A stretch of DNA of 64,000 bases from an uncultured bacterium (GCA_964617625.1 CAZTZL010000001.1:9783-73782), one strand, 5' to 3'; shown: positions 1 through 64,000, numbered from the stretch's first letter. A program made the numbers and translations. Notes: generated from the sequence alone by a model not told the origin.

Positions 1-441
1 AAATGTGGCGATGATAACGATAGCAAGCATGAAACCGAAACCCATGCCGAGTCCATCCAGTATTGAGTATATTGACCCATGCTTGCTGGCGAAAGCTTCG
101 GCGCGTCCCAGTATAATGCAATTCACAACGATCAGAGGAATGAAAAGTCCTAGAGATTTGTGCAGCGCAGGAAAAAATCCCGCCATCACAAGATCCACAA
201 TTGTCACAAATGTGGCAATAATCATGATAAAAATTGGAATTCTGATTTTTGGGTGAACCCATCGGTTGATCAAAGAGATGATGAAGTTTGAGCAAACCAG
301 AACAAAAATAACGGAAGCTCCCATACCGACGGCATTGTTTACTGAAGATGAAGTTGCCAGCGTAGGACAAAGTCCCAGCATTAGACGAAATACTGGATTT
401 TCCTTGTATACACCTTTGATGAATTCTTTTCCGGCGGACAT
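1..441 (-). CDS. rnfE: Rnf electron-transport complex subunit E (partial; the 3' end runs off the window start)
   Basis: The minus-strand translation from the ATG at 441 reads MSAGKEFIKGVYKENPVFRLMLGLCPTLATSSSVNNAVGMG..., a classic RnfE/NqrD N-terminus with its polytopic membrane pattern. It is in frame to position 1, and it is absent from the ORF track because it has no stop in the window. The gene order rnfC-D-G-E matches the canonical operon. Confidence 0.85.
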   Translation of the reverse strand, partial: MSAGKEFIKGVYKENPVFRLMLGLCPTLATSSSVNNAVGMGASVIFVLVCSNFIISLINRWVHPKIRIPIFIMIIATFVTIVDLVMAGFFPALHKSLGLFIPLIVVNCIILGRAEAFASKHGSIYSILDGLGMGFGFMLAIVIIATF

Positions 442-458
442 TTTTTCCTCATTCGTTT

Positions 459-1061
459 CTATTTGTCTATGTCGTTTGAACCGGGCTGTTCAAATAAACG
501 GTTCACGGACTCAGCAATGGAATTGGTAATTGCCCGGGATGTGATCGTCGCTCCTGTAATAGATACAATCTCCCCCTTGTCTTTATCTACTGCGATTCCT
601 TTTGCAGTTTTTCCTGTAAATTGTGCTTGCCACCACGGTTTGGTTTCACCAGACCGAACTTCCTCGCAAATACTTCCCAATCCGGGAGTTTCCTGTTGTG
701 ACAGAATTTTTATTGCATAAATGGTGCAGGATGTGTCCATTCCAACAAGTGTTCTGATCGTACTAGAATAACCCCTGCCTTCCGCAAGAAATGCATATCC
801 GATGAGTCGGGTTTGTTCTTTGTCACGATATCCGAGATAATATAAAATATGATCATTTTCCTTAACGGGAACAATAGACCCATCGATACAATCGGGCAGA
901 ACTGAAGAAAGCGCTTCTGTGAGTTCATTTTTCTGCTGCTCGACGATTTTAGGTTTTGTGATTTTATTCACCCAGGCAAGAGATCCGGCTGTAATTAAAG
1001 CCACGAGCGTCAATGTTGCCGCAAATTGGGCGATGTCTTTCATGATTTTATCTTCCTCCAA
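459..1061 (-). CDS. rnfG: Rnf complex subunit G (FMN-binding, NqrC family)
   Basis: 200 aa with an N-terminal TM anchor and the FMN_bind signature ...SITGATITSRAITNS.... It overlaps rnfD by 14 nt, consistent with translational coupling. Confidence 0.85.
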   Translation of the reverse strand: MEEDKIMKDIAQFAATLTLVALITAGSLAWVNKITKPKIVEQQKNELTEALSSVLPDCIDGSIVPVKENDHILYYLGYRDKEQTRLIGYAFLAEGRGYSSTIRTLVGMDTSCTIYAIKILSQQETPGLGSICEEVRSGETKPWWQAQFTGKTAKGIAVDKDKGEIVSITGATITSRAITNSIAESVNRLFEQPGSNDIDK

Positions 1062-2094
1062 AGATTCTGGATCTTGTATATTTATCGATAAGAGGAGTTG
1101 TCAAATTCATCAATAATATTGCATAACTCACGCCTTCGGGATAGCCTCCCCAGAGGCGGATAATTACTGTAATAATTCCACAGCCGATACCAAAAATAAA
1201 CCGGCCTTTAAATGTTACCGGCGAAGTAACCATATCAGTAGCCATGTAAAAGGCGCCCAAGATCAGACCGCCTGAAAGAATATGAAAAAGAAAATTCCCT
1301 GTGGTCAGGCCTTCTGTTCCTCCAAAAAACCATGTGAGCAGCGCGACTGTTGCTATATAAGAAAAAGGAATTTTCCATCCGATGATTCTTTTATACATTA
1401 AAAAGACAGCGCCGATCAGAAGAAGAAAGGCCGATGTTTCGCCGAGGCACCCGCCGATTCTTCCAAAAAAAAGGTCTGCTTGGGCATTATACAACTGAGA
1501 AATTGTATCCTGGGCCTGAATGACTTGATCGGTTGAATAAGCTGTGCTGTGAGAAATAATTTCGCGGGCATGACGAAAAACAGCCAGTGGTGTGGCGGAA
1601 GTGATGATATCAATTCCAGAGATCGTGCCGTTTTTAGGAACGGCATGAAACACGGTCATGTATGTCGGCCAGGAGGCCATAAGAAAAGCGCGGCCGATCA
1701 GAGCGGGATTCATCGGATTATATCCCAGGCCGCCGAAAAGCTGTTTGCCCACAAGAACACCAAAAAATGCGCCTATCGCTGGCAGCCACAACGGAATATC
1801 AGAAGGAAGGTTGTACGCAAGGAGGATGCCCGTGAGCCAGGCGCTTCCATCCGAAATAGTCACGGGCCGTTTCATGATCAACTGACAAAGCAGTTCGGTC
1901 AAAATGGATGCCGCCGAAGCAATTAAAATAATCCACAATGCCTGAATTCCAAAGAAATAAACAGCACCCATGCCTGCGGGGACAAGCGCTGCAATTACGG
2001 AATACATAATTTTGGGTATTGAGTCCCGGTCTTTAATATGGGGTGAAGAAGAGAGGTAAAATTTATCTATCATTCGGTATGCTCCTTCGTTCAT
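1048..2094 (-). CDS. rnfD: Rnf complex subunit D (NqrB family membrane subunit)
   Basis: A 348-aa polytopic membrane protein that sits between rnfC and rnfG. It carries the RnfD/NqrB-like Gly-rich conserved segments. It overlaps rnfC by 4 nt. Confidence 0.85.
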   Translation of the reverse strand: MNEGAYRMIDKFYLSSSPHIKDRDSIPKIMYSVIAALVPAGMGAVYFFGIQALWIILIASAASILTELLCQLIMKRPVTISDGSAWLTGILLAYNLPSDIPLWLPAIGAFFGVLVGKQLFGGLGYNPMNPALIGRAFLMASWPTYMTVFHAVPKNGTISGIDIITSATPLAVFRHAREIISHSTAYSTDQVIQAQDTISQLYNAQADLFFGRIGGCLGETSAFLLLIGAVFLMYKRIIGWKIPFSYIATVALLTWFFGGTEGLTTGNFLFHILSGGLILGAFYMATDMVTSPVTFKGRFIFGIGCGIITVIIRLWGGYPEGVSYAILLMNLTTPLIDKYTRSRIFGGR

Positions 2095-3428
2095 GCCGAT
2101 TGTTCAGATATTTTTTGTTTTTCATGTAAGATGGCTTTTCCCAATTTGATATAGTGAACAAGCTGAATATTCGCAGGGCAGACAAATCCGCAGGTCCCGC
2201 ATTCAATGCAATCGTATAATCCAATACGGGCTGCCTGGTCGTATTTTTCATGTTTGACAAGCGATGCCAGTTCAGTGGGCACCAGATGCATTGGACAGGT
2301 ATCAATGCACCGGGCGCAGCGGATACACGGGTGTTCATCGCGATGAAAGGCAGTTTTTGAATCCAGAACCAGTATTCCGGAAGTGCCTTTGATAACAGGG
2401 ACGTCATCGCTGTATTGGGCAATTCCCATCATAGGTCCGCCATTGATCAACTTTACAGCTGAATTACTATACCCGCCGCAGTATTCGATAAGAGATTTAA
2501 AAGGTGTTCCAATACGGACCCTGAGATTCCTTGGCTCTTTAACGCCAGGTCCGGCTACTGTAATCACTCTTTCGATTAATGGTTTGTTTGATGAAACTGC
2601 CTCGTAAATTGCAAAAGCGGTACCCACATTCTGCACAAGGCACCCCACATCCATGGGTAGACCGCCTGAAGGAATTTCCCGTCCTGTAGCAGCGCGAATG
2701 AGCTGTTTTTCCGCTCCCTGAGGATATTTAACTTTCAAAGGCAGTACCGATATTTTTTTTCTGGATTTGATCTTTTTCTGGAACAGGCGAATTGCATCGA
2801 GTTTGTTTTTCTCGATTCCGATAATGGCTCGTTTTGCATTTAAAATCTTCATTAAAATTCGCAGTCCGTTAAGTATTTCATCCGGATTTTCCAACATGAG
2901 ACGATGATCCGCAGTCAAATAGGGTTCGCATTCCACGCCGTTGAGAATTAAAATTTCAATGGGTTTTTCCGGAGGGGGGGATAGTTTGACATGAGTCGGA
3001 AAGGCGGCTCCGCCCATGCCTGCAATACCTGCTTTTTGAATACGGTTTTTCATTTTATCGACGGGAAGATCAAGATAATCGGGATTTTGTTTGATCGTGT
3101 TCATCCAGGAGTCATTGCCGTTGCCTTCAATAATCACAGAGAGCATGTCTGTTCCAAGCGGATGGGGATGTTTGTCAATTGCAGTTACGGTGCCGGAAAT
3201 AGTCGCATGAACAGGAACGGATACGAATTTGGTCGCTTTTGCGACTATCTGTCCCGTCTGGACTGTATCTCCTTTTTCAACTAAAATTTCTGCCGGGCTT
3301 CCAATGTGTTGTTGAAGGGGAATAATTACTTTTTCGGGAACAGGAAAATTGTCAATGGCCTTTCCTTCTGTATGATGTTTGTTTTCCGGAGGATGCGCTC
3401 CTCCTTTAAAAGTTTTATTGACTGCCAT
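2091..3428 (-). CDS. rnfC: Rnf complex subunit C (NADH-binding, 2x[4Fe-4S])
   Basis: 445 aa with two ferredoxin-type CxxCxxCxxxCP motifs (CIRCARCIDTCP and CIECGTCGFVCP) and a Gly-rich nucleotide-binding region (GIAGMGGAAFPTHVKL). Confidence 0.9.
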   Translation of the reverse strand: MAVNKTFKGGAHPPENKHHTEGKAIDNFPVPEKVIIPLQQHIGSPAEILVEKGDTVQTGQIVAKATKFVSVPVHATISGTVTAIDKHPHPLGTDMLSVIIEGNGNDSWMNTIKQNPDYLDLPVDKMKNRIQKAGIAGMGGAAFPTHVKLSPPPEKPIEILILNGVECEPYLTADHRLMLENPDEILNGLRILMKILNAKRAIIGIEKNKLDAIRLFQKKIKSRKKISVLPLKVKYPQGAEKQLIRAATGREIPSGGLPMDVGCLVQNVGTAFAIYEAVSSNKPLIERVITVAGPGVKEPRNLRVRIGTPFKSLIEYCGGYSNSAVKLINGGPMMGIAQYSDDVPVIKGTSGILVLDSKTAFHRDEHPCIRCARCIDTCPMHLVPTELASLVKHEKYDQAARIGLYDCIECGTCGFVCPANIQLVHYIKLGKAILHEKQKISEQSA

Positions 3429-3471
3429 TTATTCTCCGTTGAAAATCCAATCGTTTAAAGGGTATCCATTG

Positions 3472-3924
3472 TCATTTCTTTTTCAGCTGTTTGAGCTCTT
3501 TCAGAAATTCTTCTTTGTCTTCAAATTTACGATAGACTGAAGCAAATCGGACGTATGCAACTTCATCCAGTTTCTTTAAATATTTGGATACAAGTTCTCC
3601 GATTTTTCTGCATTCGATCTCTTTAACAAAATCGGCTTCGATGTCCGATTCGATTTTTTCAACAAGCGATTCGATTTGATCTATTGAAACCGGGCGTTTG
3701 ATGCAGGCGATTTGAATGCCCCGCATTATTTTGTCCCGATCATAAGGTTCTCTTCGTCCGTCTGATTTGATGACAGAAATTGATTTGTTCTCTATTTGTT
3801 CAACAGTAATAAACCGTTTGCTGCAGTTTAAACACTGCCGTCGTCTGCGAATCACTTTATTGTTATTCCGGGATCGGGTGTCGATCACTTTATCGTCACT
3901 TTGACCGCAGAAAGGACATCTCAA
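3472..3924 (-). CDS. nrdR: Transcriptional repressor NrdR
   Basis: An N-terminal Zn-ribbon ([38 protein letters not shown]) is followed by an ATP-cone. 150 aa. Confidence 0.9.
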
Positions 3925-4391
3925 TTGGATCCGTCCTTATTCAATTTTGACTGGATCATTTCCAGCCCGGCTTCCCCGCTCAGTGTTTTGGCCAGATCAT
4001 CCGGGTAGCCTTCGAGGTAAAATATTTTACGAATCCCAGAATTGATAATCATTTTAATGCAAAGTGAACAAGGGAAGTGTGTGGAATAAAGAATACTGTT
4101 ATCAATATTGGTTCCGGATGTGGCCGCTTGAATAATGGCGTTTTGTTCGGCATGGATTCCCCTGCAAAGCTCGTGGCGCTCACCGTGCGGAATATTCAGC
4201 TTTTCCCGCAAACAGCCAATATCCAAACAATGAGCAAGCCCCTGTGGAGCGCCGTTGTATCCTGTTGCGAGAATGCGTTTGTCCTTGACAATGACCGCGC
4301 CTACCTTTCGTCTCAGACAGGTGGAGCGTGTCGAGACGAGATTGGCAATTTCCAAAAAGTAATCATCCCACGAAGGACGTGAGTGTTTCAT
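3921..4391 (-). CDS. dCMP/cytidine deaminase family protein (ComEB-like)
   Basis: The zinc-binding motifs HAEQNAI and PCSLC identify a CMP/dCMP deaminase fold. 156 aa. It overlaps nrdR by 4 nt. Confidence 0.8.
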
Positions 4392-4429
4392 TGAGGTGTC
4401 CGGTTCACTCTATATTTAAAATCAATTGT

Positions 4430-5731
4430 TTATCGAAGTTCCTTGTAAATCGGGAAATGTTCACACAATTCAATCACTTCGGTTTTTATGTTCGAGATCG
4501 CATCTTCATTTTCAATATCGGATAATGTGCGATGGATCAATTCCGCAATCAGGGACATTTCGTTTTCCTTCATTCCTCTTGTGGTCATGGCAGGCGTTCC
4601 GATTCTGATGCCGCTTGTAATGAAAGGACTTTTTTTGTCGAAGGGCACCATGTTTTTATTGACGGTAATTCCTGCAAGTTCAAGTGCTTTTTCAGCAGCT
4701 TTACCAGAAATTCCCCTGGACGAGAGATCCAGAAGTATTAAATGATTGTCTGTGCCGCCGGACACAAGATGATATCCGTACGAGGCAAGCCTTTCTGCCA
4801 AAACTTTGGCATTTTTTATGATTTGCTCACAATAGGATTTGTATGAGGGATTCAAATTTTCGAGAAATCCGACTGCTTTTGCAGCGATAACATGCATCAG
4901 CGGTCCGCCCTGCATGCCAGGCATGACTTTGCTGTCAATGACTTCCGACAGCATTTTTGTCCTTCCGGTTTTCGGCGCCTGAATTCCCATCGGGTTTTCC
5001 CGGTCTTTTCCCACAAGAATCATTCCTCCCCGGGGGCCGCGAAGCGTCTTATGCGTCGTGGTTGTTACAATATCGCAGTAGGGGAGCGGGTCCGGATGAA
5101 GTCCGACAGCTACAAGCCCCGCAGGATGAGCAATATCAGCCATGAGATACGCCCCGGTTTTATCGGCGATTTCTCTGAATTTTTCAAAATCGATAAAACG
5201 AGGGTAGGCACTGGCTCCGGTAACAATGAGTTTGGGTTTGTGCTGTTGTGCCATCCGATACGCCTGATCGTAATCGATTGTGCCGGTTTCCTGTTTTACT
5301 CCATAAGAGACAAAATTATACAGCTGGCCGGAAAAATTCACCGGACTGCCGTGGGTCAAATGTCCGCCGTGAGCCAGATCCATACCGAGCACTGTATCTC
5401 CTGGTTCAATAAAAGTCATATAGGCGGCCATATTTGCCTGGGAACCGGCATGCGGCTGAACATTGGCATAGTCACATTTGAAAAGCTGTTTTGCCCTTTC
5501 CCTTGCCAGGTTTTCCGCCTGATCGACAAATTCACAACCACCGTAATATCTATGTTCAGGGTAACCTTCCGCGTATTTATTGGTCATAACACTTCCAAGG
5601 GCCTCAAGAACCGCCATGCTCACAAAATTTTCAGAGGCAATCAGCTCAATCTTGTCGTTTTGACGAGCAATTTCGGATTGAATCGATTGATATATCTCCG
5701 GATCCATTTTTTTTAAATTCTCCACAACCAT
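4430..5731 (-). CDS. glyA: Serine hydroxymethyltransferase
   Basis: 433 aa with an SHMT N-terminus ([30 protein letters not shown]) and the PLP-lysine region [14 protein letters not shown]. Confidence 0.95.
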
Positions 5732-5825
5732 TCCTCATGTTATAAGGGTTACTAATATAATGTGCCAAATGGGATATACGTCCCATTTGGCCTGGAATTC
5801 TGGAATTCTATTTTAAAATATAAGA

Positions 5826-6269
5826 CTAAACACCGGTCAAGTCGTGTATCTTTTTGACCCTTCTCTCGTGTCGTCCGCCTTTTTCGAATGGAGTTTCGAG
5901 AAAGTTTTTTACAATTTCATCAATGTGTTGTTGATCGGTTTCGAGACTTCCCAACGCGAGAATGTTGGCATCGTTATGAACTCTTGCGAGTTTGGCGATC
6001 TCCGGCGAAATACAAAGAGCTGCACGAATATGTGGAACTTTGTTTGCAACCAGCGACATACCTATTCCCGTATAGCAGATCAGGATGCCCCGTTCCGATT
6101 TTCCTTCTGAAACGTTTTTTGCAACCTGAATCGCAATATCCGGGTAATCTACCGATTCTGTTGAATAGGTGCCGAAATCCTTATATTCGATATGAGATTG
6201 ATCGAGATATTTTTTTATTCGTTCTTTTAATTGATAACCTGCATGATCAGAGCCGATTGCAACGCTCAT
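5826..6269 (-). CDS. rpiB: Ribose-5-phosphate isomerase B
   Basis: 147 aa that begins MSVAIGSDHAGYQLKE... and contains ...CYTGIGMSLVANK..., which is RpiB/LacAB-like. Confidence 0.85.
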   Translation of the reverse strand: MSVAIGSDHAGYQLKERIKKYLDQSHIEYKDFGTYSTESVDYPDIAIQVAKNVSEGKSERGILICYTGIGMSLVANKVPHIRAALCISPEIAKLARVHNDANILALGSLETDQQHIDEIVKNFLETPFEKGGRHERRVKKIHDLTGV

Positions 6270-6284
6270 TTTTTATTTTCCTCA

Positions 6285-7571
6285 CTACTGAATCCAGTTA
6301 TAACATTCACCACGTGGTTTGGTCTGGTTTTTATGCATGAAATAATCTTCTCTTTTAGGTATGCTTAATTCCACATATTCGATCCGTTTGTTGGCATCAA
6401 ATTTCCATTGCATATCTTTTTTAGCTTTTTGATATTCGTCGTAAGCCATTTTATAAACGAGTTTGTCGTCAAAAGAAATTTTGCCGTCTCTCTTTGCAAC
6501 GCATTTATCCGCAGCATTTTCGTATATCATACCCTTGGTTAAATAGGCAAGACCGTAACCGGGATCGATAGACAGTGCTTTTTGAACCTGAGTTAGTGCG
6601 GTTGTATACTGTTCGGCACCAGAATAGCTCATGGCCAGATTGCATAGATTTTTTTTATCGTTTATCTGGATCCCTAAAATCTTTTTGTAGGTTGAAATAG
6701 CATTGCTGTATTGTTTTAGATTCTGATAGGCATCACCAATAAGTTCAAGAGCAGGAATATTTTCAGGTTCTTTTGAGATGACAAATTGCAGTTGTTCGAC
6801 AGCTTTTGTATATTCACCGATCTGTGTGTATGCTTTTGCCAGTTCGATTCGCTTGTTTGTATTGTCTGATATCTGTTCGACAACTTTTTCCAGCGTAGCG
6901 ATCAATTCGGTGATGTCCCCCCGTTGCTTATAAAGGTCACTCAATATTTGCTGAGTTTCCTGATCTTTCGGGTTCAATTCGGAAGCTTTGTTGTACGAAT
7001 CAACGGCGCTTTCAATGTCCTGGTTCAGTCTGTAAAGCTCACCCCGTATTTTATAACTGGAAGCTGAATCGGGCTGTAATTCGATCAGTGTTTTAGAAAG
7101 TGAGAGTCCTTCATCAAGTCGACCCTGAATTTTATACAGGTGAATCAGAGCTGTATAATAATAGGCGTGATCGGGAGAAAAATCCAAACCCCGGCTGTAA
7201 GCCCATTCGGCACTGTCGGGTTGGTTGAGCATCGCATAACAGGTTCCCAGCCACTGATAGAGATATTTGGCTTTGATTCCGGAAGTATCTATTTCGGATG
7301 CTTTAAGGAAGAAATTTTTGGCTTTTTCCCAGTTTTGCTGCTTGTAACGTTCGTATCCCAGACTCAAATTCAAATTGATTTGATGCTCATGCGCCTGCCG
7401 TAAAGAATCATCAATTGCCTTTTGCTGCTCTATTGTTAGTTGCCGGGGTTGTGTTCCGGCACATCCAATGAGATACATTATAGCAATTGAAATTGAAAAC
7501 AGCAATAATGCATAAACAATAAAAATCCTTGGTTTTAAATTCACTTGTTTTCCTCCTTGAAATCTAAACAA
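6285..7571 (-). CDS. TPR-repeat lipoprotein
   Basis: It has a signal peptide with the lipobox LIGC|AG. Multiple 34-aa TPR units follow (AEWAYSRGLDF..., AYYYTALIHLYKIQGRLDEG... and others). Confidence 0.6.
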   Translation of the reverse strand: MFRFQGGKQVNLKPRIFIVYALLLFSISIAIMYLIGCAGTQPRQLTIEQQKAIDDSLRQAHEHQINLNLSLGYERYKQQNWEKAKNFFLKASEIDTSGIKAKYLYQWLGTCYAMLNQPDSAEWAYSRGLDFSPDHAYYYTALIHLYKIQGRLDEGLSLSKTLIELQPDSASSYKIRGELYRLNQDIESAVDSYNKASELNPKDQETQQILSDLYKQRGDITELIATLEKVVEQISDNTNKRIELAKAYTQIGEYTKAVEQLQFVISKEPENIPALELIGDAYQNLKQYSNAISTYKKILGIQINDKKNLCNLAMSYSGAEQYTTALTQVQKALSIDPGYGLAYLTKGMIYENAADKCVAKRDGKISFDDKLVYKMAYDEYQKAKKDMQWKFDANKRIEYVELSIPKREDYFMHKNQTKPRGECYNWIQ

Positions 7572-7710
7572 TGAAATTTTTGATTAATAAAGTCTTATTT
7601 TAAAGAATCTGATATTCAAAATCAAGAAAAATTTTATAATAGCAACTCGTTTGCACCTTATAAAAACGGGCAGTGCAGACGGTAAGCGAATAACGAAAAT
7701 TCAATTTCGA

Positions 7711-8913
7711 TCAATAGCGTCGAATGAACCATTTCTCACTGCCCGAAACAGAAAGAGTAATTCTGAATAAATTTTCAGAAAGGCCGTTTTTCTTCAGGGA
7801 ACCACGCTGGCCAAATCCCAGTGCAATGTCGATTTGTGAGATATTCAAGAGCAGGGGTAATCCGACACCAAAAGTCAGCCATTTTTCCATTATCGACTGA
7901 TCATCAAAATCATTTACGAAGAATGGTTGATAGCAGATCCCAAAGCGGTAACTCATTCGTTTTAAATATGGATCAAACGCATCTTCCGAGGGGTGAACTT
8001 CTGTACCCAGTGCAACACGATATGTATCCCGGATCTGCTGAACCGTTTGACCATTGATTTCCAGTTGTGACCAACTCTGTTTATTAAAATCCAAACCGAT
8101 CAATCCGATTTGACCAATTCCATATGAAATTCCCACTCCCCAGGAAGAAGGCAATTTGATTGAACCGCGATGTACAAGTGCATTCGTTGTATAATTATAA
8201 TAGGTATCGGTTTTACTGTCCAAGTCGGTTTTGGGCCGATATATTGCGCCCACTTGCAATGCGGATATTGGATGAATCAAAATCCCCGCAGTGAAGCCAT
8301 ATCCATTATTTTTAGTTGAAAGCAAATCGCTTGTCGAGACAAAGTCTGTATTCTCATAGGTGACTTTCCAATCTTCATTTATTTTTCCGAAGATATAATC
8401 ACCGGAAAGACCAAGCGCTATTTTCGGAGTAATCCCAAAAAACATTGAAAATGAAAAGGTGTTCAGTCCTCCATTTCCCTGCACGGATTTTATAAATAAT
8501 TCTTCGGATTGTTCCTGTTGAAAACTGAGATAATAATCGACACGGGTATATGGACTCATTGAAGCCGAGAATCCCAATCCTTTTCCGACGGGCAATACGA
8601 ATGTGAATCCATCAAAGTTGGCATATTGTGAGGTTGCTTTTCCCGATTCATCTTTGTATTTATTCTGTTCATAAAAATACTGGAGGCTCAATGTGGTTTT
8701 ATGAATTTGCTGCAGCCCGGCAGGATTTAACCGGGATACTGCGTATTGAGAGGGAACAGCAATTGCCACACCTCCCATACTCATTGACCTGGCGTTTGGA
8801 AACGCAAAAGGAATACCCACACCATATGATGAAAGTACGCTTCCTCCCATGATTTGAGAAGAGAATAGAAAAAAAATTAATAAAACAAAATAAAATTGAA
8901 GGGTACGTCTCAT
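7711..8913 (-). CDS. Outer-membrane beta-barrel protein, FadL/PorV-like
   Basis: 400 aa with a signal peptide and an N-terminal ...NARSMSMGGVAIAV... motif that is typical of FadL-family hatch regions. Amphipathic beta-strands alternate through the body of the protein. An aromatic-rich C-terminus (WFIRRY) is present. Assignment to PorV versus FadL is uncertain. Confidence 0.5.
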   Translation of the reverse strand: MRRTLQFYFVLLIFFLFSSQIMGGSVLSSYGVGIPFAFPNARSMSMGGVAIAVPSQYAVSRLNPAGLQQIHKTTLSLQYFYEQNKYKDESGKATSQYANFDGFTFVLPVGKGLGFSASMSPYTRVDYYLSFQQEQSEELFIKSVQGNGGLNTFSFSMFFGITPKIALGLSGDYIFGKINEDWKVTYENTDFVSTSDLLSTKNNGYGFTAGILIHPISALQVGAIYRPKTDLDSKTDTYYNYTTNALVHRGSIKLPSSWGVGISYGIGQIGLIGLDFNKQSWSQLEINGQTVQQIRDTYRVALGTEVHPSEDAFDPYLKRMSYRFGICYQPFFVNDFDDQSIMEKWLTFGVGLPLLLNISQIDIALGFGQRGSLKKNGLSENLFRITLSVSGSEKWFIRRY

Positions 8914-8946
8914 GCTGATTTCTCCAAATAATCACGTGCTTTGTGT

Positions 8947-10113
8947 TTAAAGCCGGCTTGATGGCGGCAATGTATAGTAAACTTCCAGATGAGGCTGTAA
9001 AAGGGAATCGGATTCCGTGCTGAAAAATCCCCTCTGATGAAGATTGTACACTTCGTTGCTGCCTTTTAATATAAGGCCATAATTTTCCGATTTTCCGGAT
9101 GTCCAATTCTGCATAATCGAGGTGATATTGAAGGTAGCAGAATCACCGCTCACTGTTCCAAGTGCAGATATTGTTGAATCCAGCTCGACGGATGAAATGG
9201 GCCATATTACACTGTTTTTGATCGGGTAGGTATAGATATAAAAGGATGTGCTGTTGTCCGGGACCGATAGAAGTGTATCCACATGCAAAACAATCAGTGC
9301 TCTGTTTATCGTAGCGTCTTCCTGAATAGATGTTACGTCAAAGTTTAAAAAAGACCGGAGAGCGGAACCATTTGTAACAAAAATGCGGTCGGAACGCTCG
9401 GTTTGCTTGGAAGTAGCAATAAATGCATCTTGTATTGGAGAGATTGTCTCGTGGAACTGGGTAGTGTCCTGTGTGGCGTAAATATCCAGTTTGGGACCAC
9501 CCGACAGCGCCCGGCTGTCAAATCCAACAACAAAATCAGATAAATCATAAGAGATAAGTATTCCGTAATTATTATCTGCAGTAGCAGTATCTATCCAGGA
9601 CTGGACAGTGAGAATTGGAATCCGAAAAGTGATTTTTAAGGAATCCAGATTGGCGGCGATTTCGGCTGCATTGAGTTCAAAGGTTGTAATTTCTTCTCCG
9701 ACCTGATCTTGTTTGAAAGTTTCCCAGGTAGTTTCGTATTCATCCCAGTCATTTTGAATTAGATGAACCGATGCTGTAAACACTCCGGTCGATGGTCCGA
9801 TGATTTCATCTGGTGTCAATGTCACAACGGCGCTGTCCAAAGTACCACTGTCAGGCAGATTTGAAAACCATATCAGCGTTTTTGCTTTAACGTATTCGGT
9901 TTCACCCAGATACAGATAAGAAGAGATACCGCATTCAGTATCATTATGATAAAATGTATCGAGGGGGGAGGCGTAGAATACGGTATCTTTTTCAGCCCCG
10001 CGTGGTTCGATATACTTTGATCCGACCGGATTTTTACTGTTTTTACCACATTCAACAAACGCAATCAACAATCCGAGAATTACAATAAAATTGAAAATAG
10101 ATTTATATTTCAT
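8947..10113 (-). CDS. Secreted protein with two internal paralogous domains (uncharacterised)
   Basis: 388 aa with an N-terminal signal and TM anchor (FNFIVILGLLIAFVEC). It is internally duplicated: (1) ...DNNYGILISYDLSDFVVGFDSRALSGGPKLDIY; (2) ...SENYGLILKGSNEVYNLHQRGFFSTESDSLLQPHLEVYY. No catalytic motif was recognised. Confidence 0.4.
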   Translation of the reverse strand: MKYKSIFNFIVILGLLIAFVECGKNSKNPVGSKYIEPRGAEKDTVFYASPLDTFYHNDTECGISSYLYLGETEYVKAKTLIWFSNLPDSGTLDSAVVTLTPDEIIGPSTGVFTASVHLIQNDWDEYETTWETFKQDQVGEEITTFELNAAEIAANLDSLKITFRIPILTVQSWIDTATADNNYGILISYDLSDFVVGFDSRALSGGPKLDIYATQDTTQFHETISPIQDAFIATSKQTERSDRIFVTNGSALRSFLNFDVTSIQEDATINRALIVLHVDTLLSVPDNSTSFYIYTYPIKNSVIWPISSVELDSTISALGTVSGDSATFNITSIMQNWTSGKSENYGLILKGSNEVYNLHQRGFFSTESDSLLQPHLEVYYTLPPSSRL

Positions 10114-10455
10114 GTATGTCCTTTTATTTTGTAAATCTTAAGATTCAACAATACTAACCTGATTTGGTTCCGAATTGTAATTTATTTTAAAGATTTAGTT
10201 TACGATATTTTTCGCACTTTGTCAAGTGAGATAAAGCGCTTTTTAAAAGTGATAGGCGTATTGTTTTTGACGATCTTAAAATGAATTTTTAAAGGTTGAT
10301 CTTCATCCCGACAAGTTGAGGTTCGTTTTTAAACTGAGTGGTGCTAAAAGGTGATGCCCGAATTATATTCAACTGTTTTGGAGTGAGTAAAAAAATCACC
10401 CTGATTATTCGGAATAGTTATTGATATAAATATCGGACTCATTCAATGTCAAGTT

Positions 10456-12516
10456 TTAAAAAAATTGTCTGGGCTGCAATTTTTGTCTTGGTTTTCCACC
10501 CAGCCGGATTCCTTTCAGATAACACTGCCTGGCTTTTTCTTTTTGATTTAAAATGGTATAAAGGCATGACATGTCAATAAAAATATCGCCTTTTCTGGGA
10601 TCATATTTGGATAATTGATGCAGATGTTGAAGCGCTTTCGTGTACGATTTCTGTTTATATGCAAGTGTATATAGGATACGATGTGCCTCAATTGCATTTG
10701 CATTTAATGTTAATGCCTGTTTGGCCAGCTGGGAGGCTTGCTTGTAAAATCCTCCTGTGGCAAGGACGTAAGCCGTGTTACTCGCATGCAAAGCTCCCTC
10801 GAAAGTAAAGTCATCCAATTGAAAAGCGTATTGGAACGATTTAAGCGACTCTTGATAATAATGGGTCTTCAATGGATTTTTATCCATGACAAACTGTCGA
10901 TACCGATAAAGGCAGGCGATTCCTCTTTTTGACCATAGTCTTGCCAGGCTAAGTCGATCAATCCGGCTTAAATTATTCAAAACAAGTTTTTCAGGGGAAA
11001 ATTGTCGACAGAATTCATCATCCAAACGTCGTGATATAGAGGAGTCTTTTGGAGAAGTAAGGAAGGGACCGGCAATTTGATAATTCAGTTTAGATAACAA
11101 TGTATTGAGATAGGGTACCTGTATTTCAATCAGTATATGATCATTTTTGGAAAAATTGATTTTATTGAAATCATCAACATTATTTTTGAATCCAAGTATT
11201 GAAAAATCTTTGTCGTTGTTTCCGGTAAAAATCAGATAAAATAAATGATAAGCGATTTCATCTGAAACAGGATAAATTAGATAATGATCCGGGATATTGG
11301 ATAAAAGATATGAGGAGAATACTTCTGATGTGTTCTTTTTTGAAATATCCATATGAGGAATATGCAGGATGATAAGAAGGAATACAGGAATCAGAATGAA
11401 AGGTCTCATCCAATTTTTTAATAGTAAAATTAGTTGACCTGTTCCGGCAGTAAGTGGAGCAATAAAAAGGATGAGGCACGGGACAAAATAGGCATCCATA
11501 TTCACCATTTGTTTGAAATTGAGATTCATTGGAATTAAAATACCGAATAGGATTGTGCACAACAAAGCTGCCAATAATAGCTGGTAAATTGAAGATTTGT
11601 TTTTTGATTTCAATAATTTCCAGCCGGCAATTATTGAAAGAAGAATACCTGGTATCCCAAGATTTAAAATTATGATCTTGAATGTCTGGACGATCGAAAT
11701 GCCAATTGCGTAACTGCCTGCCGAATCCTGAGATTTATATTTTGCTCTTGTCAGATAGTTAAAAAACGTTTTAAACGAATGAATATCATATCTGGCCAAT
11801 ATGGGTGAAAGCGCGGATCGTATCGGTAAGTAAGCAAAAATTGAAAGACCTAAAAAAACAAAAAGCAGACAAAGGAAAAAATCTCGTTTAATAAAAGAAG
11901 GACGGGAGAGTAATCTTTTTAAAGTTAGTATTGGAAAAATTAATATAACAACAATGTAATATCCCAGTGTGAGTGCAATTCCAAAAAAATATGCTGAAGC
12001 ATATAGGTGAGATATTTTTTCTCCTCGATCCAAATACGCATTGAAGAAATAGATAGAAAGAGCGATAAAAAAAGCCTGGAAATTATAGACCTCAGTAAAT
12101 GTTGCATATGTCCAGACAGTGGAGGCGGTTCCATAAATTACAGTGACGATGAAAATGATTATTAGCCGTGATAATTTCGATATATGCACCGTAATAAATT
12201 GACTCGAGATCATTGCCACAATAATGCATGTGAGTGAGGAGAAGACTGCGGTCAGATGATTCATCGCCGAAGCAGGATTTGAAGGATTCAATAAAATTGC
12301 GATTCGTCCAACAAGCCAAAAAAGGGGATGTCCATATGCATGTCCAATGCCGAGCGAGTTCGAAACAGTGATAAATTCACCGGAATCTCCCCAGTAAATA
12401 CCTTTTGCATTTGTTAATTCATACAGGATGAATATAAATAGGCCACAAAACAGTGGAAAGAGTGAAGCGAAAAAATTATTAAATCGGTTATGTTTATTCA
12501 AAAAAGTTGTTTCCAT
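10456..12516 (-). CDS. DUF2723/TMEM260-like GT-C fold membrane glycosyltransferase with C-terminal TPR domain
   Basis: 686 aa. The N-terminal signature YWGDSGEFITVSNSLGIGHAYGHPLFWLVGRI matches the DUF2723 consensus (DSGEl...lGiaHPPGYPLf). At least 10 predicted TM helices follow. The C-terminal ~150 aa form TPR repeats. Confidence 0.65.
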   Translation of the reverse strand: METTFLNKHNRFNNFFASLFPLFCGLFIFILYELTNAKGIYWGDSGEFITVSNSLGIGHAYGHPLFWLVGRIAILLNPSNPASAMNHLTAVFSSLTCIIVAMISSQFITVHISKLSRLIIIFIVTVIYGTASTVWTYATFTEVYNFQAFFIALSIYFFNAYLDRGEKISHLYASAYFFGIALTLGYYIVVILIFPILTLKRLLSRPSFIKRDFFLCLLFVFLGLSIFAYLPIRSALSPILARYDIHSFKTFFNYLTRAKYKSQDSAGSYAIGISIVQTFKIIILNLGIPGILLSIIAGWKLLKSKNKSSIYQLLLAALLCTILFGILIPMNLNFKQMVNMDAYFVPCLILFIAPLTAGTGQLILLLKNWMRPFILIPVFLLIILHIPHMDISKKNTSEVFSSYLLSNIPDHYLIYPVSDEIAYHLFYLIFTGNNDKDFSILGFKNNVDDFNKINFSKNDHILIEIQVPYLNTLLSKLNYQIAGPFLTSPKDSSISRRLDDEFCRQFSPEKLVLNNLSRIDRLSLARLWSKRGIACLYRYRQFVMDKNPLKTHYYQESLKSFQYAFQLDDFTFEGALHASNTAYVLATGGFYKQASQLAKQALTLNANAIEAHRILYTLAYKQKSYTKALQHLHQLSKYDPRKGDIFIDMSCLYTILNQKEKARQCYLKGIRLGGKPRQKLQPRQFF

Positions 12517-12904
12517 TTTATAATTCTTTTATTTCCGATATAGGAATTCTGGCAGAAGATAAAACCGGGGATTTCCTAAATATTCTTTGCTAATTTAATT
12601 TATTAAAAAATAAAAGTCAAGAAAGGTTTCACGTCCCCTTTATAAACGCTCCCCATTTTTTAAGGAAAAAAGGTTCAATGAGACGGTAGGAAAGTTTTTC
12701 CTTAAACTTAAAACTTACGATAAACATCAAATTTATAACTAATATAAATACAATATCTTATATAATACTGTTTCTATATGGTATGCAGTTTGCATAAAAG
12801 CTTATCGAGCAATAGTAACCATAAGAGTTAACGATCCAATTTATAGTGGACGAAAGGATAAAAAATTGGTGAATTTGTTTTTGATTATGCCAAAGGGGAT
12901 ATCG

Positions 12905-15900
12905 ATGCATAGACTAACACAATTCTTGAAACCAAGCGTTCGGATTTTATCAATCCTGATTATTTTCTTTATCCCTGTCTTGCTGCACAGTGCATCAGTC
13001 TCAGTGTCCTGGAACAGTAACACAGAACCGGATTTGGCCGGGTATCAGGTTTATTACGGAACGCAATCCGGGAATTATGGTGTCGTCATTGATGTCGGTA
13101 ATGTCACAGAATATACGGTTAGTGGCCTTGAAGTAGGTAAATCCTACTATTTCGCCGTTACTGCCTATGATGAAAACTGGAACGAAAGCGATTATTCTGA
13201 TGAAGTGATCTATCAAGTTGCCGACACCCAAAAACCCATGATTACATCTGTCTCCTGTTTACAAAGTGACAGAATTCGAGTTGTGTTTAATGAGCCGGTC
13301 GAAAAATTATCTGCCGAGCTGATTACCAATTATCGTATCAATACGGGAACCCAGGTTATTATACAAAATGCGGAACTTGGCACAGACCTGATTACCGTGA
13401 CGCTGACAACAACCCAGCACAGCAATGGCACCTATATGCTTACTGTCAACAATGTCCGGGACAGGGCAACTGTTCCCAATACAATGGATCAGTCTCAGAT
13501 AAATTACACATGGCAGGGAACAGATCAGACTCCGCCCGCAATAGTCAGTGCAGAATTGAAAACACGCGATTTTCTTTTGGTTACATTCAGCGAGCCATTG
13601 AATCAAACCACTGCACTTCAGACGTCAAACTATAATATTTCTCCATCAATCGCGATCAATTTTCTCAGTATCGATCAAACTTTTACAAAAATAACGATTA
13701 ATACAGCCGAACACGCTTCCGGTTTGGAATATACATTGACTGTAAATAATGTCCAGGATGGGGCGGGAAATACGATTACCGCCAACAGTCAGAAAAAATA
13801 TCAATGGATTTCGGAGGATACAACTCCGCCCGATTTAATTGCTGCAAGACTCAACAATATTACCTCGCTGGAGCTGGAATTCAGTGAACCGCTTGATCAA
13901 ACCTCAGCACAAAATGTACAAAATTATTCGATCTCTCCCTCCGTAAATATAACACAAGTCAGTCTCGATGTTACCCGGACAATTGTTACTTTGACCACTG
14001 CGGCACATTCGGGGGGAACATATGTCGTTACAGTCAGTAATATCGGCGATGATGAAAATCCTCCAAATGTAATTTCGACACCTCAGCACAAGGAATATGT
14101 CTATACGCCTCCAGACCAGACACCTCCCACGCTCGTGGCTGCAGAGGTAACGAGCGGCAATTTGTTGCGTGTCACATTTAGTGAGCCGTTGGATGACGTC
14201 AGTTCGACAAACATCAATAATTATACAATTAGTCCCAGTCTTTCAATAGAGAGTGCTTCCCTGGATGTGACGAGAAAGATTGTTCTTCTTGTCACAACGC
14301 AATCCCATGTTGCCGGTACTTATCGTCTTACAGTTAGCAATATCAAGGATCGGGCCACGACTCCCAACACGATACAGGCTAATTCCTTTGTTGATTATTC
14401 GTACAATCCTCCGGATATCACTCCTCCCGTATTGACGAAAGCGGTCCTGCACGGAGCCAATGTACTGGAACTTTTCTTCAGCGAATCTCTGGATCGCGTT
14501 TCCAGTGAAACTGAAAGTAATTATCTGATTACGCCCTCTGTTGCAATACAGAATGCCACTCTTGTGGGAGATTCATTGAACCGGGTATATCTGGCTACCG
14601 GAAATCATCAGCAGGGAGTCTCCTATACAATCAAAGTTACCAATGTTTTTGACAAGGCGACTGTACCCAATGTGATTGTTTCAGGAACAAAAGGATACGA
14701 TTTACCATCAATGGATACGACCCCTCCTGCGCTCGTGAATGTAAAATTGCAGGGTGACAGTTTTCTCGAACTGGAGTTCAGCGAACCCCTGGATCAAGTT
14801 TCTGCTACTAATATTGGATGCTATGCCATTACTCCAGCTATTTCTATAACCGAAGCGAGCATAGACAACTCATTAAAAAAAGTTTTTCTCAAGACCGGAA
14901 CACATGTACATGGCATGCAATATACACTCACAGTGAACAATGTTAAGGATATTGCCACTCCGGCAAACAGCATCCAGCAAAATACGCAGCGAACCTATAC
15001 CTGTGGCGAAACCGACAACATTCCTCCCAGACTGATTATGGCAGACCTTCATGGAACGCAGATGCTTGAACTTTCTTTTAGCGAAGCCCTGGATGCGAGT
15101 TCGGCACTGGATAAAAGCCATTATAGCATTTCAAACGGAATAGCAGTTTACAATGTGAGTATCAGCCAATCCCAGATGCAGGTCTTTCTTGAAACATCGG
15201 TTCATCAGCAGGGAAGCTATACAGTTACTGTGACCGGAGTTAAAGATCTTTCTGTAACACCCAATGTGATTGGTTCCGAGAATAAATATGTTTATACATA
15301 TACACCCGTCGATACGGAAAGACCGGTTCTTCTTAGTGTTGAATTGTTAAATACAACCATGTTGAAATTGAGATTCAGCGAAGCGCTGAACCGTATTTCC
15401 GCTGAAGATACATCCAATTATTCTATTAACAACGGTGTGAAAGTGGTGCGGGCTATTCTTGATGTCGAAATGACAAATGTAATTCTGCAGACCACGGTTC
15501 ATCAAATCGGCAGCTTTACCCTTCTTGTGAAAAATATTCAAGATGGATCCCAGGCCAAGAATGTGATTTTGCCAAATACATACATTCAGTATGATTATCT
15601 GCCTGAGGACAACAGTTCTCCGAAAATAGTTTCCAGTATTCTTCATACGGATCAGATGCTGGTAGTCACTTTTAGTGAACCTCTCGATTCGGCAAGTGCA
15701 CAGGAAAAGAGCAACTATTTCATCAATAACAATATTCAGATTCATGATATTTTTCTTTCTTCATCCGAAGGACAGGTTGTTCTTGAAACATCTCCGCATG
15801 CTGCAGGAGAATATGAATTAACTGTTAATGGTATTAAAGATTGCTCTGTAAACAAGAATCCCATTGCAGCCTATACAAAGCAGAAGTATACATGGAGTCC

Positions 15901-18256
15901 TATCGATACAATCAGTCCTGCGTTAATATCGGCAAAACTGCAGACCAATCAATTACTGGAATTGACTTTCAGTGAACCTGTGGGGGATACCGAAGCCCGG
16001 AACAAAGAGAATTATGTGATTGATCCACCGGTAAATATCCTCATGGCTACACTGGATGCCAATTTTAAGACTGTATGGCTGACCACGGCTGCTCACGAGG
16101 CGCAGACATACACAATCACTGTGAGTAATATCAAGGACAGGGCATTTAATCCAAATACCATTAAACTGTCCAATAATAGTTACAATTATACATACATGCC
16201 TCCTGACACAGTTGCACCGGAATTGGTTACCGCAAAATTGCAAACTTATATGTCTTTGTCAATTGTCTTTAATGAGCCGGTATCGAGATCGAGTGCTGAG
16301 AATGCAACGAATTATACGATAACACCGAACATCAAAGTAAACAATGCCTATCTGAGAGCGTCGTTGACAGAAGTTCTTTTGGAGACTGACGCACATCAGA
16401 GTGGGATTACTTACACAATCTCGGTCGCTGGAATCACGGACCGGGCCCCCATACCCAATATATTGAAACAGCCGATAGAAAAAACGTATACATACTCACC
16501 TCCGGATACAACCAGACCAAAATTGCTTTCTGTCAAACTTCAGGGTGCAAATGCATTGGAATTGAGATTTGACGAAGCGCTGGAAAAGACCTCCGCACAG
16601 GACAGAAAAAATTATTATATCGAGCCGGGTGTTGAAGTTTATGAAGCCGTGTTGGATCCGAGCAACACTAAAAATGTATATTTATCCACAAGCGATCACC
16701 GCCCGAGTGTCAGTTACAGTATTAATGTGCAGCATATCAAAGACAGAGCAGCTGTACCCAATGTCATCAGTCCGGATACATGGTTTGTTTATACAATGCA
16801 GAGTTCAGGCAGTTCGGCAGACAACACACCTCCTGTCCTGGCAAGAGTGGAAATCTTGTCACCGATTCTTGTGGATTTGGTTTTTTCTGAACAACTTGAG
16901 AAAACAAGCGCTGAAAATAAAAACAATTATACTATCAACGACAGTATTGTGGTTAATTCGGCCCAGCTTGATTCAAATGGAGTACGTGTTCATTTGTCGA
17001 CTTCGCCTCATCGAAGAGAAAAAGCCTATCAGATTCATGTGTCCAATATTTCTGACAGGGCCTTACACCCAAACATTATGGCTTCGGGTAACGGTGTGAA
17101 TTATCTTCTGTCCGAATGGGCATCTGTGAGCGGTATCAGCCAAACTGGATATCAATTCAGCACATTCAGATCAGGAGAAGCCGGATACGTAGATCGGAAT
17201 TATACAATTGATCAGGCCCCCCAGGAGATTCAGGGTGCGATCCAGATTCTTACTGCAAATAATGACAAAGCCACAAAAGGGGAAAATTTTCTATCTTTTC
17301 AATTGCGTGGAGAGGCGACAATCTATGTCGCCTATGACAACAGTATTTCACAAACCCCCACATGGCTTCAGGAATGGACCGTCACAGGGAAGCAGGTGAT
17401 TGATTCACGATCCAAAGCCTATCATCTGTTCTCGGAGGAAATTACGGAAGGCCAGATTATTCTGGGTGCGAATTATGGAACAATGGATGATGATATGTAC
17501 CTCGTATTTATCGTTCCGCACAAAGGGAGCCGGGCAGTTTTGGCGAATCTGAATAAAAGCGCTTATCAGATCAATTATATCTCGGTGGGAGACGTCTACT
17601 ATATCGACAGAGATTATAGGCTTTCTTCGGTTCCGGATACACTGAAGCATCTGATGTGGATTCAAACTGCAAATGATGACAAAGTTAATCGGGATACGGA
17701 TTTCCTTCAATTTTATCTGAATCAAACCGCTGTGATCTATGTTGCATACGATGCGCAAATTGCTTCGTTGCCCAAATGGCTGATCGATTGGGAATTGATG
17801 GATGAACAGATTGTGGATTCTCGAGGAAAAAAATTTGATGTTCTCTATAAACAGTATGAAGAAGGAGAAGTGACCCTGGGTGGAAACTGCGGTTCGGTCG
17901 ATGACAACATGTATCTCGTTATCATTCGTCCTCTGGGCAATGGTGATGGTTCGGAATATGAGGGCCTGCTTCCAGGTAAATTCGATCTCGGACAAAATTA
18001 TCCCAATCCATTCAATCCGGAAACATCCATTGAATTTGCAGTACAAAAGCCGGGTCGTGTGACGTTGACGGTATACAATATTTTAGGGCAGAGGGTTCGG
18101 GTGTTGGTCGATGAGTATTTCCCGGGAGCGGCTCAACATACGGCGGTGTGGGACGGAAAGAATGAATGCGGCAATATCGTGGCAAGCGGTGTTTATATTT
18201 ATCGCGTTCAGCAAAATCAATTTGCAAAAACAAAACGAATGTTATTCTTGAGATAA
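12905..18256 (+). CDS. Giant secreted cell-surface protein: Fn3 + 13 tandem Ig-like (SbsA/Big_5-like) repeats + 2 paralogous ~140-aa domains + T9SS C-terminal sorting domain
   Basis: The ATG at 12905 follows the SD aaagggga and starts the signal peptide MHRLTQFLKPSVRILSILIIFFIPVLLHSASVSV. The track ORF begins upstream at 12866. An Fn3-like module is at ~12995-13219. Thirteen ~97-aa repeats, each opening with D-T-x-P-P, span ~13223-17120. Two related domains (YVDRNYTIDQAP...ANNDKATKG... and YYIDRDYRLSSVP...ANDDKVNRD...) span ~17128-17930. The C-terminus GQNYPNPFNPETSIEF...VYNILGQRV...AVWDGKNECGNIVASGVYIYRV...KRMLFLR matches the T9SS Por_Secre_tail type. Confidence 0.85.
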   Translation: MHRLTQFLKPSVRILSILIIFFIPVLLHSASVSVSWNSNTEPDLAGYQVYYGTQSGNYGVVIDVGNVTEYTVSGLEVGKSYYFAVTAYDENWNESDYSDEVIYQVADTQKPMITSVSCLQSDRIRVVFNEPVEKLSAELITNYRINTGTQVIIQNAELGTDLITVTLTTTQHSNGTYMLTVNNVRDRATVPNTMDQSQINYTWQGTDQTPPAIVSAELKTRDFLLVTFSEPLNQTTALQTSNYNISPSIAINFLSIDQTFTKITINTAEHASGLEYTLTVNNVQDGAGNTITANSQKKYQWISEDTTPPDLIAARLNNITSLELEFSEPLDQTSAQNVQNYSISPSVNITQVSLDVTRTIVTLTTAAHSGGTYVVTVSNIGDDENPPNVISTPQHKEYVYTPPDQTPPTLVAAEVTSGNLLRVTFSEPLDDVSSTNINNYTISPSLSIESASLDVTRKIVLLVTTQSHVAGTYRLTVSNIKDRATTPNTIQANSFVDYSYNPPDITPPVLTKAVLHGANVLELFFSESLDRVSSETESNYLITPSVAIQNATLVGDSLNRVYLATGNHQQGVSYTIKVTNVFDKATVPNVIVSGTKGYDLPSMDTTPPALVNVKLQGDSFLELEFSEPLDQVSATNIGCYAITPAISITEASIDNSLKKVFLKTGTHVHGMQYTLTVNNVKDIATPANSIQQNTQRTYTCGETDNIPPRLIMADLHGTQMLELSFSEALDASSALDKSHYSISNGIAVYNVSISQSQMQVFLETSVHQQGSYTVTVTGVKDLSVTPNVIGSENKYVYTYTPVDTERPVLLSVELLNTTMLKLRFSEALNRISAEDTSNYSINNGVKVVRAILDVEMTNVILQTTVHQIGSFTLLVKNIQDGSQAKNVILPNTYIQYDYLPEDNSSPKIVSSILHTDQMLVVTFSEPLDSASAQEKSNYFINNNIQIHDIFLSSSEGQVVLETSPHAAGEYELTVNGIKDCSVNKNPIAAYTKQKYTWSPIDTISPALISAKLQTNQLLELTFSEPVGDTEARNKENYVIDPPVNILMATLDANFKTVWLTTAAHEAQTYTITVSNIKDRAFNPNTIKLSNNSYNYTYMPPDTVAPELVTAKLQTYMSLSIVFNEPVSRSSAENATNYTITPNIKVNNAYLRASLTEVLLETDAHQSGITYTISVAGITDRAPIPNILKQPIEKTYTYSPPDTTRPKLLSVKLQGANALELRFDEALEKTSAQDRKNYYIEPGVEVYEAVLDPSNTKNVYLSTSDHRPSVSYSINVQHIKDRAAVPNVISPDTWFVYTMQSSGSSADNTPPVLARVEILSPILVDLVFSEQLEKTSAENKNNYTINDSIVVNSAQLDSNGVRVHLSTSPHRREKAYQIHVSNISDRALHPNIMASGNGVNYLLSEWASVSGISQTGYQFSTFRSGEAGYVDRNYTIDQAPQEIQGAIQILTANNDKATKGENFLSFQLRGEATIYVAYDNSISQTPTWLQEWTVTGKQVIDSRSKAYHLFSEEITEGQIILGANYGTMDDDMYLVFIVPHKGSRAVLANLNKSAYQINYISVGDVYYIDRDYRLSSVPDTLKHLMWIQTANDDKVNRDTDFLQFYLNQTAVIYVAYDAQIASLPKWLIDWELMDEQIVDSRGKKFDVLYKQYEEGEVTLGGNCGSVDDNMYLVIIRPLGNGDGSEYEGLLPGKFDLGQNYPNPFNPETSIEFAVQKPGRVTLTVYNILGQRVRVLVDEYFPGAAQHTAVWDGKNECGNIVASGVYIYRVQQNQFAKTKRMLFLR

Positions 18257-18261
18257 AGAAA

Positions 18262-19032
18262 ATGATGGTAATGGAAATAATCGTAGTCGGTACATTGGGT
18301 TTGATTTTAGGAAGTTTTTTCAATGTACTAATTTACAGAATGCCAAAAGGTCTTTCAATTGTTCGACCTGGATCGCATTGCACCTCGTGTGGTCAGCCTG
18401 TAAAATTCTATGACAATATTCCGGTGTTAAGTTATATTTTGCTTAAAGGGCGATGCCGATCCTGTCATGCATCTTTTTCCTGGCGTTATCCAGCAGTTGA
18501 ATTGTTGACTGCATTTTGTCTTGTATCTGTGTTTTTAAAATACGGGTGGTCCAATCAAACCATTGCTTATGGTGTGCTTGTCCTATTTTTAATTCCAATC
18601 AGTTTTATCGATATCGATAATGGATTGATATTAAACAGATTGACGATTCCCGGTTTCATTTTGGGGATGGTTCTCATGATAGGGTTACAAATTGAAATAT
18701 GGTATATGGTTATAGCGGGGGCGCTGTTTGGAGGATTTTTGATTTTGGCGATTTCTTTTCTCGGGAAATTGTTATTTCGCAAGGAAAGCATGGGAATGGG
18801 GGATTTGAAACTCCTTGTTATGATTGGTGTTTACGTTGGATTTCCGAAAACAGCTCTGTGTTTGTTTTATGGAGTTTTTATAGCAGCACTGTTTATTTTT
18901 TACGGAATAATTTTTAAAAAAGTACGTATTGGTGACACAATCCCATTTGGTCCGTTTATTGCAATAGGCACTCTCGTGCATTTGCTGTTTGGTGAGCTCA
19001 TTATTAGCAAATATTTGGAGCTTTTTAGATAA
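18262..19032 (+). CDS. pilD: Prepilin peptidase (A24 family)
   Basis: It carries the Zn-binding tetracysteine CTSCGQP...CRSC and two Asp boxes (IDIDNGLILN and GMGDLKLL), with a polytopic membrane profile. A likely start ATG at 18262 lies just after the upstream stop at 18254-18256. The track ORF starts at 18166 inside the previous gene. Confidence 0.85.
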   Translation: MMVMEIIVVGTLGLILGSFFNVLIYRMPKGLSIVRPGSHCTSCGQPVKFYDNIPVLSYILLKGRCRSCHASFSWRYPAVELLTAFCLVSVFLKYGWSNQTIAYGVLVLFLIPISFIDIDNGLILNRLTIPGFILGMVLMIGLQIEIWYMVIAGALFGGFLILAISFLGKLLFRKESMGMGDLKLLVMIGVYVGFPKTALCLFYGVFIAALFIFYGIIFKKVRIGDTIPFGPFIAIGTLVHLLFGELIISKYLELFR

Positions 19033-19040
19033 ACAGTGAT

Positions 19041-19511
19041 GTGCAGGGAGGCTGGAGGGTCAGCCCAGAGATGGAAATTCAGGATGAAGTAAAAGATGCT
19101 CTTGTAACAAATACTCTACAAAGTGATGTTTTGGAAGGCGACGGAAGAAAGCAAATACTGGTTGTGGATGATGATCCTTTGATTGTTAAAATTCTTCGAG
19201 AACCTTTGGAAAGAGAGGGGTACAGTGTTCGAGTAGCTTCTCACGGTCTGGAAGCTCTCCAGGAAGTAAAAACTAATCGTCCGGATTTGATTATTCTCGA
19301 TATTTTAATGCCGATGCTCGATGGATTTAAAGTGGCTCGATTATTAAAATTTGATAAACGTTTCAAAGATATTCCAATCATTGTATTGACTTCACGTGCG
19401 ACAGAAGGAGAACGGAAAATGGGGCAACAGGTAGGGGCGAATGAATTCCTCTATAAGCCATTCCGTTATCCTCAGGTTTTGGACGTGGTAAGAAGGTATT
19501 TGGATGCCTGA
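19041..19511 (+). CDS. Single-domain response regulator (CheY/PilH-like receiver)
   Basis: Receiver motifs include ILVVDDDP, the phospho-accepting D in IILDILMP and LTSRAT...K. No output domain is present. It sits between pilD and pilB. Confidence 0.8.
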   Translation: MQGGWRVSPEMEIQDEVKDALVTNTLQSDVLEGDGRKQILVVDDDPLIVKILREPLEREGYSVRVASHGLEALQEVKTNRPDLIILDILMPMLDGFKVARLLKFDKRFKDIPIIVLTSRATEGERKMGQQVGANEFLYKPFRYPQVLDVVRRYLDA

Positions 19512-21282
19512 TCATGTAAAAACAGTCGCGAAGGTGACAACTCAAAAAAGCGATAACGATCGTGCATTGGCCCGTGCGTTGGTGGAGCGAAAAATTCTGA
19601 CGCTTCAGCAGGCAAAAGCCATTCTTGGGCAGATCAAAAACGGGAAAGCCCATATGTCATTCGAAGAACTTCTTCTAGAATCCGAATTGGCCACAGAAGA
19701 GGTTATTTTAGAAACGAAAGCATCCATACTGCATGTACCCTATATTGATCTGAAAAATTATGAAATAGATCCCGAAGTGCTCGAACTGATTCCCGGGAAT
19801 ATTGCACGTCAGTTCAATTTCTTCCCATTATTCAAGATCGACAGCACGCTTCTTTTGGCGATGATAGATCCCAAAGATGTGAAGGCGATTGACAAAGTAA
19901 CGCGGATCACCCAGCTTGAAATTTCTCCAGCACTTTCTTCCAGAGAAGCAGTCGAATCGGCCATTGATCGATATTACGGAAAGACCTCTGAACAATCGGT
20001 GAAAGTCTCGAACGAAGAAATGCAGGATATTTTAGAAGGCATTGAATCGGAAGAGACCAAAAGTGAAGAAGCTCATGAATCCATTCAGGATCTGGAGAAG
20101 CTGGCCGAAGAAGCTCCTGTCGTTAAAATGGCAAATATGATATTGACTCAAGCAATCATCGAAGGGGCTTCGGATATCCATATCAATCCTGAAGAAGATG
20201 AGCTCCGTGTTCGGTTTCGTCAGGACGGAATTTTACGTGAGACATTTCAACTGCCCAAAAACTTGCAGTCAGCAATTATTTCCAGAATAAAAATTCTGTC
20301 CAATCTGGATATAGCGGAACACCGGATACCGCAGGACGGGCAATTGCGTATAAAATTGAAAGACGGAAGACAGATTGATATCCGAGTTTCCACACTTCCT
20401 TCGGTGAACGGCGAGAATCTTGTACTTAGAGTCCTGGATAAAAGCGCGGCTTTGATGAGCCTCGACAATCTTGGTTATGAAGAAGATGTTTTGAACGGGA
20501 TCAAATCGCTTCTCAGCAATTCTTATGGCATCATCCTGGTGACCGGACCTACCGGAAGCGGTAAAACAACGACTCTATACGCCGCTTTGAATCATCTTGA
20601 TGCCATTTCACAGAACATTATCACGCTCGAAGATCCCGTCGAGTTTCGATTACCCCGAATCCGGCAATCCCAGGTCAATGTAAAAGCGGGAATGACTTTT
20701 GCCAAGGGATTACGGGCAATTTTGCGTCAGGACCCGGATATTGTTCTGGTAGGTGAAATTCGCGATGCAGAGACGGCTAATATTGCTGTTCAGGCAGCGC
20801 TGACCGGACATTTGGTTCTTTCTACTCTGCATACCAATGATGCTGCGGGCGGTATTACCCGATTGGCAGAAATGGAAATCGAGCCTTTTCTTGTTTCATC
20901 GGCCGTGCTTGGCATTATGGCCCAGCGTCTTGTCAGGAAAATTTGTCCGGAATGTAAAACAGAGTACAAGCCGAATTATCAGATTCCGAAAGATGTTTTC
21001 GAAAGTTTTGGCATCGAACATACGGATTCGATCAAATTTTTTCATGGAACCGGGTGCAAACATTGCCGCGATACCGGATATCAGGGACGAATGGCAATTA
21101 TGGAAGTCATTCAAATGAGTGAAAAAATTCGAGCGTGTGTATTGAAAGATGCACCTGCAGATCAAATTCGAAAGGTGGCCATGGAGGAGGGAATGCGGCC
21201 GCTGGCACATGATGGATGGGCAAAAGTGTTCAAAGGAATTACAACTGTTGATGAAGTGCTAAGAGTAACGAATATTGTATAA
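19504..21282 (+). CDS. pilB: Type IV pilus assembly ATPase PilB (GspE family)
   Basis: 592 aa with an N-terminal T2SE_N-like domain and the Walker A motif GPTGSGKTTT. The tetracysteine Zn motif CPECK...GCKHC is present. It overlaps the preceding gene by 8 nt. Confidence 0.9.
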   Translation: MPDHVKTVAKVTTQKSDNDRALARALVERKILTLQQAKAILGQIKNGKAHMSFEELLLESELATEEVILETKASILHVPYIDLKNYEIDPEVLELIPGNIARQFNFFPLFKIDSTLLLAMIDPKDVKAIDKVTRITQLEISPALSSREAVESAIDRYYGKTSEQSVKVSNEEMQDILEGIESEETKSEEAHESIQDLEKLAEEAPVVKMANMILTQAIIEGASDIHINPEEDELRVRFRQDGILRETFQLPKNLQSAIISRIKILSNLDIAEHRIPQDGQLRIKLKDGRQIDIRVSTLPSVNGENLVLRVLDKSAALMSLDNLGYEEDVLNGIKSLLSNSYGIILVTGPTGSGKTTTLYAALNHLDAISQNIITLEDPVEFRLPRIRQSQVNVKAGMTFAKGLRAILRQDPDIVLVGEIRDAETANIAVQAALTGHLVLSTLHTNDAAGGITRLAEMEIEPFLVSSAVLGIMAQRLVRKICPECKTEYKPNYQIPKDVFESFGIEHTDSIKFFHGTGCKHCRDTGYQGRMAIMEVIQMSEKIRACVLKDAPADQIRKVAMEEGMRPLAHDGWAKVFKGITTVDEVLRVTNIV

Positions 21283-21306
21283 ACAGAACAAAGGATAAAC
21301 CGAACA

Positions 21307-22512
21307 ATGCCATCTTATGAATACAAAGCTGTCACACCGACAGGAGAAATTGTTAACGAAGTACTGGAAGCAGCCAACGAACAGACCGTTTCCAAAGAAA
21401 TTTACCATAAGGGATACCGGCCGGTTTCGATAAAAATGCGAAAAGAGGGAAAGTCGGAGAGCAGCGGACTTTTTACAAAAAAAATCAAAGCCGATGAAAT
21501 CATTCTTTTCACACGTGAACTGGTTACGCTTCTGCGTGCCGGCGTTCCCATGCTCACCGCACTGGAAGCGCTCAGCTCCCAGAGCAGCAAAATGATGGGG
21601 GATGTGCTGAATCAGGTTTATGTCGATGTCATGTCGGGTAAAAGTTTTTCCCAGGCGCTGGACAAACATCCCAAGGTTTTTTCGAAACTTTATGTAAACT
21701 CGGTGTATGCCGGCGAAATGAGTGGTGCCCTTGATGAGGTTCTGGAGCGAATGGCATCTGTATTGAAACATGATGAGGAAACCAGTAAAAAAGTAAAGTC
21801 GGCCATGAAGTATCCGATCTTTGTTCTCAGTGCGATGGTTGTCGCGTTTATTGTGATCATGGCGGTGGTTGTTCCCAAGTTTACTACGATTTTCGATAGT
21901 ATGAATATGGAACTGCCCCTGCCAACAAAGATGCTTCTGGGAACGAGTAATTTTATCAAAAGTAATGTGATCGCCATTTTTGTGGTTGTGGTAGGGGGTG
22001 TTATCGGAATGACTACGTTTGTCAAGACCAAGAAGGGACGGTTCTGGTGGGACGGTTTTATCATGAAAATTCCTCTCATCGGTCCTCTCGCCTCCAAGAG
22101 TTCCATGGCCCGTTTCACAAAAATGTTCGAGACGCTGAACCGAAGCGGCCTCCCTATTCTCCAGACACTCACGACGGTATCAACCGCGGTAGGCAACACG
22201 GTTATAGAAAAAAGTATCAGGAATGTGGCAGTTGGTGTTGAGAAAGGTGGAGGTATTGCCGGTTCCATGAAAAAATTCGATCTGTTTCCTCCAATGGTTA
22301 TTCGCATGATTTCAATCGGGGAACAGTCAGGTTCGCTGGACGATATGCTGAAAAGCATTGCGAACCATTATGACATGGAAGTGGAATATGCGATTAAAGG
22401 GTTGACTACGATGATCGAACCACTGCTCACTATCGTTATGGCCGCAGCGGTGACCGTCCTGGCACTTGGTATTTTTCTGCCCATGTGGGGTATGGTGGGA
22501 GTGCTGAAATGA
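21307..22512 (+). CDS. pilC: Type IV pilus inner-membrane platform protein PilC (GspF family)
   Basis: 401 aa with duplicated GspF domains and three TM segments. The N-terminus reads MPSYEYKAVTPTGEIVNEVLEAANEQ. Confidence 0.9.
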   Translation: MPSYEYKAVTPTGEIVNEVLEAANEQTVSKEIYHKGYRPVSIKMRKEGKSESSGLFTKKIKADEIILFTRELVTLLRAGVPMLTALEALSSQSSKMMGDVLNQVYVDVMSGKSFSQALDKHPKVFSKLYVNSVYAGEMSGALDEVLERMASVLKHDEETSKKVKSAMKYPIFVLSAMVVAFIVIMAVVVPKFTTIFDSMNMELPLPTKMLLGTSNFIKSNVIAIFVVVVGGVIGMTTFVKTKKGRFWWDGFIMKIPLIGPLASKSSMARFTKMFETLNRSGLPILQTLTTVSTAVGNTVIEKSIRNVAVGVEKGGGIAGSMKKFDLFPPMVIRMISIGEQSGSLDDMLKSIANHYDMEVEYAIKGLTTMIEPLLTIVMAAAVTVLALGIFLPMWGMVGVLK

Positions 22513-22680
22513 TCAGCTGATGGATAAACTTTTTTACAATACAGGAATTTGTAAAATATCAGAATGTAAAGAAAATACAGGAAGGTGGTGATAGTAAAAA
22601 TCGGTTAAACAAAGAAGGATGAGTGTTTAAAGAAGGAAATTTTATACAACTTGCAAATTCTCATGAAAGGAGAAGAAATC

Positions 22681-23019
22681 ATGAAAACACGTTCCCAAAG
22701 AGGCTTTACACTGGTCGAACTGATCGTTGTGATCGTCATCATCGGCATTCTGGCCGCAGTGGCTATTCCAAAGTTTATCAGTGCGACGGGTGCAGCGAAA
22801 GTGGCTGCCTGCCGGTCCAATCAGATGAACATCGAAACAGCCGTTAAATTCAAGCTGGCCGTGGATACGGCAGCAGATCCTGCAGCCACACCGGAAACCA
22901 GTCTTGCTAATCTTGTACCGGCCTATCTGCCTACAACGCCGGCTTGTCCGGAGAGCGGGACCTATTCACTGGGTTCCGATGGCGCCTGTTCCTGTTCGGT
23001 TGCAGCACATTCAAGATAA
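22681..23019 (+). CDS. pilA: Type IVa major pilin
   Basis: A class III signal peptide with an 8-aa leader reads MKTRSQRG|FTLVELIVVIVIIGILAAVAIP, with Glu at +5. The SD aaaggagaag lies 5 nt upstream. The C-terminal region is Cys-rich (4 Cys). The track ORF is longer, starting at 22651. Confidence 0.85.
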   Translation: MKTRSQRGFTLVELIVVIVIIGILAAVAIPKFISATGAAKVAACRSNQMNIETAVKFKLAVDTAADPAATPETSLANLVPAYLPTTPACPESGTYSLGSDGACSCSVAAHSR

Positions 23020-23080
23020 TATCTTGAAATCAGAAAAATGACCTGGAATGGGTTTTTACATTCCGGGTTGTCTGGATCAT

Positions 23081-23130
23081 TTTACGGAGAGGGTGAGATG
23101 CAGAACCGCCCTCTCCGTAAAGATTTTTTG
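23081..23130 (+). terminator. Rho-independent terminator downstream of pilA
   Basis: TTTACGGAGAGGG-(15 nt loop)-CCCTCTCCGTAAA forms a 13-bp perfect stem. It is followed by GATTTTTTGG. Confidence 0.8.
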
Positions 23131-23186
23131 GAGTTATCCAATTTAGGAAATGAGTAAAGTGAATTGGTCTTTCAAGGAGAGTATCG

Positions 23187-23738
23187 ATGAAAATCAGTAA
23201 GGAAAAAAAGTCTCTCCGTTCAAGAAAAGGATTTACACTCATTGAATTGATTGTCGTGATTACGGCTGTGGCCTTTTTGACCGGTGTGGTCGGGGTGAAT
23301 GTGCAGCATACAAATCAGCAGACAACGATATTCAATGCAGCCAATAAAGCACTTGCCGATTTGCGATATGCGGAAGAAGTGGCCATGACCACACACCGCA
23401 GGGTCGATTTCATTGTTAATCAGGGTGCGAATAAGTACGAAGTAAAATACCACTCTGATGGAACATATGTCAAATCATCGACTTCGGATGATGACGACCT
23501 GATCGTACAACTGGGTTCAGGAATATCCAGCGGTGTTACGATTACGTCTTCGGCAACCGGCAATACATTGTCGTTTATGGAATGGGGCGAACCGGCTTTG
23601 AATGGAGCCACTTTTACAGGCGAACGGTCTGTAGCGCGTTTTAACTCGCATATGCATCTCATTATTGTAGAATCGGGATATGCCTATCTGGCTGAAGAAG
23701 TCGGGGGTTCAGGATGCGGATTTACAATATGCCATTAA
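23187..23738 (+). CDS. Minor pilin / pseudopilin (FimT/GspH-like)
   Basis: A prepilin leader reads MKISKEKKSLRSRKG|FTLIELIVVITAVAFLTGVV, with Glu at +5. Confidence 0.7.
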   Translation: MKISKEKKSLRSRKGFTLIELIVVITAVAFLTGVVGVNVQHTNQQTTIFNAANKALADLRYAEEVAMTTHRRVDFIVNQGANKYEVKYHSDGTYVKSSTSDDDDLIVQLGSGISSGVTITSSATGNTLSFMEWGEPALNGATFTGERSVARFNSHMHLIIVESGYAYLAEEVGGSGCGFTICH

Positions 23739-24157
23739 AAAAACAGATTTGTCAATGTGCCGGCGAGAAGGGTTTTTCACTTGTCGAAGTGATTGTCATT
23801 ATTCTGATTCTCAGTATTGCGATTATTCCTTTGAGTCGGCTTGCAATCGGCAACATAGATGCCGGTCGTACTTATAGTCTGATTTCGCGGGGCACATTAT
23901 ACGCACAGGAAATCATGGAGAGAATCATTGCCGATTATGTTGCAGAATTGGAAGACAGCCAGGGGTACGACTGGGTAAAAAGCAACTGGCCCGGTACTGT
24001 TTCCGGCTCCCCCACAGGATTCACAGGCAATGTCGATATTTCAAGTGAAACAACGGTCAACAGCGTGACGTATGTCACGGTTACGGTTACTGTGAGCGCG
24101 AACGATATGCCGGATATCGTTCTGTCCACATGGCTGGTTGATCATGTCTTTGAATAA
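23729..24157 (+). CDS. Minor pilin (PilV-like)
   Basis: A prepilin leader reads MPLKKQICQCAGEKG|FSLVEVIVIILILSIAIIPL. The track ORF starts at 23714. It overlaps the preceding gene. Confidence 0.65.
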   Translation: MPLKKQICQCAGEKGFSLVEVIVIILILSIAIIPLSRLAIGNIDAGRTYSLISRGTLYAQEIMERIIADYVAELEDSQGYDWVKSNWPGTVSGSPTGFTGNVDISSETTVNSVTYVTVTVTVSANDMPDIVLSTWLVDHVFE

Positions 24158-24173
24158 CACAGCGGAGAGGATC

Positions 24174-24686
24174 ATGCCATCCGAATTAAAAAACAAGCAA
24201 TCCGGCTACACGCTGATCGAACTGGTTGTCGTTCTTCTTTTGACCGGTATTCTGATTGCAGCCGTTACGCCTTTTGTTGCCACCAATGTGGAGGCCTATA
24301 TGAAAATGAGGGTGGCAAAAAATATTGCACAGGGAGCGCGTGTGGGACTGCTTCGCATGACTGAAGAATTAAAAAGAGCGACCACTATCACTCGCTGCCG
24401 TTCGGACGAAATTGGATTTCGTTTTCAACCCCCAACTGGGTCCAATCGCGCTGTTACATACAGTGAATATCATGGCGCTCTCATGCGGGATGACGGCGGG
24501 GGCGATCAGCCGATGATTTACCCGATACAGAGTTTTAATCTCACGTATTATGATTCCAACGACAATACGACGTCTACTAAATCATATGTCAGGCGTATTC
24601 GAATAAAAATGGATGTAGGTCCCCCAGAATTCATGACCAGTATCCAAACCCAGGTTACTTTGCGAAATATATTTACAGGTAGTTAA
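24174..24686 (+). CDS. Minor pilin (PilW/GspJ-like)
   Basis: A prepilin leader reads MPSELKNKQSG|YTLIELVVVLLLTGILIAAV. The track ORF starts at 24138. Confidence 0.65.
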   Translation: MPSELKNKQSGYTLIELVVVLLLTGILIAAVTPFVATNVEAYMKMRVAKNIAQGARVGLLRMTEELKRATTITRCRSDEIGFRFQPPTGSNRAVTYSEYHGALMRDDGGGDQPMIYPIQSFNLTYYDSNDNTTSTKSYVRRIRIKMDVGPPEFMTSIQTQVTLRNIFTGS

Positions 24687-24891
24687 TAGTAAACAGGTGA
24701 ATGTATTTGGATTCAATATAAGTTTGGTTTTTAATATTCACTACTACACCGAACCTTGTAAAGAAACTGTTCCCATATTGAATTACCATTTCATTATTTG
24801 ATAGATCCGGAATCACATTTAAGATGGCAGGCCAATATTGAAATTGGAAATATTTAGAAGGTTAACTTTTTTAGCATAGAAGGAGGCGGCA

Positions 24892-25821
24892 ATGAAGAAG
24901 CAGACACTAAAAAGGCTGAGAAAGGAAGAGGGCTTTTTCTCCGCTTTCGTGCTGGTTTTTCTGGTGACACTGGGTCTCATGGGGATTGGAGCCTCCATGT
25001 TGTTACAGAGTGAAAGCAAGAATGTCATTAATCAAATGAACTCCGTAAGAGCCGATTATTTGATGGAAAGCGCCGCTTTTTACAGCACGGCCGCCCTCTC
25101 GGCAGGAACACTGACGAGCGACACAAGTTTTACAATCGGAAGTATCGATGTGGAAGTGGATACATTTTATGACGCCGGGACAATGATCATGGAAGTAACG
25201 GTGACTATTGATGAAGGACGTACCAGAACAATTCTGTTTGAAATGAAAGAAAATCCGATCTGGAGAAGGTCGATTTTCGTATCTGGATCTATCGACGCCA
25301 ATGTCACTACGAAAGATTCCAATAATGTTGTTGATGACGACTTGAAGGTCGCCAATAGGAGCCCCATGCCGCAAGTGAACAATTCGACATTAACCAGTAT
25401 GGCCGCTTCTCAGGGCCACGAAAAAGGCGGGCCGTGGACTGCAACAGATGATTATCCAAGTACCAGTTTTTACCGGTCTGGAAATACACCCAATGTCACA
25501 CATGTTTATGGAGATATGTATGTGAATGCCAATATAGATATCCACGGCATTTTTATAGTGGATGGGAATGTATATCTGGACAGAAGAGCACATGTTCAAG
25601 CCGTGCTCTATCTTCCCAATTCAGGTACAAAGGTAGAGGCTAACAGTAGTAGTTCAAATCGATTTGATCCGAATGTTCTGGGCGGCATTTACGGATTCGG
25701 GGAAGTGACTGTAGTCAGTTCCAAAACATTATATGTCCGGCATGAACCGGAATGGATGCGTGTTTTTTCACAATATGTGAATGGCGGTGATGGTACAAAA
25801 ATTGCACATTGGTCTTATTAG
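24892..25821 (+). CDS. PilX-like pilus assembly protein (non-canonical pseudopilin)
   Basis: A basic leader and hydrophobic helix read MKKQTLKRLRKEEG|FFSAFVLVFLVTLGLMGIGASML. 309 aa. No Glu at +5. Position and length match PilX/GspK-like. Confidence 0.45.
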   Translation: MKKQTLKRLRKEEGFFSAFVLVFLVTLGLMGIGASMLLQSESKNVINQMNSVRADYLMESAAFYSTAALSAGTLTSDTSFTIGSIDVEVDTFYDAGTMIMEVTVTIDEGRTRTILFEMKENPIWRRSIFVSGSIDANVTTKDSNNVVDDDLKVANRSPMPQVNNSTLTSMAASQGHEKGGPWTATDDYPSTSFYRSGNTPNVTHVYGDMYVNANIDIHGIFIVDGNVYLDRRAHVQAVLYLPNSGTKVEANSSSSNRFDPNVLGGIYGFGEVTVVSSKTLYVRHEPEWMRVFSQYVNGGDGTKIAHWSY

Positions 25822-25849
25822 TGAAATTTAGGTTAAAACTATTGCAAAA

Positions 25850-27589
25850 ATGAAAAGTTTTACATTAAATACATCAAAACCGTGGGTCAATGTTCTTGGG
25901 CTCGATATGGGCCTCGACAACATGAAGTATGTCCTGCTGAACCGCAAAGGCTCCAAGCTCATTGTCGAGGGATTCGGTCGCGCTTCTTTTACAACAAAAG
26001 GATCTGAATTTTCAGAAGACGCTGTCTACCAGGCTTTGCGGCATCTATTTCAAAAAGGAACGAAACTCAAACAGACTAAAATTGTGCTCGGGATTGACGG
26101 CTCCAGAGTTGTGGTCCACCGGGACAGTTTCCCGCAGCTTGCAAAAAAAGATTTGCTTCAGTCCATTCTTTTCGAATTGAAAAGAGAAATGGGGAAAGAG
26201 AATGAAGATACAGGCGAGATTGTATATAATTACAAAACCATAGGGAACGATCCCAAAACCCCCGGCAATATCGAATATCTGACAATGGGTATGCCGGCTG
26301 ATGAAATCGAAGGCAGAATTCAGTATTTTATCCACGAAAGAGTTGTTCCTCATAAAGTTGTGCCCAATATCGTGGGAATGAAAAACTTTCTGGAATTGAT
26401 ACCCAAAAAGGAAAGAGCCGGTACGATCGGTATTCTGGATATTGGCGCACAGCGAAGTATGCTTGTCATTTTCCGAAATGGACAATTGGATTTCTTTCGT
26501 GAAATTGTTGTCGGCGGTGAAGATTTTACAAAGGCCATCACCGGGACGATTTTTCATGAGGGACGGGCAATTCAGTTTACAGAAGATGAAGCCCTCGAAT
26601 TCAAAGTGAAATACGGATATCCGCTTGGGTTTTCAGAAGGAATGACTTATCGGGGTGCTCCGCTTACTGAAGTAGGCGCAATGATGCGCCCTGTCCTCGA
26701 ACGTTTGGCGGGTGAAATTCACCGTTCGATTGGATTCTACGGAGATAAAACGGCTGGTGACAAGGTGCAGAATATCTATCTTATTGGCGGCGGTTCCCGA
26801 ATGAAGCATCTTTCGCAAGTGTTAATGGAAAAAATTGAGATCCCCGTCGCTTCATTGCCCTATTTCAAAAATATCCGGGTTGTCGGAAGCAAAGAACAGC
26901 AAAATACTTTTCAAAAAAGATATCTTGAACAGGCGGCCAGTCTTGCAATGGCAATGGAAACCAATACGGAAGGAAGCCTGCTGCCTCTTCCCTATAAAAG
27001 GATTCATACATTCAATTCGTTAAACAAAACCTTCCAGTTTGTTGCAGGCATTATTTTTATAATCATACTGTCCGTTTATTGGAATGCAAGCCATGAACTT
27101 GGTTCTCTTAAAAAACGTCTGGGTATGATGGAAGCCAGGGCATTAAAATCGAAGAACAGCGGTAAAATGTATGCCACTTTGCAAACACAGAAAAATATTT
27201 TGGAAAATAAAATTAACAATATGGAAGGCAAAATACAACAGGATGAATATTTGATTCCAGTTCTTCGACTTGTTTCGCATTCGATTCCTGAAAAGTTGGC
27301 TCTTCTTTCTTTTACATATGAACAGGAGAAAGTTGATCAAAAAAATGAACCCGTTTCAAGGAAAAAAGGGAAGAAAGAAGTCGAAGAAACACCCCAGCAG
27401 CCAAAATGGGTTGTTGAGATGAAGGGTATGAGTGATGTAAAAACACCGGATGTAAAAATTTATCTCGCACAATTTATCCTCAAGCTTGAGAGTTCTGCCT
27501 ATTTCGATGACATCAAACTGGTCAACGAAGTCGACGCGAGTGAAGAAAATCCGTATGAATTTGAACTTGTGGGATATTTAAATCGGTAA
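25850..27589 (+). CDS. pilMN: Fused PilM-PilN (actin-like cytoplasmic ATPase-fold domain + TM + coiled-coil/periplasmic PilN-like domain)
   Basis: 579 aa. The N-terminal ~380 aa show PilM/FtsA-like motifs (LGLDMGLDNMKY...; ILDIGAQRSMLVIF...; IYLIGGGSRM). A TM helix (FQFVAGIIFIIILSVYWNA) sits at residue ~400. A coiled-coil and ~150-aa domain follow, typical of PilN. Confidence 0.75.
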   Translation: MKSFTLNTSKPWVNVLGLDMGLDNMKYVLLNRKGSKLIVEGFGRASFTTKGSEFSEDAVYQALRHLFQKGTKLKQTKIVLGIDGSRVVVHRDSFPQLAKKDLLQSILFELKREMGKENEDTGEIVYNYKTIGNDPKTPGNIEYLTMGMPADEIEGRIQYFIHERVVPHKVVPNIVGMKNFLELIPKKERAGTIGILDIGAQRSMLVIFRNGQLDFFREIVVGGEDFTKAITGTIFHEGRAIQFTEDEALEFKVKYGYPLGFSEGMTYRGAPLTEVGAMMRPVLERLAGEIHRSIGFYGDKTAGDKVQNIYLIGGGSRMKHLSQVLMEKIEIPVASLPYFKNIRVVGSKEQQNTFQKRYLEQAASLAMAMETNTEGSLLPLPYKRIHTFNSLNKTFQFVAGIIFIIILSVYWNASHELGSLKKRLGMMEARALKSKNSGKMYATLQTQKNILENKINNMEGKIQQDEYLIPVLRLVSHSIPEKLALLSFTYEQEKVDQKNEPVSRKKGKKEVEETPQQPKWVVEMKGMSDVKTPDVKIYLAQFILKLESSAYFDDIKLVNEVDASEENPYEFELVGYLNR

Positions 27590-27594
27590 CGAAT

Positions 27595-28194
27595 ATGAAT
27601 AAATCTCAGTTAAAAATATTTGTTTTGCCTTTGGCAACCATTATTCTTTTTTTTGTATGGCTGGGTGTTTTCTATATGCCCGTGACCCGTGATAAAAAAC
27701 AATTAGAGAAAAAATGGGAATTACTGCAAAATCAGATCAAAAGTGAAGTTCCTGAATCCCGATTGGAAAGCATGAAAACATTTGTAGACAGCCTGTTCGC
27801 ATACATCGACGTTCGCGAAGAACACTTTTATCCTGTAGAAAATTTATTGGATCTTGGACGCTCGATTGATAAAATCGGAAAACAATATGGTCTTACGCTT
27901 ATTTCAATTTCACCTGGTTATGAAAGTCTCGCATTAATACAGAAAGCAGATGAGGGCGTAATAGAGTTGCCGCTTACCTTGGAATTTTCCGGGTCTTTTA
28001 TTCAGTTTGCAAAATTTATAGAATCAGTTCCGGATTTTCCGTATGTCATGAGAATCAACGAAGTATCTCTATATAAAGAATCAGAGGAACAACTTACTCT
28101 TACCGCGAATGCCAAAGGGGTAATTGTATTGAGGAAGGAGAGCATCAATGAAGATGCCATAAAAAACAAGAAAGAGATTCATAACAAGGTCTAA
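27595..28194 (+). CDS. pilO: Type IV pilus alignment protein PilO
   Basis: 199 aa with an N-terminal TM helix, a coiled-coil and a periplasmic domain. It lies immediately after pilMN. Confidence 0.65.
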   Translation: MNKSQLKIFVLPLATIILFFVWLGVFYMPVTRDKKQLEKKWELLQNQIKSEVPESRLESMKTFVDSLFAYIDVREEHFYPVENLLDLGRSIDKIGKQYGLTLISISPGYESLALIQKADEGVIELPLTLEFSGSFIQFAKFIESVPDFPYVMRINEVSLYKESEEQLTLTANAKGVIVLRKESINEDAIKNKKEIHNKV

Positions 28195-28233
28195 TCAATA
28201 AATTGATATTGATAATGGCCTACGGAGGACTTT

Positions 28234-31200
28234 ATGCGAAATCTGAGCCCAGCGAATAAACTGCTGATCTCATTCTGTGTTATACTCCCGGTGCTGTGTC
28301 TTTTTTGGTGTACATGCTCACAAAAAAGTCCGATGGATCCCACCAGTTCCCTACATAAAGATATCCCCATTTTGGTCGATATTCAGGCTTCTCCAAGTCA
28401 AATTGCTGTAGGTGAATCCCAATCTATCATACGTGTTCGTTTATTGGATAAAGATGGCAAACCTCTTGTCAATGAAGTTATTACATTCAGCACTTCCCTG
28501 GGAACGGTAACTACTGAAGCAACAACCGATGCCAATGGCTGGGCGCAATCGGTTTTTATCAGCGGGCAGGAAGTCGGAAATGCAAAAATTACTGCACAAT
28601 ATTCTGACAGGGCCTCTTCTGCCGTTATCGTGAATGTTATTTCACAATTGGATGCAAGGATCCGGCTTAGTGCGCAATTCGATGCAATTTATGCAAACGG
28701 AGTTGATGGAACCGATATTTATATTACGCTTTCGCCCGATGCAATGGACAGCAGCGGAGTGGTATCGCTCACAACATCGGCAGGTGTGATCGATTCTTAT
28801 ATAGAAATCAATGGCGAAACCAATTCTGTCAAGCTGATCAGTATCGCGAGTTCAAGAGATACCACCGCTGTAGTCACAGCCACATGGGGCGCATACTCGG
28901 CAGTGGTGACGGTTAAATTTAAGGGCATTCAGTTTTTTGTCGAATCACAATACAGTGAGCTTCCTCCTGACGGGAAAAGCAAAACCGCCATTATGGCGTA
29001 TGTAAAAGAAACAACAACACAAATAGGAGTCGAAGATCAGGAAATACGTTTTGGGACCTCAATCGGAAGCATCCCTTCTTCGGGAAAAACAGAGAATACA
29101 GGAATTGCCAGTGTAGATTTAACAAGTGGAACGATCGAAGGGATAGCGAATATTGTTGCGCGATATGGCGCCACATTTTTAGATACGGTGCAAGTGGAAT
29201 TTACGAGATCAAAATACTATTTTGACATCACAAGTGCATCAAACGCAATCCGTGCTAACGGCGAAGAAAGCAGCACAATTTCTGTTTCTGTGAAAGACCA
29301 GAACGGATATCCGGTCAGTGATGCTATGGTCCGGTTTGGAACCACAGTCGGAAGTATTGATTCCATTAAATTAACCAATAGTTCAGGAACAGCGGAAGCC
29401 ACTCTGATGAGTGCACCAAGTACTGCGGACCAGTGGGCGATAGTATCAGCCGTTGTGGATAGTGCCAGTAAAACAACCCAGGTATTGATGAAAGGTATTT
29501 TATTTGACCTTCAGGCGACGCCGACATATATAATTGCAGATGGTAAAAGCAAATCTGATGTCAAAGTGTTTTTAAAAGAGGTAACGACAGGTATCGGGAT
29601 TCCTGGTGCTTCTATTCGACTGGGTACGAATCTGGGTTCTATTCCCTCTGCAGTTACAACGGACCAGCAAGGTTTTGTGCAGATTCAATTAACCAGCAGT
29701 ACAACTCAGGGTCTGTCCAGGGTGCTTGGAGAGTATGGAAATATTCTCAAAGATTCTGTGTTTGTTCAATTTGGATCGATGGTTTCCCACAAATTAAAGC
29801 AGATCAAGGTTGAACCATCATCCTTGCTCGCCAATGGCGTGGATCAATCTTCAGTGAGCGCCTATGTGGAAGATGGAAATGGAGATCCGGTTTCCAAGGT
29901 GATTGTATCGTTTCAGACAAATTCAGGCAAAATTGAAAGTCAAGCCTTGACAGATGCAAACGGGCTGGCCACAGTTAAATTTACACCTCATGCGAGTCCC
30001 TTTGACAGCATCGCATCTGTTGCGGCTATTCTCGATACACAGATGGTTTCTACAATAATTAGAAGTGTCGGGGTTCAAGTGGATTTGTCGGCAACACCGG
30101 AAAGTATACTGGCTGACGGAAAAAGCACATCAAAAATAAAAGCCGTTTTGAAAGAGACCACCAGAAAGATAGCTATTCCCGAAGCGACTGTTTATTTCGG
30201 AACGGATCTGGGAACGATTGCCTATCAGGCGCAAACCAATACGCAGGGAGTGGCTACTGTCGATTTGACGAGTGGTACTCAGACAGGAACGGCACATGTG
30301 AAAGTTCGTTACGGTCAGGTCCTTGAAGACAGTGTCGAAGTTGTTTTTCAGGAATCCCAGCCGACCTATATCACTCTTTCAGCAACGCCTGCATTTATAA
30401 CGGCAGACAATCAGAGCCAAGCCACAATCAAAGCAGTTGTTTCCGATGCCAGTTGGAACCCGGTTGCGGATGGAACCATGGTTCAGTTTATTATTGTAGA
30501 AGGCACCGGCTCGATAGGCTCACAACAAATTACACAAAATGGGATTGCATTTACTTATTTGACAAGCGGCTCTTCTCCGGATACAGCTAAAATTATTGCC
30601 CGTGTCGGCAGTTTAATCTCGGATACTGTGAAAGTAATCTATACAATCGGCAATGTGGAAAATGTAGCTGTTTCTGTGAATCCCAATACAATTCCTGCGG
30701 ATGGTGTCACAAAAAGCGCCGTACAAGCTTCCGTAACGGATGCTTTGGGCCATCCCGTTGAAAATGTGTCCGTCAATTTTACGGCTACAATCGGCAAGAT
30801 CGGAATCAGCGCCAGAACCGATGAAAATGGGATTGCCAGTGTAGAATTTTCAAGTACGGTGATTGGATTATCGACTATCACAGCACAGGTCCTGTCGGAT
30901 GGTAAGACGATATCAGGTACTTCAATTATTCAGATACTTCCCGGCAGTCCCTATTATGTTATTGTCTCTTATTCACCATTATTTGTCTACGTCCGGGACT
31001 GCGGTAAACATCAAACCGTGTCGGTTTACGCGGATATCCGGGATGAAAAGAACAATCCCGTTGCAGACGGCACCTATGTCAAGTTTTCAATAATCGCATC
31101 GCCGGGATACGGAGATTCTCTCAGTACGGTCGAACCAGTGCCAACCGTGGGCGGTATCTCTCAGGTTTCGTACACCAGCGGGACACGGTCAGGGACAGCC

Positions 31201-32136
31201 CGGATCAAAGCCCAGGTCACAGACGGAGACGGCAATCCGCTCATTCCGGAAGTCGCCGGGACATCCACTGAATTCGTGATTTATTCAGGGCCGCCGTATA
31301 TCGAAGATATTTACGATCCATCATCGACCCATTTGACAATAACGGCTTCAAGTTTAAATACCTGGTCATGGCTGGGCTCGGACAGTATCTCCATTCTTGT
31401 CGGGGATAAGTACAACAATCCTGTTCAAAAAGGAACGGCCGTTTATCTGACCGCTTCTAGCGGTGTTGTGACCACGACGGCCTATACGGATACCAATGGT
31501 ATCGCGAATGTAATTTGGACTGGTGGCAATCCGACTCCGACCATCGACCGGTTTTACAATTATACGGGAATGCAGGATCCGAATACAGGCGCACAGATTG
31601 GTGACCATGTTTCTGATCCGCGCATACCGAATATGGAATATGATCCGGAACTTGGCAGAGGACGTGTGATCAATACCAAAGGAGATTATGGCGAGAATGA
31701 TGGTATAGCACGATTAATTGCCTGGACACAAGGAGTCGATGAAAACAATCAGTCGGCAAAACCCTGGGCCGAACTCCAGGTGATCTGGTCGAAAACCATT
31801 GCTCATTTTGAACAGACCACGTACAAGGATACGATCTGGCCCGGAGAATATGCCCGTATACGTTTTGAATTGTGGGACGCAAACGGCAATCCTGTTGTCA
31901 GCGGATCCGAGCTGACCGCCAGTGTCGAACCAAGCACTGCCAAAGCCGAACTTTCCTGGACGAGCCAGATAACTTATGATCCGGGTCAGTGCTATTACAA
32001 TTTATATGTTTATAATGTGATAGATATCACCAAGGATGAAGATCGGCCGGGATGGATGCGTGTGATGATCAGTGTATCCAGTGTGAATGGAGGCGGATAC
32101 ATTTATTCTGATGAAATTTATCTGGCCAAAGATTAA
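28234..32136 (+). CDS. Large secreted/lipoprotein with ~10 tandem Big_1 (invasin/intimin-type Ig-like) domains, embedded in the pilus operon
   Basis: 1300 aa. The signal peptide with Cys reads LLISFCVILPVLCLFWCTCS. Repeats of ~95 aa match the Big_1 pattern (A.P..I.ADG.S.S.I.A.V.D..GNPV....V.F....G......T.TD.NG.A.V.L.S....G...V.A). A non-repeat C-terminal region of ~400 aa follows. Confidence 0.8.
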   Translation: MRNLSPANKLLISFCVILPVLCLFWCTCSQKSPMDPTSSLHKDIPILVDIQASPSQIAVGESQSIIRVRLLDKDGKPLVNEVITFSTSLGTVTTEATTDANGWAQSVFISGQEVGNAKITAQYSDRASSAVIVNVISQLDARIRLSAQFDAIYANGVDGTDIYITLSPDAMDSSGVVSLTTSAGVIDSYIEINGETNSVKLISIASSRDTTAVVTATWGAYSAVVTVKFKGIQFFVESQYSELPPDGKSKTAIMAYVKETTTQIGVEDQEIRFGTSIGSIPSSGKTENTGIASVDLTSGTIEGIANIVARYGATFLDTVQVEFTRSKYYFDITSASNAIRANGEESSTISVSVKDQNGYPVSDAMVRFGTTVGSIDSIKLTNSSGTAEATLMSAPSTADQWAIVSAVVDSASKTTQVLMKGILFDLQATPTYIIADGKSKSDVKVFLKEVTTGIGIPGASIRLGTNLGSIPSAVTTDQQGFVQIQLTSSTTQGLSRVLGEYGNILKDSVFVQFGSMVSHKLKQIKVEPSSLLANGVDQSSVSAYVEDGNGDPVSKVIVSFQTNSGKIESQALTDANGLATVKFTPHASPFDSIASVAAILDTQMVSTIIRSVGVQVDLSATPESILADGKSTSKIKAVLKETTRKIAIPEATVYFGTDLGTIAYQAQTNTQGVATVDLTSGTQTGTAHVKVRYGQVLEDSVEVVFQESQPTYITLSATPAFITADNQSQATIKAVVSDASWNPVADGTMVQFIIVEGTGSIGSQQITQNGIAFTYLTSGSSPDTAKIIARVGSLISDTVKVIYTIGNVENVAVSVNPNTIPADGVTKSAVQASVTDALGHPVENVSVNFTATIGKIGISARTDENGIASVEFSSTVIGLSTITAQVLSDGKTISGTSIIQILPGSPYYVIVSYSPLFVYVRDCGKHQTVSVYADIRDEKNNPVADGTYVKFSIIASPGYGDSLSTVEPVPTVGGISQVSYTSGTRSGTARIKAQVTDGDGNPLIPEVAGTSTEFVIYSGPPYIEDIYDPSSTHLTITASSLNTWSWLGSDSISILVGDKYNNPVQKGTAVYLTASSGVVTTTAYTDTNGIANVIWTGGNPTPTIDRFYNYTGMQDPNTGAQIGDHVSDPRIPNMEYDPELGRGRVINTKGDYGENDGIARLIAWTQGVDENNQSAKPWAELQVIWSKTIAHFEQTTYKDTIWPGEYARIRFELWDANGNPVVSGSELTASVEPSTAKAELSWTSQITYDPGQCYYNLYVYNVIDITKDEDRPGWMRVMISVSSVNGGGYIYSDEIYLAKD

Positions 32137-32157
32137 AAATCCTAATGGAGTTTTGAA

Positions 32158-32922
32158 ATGAAAATAGTAAAATGGATGTTTTGTCTGCTTTGGATTGTTA
32201 CTTTCTCCTATTTGCATGCCCAAATTGCGGGTAATCCAGTCGAAGCAAAAGGCGAAAGCGAATGGACCATCAGCGCTGCCGGCAGTTATGTCGATATGGG
32301 ATTGGGTCAGGAACAAGTGTCTTCTCATCGTATTTTGATTAAAAGCAGCTGGGGAATCACCGATCGGATCGATATTTATGGACTCATCGGAATGGTTCAT
32401 TTGCATATGGGGATCAATCAGGAAAATGTATCGGATTATGAAGGGGAATATGAATTTGGCTATGGAGTGGGTTTTAATATGATTTTAAAACCTGTCTCGG
32501 ATATAAATCGAATGGGGTTCTGGTGCGGAGCACAAGTATTGCGGTTTCCTTCAAATGGAAAATTTGTCGAATCGACTCAATTGGCCAACTATGAATATGA
32601 TATGAAATATGACTGGAAGGAAGTTCATGTCTATCTCGGCATCGTCTATCCTTATCAGCATTTCCGTTTTTATGCAGCGGCTGCCGGCTATTTGATTCAG
32701 AGAAATGATACGAAACAGGAATTCATTGTGTATGGCGATGAGAGAACATACTGGGGTGAAGTTAAAGATGTCTATCGAAGCGGATTATGGACAGGAGCCA
32801 TTCTGGGAGTTGAACTTAATCTGGCGAATCGATTTGCTCTCAGCCTCGAGGGGCTCATTTTTAATACTCAAAATTATCAAATAAAAATAGGAATTTGTCA
32901 GACTGGGAGTGAAGGATGGTAG
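32158..32922 (+). CDS. Small outer-membrane beta-barrel protein (OmpW/OmpA-like 8-10 strand barrel)
   Basis: 254 aa with a signal peptide (...FSYLHA|QIAG). Hydrophobic and polar residues alternate in strands, and aromatic girdle residues are present. The C-terminal residue is aromatic (W). Confidence 0.55.
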   Translation: MKIVKWMFCLLWIVTFSYLHAQIAGNPVEAKGESEWTISAAGSYVDMGLGQEQVSSHRILIKSSWGITDRIDIYGLIGMVHLHMGINQENVSDYEGEYEFGYGVGFNMILKPVSDINRMGFWCGAQVLRFPSNGKFVESTQLANYEYDMKYDWKEVHVYLGIVYPYQHFRFYAAAAGYLIQRNDTKQEFIVYGDERTYWGEVKDVYRSGLWTGAILGVELNLANRFALSLEGLIFNTQNYQIKIGICQTGSEGW

Positions 32923-33040
32923 CATCCAATTTATATTGTATGTGGAACAAAAATTCATCAATAAAGATCGATCTTGTCCATTCTGGACCGAAGATTATGA
33001 TAAAGTGGATTGAATTGTTTGTGAAATGAGGTTTTAATTA

Positions 33041-33520
33041 ATGGCGCTGAAAAAAAGCGAAAAACGTATGCTAATCATCCTTGCGGGCGTCGTGGCTGTT
33101 GCCGGGATATTCAAGCTGATTGATAAGCCAAAAAATGTGAAGCCGGTTCCGGCAATTAATCAAAACCATCCGATCCAGACTCCCGGACAAGTGCTCCCGC
33201 CGCAAACCCAGGTACAATCTGCCAATGCAAACAGCAGTAAAAAAATTGTTAAATTTAAAAAATATGATTCATGGGGAAGGGATCCGTTTACGATTGTGAA
33301 GCCGCCTCCGCCGCCTAAAAAGATACCCCCGATGAAAATCGATGTGGTATTGAAAGGCATATTTTGGGAAGCAGGTAAAGCCTATGTATTAATCGATGAC
33401 TATGTGCTGAGTGAAGGTGAAGAGGAGGGTGGTATCAAAGTTGAAAAAATAGAAGGGAAGAATGTTATTTGTCGAAAAGGAGGCCGTCAATTCACTTTAC
33501 AATGGAGAGAAACATCATGA
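33041..33520 (+). CDS. pilP: Type IV pilus assembly protein PilP-like
   Basis: 159 aa with an N-terminal TM/signal anchor and a Pro-rich linker (PPPPKKIPP). An RDPF motif is present. The C-terminal beta-domain reads LKGIFWEAGKAYVLIDDYVLSEGEEEGGIKVEKIEGKNVI. Its stop overlaps the pilQ start (ATGA). Confidence 0.65.
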   Translation: MALKKSEKRMLIILAGVVAVAGIFKLIDKPKNVKPVPAINQNHPIQTPGQVLPPQTQVQSANANSSKKIVKFKKYDSWGRDPFTIVKPPPPPKKIPPMKIDVVLKGIFWEAGKAYVLIDDYVLSEGEEEGGIKVEKIEGKNVICRKGGRQFTLQWRETS

Positions 33521-35760
33521 AATGGAAAAATAGTCCTTTGAGACGAATAGCTCTGTTGGGATGGCTTTTCCTCTTTATTCCAATGCTTTTTGGTGAAGCC
33601 AACCTGCTTTCAATTAAAAAGGGAAAAGAAGGAGATAAGTGCTGGGCTATTTTCTCTTTTAACGAAAATGCACAATGGATTGGTATCTCCCAAAAAGAGG
33701 GTGAAAAGTTATGCCTCTATTTTTCAGGAATGGCAGGTCAAATGGATGGTCAAACCATTCAATTGGATGCATCCAAAGGGAAAATGATTACCATTAAGCA
33801 GATGACGAAAAATCCCCCCATTTTTAGAGCAGATCTGCACTATGATGGTGAGGAACCACTGGCTGTTTTAAAAAAGAATAAAAACCTGGTAATAGGTTTA
33901 AACGATCAGCAATTGCTTGAAGGGAAAATGACCGGGTTTGATGAAACCATCCAGCCTCCAGGCCGCTTGGTTAAAGTCACTCCGGAATATTCTGGTAAAA
34001 AAGTAACGACTTCTCTTCAGTTTGACGGAACGTATGATTGGGTAGGATATATCAGACCGTCCATTGATGAAGCCTTTCTGCTTATCCGGGGTGCAAAACT
34101 GTTTACGGGCGACCATGATTTTTCATTTGAAGAAGGGCCGCTTCAAACCATGAAATTATCTTCACAGAATGATGGAGATAAAGGTGTTAAGGCGGCAATG
34201 TACTTTGCTCCCCTTTCTTCATTTTCAATTGTACAGAAAGATGAAAATCTGATGATACAAACACCACATGTAAAAACAAGCGTGCCTGAAAAAGAAGAAG
34301 AATCATTCGCAACGGTTGAAAAAGAAGAATCAACACCGCCGGCAGACGTTCCGTCCGTTCCGGTTGTTGGTGAAGTCCCAGCTGAAATAAAAAAAGAAAT
34401 TGAACCGGAAAAACAAGCTGAAAATAATCAATCCTTTCAGGAAGAAAAACCTCTACAAATTCAAACGACAAATGAACAGGAATCAAAAGAAATCTCTCCT
34501 CAAGAGGAAGAATCAACGGATCAAATTAACTGGGACAGACGAGTATCATTTAAATTTCATTCAACCCCGATAAAAAGCGCGCTTCGGCTTTTGGCTTCCT
34601 CCAACAATTTGAATATGGTCATTGGAGAAGGTGTAGACGGACAGGTTACGATGAATTTGGAAAATGTGACACTGAAACAAGCGCTTGATATGATTGTTCA
34701 TGTGAATAATTGTGATTATGTCATGGATGATAATATCATCACCATCCGACCTGTTGCAATGGCTTTTACGGGAGGACGGATTACAAAAGTCTATCGGTTA
34801 AAATATGCGGATGCATTTAATGTAGCCGGCGTTGTAAGAAAAATTGTAACCAACGACACGCTGGTCGAAGTATTTCATCCGGAATTTCTGAATTTTCTTG
34901 AGGCGGGCAAGAATCGGATGCAAACCAATAAAGTTGCTGTGCAGGGAATTCGAAGATCAAGTACACTGGTGGTAACAGACCGGCCCGAAAAAATCAGGGA
35001 GGTGGATGTTGTTATTGCTGAACTTGATCGTGCTCCCATTCAAATTATGATAGAATCCAAACTGGTCGAGTTGGCACCCAATTCCAGTGATAAAATGGGA
35101 ATTGATTGGGATAAGACATTGTCAGCTCAATTGTGGAATCAGATGAAAGTCGGAGATGATAAACTGGATTATTCGCTGATTAATAGGGGTACTGACAAGT
35201 TAGGTGATTGGAAAATGGGTTATCTTTCAGCGGGACAGTACAATGTTATTCTTGATTTTCTGAAATCAAAAACAGATTCCAAACTTGTTTCCAATCCGCG
35301 TATTCTTGCTCTGGATAATGAGGAATCTTCGATCAGTGTCGGAACCACCGTTCCCGTGCCGCAAATTCAGAGAGGATCGGCAGGAAATTCCGATATGGTC
35401 ACTTTTGAGTATAAGGAAGTGAATATCCAGTTAAATGTGACGCCGCATGCTGATGATAATGATAAAATCACCATGTATGTAAATCCGGTCATCGAAGAAA
35501 TTACCGGATGGGTTGAATATGATCAGAACAGAGCGCCTGTTACCGACAAGAGATCTGTGAACAGTATTGTCACTGTAAAGAATGGTGAAACTGTCGTCAT
35601 AGGCGGGCTTATTAAAACTCAGAGAATCGAAACGGTTAGAAAAGTCTGGCTGCTTGGCAGTTTGCCTCTTTTTGGAAAGCTGTTTCAGCATAAAGAAGTT
35701 GATGACAGGCAAACAGATCTGATGATCTTCATTACACCAACAATAATAAATATGGGATAG
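33517..35760 (+). CDS. pilQ: Type IV pilus secretin PilQ
   Basis: The secretin C-domain reads ...VVIGGLIKTQRIETVRKVWLLGSLPLFGKLFQHKEVDDRQTDLMIFITPTII. Upstream it has N0/N1-type domains (VYRLKYADAFNVAGVVRKIV) and AMIN-like N-terminal domains. An E/P-rich linker is present. The start ATG at 33517 overlaps the pilP stop. The track ORF starts at 33469. Confidence 0.9.
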   Translation: MKWKNSPLRRIALLGWLFLFIPMLFGEANLLSIKKGKEGDKCWAIFSFNENAQWIGISQKEGEKLCLYFSGMAGQMDGQTIQLDASKGKMITIKQMTKNPPIFRADLHYDGEEPLAVLKKNKNLVIGLNDQQLLEGKMTGFDETIQPPGRLVKVTPEYSGKKVTTSLQFDGTYDWVGYIRPSIDEAFLLIRGAKLFTGDHDFSFEEGPLQTMKLSSQNDGDKGVKAAMYFAPLSSFSIVQKDENLMIQTPHVKTSVPEKEEESFATVEKEESTPPADVPSVPVVGEVPAEIKKEIEPEKQAENNQSFQEEKPLQIQTTNEQESKEISPQEEESTDQINWDRRVSFKFHSTPIKSALRLLASSNNLNMVIGEGVDGQVTMNLENVTLKQALDMIVHVNNCDYVMDDNIITIRPVAMAFTGGRITKVYRLKYADAFNVAGVVRKIVTNDTLVEVFHPEFLNFLEAGKNRMQTNKVAVQGIRRSSTLVVTDRPEKIREVDVVIAELDRAPIQIMIESKLVELAPNSSDKMGIDWDKTLSAQLWNQMKVGDDKLDYSLINRGTDKLGDWKMGYLSAGQYNVILDFLKSKTDSKLVSNPRILALDNEESSISVGTTVPVPQIQRGSAGNSDMVTFEYKEVNIQLNVTPHADDNDKITMYVNPVIEEITGWVEYDQNRAPVTDKRSVNSIVTVKNGETVVIGGLIKTQRIETVRKVWLLGSLPLFGKLFQHKEVDDRQTDLMIFITPTIINMG

Positions 35761-35763
35761 AAT

Positions 35764-36867
35764 ATGATTGGAAGGGAGCAGATCAATCAATTACTTGCAC
35801 ATGCAGTAAAGAATAACGCATCCGATATTCATTTATGTGAGGCCTATCCACCAATCGTCCGGATCGACGGCAAATTGGTTCCACTGAAAGGCAAAATCCT
35901 GACCAAACAGGATATGGAAGATATAATCGTTCAGCTGTTGGATGATTATCAAATGGAGAGATTCAGGAAAGATCTCGAAATTGATTTTGGATATGCCGTA
36001 CCCGGACTGGCTCATTTCAGAACAAATGCTTTTACAAAATTGGGAGGATTTGGCCTCGCTTTTCGAATTATTCCCGATCAAATACGAAGTTTGGAAGAGC
36101 TGGGTATGCCCGAAGGTGTGATTCGTCTTGCAAAGGAATTCGAGGGTCTTGTACTGGTTACCGGACCGACAGGGCACGGTAAATCAACGACTTTGGCCGG
36201 AATGATCAAGCTTATGAACGATGAACGTCATTCGCATATCATTACTGTAGAAGATCCTATTGAATATAGTTACAAACGCAAAAACTGTTTGATTCAACAA
36301 AGAGAATTGGGACATCATACAAGATCTTTTGCAGCTGCTTTAAAGAGTGCACTCAGGGAAGATCCTGATGTCATCCTGGTCGGAGAAATGAGAGATTTGG
36401 AAACAATATCGTTGGCACTCACCGCTGCAGAAACCGGGCATTTGGTTCTTTCCACATTGCATACAAGAGATGCTCCGGATACAGTGAATCGAATTATTGA
36501 TGTTTTTCCTGCGGGACAACAAGGGCAGGTTTTGGCACAAATTGCAGGTTCATTGCTGGGAGTGGTTTCACAACGATTGCTTCCTACTGCTTCTGGTTCT
36601 GGAAGAGTGGCTGCGGTTGAAGTTTTGTTGGCGAATTCGGCGGTTAGAAATCTTATTCGTGAGAAAAAGATACATCAAATTCCATCGATCATGCAAACAG
36701 CAACGACAGTGGGAATGCAGACAATGGATGACAGTCTTCTGCAATTGGTACGAGACAATAAAATAACGCGGCAAATTGCCATTAAATATGCTAAAGAACC
36801 CGAGAGATTCCTGCCAAAATTTAATACCGAAAATAAAAAACGTTTCGTAAAAAAAGAAACGATTTAA
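35764..36867 (+). CDS. pilT: Twitching motility retraction ATPase PilT
   Basis: 367 aa with no N-terminal T2SE_N domain. Walker A reads GPTGHGKSTT. The N-terminus is PilT-like (...DIHLCEAYPPIVRIDGKLVPL). Confidence 0.9.
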   Translation: MIGREQINQLLAHAVKNNASDIHLCEAYPPIVRIDGKLVPLKGKILTKQDMEDIIVQLLDDYQMERFRKDLEIDFGYAVPGLAHFRTNAFTKLGGFGLAFRIIPDQIRSLEELGMPEGVIRLAKEFEGLVLVTGPTGHGKSTTLAGMIKLMNDERHSHIITVEDPIEYSYKRKNCLIQQRELGHHTRSFAAALKSALREDPDVILVGEMRDLETISLALTAAETGHLVLSTLHTRDAPDTVNRIIDVFPAGQQGQVLAQIAGSLLGVVSQRLLPTASGSGRVAAVEVLLANSAVRNLIREKKIHQIPSIMQTATTVGMQTMDDSLLQLVRDNKITRQIAIKYAKEPERFLPKFNTENKKRFVKKETI

Positions 36868-36889
36868 TTAATAAAACTTTATGAAGAAT

Positions 36890-36934
36890 AAAATGTGAGT
36901 GTAAGAAAACACTTGCATTTTATTTTTTATTTTG
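36890..36934 (+). terminator. Putative rho-independent terminator after pilT
   Basis: The imperfect hairpin AAAATGTGAGTG-(8 nt)-CACTTGCATTTT has 2 mismatches. A T-run ATTTTTTATTTTG follows. Confidence 0.45.
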
Positions 36935-36986
36935 TATATTCAATTATGCGAATATGTTAATAAACAGATATAGCTGGAGGTTCTTT

Positions 36987-37904
36987 ATGGATAATTATGA
37001 TCTTATAATCATTGGCGGTGGACCTGCAGGATTGACTGCCGGAATTTATGCAAGCAGGGCTCAGCTTCGAGTCGGAATGATTGAAAGATTAATGCCTGGC
37101 GGGCAGGTTGCCAGTACGGAATGGGTCGAAAATTATCCTGGTTTTGAAAATGGAATCAGTGGATTTGATTTAATGCAAAATATGGAAAAGCAGGCAAGGA
37201 AATTTGGATTGGAGATTATTTCCGGAAAAGTGGAGGATATTTATTTAAATGATAGTATCAAAAAAATTGTTGCCAATGGAACCGAATATAAGACAAAGAC
37301 AGTTGTCATCGCGACGGGCAGTGACCCGAGGCTTTTAAATATACCGGGTGAGAAAGAATTTAAAGGCCGGGGTGTATCTTATTGCGCAACTTGTGACGGG
37401 CCGTTTTTTAAGGATAAAAATGTCGTTGTCGTCGGAGGAGGGAGTTCAGGATTACAAGAAAGCCTATATTTAAGCCGATTCGTTAAATCGATAAAGCTTG
37501 TGGAAATTATGACCTATCTCAATGCAGAAAAAATACTTCAAAAACGGGCAAGAGAAAATCCTAAATTTTCTTTCTATTTAAATCATGAAGTCCTCTCGAT
37601 AAACGGAGAACAAAAAGTCGAATCTGTGTCTGTTCTGGATCGTGATTCAGGAAAGCAAACAGAAATTGAAGCGGACGGTATTTTTATCTGGGTGGGGCTG
37701 AATCCCAACACCCAATTTTTAAAAGATAAAATTGAATTGGACAAATGGGGATACGTTGTAACGAATAAAAATATGGAAACATCCGTTCCCGGTGTTTTTG
37801 CGGCTGGGGATGTTTGTTCCAAAACAATCCGGCAGATATCCACGGCAGTCGGCGATGGAACCGTTGCGGCTGAATTGGCTCTAAAATTTATCGAGAATTA
37901 TTGA
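36987..37904 (+). CDS. trxB: Thioredoxin reductase
   Basis: The FAD motif is IIIGGGPAGLTAG and the redox-active site is CATCDG. An NADPH-binding GGGSSG motif is present. The track ORF starts at 36954. The Rossmann start suggests the ATG at 36987. Confidence 0.9.
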   Translation: MDNYDLIIIGGGPAGLTAGIYASRAQLRVGMIERLMPGGQVASTEWVENYPGFENGISGFDLMQNMEKQARKFGLEIISGKVEDIYLNDSIKKIVANGTEYKTKTVVIATGSDPRLLNIPGEKEFKGRGVSYCATCDGPFFKDKNVVVVGGGSSGLQESLYLSRFVKSIKLVEIMTYLNAEKILQKRARENPKFSFYLNHEVLSINGEQKVESVSVLDRDSGKQTEIEADGIFIWVGLNPNTQFLKDKIELDKWGYVVTNKNMETSVPGVFAAGDVCSKTIRQISTAVGDGTVAAELALKFIENY

Positions 37905-37905
37905 A

Positions 37906-38205
37906 ATGATGAAAACTGTACAACAGTTCGACTATGATGAAAGAGCGCTTATATTGAAAGCGCTTGCGCATCCAACACGATTGCGCATTGTCAATTTAAT
38001 ACGAGGGCAGAAGCCATGCGTCAGGGGAATCGAAGAGGCCCTGGGTTTGGCTCAACCCAACATTTCACAGCATTTGTCTCTTTTAAGAAATATCGGAATT
38101 GTTGAGGCGGAAAGAGAAGGGAATCAGGTTTGTTATCGTATTAAAAATCCACTCGTTTTAAAATTACTGGATGTTCTATCTGACCAAAAAACAAATTCTA
38201 CTTAA
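37906..38205 (+). CDS. ArsR/SmtB-family transcriptional regulator
   Basis: 99 aa with a winged HTH (ALAHPTRLRIVNLIRGQKPCVRGIEEALGLAQPNISQHLSLLRNIGIV). Confidence 0.8.
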   Translation: MMKTVQQFDYDERALILKALAHPTRLRIVNLIRGQKPCVRGIEEALGLAQPNISQHLSLLRNIGIVEAEREGNQVCYRIKNPLVLKLLDVLSDQKTNST

Positions 38206-38229
38206 CCATATCAAAAGGAGGAATACTTT

Positions 38230-38562
38230 ATGGGCAGTGAAATCACTTTTACAGATGCAAATTTTCAGAATGAAGTATTGGAATCGGACATTCCCGTACT
38301 TGTCGATTTCTGGGCCACATGGTGTCACCCCTGCAGGATGTTAACGCCTGTCATCGAAGAGATCGCAGAGGAATATAAGGGAAAAGCAAAAATAGGTAAA
38401 CTGAATGCAGAAGAGAATCCAAACATGACGGGTCAGTATGGAGTCATCAGCATTCCTACCCTGATCATATTTAAAAACGGAAAGCCAATCGATCAAATTA
38501 CAGGTGCAGTACCCAAGGATATGATTATAAAAAAGCTGGATAATGTGCTTTCCAAGGAATGA
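38230..38562 (+). CDS. trxA: Thioredoxin with atypical CHPC active site
   Basis: 110 aa. The active site WATWCHPC sits where the canonical WCGPC occurs. The cis-Pro region [14 protein letters not shown] is conserved. Confidence 0.85.
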
Positions 38563-38634
38563 AAAAAAGGATTTTTATTTTTCTATTTATAGAACTTGTT
38601 TTTTCGTTAGGGATTAAAAATAACTCAATGAGGA

Positions 38635-39159
38635 ATGTTTATGAAACGGTTATTTTTTTATGTATTGCATATTGGTTTGATTTTTATTTTTCTGACAGGG
38701 TGCAACCAGGGGCAGAAGAGCTCAGGTCAGCGAAAAACGGAACAGGTCACTGCACCGGATTTCAAACTTATCAGTCTTCAGGGTGATTCATTGCATCTAT
38801 CTGATTATCAGGGAAAAATTATTATACTCGATATCTGGGACACCTGGTGTCCGCCCTGCCGTAAAGGGATTCCCGATTTTGTTGAGCTGTACCAGAAATA
38901 TCAACAGAAAAATTTTGTCATTATTGGTCTCGCACTCGGAAGAGAAGGGAAAGAAAAGGTGAAAAGCTTTGTGGCGGAACAAAACATTTCGTATCCTATC
39001 GCCATTGCGGACTCAAATGTACTTGAGGCATACGGTCCGATTGAGGGAATCCCCACAACTTTTATTATTAACCAGAATGGCAAAATTGTAAACCGTTATA
39101 CCGGATACAGAGAAAAAAATGTATTTGAAAAAACAATACAAACCCTGTTAGAAGAGTGA
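38635..39159 (+). CDS. TlpA/ResA-like thiol:disulfide oxidoreductase lipoprotein
   Basis: Lipobox FLTGC. The thioredoxin-fold active site reads WDTWCPPCRKGIPDF. Confidence 0.8.
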   Translation: MFMKRLFFYVLHIGLIFIFLTGCNQGQKSSGQRKTEQVTAPDFKLISLQGDSLHLSDYQGKIIILDIWDTWCPPCRKGIPDFVELYQKYQQKNFVIIGLALGREGKEKVKSFVAEQNISYPIAIADSNVLEAYGPIEGIPTTFIINQNGKIVNRYTGYREKNVFEKTIQTLLEE

Positions 39160-39257
39160 TCTTATTTAAAATGAAACATAATCAGAATAATCGGGGCTTT
39201 TAAATCTGTCAGGATGCAATGGTCTTTGTTTTTCGTTTGAGATCAGGAGAAAGCGAT

Positions 39258-39674
39258 ATGGAAGTAATGATTCGACAAATCAAGGGACTTTCTTTGGCCG
39301 CGAAAGGAAATACGAATCACTGGGTAACGATGGATACAGAAGAAAAACACGGTGGCGAATACGCAGCATCCAAACCGATGGAATTGATTCTCATGGGTTT
39401 GGGTGGTTGCACGGGAATGGATGTACTATCCATTCTCACAAAGATGAAAGTTCATCTGGACAATATTAGTATTAATGTCAGCGCAGAACAGGCAGAAGAT
39501 TATCCAAAGGTGTTTACTAAAATTCATATTTTATATCAGTTTTTCGGAAAACAAATTAATGAGGAAAATGTGAAAAAAGCGATCGAGCTTTCCAGGACGA
39601 AATACTGTTCCGTATATGCCATGCTGATTAAGTCGGTTCAAATAGATCATTCCTATCAAATTATTTCGGAATAA
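39258..39674 (+). CDS. OsmC/Ohr-family peroxiredoxin-like protein
   Basis: It has OsmC-like conserved Cys (GLGGCTGMD and KYCSVYAML). The ATG at 39258 is preferred. The track ORF starts at 39219. Confidence 0.65.
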   Translation: MEVMIRQIKGLSLAAKGNTNHWVTMDTEEKHGGEYAASKPMELILMGLGGCTGMDVLSILTKMKVHLDNISINVSAEQAEDYPKVFTKIHILYQFFGKQINEENVKKAIELSRTKYCSVYAMLIKSVQIDHSYQIISE

Positions 39675-39695
39675 AAATCATTTAGGAGTTTAAAA

Positions 39696-40337
39696 ATGCT
39701 GAGAGAAGAAGATAAAAAAGAAATTCAAGAAAGGCTCAAGCAGATGGTTGGGCCGGTCAAATTAAAACTTTTTACACAGAAAGTTGCGGGCACCTGTCAA
39801 TACTGTGCCGAAACAGAACAATTGTTGAAAGAAGTGTCTGATCTAACAGATCAATTGTCCCTCGAAATTTACAATTTTGTGAATGACACAAACGAGGTTA
39901 AACAGTACGGTATTGATAAAATACCCGCAACGGTGATTGAAGGGAAAGAGGATTATGGAATGCGTTTTTACGGTATACCGACTGGATATGAATTTGCTAC
40001 TTTTTTAGAATCGATTTTAAAAGTCTCCAGTCAAAAATCGGCTTTATCCAAGGACGCAGTTCAAAAACTCAGCCAGATCGACAAATCTGTTCATATTCAG
40101 GTCTTTGTCACGCCGACCTGTCCGTACTGTCAAAGTGCCGCTCTAACGGCCTATCAGTTGGCCATGGAGAACGGAAATATCCGGAGTGATGTTGTGGAAG
40201 TCACTGAATTTCCGCATCTTGCCCAGAAATATGGTGTGATGGGTGTCCCGAAAATTGTGATCAACGAAGAGCATTCATTCGAAGGGGCGCTTCCGGGAAA
40301 TCTTTTTCTTGAACAGGTGATCAATGCCGTCGAATAA
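39696..40337 (+). CDS. Glutaredoxin-like protein disulfide oxidoreductase (two thioredoxin-fold units, CQYC and CPYC)
   Basis: 213 aa. The N-terminal unit has CQYC and the C-terminal unit has CPYC followed by ...GVMGVPKIVINE.... This is the PDO/Thioredoxin_3-type architecture. Confidence 0.75.
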   Translation: MLREEDKKEIQERLKQMVGPVKLKLFTQKVAGTCQYCAETEQLLKEVSDLTDQLSLEIYNFVNDTNEVKQYGIDKIPATVIEGKEDYGMRFYGIPTGYEFATFLESILKVSSQKSALSKDAVQKLSQIDKSVHIQVFVTPTCPYCQSAALTAYQLAMENGNIRSDVVEVTEFPHLAQKYGVMGVPKIVINEEHSFEGALPGNLFLEQVINAVE

Positions 40338-40591
40338 ATTATCTTCTTAATAATCTTTGGTAAAAATTTAAGATGAACAACGTTTTTTAAATTTCCAAAT
40401 GATAAAATCCAAAATCCTTTGCCATTGGCGGACCCGCCTTTGGCGGGAAATAAAGCACAAATGCCAAATATCAAAAATATTCATTTGAATTTTTTGATTT
40501 GGAATTTAATTGTCATTTGGATTTTGATATTTGGTATTTTTATTATAAAGACGGAAATTTGTAACAGTTTGGTTTCTAAAGGAATAAGGAG

Positions 40592-42199
40592 TTGGCAATG
40601 AAAAAGATTATCTCCATGATCATGTTGATGTCGATGCATTTATCCGGTGCTCCAGGTGACGTGATCCAGCAGCATGCAACGCCAGGAAGGTGCCCGACGG
40701 GGTTGACCTATGCCAATTCCACGCTCTGGGTAGCTGACCGAAAAACCGATTCTCTCTATCAAATCGATCCTGAAACAGGAAAACTTATGAAATCGTTTAC
40801 TGCTCCGGGGTATTTTATTACCGATCTGGCCTGGGATGGAAAAACGCTTTGGGCAGTCGATGTCGATCTGGAGGGAATGAATTCGGGATCAATCTATCAG
40901 ATCTGTCCCGAAACTGGAACGACATTGAAAATGATTTATGCACCTACCATGCTGCCTGAAGGACTTACATGGGATGGGATGTTTTTATGGCTGTCGGACA
41001 GCCGTGAAGGCCGGATTTATCAAATCAGCCATGATGACGGTACGACTATCAAATCGTTCAAATCTCCGGCTGCAGACCCGCAGGGACTGGCCTGGGATGG
41101 CGAGTATCTCTGGATTGCTGATCGGAAAAAGGACGAGATTTACCGTGTCGATCCGCAAACCGGATGTGTGGTGATGATACTGTCTTCTCCGGGACCTTAT
41201 CCGAGAGGACTTGCCTGGGGAGAAAATGCACTCTGGAATGTGGATTATCAAAATGACAACATCTATGAAATCAAAATATTTGACGATCAGCTTTTTTCAA
41301 GAAAGAACGAGCGTGATGCAGAAATTGTATATTCCCACGAAATTGTCAATTACGGACCGGGTGTGTTGAAAGATGTTGCGATCTTTTTTGCAATACCTGA
41401 AAATTTGGACAACCAGGATATTCTTGACATCCGGTATTCCGTTGCGCCAACACGATTTGATAAAGACCAATGGAAACAGCGGTTCGCTGTTTTTCATGCG
41501 GATACACTTAAAACAGGAGAGTCGTTGAGTCCTGAGATGACAATACACGCAAAAGTGTATGATATCATGTACCACATTTTTCCGGAAAAAGTAGGCAGTT
41601 TGAAGGAGATACCCGGGGAAATACGCAGTGATTATTTAAAGGATGACTTAAAATACTGGATCCATGATCCGGTTATTCAGGATGCAGTGAAAAAGGCTGT
41701 GGGGCAGACGAAAAATCCATACTGGATTGCACGTTCTATTTATAGCTATATCCAAGAAGCAATGCACTATGAACTGGCAGGGGGCTGGAATGTCGCTCCG
41801 ACCGTGCTGAAACGCGGTTCCGGATCCTGCTCAGAGTATACATTTGTCTACATTGCCATGTGCCGGGCTGCAGGATTGCCCGCTCGATACGCCGGTTCGG
41901 TCGTTGTTCGCGGGGATGATGCAAGTCTCGATTACGTTTTTCACAGATGGGTGGAGGTTTATCTTCCTCGATACGGCTGGGTTCCAGTGGATCCAAGCGG
42001 TGGAGACAAGGATTGGCCGAGAGATCAGGCGATGTGCTTCGGACATCTGGAAAATCGTTTTTTAATAACCACAATTGGTGGTGGTGGTTCTGCATTTTTA
42101 GGCTGGGATTACAATTCATCTGAAAGATGGAAGGCGGATGGTCCGGTCAAATTAAAGATAGAAAAATTGGGAGAGTGGAATCCGATTGTTCAAAAATAA
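40592..42199 (+). CDS. Secreted transglutaminase-like cysteine protease domain protein with N-terminal glutaminyl-cyclase-like beta-propeller repeats
   Basis: 535 aa with a signal peptide. Five or six repeats of the ...LW.aDr..d.iYqIdp.tG... type are present (glutamine cyclotransferase-like). The C-terminal transglutaminase core has the catalytic Cys in GSGSCSEYTFVYIAMCRAAGLPARY, followed by HRWVEVYL...GWVPVDPS. Confidence 0.7.
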   Translation: MAMKKIISMIMLMSMHLSGAPGDVIQQHATPGRCPTGLTYANSTLWVADRKTDSLYQIDPETGKLMKSFTAPGYFITDLAWDGKTLWAVDVDLEGMNSGSIYQICPETGTTLKMIYAPTMLPEGLTWDGMFLWLSDSREGRIYQISHDDGTTIKSFKSPAADPQGLAWDGEYLWIADRKKDEIYRVDPQTGCVVMILSSPGPYPRGLAWGENALWNVDYQNDNIYEIKIFDDQLFSRKNERDAEIVYSHEIVNYGPGVLKDVAIFFAIPENLDNQDILDIRYSVAPTRFDKDQWKQRFAVFHADTLKTGESLSPEMTIHAKVYDIMYHIFPEKVGSLKEIPGEIRSDYLKDDLKYWIHDPVIQDAVKKAVGQTKNPYWIARSIYSYIQEAMHYELAGGWNVAPTVLKRGSGSCSEYTFVYIAMCRAAGLPARYAGSVVVRGDDASLDYVFHRWVEVYLPRYGWVPVDPSGGDKDWPRDQAMCFGHLENRFLITTIGGGGSAFLGWDYNSSERWKADGPVKLKIEKLGEWNPIVQK

Positions 42200-42224
42200 A
42201 TCATAAATTCAATTTTGTCTGTTA

Positions 42225-42262
42225 AAGGCCCCGGAATTATTTATTTCGGGGCCTTTTCTTTG
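42225..42262 (+). terminator. Rho-independent terminator
   Basis: AAGGCCCCG-(loop gaattatttattt)-CGGGGCCTT is followed by TTCTTTG. Confidence 0.8.
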
Positions 42263-42411
42263 AAATAATTGAAATTAAACGGATTGGCATAGCTTTTGTA
42301 GAAACTGATATGGATTTAATTTTAAGTGTTTCAGACAGGAATTTTTTCCTTTTGAAATTTGAAATAGCAATGCTGATTCATATTGAAAGCCGTTAAGTTC
42401 ACGTTGATTAT

Positions 42412-42804
42412 ATGGAGGACAAAATATTGTCAAAAATATTGATTGTGGATGATGATGGCGGCATCCGTATGCTGCTTTCCAAATTCCTGGAAAGAGAGGG
42501 ATTTGAAATTGTCGTGGCAGAGGATGGATTGGAAGGTGTTGAAATTGCGAAGAAGACGCAGCCTGATATCATCATTCTTGATGTTGTCATGCCCAGAATG
42601 GATGGCATCACAGCAGCCAGATTGATCAAGTTTTATAAACCACTTGCCGAGGTGCCTATTATTTTCCTGACTGCAAAAGACGCGGACAAAGAGATTGAAC
42701 TGGCGCAGGAAGCACGAGCCGAGGTTTATATTACAAAGCCCTTTGATGTCCATCAGGTGATCCATGTGGTCAAAGAAATTTTATCAACTTCTGCAAAAGT
42801 ATAG
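42412..42804 (+). CDS. Single-domain response regulator (CheY/PilG-like), paralog of the 19041 receiver
   Basis: Receiver motifs include ILIVDDDGG, the D in IILDVVMP and LTAKDA...K. Confidence 0.8.
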   Translation: MEDKILSKILIVDDDGGIRMLLSKFLEREGFEIVVAEDGLEGVEIAKKTQPDIIILDVVMPRMDGITAARLIKFYKPLAEVPIIFLTAKDADKEIELAQEARAEVYITKPFDVHQVIHVVKEILSTSAKV

Positions 42805-42893
42805 TAAATATTCACAAAATGTAACCATGCATGGATTTATGAAATTGAAATCATTCCCTGAATTTAATATAACTATATATATGGTGTAATTGT

Positions 42894-43442
42894 ATGAACA
42901 ATACCCAATCTTTTGTTGTATTTACTCTTGACAACCAAAAATTTGCCTTACATCTGGGAGCTGTTGAGAAAATTGCACAAGCCGCTGAAATTATTCCTTT
43001 GCCCAAGGCGCCGGAGATTGTGATGGGCGTTATCAACGTTCAGGGGCGTGTTGTACCTGTTGTGAACATCCGCAGACGATTTCAGCTGCCTGAACATGAC
43101 ATCAATGTTAAGGACCATTTCATTGTCTGTCGAACGAACCAAATAAATGTGGCCATCTTGGTGGATGCCGTTTTGGATATCATTGAATGTTCCGAAAAAG
43201 ATATTATTGAGAAGTCAAATATTTTGACCGATATAGAATATATCGAAGGTGTGGTCAAATCAGCGGACGGAATGATATTGATTCATGATCTAAATAAATT
43301 TCTGTCCAACAAGGAATCGAATATAATCAATGAAGTGATTAAAGACAGCGATAAACTGTTAAAAGCAAAAGAAATTTCAAAAAGTCAAACGAAACCAAAA
43401 ACATCTGAAAAAAAGAAAAAAGCATTAAAAAAACGGGATTGA
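42894..43442 (+). CDS. cheW: CheW-like coupling protein
   Basis: The CheW domain is recognisable (FVVFTLDNQKFALHLGAVEKI...VMGVINVQGRVVPVVNIRRRF). A Lys-rich tail follows. Confidence 0.8.
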   Translation: MNNTQSFVVFTLDNQKFALHLGAVEKIAQAAEIIPLPKAPEIVMGVINVQGRVVPVVNIRRRFQLPEHDINVKDHFIVCRTNQINVAILVDAVLDIIECSEKDIIEKSNILTDIEYIEGVVKSADGMILIHDLNKFLSNKESNIINEVIKDSDKLLKAKEISKSQTKPKTSEKKKKALKKRD

Positions 43443-43450
43443 GCTACAAC

Positions 43451-44986
43451 ATGAATAAAAGAATTCCGAACGCTCTTTTGTCAAAATTCAGCCGTTTTAT
43501 CAATCAGCAAATGGGCATCTATTTTCCAAAGAACAGGTGGCTGGATCTTCTCAGAGGTATTTCTTCTGCAGCTCGTGAATTCGGATTTGATGATGTTGAA
43601 GAATGTATTCAGTGGTTGATTTCTTCGCCGCTAAAAAAGAACCAGGTCGAGATTCTGGCATGTCACCTTACGGTCGGAGAGACCTATTTTTTCAGAGAAA
43701 CCAAAATAATCGAAGCAATGGAACAGTATGTTCTTCCTGAAATAATCAAATCACAAAGGCAGAATGGAAAGCGATTGCGGCTCTGGAGTGCGGGATGTTG
43801 TACAGGAGAAGAACCTTATACTCTGGCGATACTCCTTTCTCGAATGATTCCTGATATCAAGGACTGGAATATCACGATATTGGCTACCGATATCAATCCC
43901 TTGTTTTTACAGAAAGCGGCAGAAGGTGTCTATCGTGAATGGTCTTTCAGAGGCACTCCGTACTGGATAAAAGACACTTATTTTAAAAAGTTGGCTGACG
44001 GGAATTTTGAAATTCTACCCAACATTAAACGGATGGTAAAATTTTCCTATCTTAATTTGGTTGAAGATTTGTATCCGTCTATTTTTAGCGATACAAATGC
44101 AATGGATGTTATTTTCTGCCGTAATGTGCTAATGTATTTTTCTCCAGATATCGTGAAAAAGATTGTAGGTAAACTGCATGATGCACTGTTGGATGATCGA
44201 TGGCTTATCGTGGGTTCGAGCGAAACATCACAGTTCTATTTTCCCCAATATATTACTGTCAATTTCCCGGGAGCGATTCTATATAAGAAAATCGATAAAG
44301 AAATGAAAAAAAGCTCCCGAGTTGAAAACTATATTCCGAATATTTTCTCTGAAGATAATAAAAGCCAGATTGGCTTTCTAGATTCTAACATTCATTTTAT
44401 TCCGAATCCAGAATTGGAAACAAAAAACAAAGAAGATGAAGTAGAAAAGGAGAAGTGGCAAAATATCGAGGAAGCGGATCAATCTTTAACGCCAATAGAA
44501 GCGATAGAAATTTTATACCAATCCGGTGATTACAAAGGTACAATTCAAAAAATTGAAGAGAACATTGGTGATTATAATGAAAATCCGAAGGCAATGAAAT
44601 ATTTGGCAAAGGCCTGTGCAAATCAGGGAAATTTGAACGACGCTCTTGTCTGGTGCGAAAAGGCGATCATTCTGGATAAATTAAATCCTCAGTTTTATCA
44701 TCTTCGGGCAGCCATTCTTGAAGAACAGGGATTTATTGAAAAAGCACTGGGAGAATTGAAGAGGGCTTTGTATTTGGACCCCAATTTTGTGCTGGCGCAT
44801 TTTATGTTGGGCAACCTGACACGCAAGCAGGGGAATCTGCAGGAATCAAGAAAGTATTTTGAAAATGCACTGTCCATTTTAAAAACCCATGATCGTGAAG
44901 AAATATTGCCCGAATCCGAAGGAATGAATGCAGGAAGATTGATGGAGCTTATTCAGCTCTCCATGAATGGGGAGTTAAATGCATAA
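43451..44986 (+). CDS. cheR: Chemotaxis methyltransferase CheR fused to C-terminal TPR repeats
   Basis: The CheR SAM-methyltransferase core includes TVGETYFFRE, LRLWSAGCCTGEEPYTLA and FCRNVLMYF. A C-terminal ~150-aa TPR region follows. The track ORF starts at TTG 43439, overlapping the cheW stop. Confidence 0.85.
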   Translation: MNKRIPNALLSKFSRFINQQMGIYFPKNRWLDLLRGISSAAREFGFDDVEECIQWLISSPLKKNQVEILACHLTVGETYFFRETKIIEAMEQYVLPEIIKSQRQNGKRLRLWSAGCCTGEEPYTLAILLSRMIPDIKDWNITILATDINPLFLQKAAEGVYREWSFRGTPYWIKDTYFKKLADGNFEILPNIKRMVKFSYLNLVEDLYPSIFSDTNAMDVIFCRNVLMYFSPDIVKKIVGKLHDALLDDRWLIVGSSETSQFYFPQYITVNFPGAILYKKIDKEMKKSSRVENYIPNIFSEDNKSQIGFLDSNIHFIPNPELETKNKEDEVEKEKWQNIEEADQSLTPIEAIEILYQSGDYKGTIQKIEENIGDYNENPKAMKYLAKACANQGNLNDALVWCEKAIILDKLNPQFYHLRAAILEEQGFIEKALGELKRALYLDPNFVLAHFMLGNLTRKQGNLQESRKYFENALSILKTHDREEILPESEGMNAGRLMELIQLSMNGELNA

Positions 44987-45049
44987 TAGGAGCACGTATG
45001 GTTTTTTAAATTATTAAAATGAAGATGCAAATAAAGAGAGGGTTACGGT

Positions 45050-45580
45050 TTGGGTAAAAATGATAAGAAATTAACGATACTGAAAAATAGGGCCAGGGAA
45101 CTTTCTGAAGAACTGAAAGAGAACGGTGCGATTGAAAATCAGGTCGAGATCATAGAATTTGTTCTGGCATACGAAAAGTATGGCGTAGAATCCTGTTTTG
45201 TACGGGAAGTTTATCCGATGAAAGAGTTTACACCGATTCCTGGAACTCCGAATTTTGTCATGGGAATTATCAATATCAGGGGACAGATTATATCAATTAT
45301 TGACATAAAGAAATTCTTCGGATTACCGGAGAAAGGGTTGACAGATTTAAACCGTGTTATTATTGCTGATTATAATGACATGGAAGTGGGCATTTTGGCG
45401 GATATTATACTGGGTGTCCGCAATATTGCCATCAACGAGATCCAACCCTCTCTTCCCACATTAACAGAAATTCGTTCAAAATATCTGAAAGGAATTACGA
45501 GAGACGGAGTTGTCATTCTGGATATTGTGAAGCTATTGTCTGATCCGAAGCTGATTATTTCCAGTGAAGTGGAAATTTAG
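45050..45580 (+). CDS. cheW: CheW-like coupling protein (second copy)
   Basis: The CheW domain reads ...IEFVLAYEKYGVESCFVREVYPMKEFTPIPGTPNFVMGIINIRGQIISIIDI.... A TTG start is inferred. Confidence 0.75.
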   Translation: MGKNDKKLTILKNRARELSEELKENGAIENQVEIIEFVLAYEKYGVESCFVREVYPMKEFTPIPGTPNFVMGIINIRGQIISIIDIKKFFGLPEKGLTDLNRVIIADYNDMEVGILADIILGVRNIAINEIQPSLPTLTEIRSKYLKGITRDGVVILDIVKLLSDPKLIISSEVEI

Positions 45581-45637
45581 GAAAACAGGGATTACTGTAA
45601 AATTGAATTATATTGTAAAAAAAACGAAAGGTGAATC

Positions 45638-46081
45638 ATGAAAAAGCGCTCTTTTCTACTCGTATCAATAACCATTCTAATTGTCTTTATGATCAGTGAT
45701 GCACAGTTGAGCAGCAATTATAAAATCATTGTGCATTCATCGAATCCTGTTTCAAAAATTACACGCGATGACCTTTCAAAAATATTTCTGAAGAAGATAA
45801 AAATTTGGGAGGACGGAAATGAAATTCATCCGGTTGATCTTGTATACGATTCTCCGGTGCGGAAGGGATTTTCGAATGAAATTCATCACAGACCTGTATC
45901 CAAAATTAAAGCATATTGGCAAATGCAAATTTTCTCGGGTAAGGATGTTCCTCCGCCACAGCTTGATTATGAAGATGATGTGATGTCATTTGTAAAATCG
46001 GATCCAGGGGCAATCGGATATCTTTCCTCCGGTACATCCTTGAATCAGGGTCACATTAAAATTATATCAATTACAGAATAG
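45638..46081 (+). CDS. Small secreted PBP-like (PstS-type periplasmic-binding fold) protein, truncated single lobe
   Basis: 147 aa with a signal peptide. PBP_like_2-type motifs are present (KITRDDLSKIFLKKIKIWEDG ... AIGYLSSG). Confidence 0.5.
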   Translation: MKKRSFLLVSITILIVFMISDAQLSSNYKIIVHSSNPVSKITRDDLSKIFLKKIKIWEDGNEIHPVDLVYDSPVRKGFSNEIHHRPVSKIKAYWQMQIFSGKDVPPPQLDYEDDVMSFVKSDPGAIGYLSSGTSLNQGHIKIISITE

Positions 46082-46125
46082 TCTTTTGAGCCGTTTTCAT
46101 AACACAGTAAGGATTGGAGTCTGTT

Positions 46126-47733
46126 ATGTTAAGAAAATTGAAATTTCAGTATAAGATTTTTCTGATTCCCGGTCTTGCGATACTGGCATTTATTATCAGT
46201 TTGATAATAACCAGATCATACACAACGAGGAATGAGAAAGTAATCGGCCAGATTGTGAATGGCTATGCGCCTGCCTGGGAATTGAATCGTGATTTGGTAG
46301 AATTTTTGGATTTTATCCAGCGAGATATGCAGGACGCAGTGATTTCGCAGGATGAAGAAAAATTGGTTGAAACAGAAAATTATCGAAACCGGTTTCTTGC
46401 GAGGATAGAAAGTGAAAAAGATAATTTTGTCTTCATTACAGATGAACTTGATGTACTGATCAGGGACTTCAAAGAGTATTACACATTTTCCAAGAAAGTT
46501 TCCCTGAGTATGATTAAAGGTACTTCTGATGAACAGATATTACATGATGCGGATACGATGAGAGAGATGGGAAAAGTGATCAGAGATAAACTGGATCAAA
46601 ATATTATCCGTAATAAAAACAATATGTCTGCCGCTCTTTCTATCGCGAGACAAAACAACAGGATGATGTTGATAACCAGTATTATAACAATCATTGTTTT
46701 TATCTTTTTACTTTGTGCTTTAACATTTCTTATTGTTGCATCGATTTCAGGTCCTTTAAATTCCGCCATTCAAATTGCAGGACAAGTGGCAAACGGAGAT
46801 CTCACTGTTGAAGTCCCGGATAACGACTCCAAAGATGAAGCAGGCACATTGCTGCGGACATTTCAGAAAATGGTAAAAAATCTGCGTAGTTTGACAATTC
46901 AAATAAAAGAAGGCGCCAATGCACTTGCTTCTGCGGCCAGTGAAATTTCGGCTTCTGTGACACAGATTGCAGCAGGCGCGACACAAACTGCAACTGCAGC
47001 GAATCAGACAAGTGCCACAGTTGAGGAAGTTAGGCAGACTGCTCAGGATTCAAACCGGAAAGCAAAACATGTTTCTGAGAGTTCGCAAAAAGCGGTTCAG
47101 ATATCACAGGCAGGAGAAAAGGCTGTTACTGAAACGATCAATGGAATGCACAGAATCCAGTCTCAAATGGAATCCATTGCTGAAAGCATTATGAAGCTCA
47201 GTGAGCACGGACAGGCGATAGGAGGCATTATCGCAACGGTGGAAGATGTCGCCGAACAATCCAACCTGCTGGCGGTGAATGCTTCGATAGAAGCAGCCAA
47301 GGCAGGAGAACAGGGTAAAGGGTTTGCCGTAGTTGCCCAGGAAGTCAAGAATCTGGCGGAACAATCACGGCAGTCCACATCCAGGGTCAGAAATATTTTG
47401 GATGATATTCAGAAAGCAACTGGCGGTTCGGTCATGACAACCGAACAGGGGAGCAAAGCAGTAGAAGCCGGAGTCAAGCAATCCATGGAAGCCGGTGAAT
47501 CCATTCAGCGGCTGGCAAACAGTGTAGCGGAAGCGGCACAGGCGACAACCCAGATTGCGGTTTCAAGTCAGGAGCAGCTTGTCGGCATGGATCAGATGGT
47601 TTCGGCCATGGAAAGCATCAAGCAGGCCAGTACACAGAATGTGGCGGCGACAAAGCAGGTTGAAACAGCAGCCCGTGACCTTGGAGAGCTGGGACAAAAA
47701 TTGAAAAATATTGTTGAACAATATAAGGTGTAG
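46126..47733 (+). CDS. Methyl-accepting chemotaxis protein
   Basis: Two TM helices bracket a ~150-aa periplasmic region. A HAMP domain ([16 protein letters not shown]) and a methyl-accepting signalling domain with the highly conserved hairpin (...[37 protein letters not shown]...) follow. The track ORF starts at TTG 46114. Confidence 0.9.
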
Positions 47734-47818
47734 CCAAGTCTATATCGGTGTACTGATGCTTCGATCGGAGTGAATAGGATTACAAATTTAATATTAAAAA
47801 ATATACTGGAGAATTGAA

Positions 47819-48247
47819 ATGAATCAGTCAGACAATGATTTCTTTAGGGAGTTGATCTCGGTATTCAAATTGGAATCTGAAGAGCATATCCAGATGATCA
47901 AAAAGGGGCTGGATGAGTTTGAAAGCGATTCGCCAGAGGGTGCCGCTCTGGATGATATTCTTGAGCGTGTACATCGTGCGGCTCACAGTTTGAAAGGGGC
48001 AGCCCGCACCATTGGTCTTACTGATATAGAACCTGTTTGCCAGGCAATGGAAAGTGTTTTCAGTGTTTATAAAAGAAAAAAAATCGCACCTGCTTCAGAG
48101 ATTATTGTGCTTATGCAGCAGGCTGTGGATCAATTAGGCAAGATTTTGTTGTCAATTAACGAAGAGGGACAAGTATCGGGAGATAAAAGCGGGCTGGTCC
48201 GTCTCATGGATGAAATGAATAAACAACTCTCTGTAATGAGTGAATAG
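47819..48247 (+). CDS. Stand-alone Hpt (histidine phosphotransfer) protein, paralog of CheA P1
   Basis: 142 aa. The Hpt motif HRAAHSLKGAARTIGL is present. The N-terminus MNQSDNDFFRELISVFKLESEEHI closely parallels the N-terminus of the downstream CheA. Confidence 0.8.
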   Translation: MNQSDNDFFRELISVFKLESEEHIQMIKKGLDEFESDSPEGAALDDILERVHRAAHSLKGAARTIGLTDIEPVCQAMESVFSVYKRKKIAPASEIIVLMQQAVDQLGKILLSINEEGQVSGDKSGLVRLMDEMNKQLSVMSE

Positions 48248-48292
48248 AATTTTTAATATCATGTGCGTTATACCGATAGTTTTGGAGCAAAG

Positions 48293-50683
48293 ATGCAATT
48301 AAAAGAAGATGATTTCTATCGAGAACTTCTGTCGATGTTTAAAATCGAAGCGGAAGAACATATAAAGAATATGTCTTCCGGATTGCTTGATCTTGAAAAA
48401 ATTACGGATCAGAAAGAAAAGGCTGGAATTATTGAAACAGTTTATCGGGAGGCGCACAGTCTAAAAGGAGCGGCCAGAGCTGTCAATATCAATGATATAG
48501 AATCTCTTTGTCAAGTTCTGGAAAGTATATTTGCAAAACTGAAGCATCAAAATATGGTATTATCGCCTCAATTATTCGATGTTATGCATCGTGCAGTGGA
48601 TACACTTAACGATCTGATTACAGATCCGGATAAAACCGATATTAAGGAAATATTAAAGAAACTCATAAAATTGGAAGATGGGGGAACAGTAGAGAAAGAA
48701 AAAAAGGAAGAAAACCAGCAGGAAAAATCTGAAAATGTGACCAATATAGAAAAGACAAAACCGGTTGAATCAGCCAATGAATTGGATGAACATAGTGAAG
48801 AAGTTGCTATAGAGAAATCCGAAGAAAAAATAGAAGAAAAAATAGAAGAAAAAGAAAAAACACCCGACAGAAAAGTATCGGCAGAGCAGGACAAGTCTTT
48901 ATTGTCGGATACGGTCCGGATTTCTACTAAAAAACTGGATTCGCTTCTTCTTGAAGCTGAAGAAATGTTGGCCGTCAAATTAACTGCGAGACAGTATTCC
49001 ACTGATTTACGGGAATTGGTTTCGACCTTTGATACATGGAAAAAAGTGTGGGAGGGGCAATATCCCGATATCAAACTGGCAAAACAGTTTTTGGAAAAGA
49101 TTGAGAAAGAGGGTGAAGACGGCAAAACAGGATCCTCTTTTTATCAGCTGATTGAATTTCTTTACTGGAACAGCGAATATATTAAATCGCTCGAAACACG
49201 GATCGTCAATCTTTCCAAATTGGCAGAGGGAAATGCTTACTTGCTCAGCGGGATGGTGGATAACTTGCTTGAGGACATGAAATCGGTTCTTATGCTTCCC
49301 TTTTCGACGCTTTTGAAAATATTCCCCAAGATGGTGCGGGATATTTCACGTGATCAGGAAAAAAATGTGGATTTGTTGATAAGAGGAAGTACGATTGAAG
49401 TGGATAGACGCATTTTGGAAGAACTCAAAGATCCTTTTATTCATTTGATTCGAAATTGCATTGATCATGGAATTGAAAAACCCGATGTACGGAAAAAAAT
49501 CAAGAAATCTTCGGTCGCGACTATTTCAATTGGTGTTTCTGAGTTGAGCGGCAACAAAGTCGAAATTATTATTTCTGATGACGGCGGTGGAATCGATTTG
49601 GAAAGAGTGACACAGGTTGCCGTTAAAAAGGGGATCATTAAAAAAGAAGAAGCCGGGAGATTATCCGAACAGGAAAAATTAGCTCTCATTTTTCAATCGG
49701 ATGTTTCAACAAGTCCAATCATTACGGAAATGTCCGGAAGAGGATTGGGTATGGCGATTGTCCGTGAGAAGATTGAAAAATTGGGTGGTATGATTACACT
49801 TGAAACAGAGCTTCATGTCGGAACGACTTTCAGAATTACTTTGCCCGTTACTCTTGCTACATTTCGAGGTATTTTGGTTCAGGCAGGAGAACAAATGTAC
49901 GTTGTACCGACATCGAGTGTGGAACGTGTTGTTCGCGTCGAAAAAAATGATATTAAAACTGTGGAAAATCGAGAGACAATCAAAGTAGATGATCAGGTGC
50001 TGTCCTTTGTGCAACTCGCAGATATTCTAAGACTGGGAAACACAAGAGGCAGACGTAATTTTGAATTTATAAACGCGTTGATCTTGGAAGTGGCTGACAG
50101 AAAAATTTCTTTTGGGGTCGATCGCGTCATCAATGAACAGGAAGTTTTGGTCAAAGATCTTGGACGACAACTCACAAGGGTGCCCAATGTTGCAGGAGCA
50201 ACAATTTTGGGGTCGGGCAAGGTTGTTACAATTTTAAATGTATCTGATTTGATGAAATCAGCTATCAGACTTGCTATCGATTCGACAAAGGCCACCTTAA
50301 CGGAGGAAGGTACAGTGAAAACAAAATCGATTTTAATTGCCGAAGATTCCATTACGTCAAGAACCCTGTTGAAAAATATCTTAGAATCAGCAGGATATAA
50401 GGTTAGGACAACAGTGGATGGTGTTGATGCTTATACTGCATTGAAGTCCGATAATTACGACTTGGTGGTTTCGGATATTGAAATGCCCAGGATGAATGGT
50501 TTCGAGCTTGTTTCGAAGATAAGGGGCGACAAAGATGTGGCTGAACTGCCTGTCGTTTTGGTAACCGCCCTTGAATCGAAAGAGGACCGTGAAAAGGGAA
50601 TCGATGTAGGTGCGAATGCCTACATTGTAAAAAGGAGTTTTGACCAAAGCAATTTGCTCGACGTGATTCAGAAGCTCATATAG
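48293..50683 (+). CDS. cheA: Chemotaxis histidine kinase CheA with C-terminal receiver domain (CheA-REC hybrid; ChpA/FrzE-like)
   Basis: The domains are P1 Hpt (HSLKGAARAVNI), an acidic/Lys-rich linker, P3/P4 HATPase (IRNCIDHGIE; SDDGGGIDL; GRGLGMAIV), P5 CheW-like and a C-terminal REC (ILIAEDS...VVSDIEMP). The ATG at 48293 has SD ggag 5 nt upstream. The track ORF starts at GTG 48263. Confidence 0.9.
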   Translation: MQLKEDDFYRELLSMFKIEAEEHIKNMSSGLLDLEKITDQKEKAGIIETVYREAHSLKGAARAVNINDIESLCQVLESIFAKLKHQNMVLSPQLFDVMHRAVDTLNDLITDPDKTDIKEILKKLIKLEDGGTVEKEKKEENQQEKSENVTNIEKTKPVESANELDEHSEEVAIEKSEEKIEEKIEEKEKTPDRKVSAEQDKSLLSDTVRISTKKLDSLLLEAEEMLAVKLTARQYSTDLRELVSTFDTWKKVWEGQYPDIKLAKQFLEKIEKEGEDGKTGSSFYQLIEFLYWNSEYIKSLETRIVNLSKLAEGNAYLLSGMVDNLLEDMKSVLMLPFSTLLKIFPKMVRDISRDQEKNVDLLIRGSTIEVDRRILEELKDPFIHLIRNCIDHGIEKPDVRKKIKKSSVATISIGVSELSGNKVEIIISDDGGGIDLERVTQVAVKKGIIKKEEAGRLSEQEKLALIFQSDVSTSPIITEMSGRGLGMAIVREKIEKLGGMITLETELHVGTTFRITLPVTLATFRGILVQAGEQMYVVPTSSVERVVRVEKNDIKTVENRETIKVDDQVLSFVQLADILRLGNTRGRRNFEFINALILEVADRKISFGVDRVINEQEVLVKDLGRQLTRVPNVAGATILGSGKVVTILNVSDLMKSAIRLAIDSTKATLTEEGTVKTKSILIAEDSITSRTLLKNILESAGYKVRTTVDGVDAYTALKSDNYDLVVSDIEMPRMNGFELVSKIRGDKDVAELPVVLVTALESKEDREKGIDVGANAYIVKRSFDQSNLLDVIQKLI

Positions 50684-50702
50684 CTCTCTGGGGAAAATAA
50701 TA

Positions 50703-51758
50703 ATGATTAAAGTATTGATTACAGAAGATTCACCGGTTGTCCGCGGATATTTAAAGCACATTTTGGATTCCGATCCGGATATACAGGTTGTTGGGACGGC
50801 AAAAGACGGAGAAGAGGCAGTTCGTATGGCTCCGGTCAGTAAACCGGACGTCATTACAATGGATATTCATATGCCCAAAATGGACGGTTTTGAGGCGACT
50901 CGTAAAATTATGGAAACCAGTCCGATTCCGATTGTGATTGTCAGTGCAAGCTGGAATCCTGAAGAAGTGGATAAAACATTCCGCACGATGGAAGCGGGGG
51001 CCGTAGCGGCCCTTGAAAAACCCAGGGGAATGGGACACGCTGATTCTGAATCGTCCGTTAAGGAGCTGATTCAAACTGTAAAATTGATGTCCGATGTCAA
51101 AGTAGTAAGAAGATGGAGTCCAAAGGCAAAGGCGGATAAAAGTGAAAAATGTAAGATAAAACCTGTAGAGGAATCTCTTCGAAAGGATTTGGATATTCAA
51201 ATTGTGGCCGTTGGTGCTTCTACGGGCGGTCCCGTTGTTCTGCAACAAATTCTATCAGGATTGCCGAGTCAGTTTAAAGTTCCGATTGTTATTGTCCAGC
51301 ACATCGCACCTGGTTTTTTGCCTGGTCTTGCAGATTGGCTTACCAAGACAACCAATTTTTCCGTTACAATTGCGAAAAAAGGAGAAAAATTAAAACCAGG
51401 AATGGCATATTTGGCCCCTGACGGATTTCAAATGGCCATTGACAGTAAATTCCATGTTCAGTTGGATGAAGAAGCGCCGGAATACCATTTGTGTCCGTCT
51501 GTTTCCTATCTCTTTCGATCTGTCGCTCATATTTATGGTAAAAGGGCTATAGGCGTGCTGTTAACCGGCATGGGAAAAGATGGGGCCAGTGAATTAAAAA
51601 TGATGAATGATAAAGGAGCCATTACGATTGCACAGGATAAAGAGAGCTCGGTTATTCATGGGATGCCCGGCGAAGCAATCAAATTGGGGGCAGCTTCGTA
51701 TGTGCTTTCAACGACTCAGATTCCAGAGAAATTGATAGAACTTGTGCCGATCAATTAA
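50703..51758 (+). CDS. cheB: Chemotaxis methylesterase CheB (REC + methylesterase)
   Basis: The N-terminal REC reads VLITEDSPVVRG...ITMDIHMP. The C-terminal CheB methylesterase reads IVAVGASTGGP ... HGMPGEA. Confidence 0.9.
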   Translation: MIKVLITEDSPVVRGYLKHILDSDPDIQVVGTAKDGEEAVRMAPVSKPDVITMDIHMPKMDGFEATRKIMETSPIPIVIVSASWNPEEVDKTFRTMEAGAVAALEKPRGMGHADSESSVKELIQTVKLMSDVKVVRRWSPKAKADKSEKCKIKPVEESLRKDLDIQIVAVGASTGGPVVLQQILSGLPSQFKVPIVIVQHIAPGFLPGLADWLTKTTNFSVTIAKKGEKLKPGMAYLAPDGFQMAIDSKFHVQLDEEAPEYHLCPSVSYLFRSVAHIYGKRAIGVLLTGMGKDGASELKMMNDKGAITIAQDKESSVIHGMPGEAIKLGAASYVLSTTQIPEKLIELVPIN

Positions 51759-51808
51759 TAAATGAATGGCCATAACTATTCTGATTTATAAAAAAGGAAG
51801 TGAAAATC

Positions 51809-54800
51809 GTGGAAAGGCAGAGAAAAAACATCAATATTGGAATTGAAATTCTGGTGGTCGAGGATAGCCCGACTCAGGCGATGCATCTTAAATATACGCT
51901 CGAGCAGCACGATTACCACGTGATCATCGCCAAAGACGGAAAAGATGCGCTTTTGCAGATGAAAACCCGTAAACCCACAATTGTGATAAGCGATATTATT
52001 ATGCCGGAAATGGACGGATACGAACTCTGCCGTCAAATCCGTTCCGATGAAAATCTGAAATATATTCCGGTGATTTTACTGACCCAGTTAGTCGATCCCA
52101 GAGATGTCATTCGCGGGCTTTTGAGCGGCGCGGATAATTTTGTGACAAAACCATATAGTGAGCAATTTCTCATTTCGAGAATTCAATACATTCTGGCCAA
52201 TCAGGAACTGAGAAGAAATGCCATAACAGAGATGGGGATCGAAATCTTTTTTGCGGGCCAGAAACATTTTATTACATCGGACAGGATGCAGATTCTGGAT
52301 CTTCTTTTCTCGACGTTTGAAAACGCAGTTCAGCGAAATCAGGAATTGGAACAGGCGAACAAAGAACTTCGGAACGCGCTTGAAACAATCGAGACGATCA
52401 ATGAAGTATCCGAAAAGTTGAACCGGTCTTTGATGCCTGCGGACGTTGCCGAAGCGGTGGCAGTGGGAATCAAAAAATTGATCGATTACGATGACTGTAC
52501 GATCTACCGAATCAGCGACGAAGAGCAATATCTTGTCCCTGTGTATTTTGGGAAAAGCAAAATAGAGGATGACAAGGATGTTCAGATCGATCGCCTTAAA
52601 CTTGAAGTAGGGGAAGGAATTACTGGTTATGTTTTTGCCAAAGGCAAAGCCGAGATGATCAGCGATGTTTCCAAACATCCAAAAGTAAGTTATCCCGACG
52701 GTACTGTGCCTCCCAAAGAATCCATACTTGCCGTCCCACTGCAGTACGAAAACCAAACAAAGGGTGTTATCACGCTTCTGAAAAAGGGATTGCATCAGTT
52801 TGCAGATGCCCATTTACGCATACTGACAATACTGGCAGGTCAGGCTGCTGTTGCAATGGAAAATGCCCGTCTCATGCAGGAGGAAAGAAGAAGAACTTCC
52901 CAGCTTTCATTGATCAATGAAATCTCCATGAAAACCGCATCTACTCTGGATATCGAGGAATTGTGCCGTATTGTGGTTGATTCGGTTCGCAGCGGTTTTG
53001 GATATGCCCATATTATTTTAATGTTAATGGACGAAGAAGCTGGAGATTTGTTTCTCCAGGTTCAATCCGGACCTTATTCGGAATCCTATACTGACAATTT
53101 CCGGCAGAAACTGAATGAGGGACTGATTGGAAAAGCAGTGACGACCGGAGAGACTGTCGTACAGGGAAGAGCTTCAGAAAATCCAGACTACGTGCCTGTT
53201 AATTCCGAAATACAATCGGAACTGGCGATTCCAATCAAAAAAGGCCAGAAACTGTTGGGTGTTCTGGATATGGTCAGCAATAAAATCCGCGCTTTTGACG
53301 AAATTGATATTGCCATGATGAAAACACTGGCGGATCAGGTTGCGATGGGAATCGAAAATGCCAGACTATACGAGAGTGAAAAGAAAAGCAAGGAACTTGC
53401 CCAGGCGGCAAGCCGGGCCAAGAGTGAGTTTCTGGCAAACATGAGTCATGAAATACGTACGCCGATGAACAGTATCATCGGATTCTCGGACCTGCTTATT
53501 CAGGAACATCTTCCAGAAGAATTGGGAGATTTTGTCCGCACAATTAAAATGAATGGTGAAGAACTTCTTCATATCATCAATCAGATTCTCGATCTGGCTA
53601 AAGTGGAAACAGGTCGAATGGAAGTGGAGTGCATTGAATTCGATCTTCAGAAGTTGACCAAAGATATCTATCAGTTGATGCGTCCGCGCGTTCTCGATAA
53701 AGGGCTGGCATTTAAAGTCGTTTCCAATCCAGAACCGTTGCCGTTAATTGACAGTGACCGGACCAAGATTCGTCAGATTCTTGTCAATCTGATCGGGAAT
53801 GCAGTGAAATTTACCGAGGAAGGTCAGATTCAGCTTGAAATCAATATCGAAAAGACAAAAGGCGCAAAAGGCATATTAAACGCTTGCGTCAGTGATACGG
53901 GGATTGGCATTCCTCCTGAAAAAAGAACACATATCTTCGAAGCATTCACCCAGGCCGATGCATCCATGACAAGAAGATTCGGAGGAACGGGACTCGGTTT
54001 GACGCTCTGTAAAAAAATGATCGAACTGCTTGACGGGAAATTATGGGTCGAATCTGAAGAAAAAAAGGGGAGTAAATTTTCTTTCTCGATCCCGGTAAAA
54101 ATTCTTACCCAGAAAGAAAAAGAAACTTACGAACCTGAAGAGGTTATTTCAGATGAAAATCGATCTACGTTGGATTCAGTCAATTCGATAATTAAAAACA
54201 GGCCTGTCTCTGTGGAATGGGGACCAGGGGGCAAGAAAAAACGGTCTCCGCTCGTTCTTCTGATTGAAGACAATGCCAGCACGGTGGATTTGCTGAGACG
54301 GTATCTGGAAAAGGACGGATATCAGGTTCAATGCAGCACGAATGGTGAAGATGGTGTCATGAAGGCAAAATTCTATCGGCCGGATGCCATTGTTCTGGAA
54401 ATTCTGCTTCCGGGAAAGATGGATGGATGGGAAGTCTTGCGGATGTTAAAGTCGAGCAAGCTGACGAAAGATATTCCTGTTATTGTGTGTTCGGTTCTTT
54501 CGAATCAGAAGAAGGCATTCAGCCTCGGAGCCGTGGAATATTTTGAGAAACCGGCAAGAGAGAAGGCCATACTTGACACATTGCACCGGTCCATAGGAAT
54601 GCCCACAGACAAGAAGAAAGAGATACTGGTTGTTGATGATGACAAGAGTGTCCTTATGCTTTTTGAAAAACTTCTTAACCAGCAGGGATTTAAAGTTAAA
54701 ACATTCGACAGCGGACTTGCTGTTATCGACTATTTGAAGGAAGACAGAAATATCGCATTGATGATTCTGGATCTATTGATGCCGGATATAGATGGTTTTG

Positions 54801-55693
54801 AAGTTCTGGAAACATTAAAAAGATCAAAGAAAACCAAAGACATTCCAGTCGTCATTTATACAGGCAAAAAATTGACTTCAAAGGATCGTTCAAGGCTGAG
54901 TTCGCGTTACGAATTACTGCTTCAGAAAACTCGTGAAACGCCGGATACTTTATTGAAACAGTTGAACAGCCTGGTCAATAAGAAAATCGAAGTTGAACAA
55001 AAGGCACTTCCGAAATCCCGAGGGGAAATTCTTCTTGCAGAAGATGATCCGTCCGGACAAAAACTAATGAAACATTTATTGAACCGCATGGGGTATCAGG
55101 CAGATCTGGCTTCGACCGGCAAGCAGGTTTTGGACAAACTTCAGAAGAAAGACTATCATGTCGTATTGATGGACATGGAAATGCCGGAGATGGATGGTTT
55201 TACTGCAACACGAGAAATCAGGAAAGAGAATCGATATCAAGATCTTCCTATTATTGCATTGACCGCCCATGCAATGAAAGAACATAAAGAAAAAACACTC
55301 AATGCAGGCTGTACGGATTATCTGTCCAAGCCGGTCAACAGCACAAAACTCGAAAAAATGTTGGAAAAATATATGCCGCCGGTTCCTGTTGAAAAAACGG
55401 AGACAGTCCAGCAGAGCAAAGAGGAAGATGAGATGATGGCTGAACTGGCGAAATTTTTCGTTTCTGATCTGGGACAACGTATTCAACAGTTTGATTTGGA
55501 CGTGACCAGTCGAAATAAGGATGAGGTTGTCCGATTTGGGCATTCCTTAAAAGGTACAGCCGGATCTTATGGATTTCCAAAATTTTCGAATATCGGAAGC
55601 CACATCGAAAAGGAAGGCATGGCAGAACATTGGGAAAAAATAACTGTTTTACAAAAGCAGTTAATTGATGAATATAAACTTCTGGGACAATAA
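51809..55693 (+). CDS. Multidomain hybrid sensor histidine kinase: REC-GAF-GAF-HisKA-HATPase-REC-REC-REC-Hpt
   Basis: REC1 carries the D in [12 protein letters not shown]. Two GAF-like domains follow (e.g. ...[19 protein letters not shown]...; ...[24 protein letters not shown]...). The HisKA H-box is [21 protein letters not shown], and the HATPase has [37 protein letters not shown]. Three further receivers carry the D residues ...[11 protein letters not shown], ...[10 protein letters not shown] and ...[11 protein letters not shown]. The C-terminal Hpt reads [15 protein letters not shown]. The GTG start at 51809 has SD aggaag 8 nt upstream. The track ORF starts at GTG 51800. Confidence 0.85.
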
Positions 55694-55694
55694 G

Positions 55695-56819
55695 ATGAAA
55701 CCGGAAAATATGACTATTTTGACTGTGGATGATACACCGGCCAATATTCGCTTGTTGACACATTATCTGGAAAAACAGGGATACCATGTGATCACGGCTG
55801 AAGACGGTTTTGAAGGATTCAAGGCAGCTATTCTTTATCATCCTGATCTGGTTCTTCTGGACATTATGATGCCGGGTACAGATGGATACGAAGTCTGTGA
55901 ATTACTCAAAGCGGAAGAGGAGACCAAAGATATTCCAGTCGTATTTCTGACAGCAAAAACCGATGTCGAAGATAAAATTCGCGGTTTTGAACTGGGAGCA
56001 GTTGATTATATTACCAAACCTTTTAATTTGGTTGAAATATCAACACGTGTTCAAACACAGCTTCATTATAAACATCTTCAGGGTCAGACACAGCGCTTCT
56101 ATCAAATATTTTCTCAAACGAAGAATATTGCCAACACGGACATTTCGTTCAATCTAACAGAAAAAAAACTAAATATTATTCTTGATGATGCACGGAAAAA
56201 TTTGAAAAAAATTGAAAAAAATGATACCGATGGGTCACTGGTTAAAAAAGAATATGAAAAGACACTTCACGATATTAAAAACGTTGTTAATTTTATCCAC
56301 TCGGAAAAGCCATTTTGGGATGATATGGAACATCCGTTCGATTCAATTAATCTAAACATGCTGATGGAAGATATTGTTGATATTCTGCAGAATCAGGATG
56401 ATGGTCCTATATGGGACATTGAATGTACAAGGCTTGACCGGCCGGCTGTCATATCGGGAAATCTTGCCAAACTTCAATTCGGACTGCTTAATTTTTTCAC
56501 ACATGAAATCAATACCGATATGCAACCCTGTACGGTTGAAATTGCTTTAAAGGATATCGAATTACCGGAATCTATTCTTCAGAAAACAGATTATAAAACG
56601 GATGAAAATTTTTACTGTCTGGATATTATTTCCAAACATATACATGCGAAACAGGATGATCTCCAAGACGATCCAAATATTTTGTCAGGGAAAGGGAATA
56701 AATCAAGTCTCCCAATAATCAATCTTCAATCTGTGATCCAGATGCACAATGGTCTGTTCGATATCAAAACGGAAGAGGGTGACAAAACGAAAGTTTCGAT
56801 CTATCTACCCAAAGCCTGA
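55695..56819 (+). CDS. Response-regulator receiver fused to a degenerate histidine-kinase-like domain
   Basis: The REC reads ILTVDDTPANIRL...LLDIMMPGTDG...LTAKTD...K. The C-terminal ~230 aa carry an H-box-like HDIKNVVNF and an HATPase-like end (...GDKTKVSIYLPKA), but no clear G1/G2 ATP-binding boxes. The ATG at 55695 lies directly after the upstream stop. Confidence 0.6.
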   Translation: MKPENMTILTVDDTPANIRLLTHYLEKQGYHVITAEDGFEGFKAAILYHPDLVLLDIMMPGTDGYEVCELLKAEEETKDIPVVFLTAKTDVEDKIRGFELGAVDYITKPFNLVEISTRVQTQLHYKHLQGQTQRFYQIFSQTKNIANTDISFNLTEKKLNIILDDARKNLKKIEKNDTDGSLVKKEYEKTLHDIKNVVNFIHSEKPFWDDMEHPFDSINLNMLMEDIVDILQNQDDGPIWDIECTRLDRPAVISGNLAKLQFGLLNFFTHEINTDMQPCTVEIALKDIELPESILQKTDYKTDENFYCLDIISKHIHAKQDDLQDDPNILSGKGNKSSLPIINLQSVIQMHNGLFDIKTEEGDKTKVSIYLPKA

Positions 56820-57009
56820 TTATCTTTTTACTTATACCAACCGCTCTATACTGTTTCCTTTATGTGCCAGAATTAATCGAATAAGCTATTTTCCGTAAAA
56901 ATCGGAAAGCTCTATTGGATTTTTACGAAAATATTTATTATATTTTCAATGGATTAACTATAGAGTCCCATTCTCTATTTATTTGATTTATCAAAAGGAG
57001 CAACTATTT

Positions 57010-58299
57010 GTGGAATTGATGCGCGAAGCAAAAAAGGGAAACGTTACAGAGGCAATGCAAATTGTTGCAACCGACGAGCTTATCGATGTCTATTTGCTGA
57101 TGGAGCGCATCGCCGATGGCGAAGCTGTCATCTTAAAAAACAACTTGCATAAGAGTGTACAGCCGGTCGGGATTGGCAAAGGATTGAGAACCAAAGTCAA
57201 TGCCAATATCGGAACTTCAACGGATTCCACGGATATTCATTTGGAAATCGAAAAGGCAAGAACGGCTGTCCATGCGGGCGCTGATACGATTATGGACCTT
57301 TCAACAGGCGGGGATATCAATCAAATTCGGAAAACCATACTTGATCAGATTCCTGTTGTACTTGGGACAGTTCCAATTTATCAGTCTGCAATTCAGTCGA
57401 TTCAAACAAGCGGCGCATTGGTTAAAATGGATGCCGATGACATTTTCTCTGTACTCGAAAAACAGGCAGAAGAAGGCGTCGATTTCTTTACGGTGCATTG
57501 CGGTGTGACATTGCGAAGTATCGAAAGGCTCAGGCGGGAAGACCGATTAATGGATATTGTCAGCCGGGGCGGATCGTTTTTAGTCACATGGATGATTGCA
57601 AATGAGAAAGAAAATCCACTATATGAACAATACGACCGTGTTCTCGAAATTGCCGCAAAATATGACATTGTTCTCAGTCTGGGTGACGGATTGAGACCCG
57701 GATCGATCCTGGATGCAACAGACCGCGCCCAGGTTGAGGAATTGATTATTTTAGGAGAACTGACAGAACGGGCACGGGATAGGAATGTTCAGGTAATAAT
57801 CGAAGGCCCCGGACATGTGCCCCTTAATCAAATAAAAATGAATGTACAGCTTGAAAAGGAAATTTGTCACAATGCGCCTTTCTATGTTCTAGGCCCGCTG
57901 GTAACGGATGTTGCTCCCGGATATGATCACATCACTTCTGCAATCGGCGGTGCGATTGCTGCGGCTGAAGGTGCAGATTTTCTCTGTTATGTCACTCCAG
58001 GAGAGCATCTTAAATTGCCCGATTGTGAGGATGTCAGGCAAGGTGTTATCGCCACCCGGATTGCAGGCCATGCTGCCGATATCGTGAAAGGAATTCCAAA
58101 TGCAATCGATTGGGATATTGAGATGTCCAAGGCGCGGAAACAACTGGATTGGGACACACAAATCAGTCACGCGATTGATCCGGAACATGCAAGGAAATTA
58201 AGAGAAATGTGTAAAAGCAACGACGATGATATATGTTCCATGTGTGGAGAGTATTGTGCCATCAAAATGGTTCAGGAAACATTGAGACATGTGAAGTAA
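57010..58299 (+). CDS. thiC: ThiC-family radical-SAM-like enzyme (phosphomethylpyrimidine synthase ThiC, or the paralog BzaF)
   Basis: This is a ~430-aa short-form ThiC. The N-terminus reads ...MREAKKGNVTEAMQIVA.... The C-terminal Fe-S motif is CSMCGEYCA. The GTG at 57010 has SD aaaggag 9 nt upstream. The track ORF starts at TTG 56983. Confidence 0.8.
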   Translation: MELMREAKKGNVTEAMQIVATDELIDVYLLMERIADGEAVILKNNLHKSVQPVGIGKGLRTKVNANIGTSTDSTDIHLEIEKARTAVHAGADTIMDLSTGGDINQIRKTILDQIPVVLGTVPIYQSAIQSIQTSGALVKMDADDIFSVLEKQAEEGVDFFTVHCGVTLRSIERLRREDRLMDIVSRGGSFLVTWMIANEKENPLYEQYDRVLEIAAKYDIVLSLGDGLRPGSILDATDRAQVEELIILGELTERARDRNVQVIIEGPGHVPLNQIKMNVQLEKEICHNAPFYVLGPLVTDVAPGYDHITSAIGGAIAAAEGADFLCYVTPGEHLKLPDCEDVRQGVIATRIAGHAADIVKGIPNAIDWDIEMSKARKQLDWDTQISHAIDPEHARKLREMCKSNDDDICSMCGEYCAIKMVQETLRHVK

Positions 58300-58383
58300 T
58301 TTCCCACAAGGAACTTATCTTTTGTTTGATCGTAAGAATTTGATAATCTGAAAAATATTTTAATAGGAATGTAAAGCTAAAAC

Positions 58384-58875
58384 ATGTTGGAAGTGAAGAT
58401 ATATCCAAATCCTGTTTTAAGAAAGGAAGCGGAAACAGTAAAGGAAATAGACGATTCGTTTCTTGATTTTGCCGATGCCATGACCAAAGTAATGTATGAG
58501 AAAGATGGTGTCGGATTGGCCGCCAATCAAGTGGGTGTTTTAAAGCGCTTTATCGTTGTGGATGCAGGGGATGGCCCCATTAAAATCATTAATCCGGAAA
58601 TTGTTCATCAAAGCGAAGAAACTGCCTCTTTTGAGGAAGGCTGTTTGAGTTTGCCCGATATCCAAATTAAACTCAACAGGCCAGTTTCCGTACTTGTCAA
58701 GGGGCGTAACCTTCAGAATCAACCCGTAGAGTATCGTGCGGAGGGGCTGTTGGCACGTGTTTTCCAGCATGAAATCGATCATTTGAATGGTGTGCTTATC
58801 ATCGATCGTGCTTCATCCATTCAGCGTTCACTGTTAAAATCAAAATTAAAAAGGCTAGAAAAACAAGTCGGATAA
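58384..58875 (+). CDS. def: Peptide deformylase
   Basis: Motifs GVGLAANQVG, EGCLS and HEIDHLNG are present. Confidence 0.95.
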   Translation: MLEVKIYPNPVLRKEAETVKEIDDSFLDFADAMTKVMYEKDGVGLAANQVGVLKRFIVVDAGDGPIKIINPEIVHQSEETASFEEGCLSLPDIQIKLNRPVSVLVKGRNLQNQPVEYRAEGLLARVFQHEIDHLNGVLIIDRASSIQRSLLKSKLKRLEKQVG

Positions 58876-58898
58876 ATTCATCCATTCCATATTATGGA

Positions 58899-60737
58899 GT
58901 GATACACTTGTCGCCTCAAAAAACACTTTCCGAAAGATTATTAAAAGGCATTCCGGTTTCGGAAGGAATTGCCATTGGCCGAATATGGATACTGGAGAGT
59001 CCCTGGGATGAGGTGATTCCCCTGTCTCTTGAATCCAATAGTATTGATCAGGAAACCAAAAGATATGAAAATGCAATCAATGAAGTAGAAAAACAACTTA
59101 ATGATTGCTATCATCGCGTACACAAAGAAATTGGAGAAGACGAAGCCAATATATTTAAGGCCCATCTCTATATTTTACAAGATCCTTTTTTCCAGACTGA
59201 AATCAAAGATTCGATTAAAATACAGAAAAAAAATGCCGAATACCTGCTGAAAGAAGCCATTGAACGCTGGAGCCAATCTCTTCTGAAAAGTGGGAATGAA
59301 TATTTCCGTTACCGTATTGACGATATCAGGGATGTTGGCATTCGATTATTAAGGGTTCTGCTTCAAACTGAGGAAATCAAGTTTCATCTGGATGAACCGG
59401 CCATTTTGGTTGCTCACAATTTAACACCTTCAGATACCGCGCGGATGGATCGAAAAATGATTCTGGGTTTTGTTTCCGAGCTTGGAGGCAAAACATCCCA
59501 CGTGTCCATCCTTGCACGATCCATGGGATTACCCGCCGTCGTTGGTATCGAACGTCTTATGAGAAAAGCAAAGGCGGGACAAAAAATTATCGTTGATGGG
59601 AATACAGGAATTGTCTATATCGATCCTCCTGAAAATATTATTCAAAATTACGAAAAGCGAAAAAAACAATTTTCCAATTATTGGAAGCAGCTCGCGAAAG
59701 AGATTAAACTTGATGCTGTTACAACTGATCATGAACCTATTTCCCTTCAGGCCAACGTTTCCATGATTGCAGATGTCAGCTTGGCAGTGCAGTATGCAGC
59801 CGATGGTATCGGATTGTTCAGAACCGAACTGCCTTTTTTGATGGCGGGAAAACTTCTTTCCGAGGAAGAGCAATTTGATATCTACCGGACTGTGGTCGAA
59901 GCCATGAAAGGGAAGGTGGTAACGATCCGGACACTGGATTTAGGAGGAGACAAATTTTTACCCTTCCAGGGGGTGGAAAAAGAGAGCAATCCATTTATGG
60001 GATGGCGGTCGATTCGTATATTTCTTCAGGAGAAAGAAATTTTTAAAACACAGTTACGGGCCATTCTAAGAGCCAGTCAATTCGGGAAGATTAAAATTCT
60101 TTATCCTATGATATCCAGTCTCGAAGAGATCATCGAAATTCAAAAGATAATGAAGCAGACGCAAAATGAATTGAAAAAGAAGGGGATTCCGTTTGATCCA
60201 TCGATTCAATGCGGCATTATGGTTGAAGTTCCATCCATAGCAATTATTGCGGATCGGGTAATCGAGCATACGGATTTTTTCAGTATTGGCACAAACGATC
60301 TTATTCAATATACATTGGCTGTAGATCGCAATAATGAAAAGGTGGCCAAATTTTATCAGCCATTGAATCCGGCCATTGTTCAATTGCTGTACCGAACTAT
60401 TCAGGCAGCTATCAAAGCGCAAAAACCGGTATCCATTTGCGGAGAAATGGCAGGAAATCCATTATATACAGGCATGTTGCTTGGGTTTGGTTTGAAACAG
60501 TTCAGCATGAGTCCGCTGATGATTCCTGAAATCAAGGAGAGGATAAGGGCTCTTTCAATTAAGGAATGTGAAAATATTGCCGCTGAAATTCTTCAAATGA
60601 ATTCGACGGAAATGATAGAGAAATTCTTATGGAAGTTCCATAATCAAATCAATCAACAGCAAACTGTGCCTTATTTTGAAAAAGCGGATGTTCAGACTTC
60701 CGAGGAAAGCCTGGATCATTATTTAAGTGAAGATTGA
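58899..60737 (+). CDS. ptsI: Phosphoenolpyruvate-protein phosphotransferase (PTS enzyme I)
   Basis: It shares the PEP-utilising enzyme architecture. The phosphohistidine region reads GGKTSHVSILARSMGLPAVVG. A C-terminal TIM-barrel PEP-binding domain has the catalytic Cys in ICGEMAG. The start is ambiguous (GTG 58899 or TTG 58908). Confidence 0.85.
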   Translation: MIHLSPQKTLSERLLKGIPVSEGIAIGRIWILESPWDEVIPLSLESNSIDQETKRYENAINEVEKQLNDCYHRVHKEIGEDEANIFKAHLYILQDPFFQTEIKDSIKIQKKNAEYLLKEAIERWSQSLLKSGNEYFRYRIDDIRDVGIRLLRVLLQTEEIKFHLDEPAILVAHNLTPSDTARMDRKMILGFVSELGGKTSHVSILARSMGLPAVVGIERLMRKAKAGQKIIVDGNTGIVYIDPPENIIQNYEKRKKQFSNYWKQLAKEIKLDAVTTDHEPISLQANVSMIADVSLAVQYAADGIGLFRTELPFLMAGKLLSEEEQFDIYRTVVEAMKGKVVTIRTLDLGGDKFLPFQGVEKESNPFMGWRSIRIFLQEKEIFKTQLRAILRASQFGKIKILYPMISSLEEIIEIQKIMKQTQNELKKKGIPFDPSIQCGIMVEVPSIAIIADRVIEHTDFFSIGTNDLIQYTLAVDRNNEKVAKFYQPLNPAIVQLLYRTIQAAIKAQKPVSICGEMAGNPLYTGMLLGFGLKQFSMSPLMIPEIKERIRALSIKECENIAAEILQMNSTEMIEKFLWKFHNQINQQQTVPYFEKADVQTSEESLDHYLSED

Positions 60738-60786
60738 AAACACTTGATTTTAAGATTGAATATAATTAAATTTGTTTCCGTTTAGA

Positions 60787-60862
60787 GGCGGTGTAGCTCA
60801 GCTGGTAGAGCAGCGGAATCATAATCCGCGTGTCCGGGGTTCGAGTCCCTGCACCGCTACCA
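60787..60862 (+). tRNA. tRNA with anticodon CAU (elongator Met or, given the tilS neighbour, tRNA-Ile2 LAU)
   Basis: This is a 76-nt cloverleaf. The acceptor GGCGGTG/CACCGCT has G1-U72, followed by a D-arm, anticodon stem GCGGA/TCCGC and loop aTCATAa, a T-arm with TTCGAGT, and encoded CCA. The anticodon stem lacks the 3 consecutive G-C pairs of initiator tRNA. Confidence 0.85.
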
Positions 60863-60926
60863 GGTATGATCGAATTTTTTCAACCAGGATGACCTTTCAA
60901 TGATACTATGGAAGGTTATTTTTTTT

Positions 60927-62318
60927 ATGAATGAAATTTTAAAAAAATGGATTCAATTTGTGAATGATCACCGGTTATTCACACGTGGGGATAAAATTCT
61001 ACTTGGTGTATCCGGCGGCATTGATTCTGTTGTGATGCTGGATTTATTTCTGCAAATCTCCAATTACCGGAATTTAAAACTGGCAGTAATTCATGTCAAT
61101 CATTCTCTGCGGGGACGATCCGCTGATGCGGATGAACAATTTGTAAGAAATCTTGCGAGGAATTTCCGTCTGTCTTTTTTTGGACTGAAAAGCGATGTTA
61201 AATATTATTGTAAAAAACACCGGCTATCGATTGAAACAGGCGCAAGAGAAGTCCGGTTTCGCTTTTTCAATCAAATGCGTAAGCGACTCGGTTATGATTC
61301 TGTTTCCCTGGCACATCATGCAGACGACCAGGCAGAAACCGTTTTAATGCATTTGATGCAGGGAAGTGGGTTGCGCGGCTTGCGGGGTATGCTGCCCAAA
61401 AGGGATAGTATTATCCATCCCTTGCTTTCTATAACTAAAAATGAAATTGAGAAATACTCCGTTGAGAGAAAATTGAATTATGTCGTTGATAAGTCCAATT
61501 ATGGAACTCGCTATACCAGAAATAAAATTAGACTGGAAGTTATTCAGCCTCTTAAAAAGCAAATGGGTGAATCTGTGATTCATTCGATTTGCCGGTCTGC
61601 TTCTATTGTTTCGGAATCGGAATTGTATCTCGAATATGAAGTCAATAAAATCCGAAAGAATGTGATCGTTTCCTGTTCGGAAGGGGAAATTGTTCTTGAT
61701 ATTGATCGATTTTTGCATTATTTTAAAATGATTCAGAAGACCTTGTTAATTCAAATTTTCGAAGAGTTTTTTCACTTTAAGCGAAAACTGCGTGTGAATG
61801 AGTTCGATAGAATACTCAATCTCGCAAAATCCGGAAAAAGTGGCAGTTATATCGAAATTGGAAAACAGTATCGAATTGTTAGAACGAAAAAAAAATTATC
61901 TTTGATTCGTAATATCGATGAGTGGCCATCCATTTCGGTTGAGATAAATCGGGAAGTTGCTTTGCCGGAATGTCATTTGAAATTTCGCGCCGAAACAGTC
62001 AATCTAAAACAATCGGCAATTTCTTTTGTCGGGAATAAAAAAGTAGAGTATCTGGATTTACAGAAAGTATCATTGCCCTTGGTCATTCGTCCTATGAAGC
62101 CGGGAGACTGGTTTGTTCCTCTGGGAATGCAGGGGAGGAAAAAACTGCAAGATTTTTTTGTCGATGAAAAAGTGCCTTTTTATAAACGTTCATCTATTCC
62201 CCTGCTGGTGGGGGGTAATTCGATTATTTGGGTGATGGGGCATAGGCTCGATGGGCGTTTTAGATTGGATGAAACTACTAAAAAAATACTCAAGGTGGAA
62301 ATTGAAGAGGTTGCATGA
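60927..62318 (+). CDS. tilS: tRNA(Ile)-lysidine synthetase
   Basis: The PP-loop SGGIDS sits at the N-terminus (ILLGVSGGIDSVVM). Conserved ...HVNHSLRG...HHADDQAETVL... motifs follow. The track ORF starts at 60900. The ATG at 60927 is preferred. Confidence 0.9.
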   Translation: MNEILKKWIQFVNDHRLFTRGDKILLGVSGGIDSVVMLDLFLQISNYRNLKLAVIHVNHSLRGRSADADEQFVRNLARNFRLSFFGLKSDVKYYCKKHRLSIETGAREVRFRFFNQMRKRLGYDSVSLAHHADDQAETVLMHLMQGSGLRGLRGMLPKRDSIIHPLLSITKNEIEKYSVERKLNYVVDKSNYGTRYTRNKIRLEVIQPLKKQMGESVIHSICRSASIVSESELYLEYEVNKIRKNVIVSCSEGEIVLDIDRFLHYFKMIQKTLLIQIFEEFFHFKRKLRVNEFDRILNLAKSGKSGSYIEIGKQYRIVRTKKKLSLIRNIDEWPSISVEINREVALPECHLKFRAETVNLKQSAISFVGNKKVEYLDLQKVSLPLVIRPMKPGDWFVPLGMQGRKKLQDFFVDEKVPFYKRSSIPLLVGGNSIIWVMGHRLDGRFRLDETTKKILKVEIEEVA

Positions 62319-62432
62319 AAAATAGAATTTCATCCATTCAAACATCTGGTATAAATAGGAATGATGAACTTTTATTGAATTGAATCGTTCAAGAACAGGG
62401 TAGTTTAAATTATGTAAGGAATTGTATTTATC

Positions 62433-64000
62433 ATGGATAATAAAAAACAGCAGACACCTAAAGAAAACAACTTTCAGTGGAAGCGTGCAACAAGGACGTT
62501 GATATTTTGGGTGCTTCTTTTCCTGGGAACCATTTATGTGATTCAGGTTTTCAATCTTCGAAAAACAAAAGAAGCCGAAATTACTTATACCGAGTATCAA
62601 CAGTTTTTAGAAAACGGATCCATTGAAAAAGCCAATATCCAGGAAAATATTTTTCACGGTATTCTCAAATTCGACGAGACGGTTGTCCGTGACGGAAAAA
62701 TGATCAAGTTTCGCCGGTTCAAGACGGTCATGCCCTTCATAGACAGGGATATGGTTAACGAATGGGATCGAATCGGGCTTCGCTATGAATTTCAAAAGAG
62801 AGGGACGGAATGGTGGGGGTATCTACTCAGCATGCTGCCATGGATCATTTTGATTCTTCTCTATCTTTTCTTTTTGAAGAGACTGCAGGGAGGGGGAGGG
62901 GGAAAAGGGATATTCAGTTTTGGAAAAAGCAGGGCACGCCTGCTCACTGAAGACCGAACCAAAGTAACCTTTAAAGATGTGGCCGGTGCCGATGAAGCAA
63001 AGCAGGAACTGAGCGAAATCATCGAATTTCTCAAAGCGCCTGAAAAATTTCAGGTCCTTGGAGGCAGGATTCCGAAAGGGGTACTATTGCTCGGGCCACC
63101 GGGAACCGGGAAAACTTTGCTGGCAAAAGCAGTGGCCGGTGAAGCCGGTGTTTCATTTTTCAGTCTTTCAGGTGCGGATTTTGTTGAAATGTTTGTGGGT
63201 GTTGGCGCTTCCCGTGTTCGCGATCTTTTTGAACAGGGCAAAAAAAATGCTCCATGCATCATTTTCATTGATGAGATCGATGCAGTGGGCCGTCATCGAG
63301 GAGCCGGATTGGGAGGCGGACACGATGAAAGGGAGCAGACATTGAATCAGCTGCTTGTCGAAATGGACGGATTCGAGACCAACGATGGCGTGATTTTGCT
63401 TGCCGCCACGAATCGCCCCGATGTACTGGATCATGCACTGCTTCGTCCAGGCCGGTTTGACAGACAGGTCGTTGTGGATCGCCCGGATGTGAGAGGAAGA
63501 GAAGGAATTCTGAAAGTGCATACCCAGAAAAAACCTCTTGCATCGAATGTAGATACGAACATACTTGCAAAAGGGACTCCCGGATTTTCGGGAGCGGATC
63601 TGGCCAATCTTGTGAACGAAGCTGCATTGCTTGCGGCCAGAAGAAATCAAAAACAAATTGAAATGGAAGATTTTGAAGATGCCAAAGATAAAGTGATGAT
63701 GGGCGTGGAACGCAAAAGTCTCATTATTACAGAAGACGAAAAGAGGAGTACGGCCTATCATGAATCCGGTCACGTTCTTGTCTCCAAGCTTATCCCGGAA
63801 TCCGATCCTGTCCATAAGGTAACAATTATACCGCGGGGACGTGCATTGGGTGTCACATCGTTTCTTCCAATCGATGAAAAACATAATTATACAAAGAATT
63901 ACTGCAATGCGATGATGGCCTATCTTTTGGGTGGACGAGTTGCTGAAATGCTGGTTCTCGATGAATTAAGCACGGGTGCCGGAAATGATATCGAAAGAGC
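62433..64000 (+). CDS. ftsH: ATP-dependent zinc metalloprotease FtsH (partial; runs off the window end)
   Basis: Two N-terminal TM helices flank a periplasmic domain. The AAA+ module has Walker [19 protein letters not shown], Walker [11 protein letters not shown] and the SRH region. It is absent from the ORF track because it has no stop in the window. Confidence 0.9.

What the first reader, a model, noticed from the sequence alone, without database searches (positions are those of the whole stretch)
42412..56819. Pil-Chp-like chemosensory locus with an unusually elaborate phosphorelay appended
The gene order REC, CheW, CheR, CheW, MCP, CheA-REC, CheB mirrors the Pseudomonas pilGHIJK-chpABC logic. 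Only about 5.5 kb downstream of the T4P locus lies a single MCP. The extras are a CheR with a TPR tail, a truncated PBP-like secreted protein, a separate Hpt protein, and directly downstream a 1294-aa hybrid kinase (REC-GAF-GAF-HK-REC-REC-REC-Hpt). The locus ends with a receiver fused to a degenerate kinase domain. Together these give at least 8 receiver domains and 3 Hpt domains across ~14 kb. That suggests a multi-input phosphorelay, with the GAF domains as possible small-molecule sensors, feeding pilus-based motility or surface behaviour.
Basis: partly seen in the sequence, partly recalled or inferred. Interest (0 to 1): 0.75.

Follow-up and report, generated by a model that had tools for sequence, protein, structure and literature searches.

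The report
ACF-class chemosensory operon with phosphorelay
This is an 11-gene chemotaxis-like signalling operon of the widespread non-motility (ACF) class. Its receptor-kinase complex probably drives a second, receiver-controlled kinase rather than a motor, so it is an elaborate lineage-specific version of a known design and not a pilus (Pil-Chp) system.

Summary
There are 8 receiver folds and 3 Hpt domains. One receiver is a conserved pseudo-receiver with Glu at the acceptor site.

The Pil-Chp (Tfp-class) reading is not supported. The CheA belongs to a very large family (575 relatives in named genomes). Nearly all members share the order CheW, CheR-TPR, CheW, MCP, CheA-REC, CheB, REC-output. 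A 47%-identical member from Chthoniobacter flavus is classed ACF in a published table of MiST-based CheA classes. CheR-TPR together with REC-kinase regulators is the published ACF hallmark.

A REC-kinase directly after cheB is the rule in this family (48 of 65 loci), not an oddity. The closest characterised analogue is Rhodospirillum centenum Che3, where CheA3 phosphorylates a receiver of the kinase CheS3.

Three things are specific to one CheA clade (13 distinct loci including the window). They are a leading REC, a split-off Hpt, and a ~1300-aa REC-GAF-GAF-HK-REC(E)-REC-REC-Hpt kinase followed by a REC-pseudokinase.

The type IV pilus neighbourhood is conserved inside that clade but absent in one member and in 78 of 80 other loci. 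A strong terminator separates the operon from upstream genes. Pilus control remains possible but unproven.

The parts
42224..42262 (+). Intrinsic terminator after the upstream transglutaminase-like gene. It insulates the che operon from upstream transcription.
   Evidence: 14-bp G+C-rich stem followed by UUUUCUUU. Minimum free energy is -23.1 kcal/mol and z = -5.4 against shuffles.
42412..42804 (+). Single-domain receiver (REC1, 130 aa), the CheY3-like candidate.
   Evidence: Pfam Response_reg, E 3.9e-28. DD, D, T and K are all present. It is 69% conserved among orthologues. Its closest paralogue in the window is the REC next to pilB, at 42% identity.
42894..43442 (+). CheW coupling protein a.
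   Evidence: Pfam CheW, E 1.7e-30.
43439..44986 (+). CheR methyltransferase with a C-terminal TPR domain.
   Evidence: Pfam CheR, E 5e-50, plus several TPR families at residues ~359-483. CheW, CheR-TPR and CheW lie upstream of cheA in 38 of 39 related loci that have enough upstream sequence.
45050..45580 (+). CheW coupling protein b.
   Evidence: Pfam CheW, E 1e-30.
45638..46081 (+). Small secreted protein resembling a single lobe of PstS (147 aa). Possible periplasmic co-sensor for the MCP.
   Evidence: Partial PBP_like_2 match to profile positions 96-192 of 267. N-terminal hydrophobic segment. Large family of ~145-155-aa proteins. Among clade members it is present only in the window, L008 and L010.
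46114..47733 (+). The only MCP in the locus. It has two transmembrane helices, a ~145-aa periplasmic domain, HAMP, and a 40-heptad signalling domain.
   Evidence: Pfam HAMP and MCPsignal. TM segments at 9-36 and 181-219. Hairpin-tip Glu399 has 141 residues on the N-arm and 140 on the C-arm. The signalling domain is 77% conserved and the periplasmic domain only 28%.
47819..48247 (+). Stand-alone Hpt protein (142 aa), similar to CheA P1 (its best NCBIfam matches are to the N-termini of CheA models).
   Evidence: Pfam Hpt, E 1.3e-15. The HSLKGAAR His motif is visible in the sequence. It is a separate gene in every clade locus that covers this position.
48293..50683 (+). CheA-REC hybrid kinase: P1 Hpt, acidic linker, long helical region where an extended P3 would sit (no Pfam H-kinase_dim hit), P4, P5 and REC. 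No P2 domain.
   Evidence: Pfam Hpt, HATPase_c, CheW and Response_reg. The 796-aa form is identical to P0001. It is 47% identical over its full length to the C. flavus CheA that is classed ACF.
50703..51758 (+). CheB methylesterase with an N-terminal REC.
   Evidence: Pfam CheB_methylest, E 9e-60, and Response_reg. It passes the NCBIfam CheB cut-off.
51800..55693 (+). Soluble hybrid histidine kinase with the order REC, coiled coil, GAF, GAF, DHp(H550), CA, pseudo-REC(E867), REC, REC, Hpt(H1248).
   Evidence: Pfam. No TM segment. H-box, acceptor residues and Hpt His are invariant in 10 orthologues, and Glu at 867 is invariant. These are the most conserved parts of the locus: RECa 83%, linker 93%, DHp 87%.
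55695..56819 (+). REC fused to a degenerate DHp-CA module (pseudokinase), 374 aa. Probable terminal acceptor or output.
   Evidence: Pfam finds REC only. The AF2 model has an HK-like fold and the best Foldseek hit is LvrB 8vc9. The REC is 86% conserved and the C-terminal 250 aa only 14-16%. Some homologues keep a Pfam HATPase_c hit, and one keeps an H-box remnant GVAHRFN.
18166..36867 (+). Neighbouring type IV pilus locus. It is not shown to be part of the system. Genes: PilD, REC (19041-19511, overlapping the pilB start), PilB with MshEN domain, PilC, pilins, PilM, PilO, a 1300-aa Ig-repeat protein, secretin and PilT.
   Evidence: Pfam. The secretin-pilT-trxB block is conserved upstream of the che block in L001, L003, L007 and L026, but not in L015.

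Best explanation
This is an ACF-class ('alternative cellular function') chemosensory operon. It is built like the Wsp and Che3 systems and transcribed as one 11-gene unit.

Proposed mechanism:
1. A single transmembrane 40H receptor, two CheW proteins and a CheA-REC hybrid kinase form the sensory core. In this subclade a small secreted PstS-lobe-like protein may assist the receptor.
2. CheR-TPR and CheB provide methylation-based adaptation.
3. CheA does not talk to a motor. Its phosphoryl groups go to the N-terminal receiver of the soluble 1297-aa hybrid kinase encoded right after cheB. The route is from P1, possibly also through the separate Hpt.
4. Phosphorylation of that receiver switches the kinase through its almost invariant coiled-coil linker. 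The two GAF domains add a second, cytoplasmic input.
5. The kinase autophosphorylates on His550 and relays through one of its C-terminal receivers and its own Hpt (His1248). The acceptor is the near-invariant receiver of the last gene product, a REC-pseudokinase. The single-domain REC1 may be an acceptor as well.
6. These receivers act by protein-protein contact on an unknown target.

Shown here: the gene and domain content, residue conservation, operon structure, family membership and clade distribution. Inferred: the direction of every phosphotransfer step and the output.
For: Components:
- All components are present and catalytic or acceptor residues are intact, except one conserved pseudo-receiver.
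- Gaps are tight and a terminator lies upstream.

Family and class:
- CheW, CheR-TPR, CheW, MCP, CheA-REC, CheB is conserved across many phyla. A REC-kinase follows cheB in 48 of 65 loci and REC-GGDEF in 6.
- The C. flavus homologue is classed ACF in a published table of MiST-based classes, and a Methanoperedens species also has an ACF-classed CheA.
- CheR-TPR clusters typically hold REC-kinase regulators and were assigned to ACF (PMC3447774).

Precedent and architecture:
- In R. centenum Che3, which has the same parts list including a pseudo-receiver, CheA3 phosphorylates REC1 of CheS3 and CheS3 phosphorylates CheY3 (PMC3868531).
- The big kinase has no membrane or extracytoplasmic sensor. 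It starts with a REC, so it needs a phosphodonor.
- Its REC, linker and DHp are the most conserved parts of the locus.
- REC-controlled kinases switch through such a linker (LvrB, PMC13269768).

Co-occurrence:
- The Che genes, the kinase and the REC-pseudokinase occur together wherever the contig reaches, in the 13 distinct clade loci (window, L001/L002, L003, L004, L007, L008, L009, L010, L015, L026, L062, L088). L009 ends inside the kinase gene.
- About 28 further contigs share the same longest-contig length in both the CheA and the REC-pseudokinase hit lists.
Against: - No phosphotransfer was measured. CheA could instead use REC1, its own REC or CheB as its main acceptors, with the kinase acting in parallel.
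- The class assignment is by homology to classified proteins, not by running the MiST class models.
- The output is unknown. Neither terminal receiver carries a recognisable effector domain.
- Conserved linkage to a pilus locus within the clade hints at a motility-related output that the ACF label does not predict.
Confidence: 0.7

Rival explanations
1. One reading: a Pil-Chp-like (Tfp-class) system in which the receptor-CheA complex controls type IV pilus extension and retraction through single-domain receivers, with the extra kinase as an add-on.
For: - The operon starts 5.5 kb downstream of pilT, and this linkage is kept in L001, L003, L007 and L026.
- The first gene is a single-domain REC, as pilG is in Pil-Chp. 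Its closest paralogue in the window is the REC that overlaps the pilB start (42%).
- Distant relatives of the che cluster sit next to PilB-type ATPases. These are L005 (Binatia), with a REC-MshEN-ATPase fusion directly upstream; L006, with an ATPase and PilX downstream; and L071.
- An extra Hpt recalls the multi-Hpt ChpA.
Against: - The nearest classified homologue is ACF, not Tfp.
- CheR-TPR and REC-kinase are ACF hallmarks.
- Only one single-domain REC is present.
- L015 has the whole block without pilus genes.
- 78 of 80 genome loci of the family have no pilus genes within 10 kb.
- The pilus-adjacent loci are scattered in the CheA tree.
- A terminator and unrelated redox genes lie in between.
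Confidence: 0.15
2. Two independent systems share an operon: a self-contained Che module with REC1 as its output, and a separate GAF-sensing phosphorelay (hybrid kinase to REC-pseudokinase), with no phosphate flow between them.
For: The kinase has its own potential sensors (two GAF domains) and a complete HK-REC-Hpt-REC relay. The Che module has its own single-domain REC.
Against: - A REC-kinase sits directly after cheB in 74% of loci of this CheA family across many phyla.
- The association is kept in every clade locus that reaches that far.
- The N-terminal REC with acceptor Asp65 is invariant and among the best conserved segments. It would have no donor under this model.
- The Che3 precedent shows cross-phosphorylation.
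Confidence: 0.1
3. A flagellar chemotaxis (F-class) system.
For: The core Che parts (MCP, CheW, CheA, CheR, CheB and a small REC) are all present.
Against: - There are no flagellar genes and no CheZ, CheC, CheX, CheD or CheV homologues among the window genes scanned.
- The CheA lacks P2 and carries a REC.
- The family is classed ACF.
- The cluster has CheR-TPR and a single dedicated MCP.
Confidence: 0.02

Closest known systems
Rhodospirillum centenum Che3 cascade (CheA3, CheS3, CheY3), ACF class
   Same: The parts list is the same: a single-domain REC, two CheW, CheR, one MCP, a CheA-REC hybrid, CheB and a second, soluble REC-controlled kinase that includes a pseudo-receiver. In Che3, CheA3 phosphorylates REC1 of CheS3 and CheS3 phosphorylates CheY3 (PMC3868531).
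   Different: - The second kinase here is far larger, with the order REC-GAF-GAF-HisKA/HATPase-REC(E)-REC-REC-Hpt. CheS3 is REC-REC(A)-PAS-HWE kinase.
- The pseudo-receiver here carries Glu and lies after the kinase core.
- There is an extra stand-alone Hpt and an extra terminal REC-pseudokinase.
- The organism is an uncultured bacterium, not an alphaproteobacterium.
- The biological output is unknown here (cyst formation in R. centenum).
Pseudomonas Wsp system (WspA-F, WspR), ACF class
   Same: One dedicated MCP, two CheW, CheR with TPR (WspC), CheA-REC (WspE), CheB (WspF), and a multidomain REC output encoded right after cheB (PMC3447774; gene names from my own knowledge).
   Different: - The output here is a REC-kinase relay, not REC-GGDEF. 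No GGDEF or EAL domain is in the operon. Related loci such as L017, L043 and L047 do carry REC-GGDEF.
- The MCP gene lies after the second cheW rather than first.
Pseudomonas aeruginosa Pil-Chp system (Tfp class)
   Same: CheA with a C-terminal REC and no P2, more than one Hpt in the pathway, a leading single-domain REC, CheR and CheB present, a 40H-type receptor, and genomic proximity to pilus genes.
   Different: - The CheA family is classed ACF, not Tfp.
- There is one single-domain REC instead of PilG plus PilH.
- The CheR has a TPR tail.
- There are two Hpt in total, versus nine Hpt domains in ChpA (eight previously reported plus one newly identified; PMC10782961).
- A large REC-kinase follows cheB.
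REC-controlled histidine kinases (LvrB of Leptospira) and the pseudokinase RetS
   Same: The last gene product has the REC, helical hairpin and CA-like architecture and the size (~375 aa) of LvrB, its best structural match (8vc9, E 1.7e-19). RetS kinase-region structures also match. The big kinase is also REC-controlled through a helical linker.
   Different: The window protein lacks the phospho-acceptor His and the G1 and G2 ATP-binding boxes, so it cannot work as a kinase. Whether it acts RetS-like, by pairing with another kinase's DHp, is speculation.

Membership tests
ACF-class chemosensory system (MiST / Wuichet-Zhulin classification) | The CheA core (P3-P4-P5) groups with ACF-class CheAs. 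| tested here: met
   This is an indirect test. L052 (Chthoniobacter flavus Ellin428) is 47% identical over residues 1-795. [quoted passage not shown] That matches the entry 'cheaACF ... CFE428DRAFT_RS31585 754' in Table S2 of PMC10782961. A Methanoperedens species (not the ones in L019/L024) is also listed cheaACF. The stored table is cut after the ACF rows, so the match rests on length and architecture.
ACF-class chemosensory system (MiST / Wuichet-Zhulin classification) | Assignment by the official MiST class-specific HMMs. | not testable with these tools
The original classification paper (PMC3401578) is not held.
ACF-class chemosensory system (MiST / Wuichet-Zhulin classification) | A multidomain response regulator (REC fused to HK, GGDEF and so on) in the cluster, and CheR fused to TPR. 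| tested here: met
   CheR-TPR is at 43439-44986. REC-GAF-GAF-HK... is at 51800-55693 and REC-pseudoHK at 55695-56819. The criterion is taken from PMC3447774.
Tfp-class system (Pil-Chp) | CheA of the Tfp class. | tested here: not met
   The nearest classified homologue is ACF. No Tfp reference sequence could be obtained for a direct comparison.
Tfp-class system (Pil-Chp) | CheA with multiple Hpt domains plus a C-terminal REC. | tested here: inconclusive
   The CheA has one Hpt and a REC, and a second Hpt is a separate gene. Multi-Hpt CheAs occur in both the Tfp and ACF classes (PMC10782961), so this feature does not discriminate.
Tfp-class system (Pil-Chp) | Functional or genomic coupling to type IV pilus genes. 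| tested here: inconclusive
   The linkage (5.5 kb) is conserved in 5 clade loci, absent in L015 and rare in the wider family. A terminator lies in between. The function is not testable here.
Flagellar F-class chemotaxis system | F-class CheA (usually with P2 and no REC), CheY-P phosphatase or CheV/CheD auxiliaries, and flagellar genes. | tested here: not met
   No P2 domain is detected and a C-terminal REC is present. No such auxiliaries or flagellar genes were found among the window ORFs scanned. The rest of the genome was not seen.
Che3-type cascade (CheA phosphorylates a REC-controlled second kinase) | Phosphotransfer from CheA to the receiver of the second kinase. | not testable with these tools
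   Only the architecture is matched. Biochemistry is required.
REC-controlled histidine kinase (LvrB type), applied to the last gene | REC, DHp and CA fold. | tested here: met
   AF2 model with pLDDT 78. Foldseek hit to 8vc9 with E 1.7e-19 over ~393 columns.
REC-controlled histidine kinase (LvrB type), applied to the last gene | Phospho-acceptor His in the DHp and intact N, G1 and G2 ATP-binding boxes. | tested here: not met
   There is no conserved His. DxGxG and GxGxG are absent in the window copy. Pfam HATPase_c is not detected. It is therefore filed as a pseudokinase.
Wsp system | REC-GGDEF output (WspR). | tested here: not met
   No GGDEF domain is in the operon. It is present in some related loci.

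The most novel reading that the evidence does not exclude
In this uncultured, probably KSB1-related lineage, an ACF-class chemosensory array has been recruited to control the neighbouring type IV pilus machine. The near-invariant receiver of the REC-pseudokinase, and/or REC1, would act as a CheY-like diffusible regulator of the REC-PilB/PilT motor. The 1300-aa GAF kinase would be a gate that integrates a cytoplasmic signal. That would be a second, independent evolutionary route to chemosensory pilus control, distinct from Pil-Chp.
Probability: 0.15. Interest if true: 0.6.

Novelty: new variant of a known kind. Interest (0 to 1): 0.33.

Why it matters
ACF-class chemosensory systems are common in genomes, yet only a handful have been studied (Wsp, R. 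centenum Che3, a few in Myxococcus).

This locus shows how far the 'CheA feeds a second kinase' design can be elaborated. It has seven phosphorylatable receivers, one conserved pseudo-receiver, three Hpt domains and a terminal pseudokinase. In this clade, the second kinase and the terminal receiver are more conserved than the Che core. That points to them as the real decision-making hub.

The analysis also corrects a tempting mis-annotation: proximity to pilus genes does not make a system Pil-Chp. For annotation pipelines, the family-wide pattern is a usable rule. A REC-kinase follows cheB in about three quarters of loci.

The practical impact is limited because the organism is uncultured and the output is unknown.

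Tried and rejected
- Looking up the window's own contig by exact protein (CheA in two start variants) failed. The PilT look-up gave only short JGI contigs with no taxonomy. Cluster look-ups gave no organism names. The source organism therefore stays 'uncultured bacterium'. One 55%-identical orthologue is named candidate division KSB1.
- The original classification paper (PMC3401578) is not held.
- NCBIfam has no class-specific Che models, and all hits were generic and below cut-offs, except the two generic CheB models, which CheB passes.
- A PDB sequence search of REC1 gave generic receivers, with no PilG, PilH or CheY preference.
- The metagenome scan with the REC-pseudokinase alignment was wasted. 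The patterns chosen were generic REC motifs, and only one hit (L088) was a true relative.
- The GAF region gave no diagnostic ligand-type match in the PDB, so the GAF ligand is unknown.
- Consensus promoter and terminator scans were at background level and missed the real terminator, which was found by reading the sequence.
- Rfam found no riboswitch or other RNA in the locus.
- I first noted the PBP-like gene as window-unique, then corrected this, because it is also present in L008 and L010.
- I considered a frameshift as the origin of the separate Hpt and rejected it. The gene is separate in every clade locus that covers this position.


Full report
**Observation**

The region 42412-56819 holds eleven same-strand genes with gaps of -4 to 89 nt. 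Pfam assigns them as follows:

| Coordinates | Product |
|---|---|
| 42412-42804 | REC |
| 42894-43442 | CheW |
| 43439-44986 | CheR plus TPR |
| 45050-45580 | CheW |
| 45638-46081 | partial PBP_like_2 match |
| 46114-47733 | MCP (HAMP plus MCPsignal) |
| 47819-48247 | Hpt |
| 48263/48293-50683 | CheA (Hpt-HATPase-CheW-REC) |
| 50703-51758 | CheB |
| 51800-55693 | REC-GAF-GAF-HisKA-HATPase-REC-REC-REC-Hpt |
| 55665/55695-56819 | REC plus about 250 residues without a Pfam hit |

The upstream type IV pilus locus is also real. It comprises PilD, a REC gene whose end overlaps the pilB start, PilB with an MshEN domain, PilC, four pilin-like genes, PilM, PilO, secretin and PilT (18166-36867). It ends 5.5 kb before the operon. 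The intervening genes encode TrxB, ArsR, thioredoxin, AhpC/TSA, OsmC, a thioredoxin-like protein and a transglutaminase-like protein.

**Residue-level anatomy**

- An alignment of the window's nine REC domains with E. coli CheY shows the acidic pair, acceptor Asp, Thr/Ser and Lys in all but one. The first receiver after the kinase core has Glu at the acceptor position. That Glu is invariant in all ten orthologues, as are the H-box His550, the other acceptor Asp residues and the Hpt His1248.
- The CheA and Hpt proteins carry the HSLKGAAR motif. CheA and the big kinase have intact N, G1 and G2 boxes (sequence).
- The MCP has two transmembrane segments (9-36 and 181-219). It has exactly 141 and 140 residues on either side of the hairpin-tip Glu399, which makes it a 40-heptad receptor. 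This fits its gap-free match to the NCBIfam CtpM model and its ~30-residue excess over the E. coli receptor models.
- The big kinase and the last protein have no membrane segments.

**The last gene**

A 27-sequence alignment (A1) shows a nearly invariant receiver followed by about 250 very divergent residues. It has no conserved His and no DxGxG or GxGxG motif. Some homologues still score for Pfam HATPase_c. One keeps an H-box-like GVAHRFN.

AlphaFold2 on this alignment gives pLDDT 78. The model has a REC, a long helical hairpin and an alpha/beta domain. Foldseek's best matches are the six chains of LvrB, a REC-controlled histidine kinase of the same size (E about 1e-19). Classical kinases and RetS follow. 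The protein descends from a REC-controlled kinase and has lost its catalytic motifs.

**What family this is**

The CheA has more than 7000 database relatives. Loci encoding CheAs 52-59% identical repeat the whole arrangement. These are L001/L002, L003, L004 and L007.

A scan of one genome per species with a CheA alignment found 575 relatives and kept 80 loci. I annotated these with my own ORF calls and phmmer/HMM seeds taken from the window. The results were:

- CheW, CheR-TPR and CheW precede cheA in 38 of 39 loci with enough upstream sequence.
- The gene directly after cheB is a REC-kinase in 48 of 65 interpretable loci. It is REC-GGDEF in 6 and REC plus something else in 11.
- The hosts span Desulfobacterota, Burkholderiales, Verrucomicrobiota, Acidobacteriota, Nitrospirota, Planctomycetota, Ignavibacteria, Spirochaetota, Riflebacteria and even Methanoperedens and ANME-2 archaea.

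This is the Wsp/Che3 type of cluster.

**Class assignment**

- The Chthoniobacter flavus Ellin428 locus (L052) has 47% identity over the full length. Its CheA ORF is 754 aa from its first Met. Table S2 of Berry et al. [quoted passage not shown]
- A Methanoperedens CheA with this architecture is also 'cheaACF'.
- Munoz-Martinez et al. 2012 showed that CheR-TPR genes lie predominantly in clusters with multidomain regulators, about 40% of which carry a kinase module. They assigned these clusters to the ACF family.

I could not run the MiST class models or obtain a Tfp reference sequence. The assignment is therefore by homology and hallmark features, not by the official test.

**How it probably works**

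The best characterised analogue is R. centenum Che3, which has a CheY3, two CheW, CheR, one MCP, CheA3-REC, CheB and CheS3. CheS3 is a soluble kinase with a REC, a pseudo-REC, PAS and a kinase core. There, CheA3 phosphorylates REC1 of CheS3, and only CheS3 phosphorylates CheY3.

The window kinase likewise begins with a receiver and has no other obvious upstream input apart from its GAF domains. Its N-terminal REC (83%), the following coiled coil (93%) and the DHp (87%) are the most conserved segments of the whole locus among nine orthologues. They are above CheA P4 (67%) and the neighbouring PilT (69%). The LvrB structures show that receiver phosphorylation switches such kinases through exactly this kind of helical linker.

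I therefore propose this chain: receptor array, then CheA (P1, possibly also the split-off Hpt), then kinase REC(D65). This is followed by kinase autophosphorylation at H550, gated by the GAF pair. The phosphoryl group then passes to a C-terminal REC, then to Hpt(H1248), then to the receiver of the REC-pseudokinase. REC1 is a possible additional acceptor by analogy with CheY3. CheB and the CheA receiver serve adaptation and sink roles.

All transfer steps are inferred. The GAF ligand is unknown. So is the output. The terminal receiver is 86% conserved while its C-terminal domain is only 14-16% conserved. This suggests that the receiver surface itself is the business end.

**What is lineage-specific**

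In a neighbour-joining tree of 88 CheAs, all loci with the window-type arrangement form one clade. That arrangement is a leading REC, a separate Hpt, a ~1300-aa REC-GAF-GAF-HK-REC3-Hpt kinase and a REC-pseudokinase. With L088 from the metagenome scan there are 13 distinct loci including the window.

The small PBP-like gene occurs only in the window, L008 and L010. It is not a truncation, because a full-library search finds 1527 cluster representatives at E<=1e-10, mostly 141-160 aa long. It matches the second lobe of PstS-type proteins.

**The pilus question**

For a link:
- The secretin-pilT-trxB block lies upstream of the che block in the window, L001, L003, L007 and L026, while the downstream genes differ.
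- REC1 and the pilB-adjacent REC are each other's closest paralogues in the window (42%).
- Three unrelated members of the wider family sit beside PilB-type ATPases. One is a REC-MshEN-ATPase fusion directly upstream in a Binatia genome.

Against a link:
- The class is ACF.
- L015 carries the complete block next to a restriction-modification methylase and an MrfA-type helicase.
- Only 2 of the 80 genome loci have pilus genes within 10 kb.
- The pilus-adjacent loci are scattered in the tree.
- A 14-bp G+C-rich hairpin with a U-tract (42224-42262, -23 kcal/mol, z -5.4) terminates transcription just upstream of the operon.

I rate a pilus output as possible (about 15%) but not indicated.

**Verdict**

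The Pil-Chp interpretation is not supported. The locus is an ACF-class, Che3/Wsp-like chemosensory operon whose appended REC-kinase is typical of its family. Its particular multi-receiver relay and terminal pseudokinase are a clade-specific elaboration. This makes it a new variant of a known kind, of moderate-to-low interest.

Noticed in passing
window 19041-19511 and 19504-21282; L005 4524-6785: A 156-aa receiver gene overlaps the start of pilB by 8 nt, and PilB carries an MshEN domain. In a Binatia genome a REC is fused to an MshEN-type ATPase (43% identical ATPase core) and sits directly upstream of a related che cluster. This suggests phosphorylation control of the pilus extension ATPase.
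   Followed up: partly
window 51800-55693, residue ~867 of the kinase: The first receiver after the kinase core has Glu in place of the phospho-acceptor Asp. This Glu is invariant in all ten orthologues, so it is a conserved pseudo-receiver, perhaps a permanent 'on' mimic.
   Followed up: yes
window 55695-56819: There is an extreme conservation contrast within one protein. The receiver is 86% identical among orthologues, with more than 60 invariant columns. The C-terminal ~250 residues are 14-16% identical, yet still predicted to keep a kinase-like fold.
   Followed up: partly
window 45638-46081: The 'truncated' PBP-like protein belongs to a large family of stand-alone ~145-155-aa secreted proteins resembling one lobe of PstS (1527 cluster representatives at E<=1e-10; some tandem duplicates of 270-290 aa). 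Its function and usual genomic context were not examined.
   Followed up: partly
window 42224-42262: A strong intrinsic terminator (14-bp stem, U-tract) lies after the transglutaminase-like gene. The consensus terminator scan missed it.
   Followed up: yes
L014, L019, L024: ANME-2 and Methanoperedens archaea carry CheA homologues 50-52% identical to the window's, in the same CheW, CheR-TPR, CheW, MCP, CheA-REC, CheB order. This implies transfer of this ACF cluster type between bacteria and archaea.
   Followed up: no
window 36954-40337; L001, L003, L004, L007, L010, L026: A redox gene set (TrxB, ArsR-family regulator, thioredoxin, often OsmC and a thioredoxin-like protein) is conserved between pilT and the che operon across the clade. 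Its relation to either neighbour is unknown.
   Followed up: no
window 28234-32136 and 12866-18256: Two giant Ig-repeat proteins flank or sit inside the pilus locus. One is 1300 aa with eight Big_1/invasin-type repeats, between pilO and the secretin gene. The other is 1796 aa with Big_5, fn3 and a C-terminal FlgD_ig-like domain, just upstream of pilD. They may be adhesins or pilus-associated surface proteins.
   Followed up: no
window 56820-56982 and 60787-60859: No TPP riboswitch reached the Rfam gathering score in the 163-nt leader of thiC. The only Rfam hit in the window is a tRNA at 60787-60859.
   Followed up: partly
L010 1992-3134; window 12866-18256: A Por_Secre_tail (type IX secretion sorting) domain in a relative, and FlgD_ig-type C-termini, hint that the lineage belongs to the FCB-group phyla. 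This is consistent with the KSB1 name on one orthologue. Taxonomy was not resolved.
   Followed up: no
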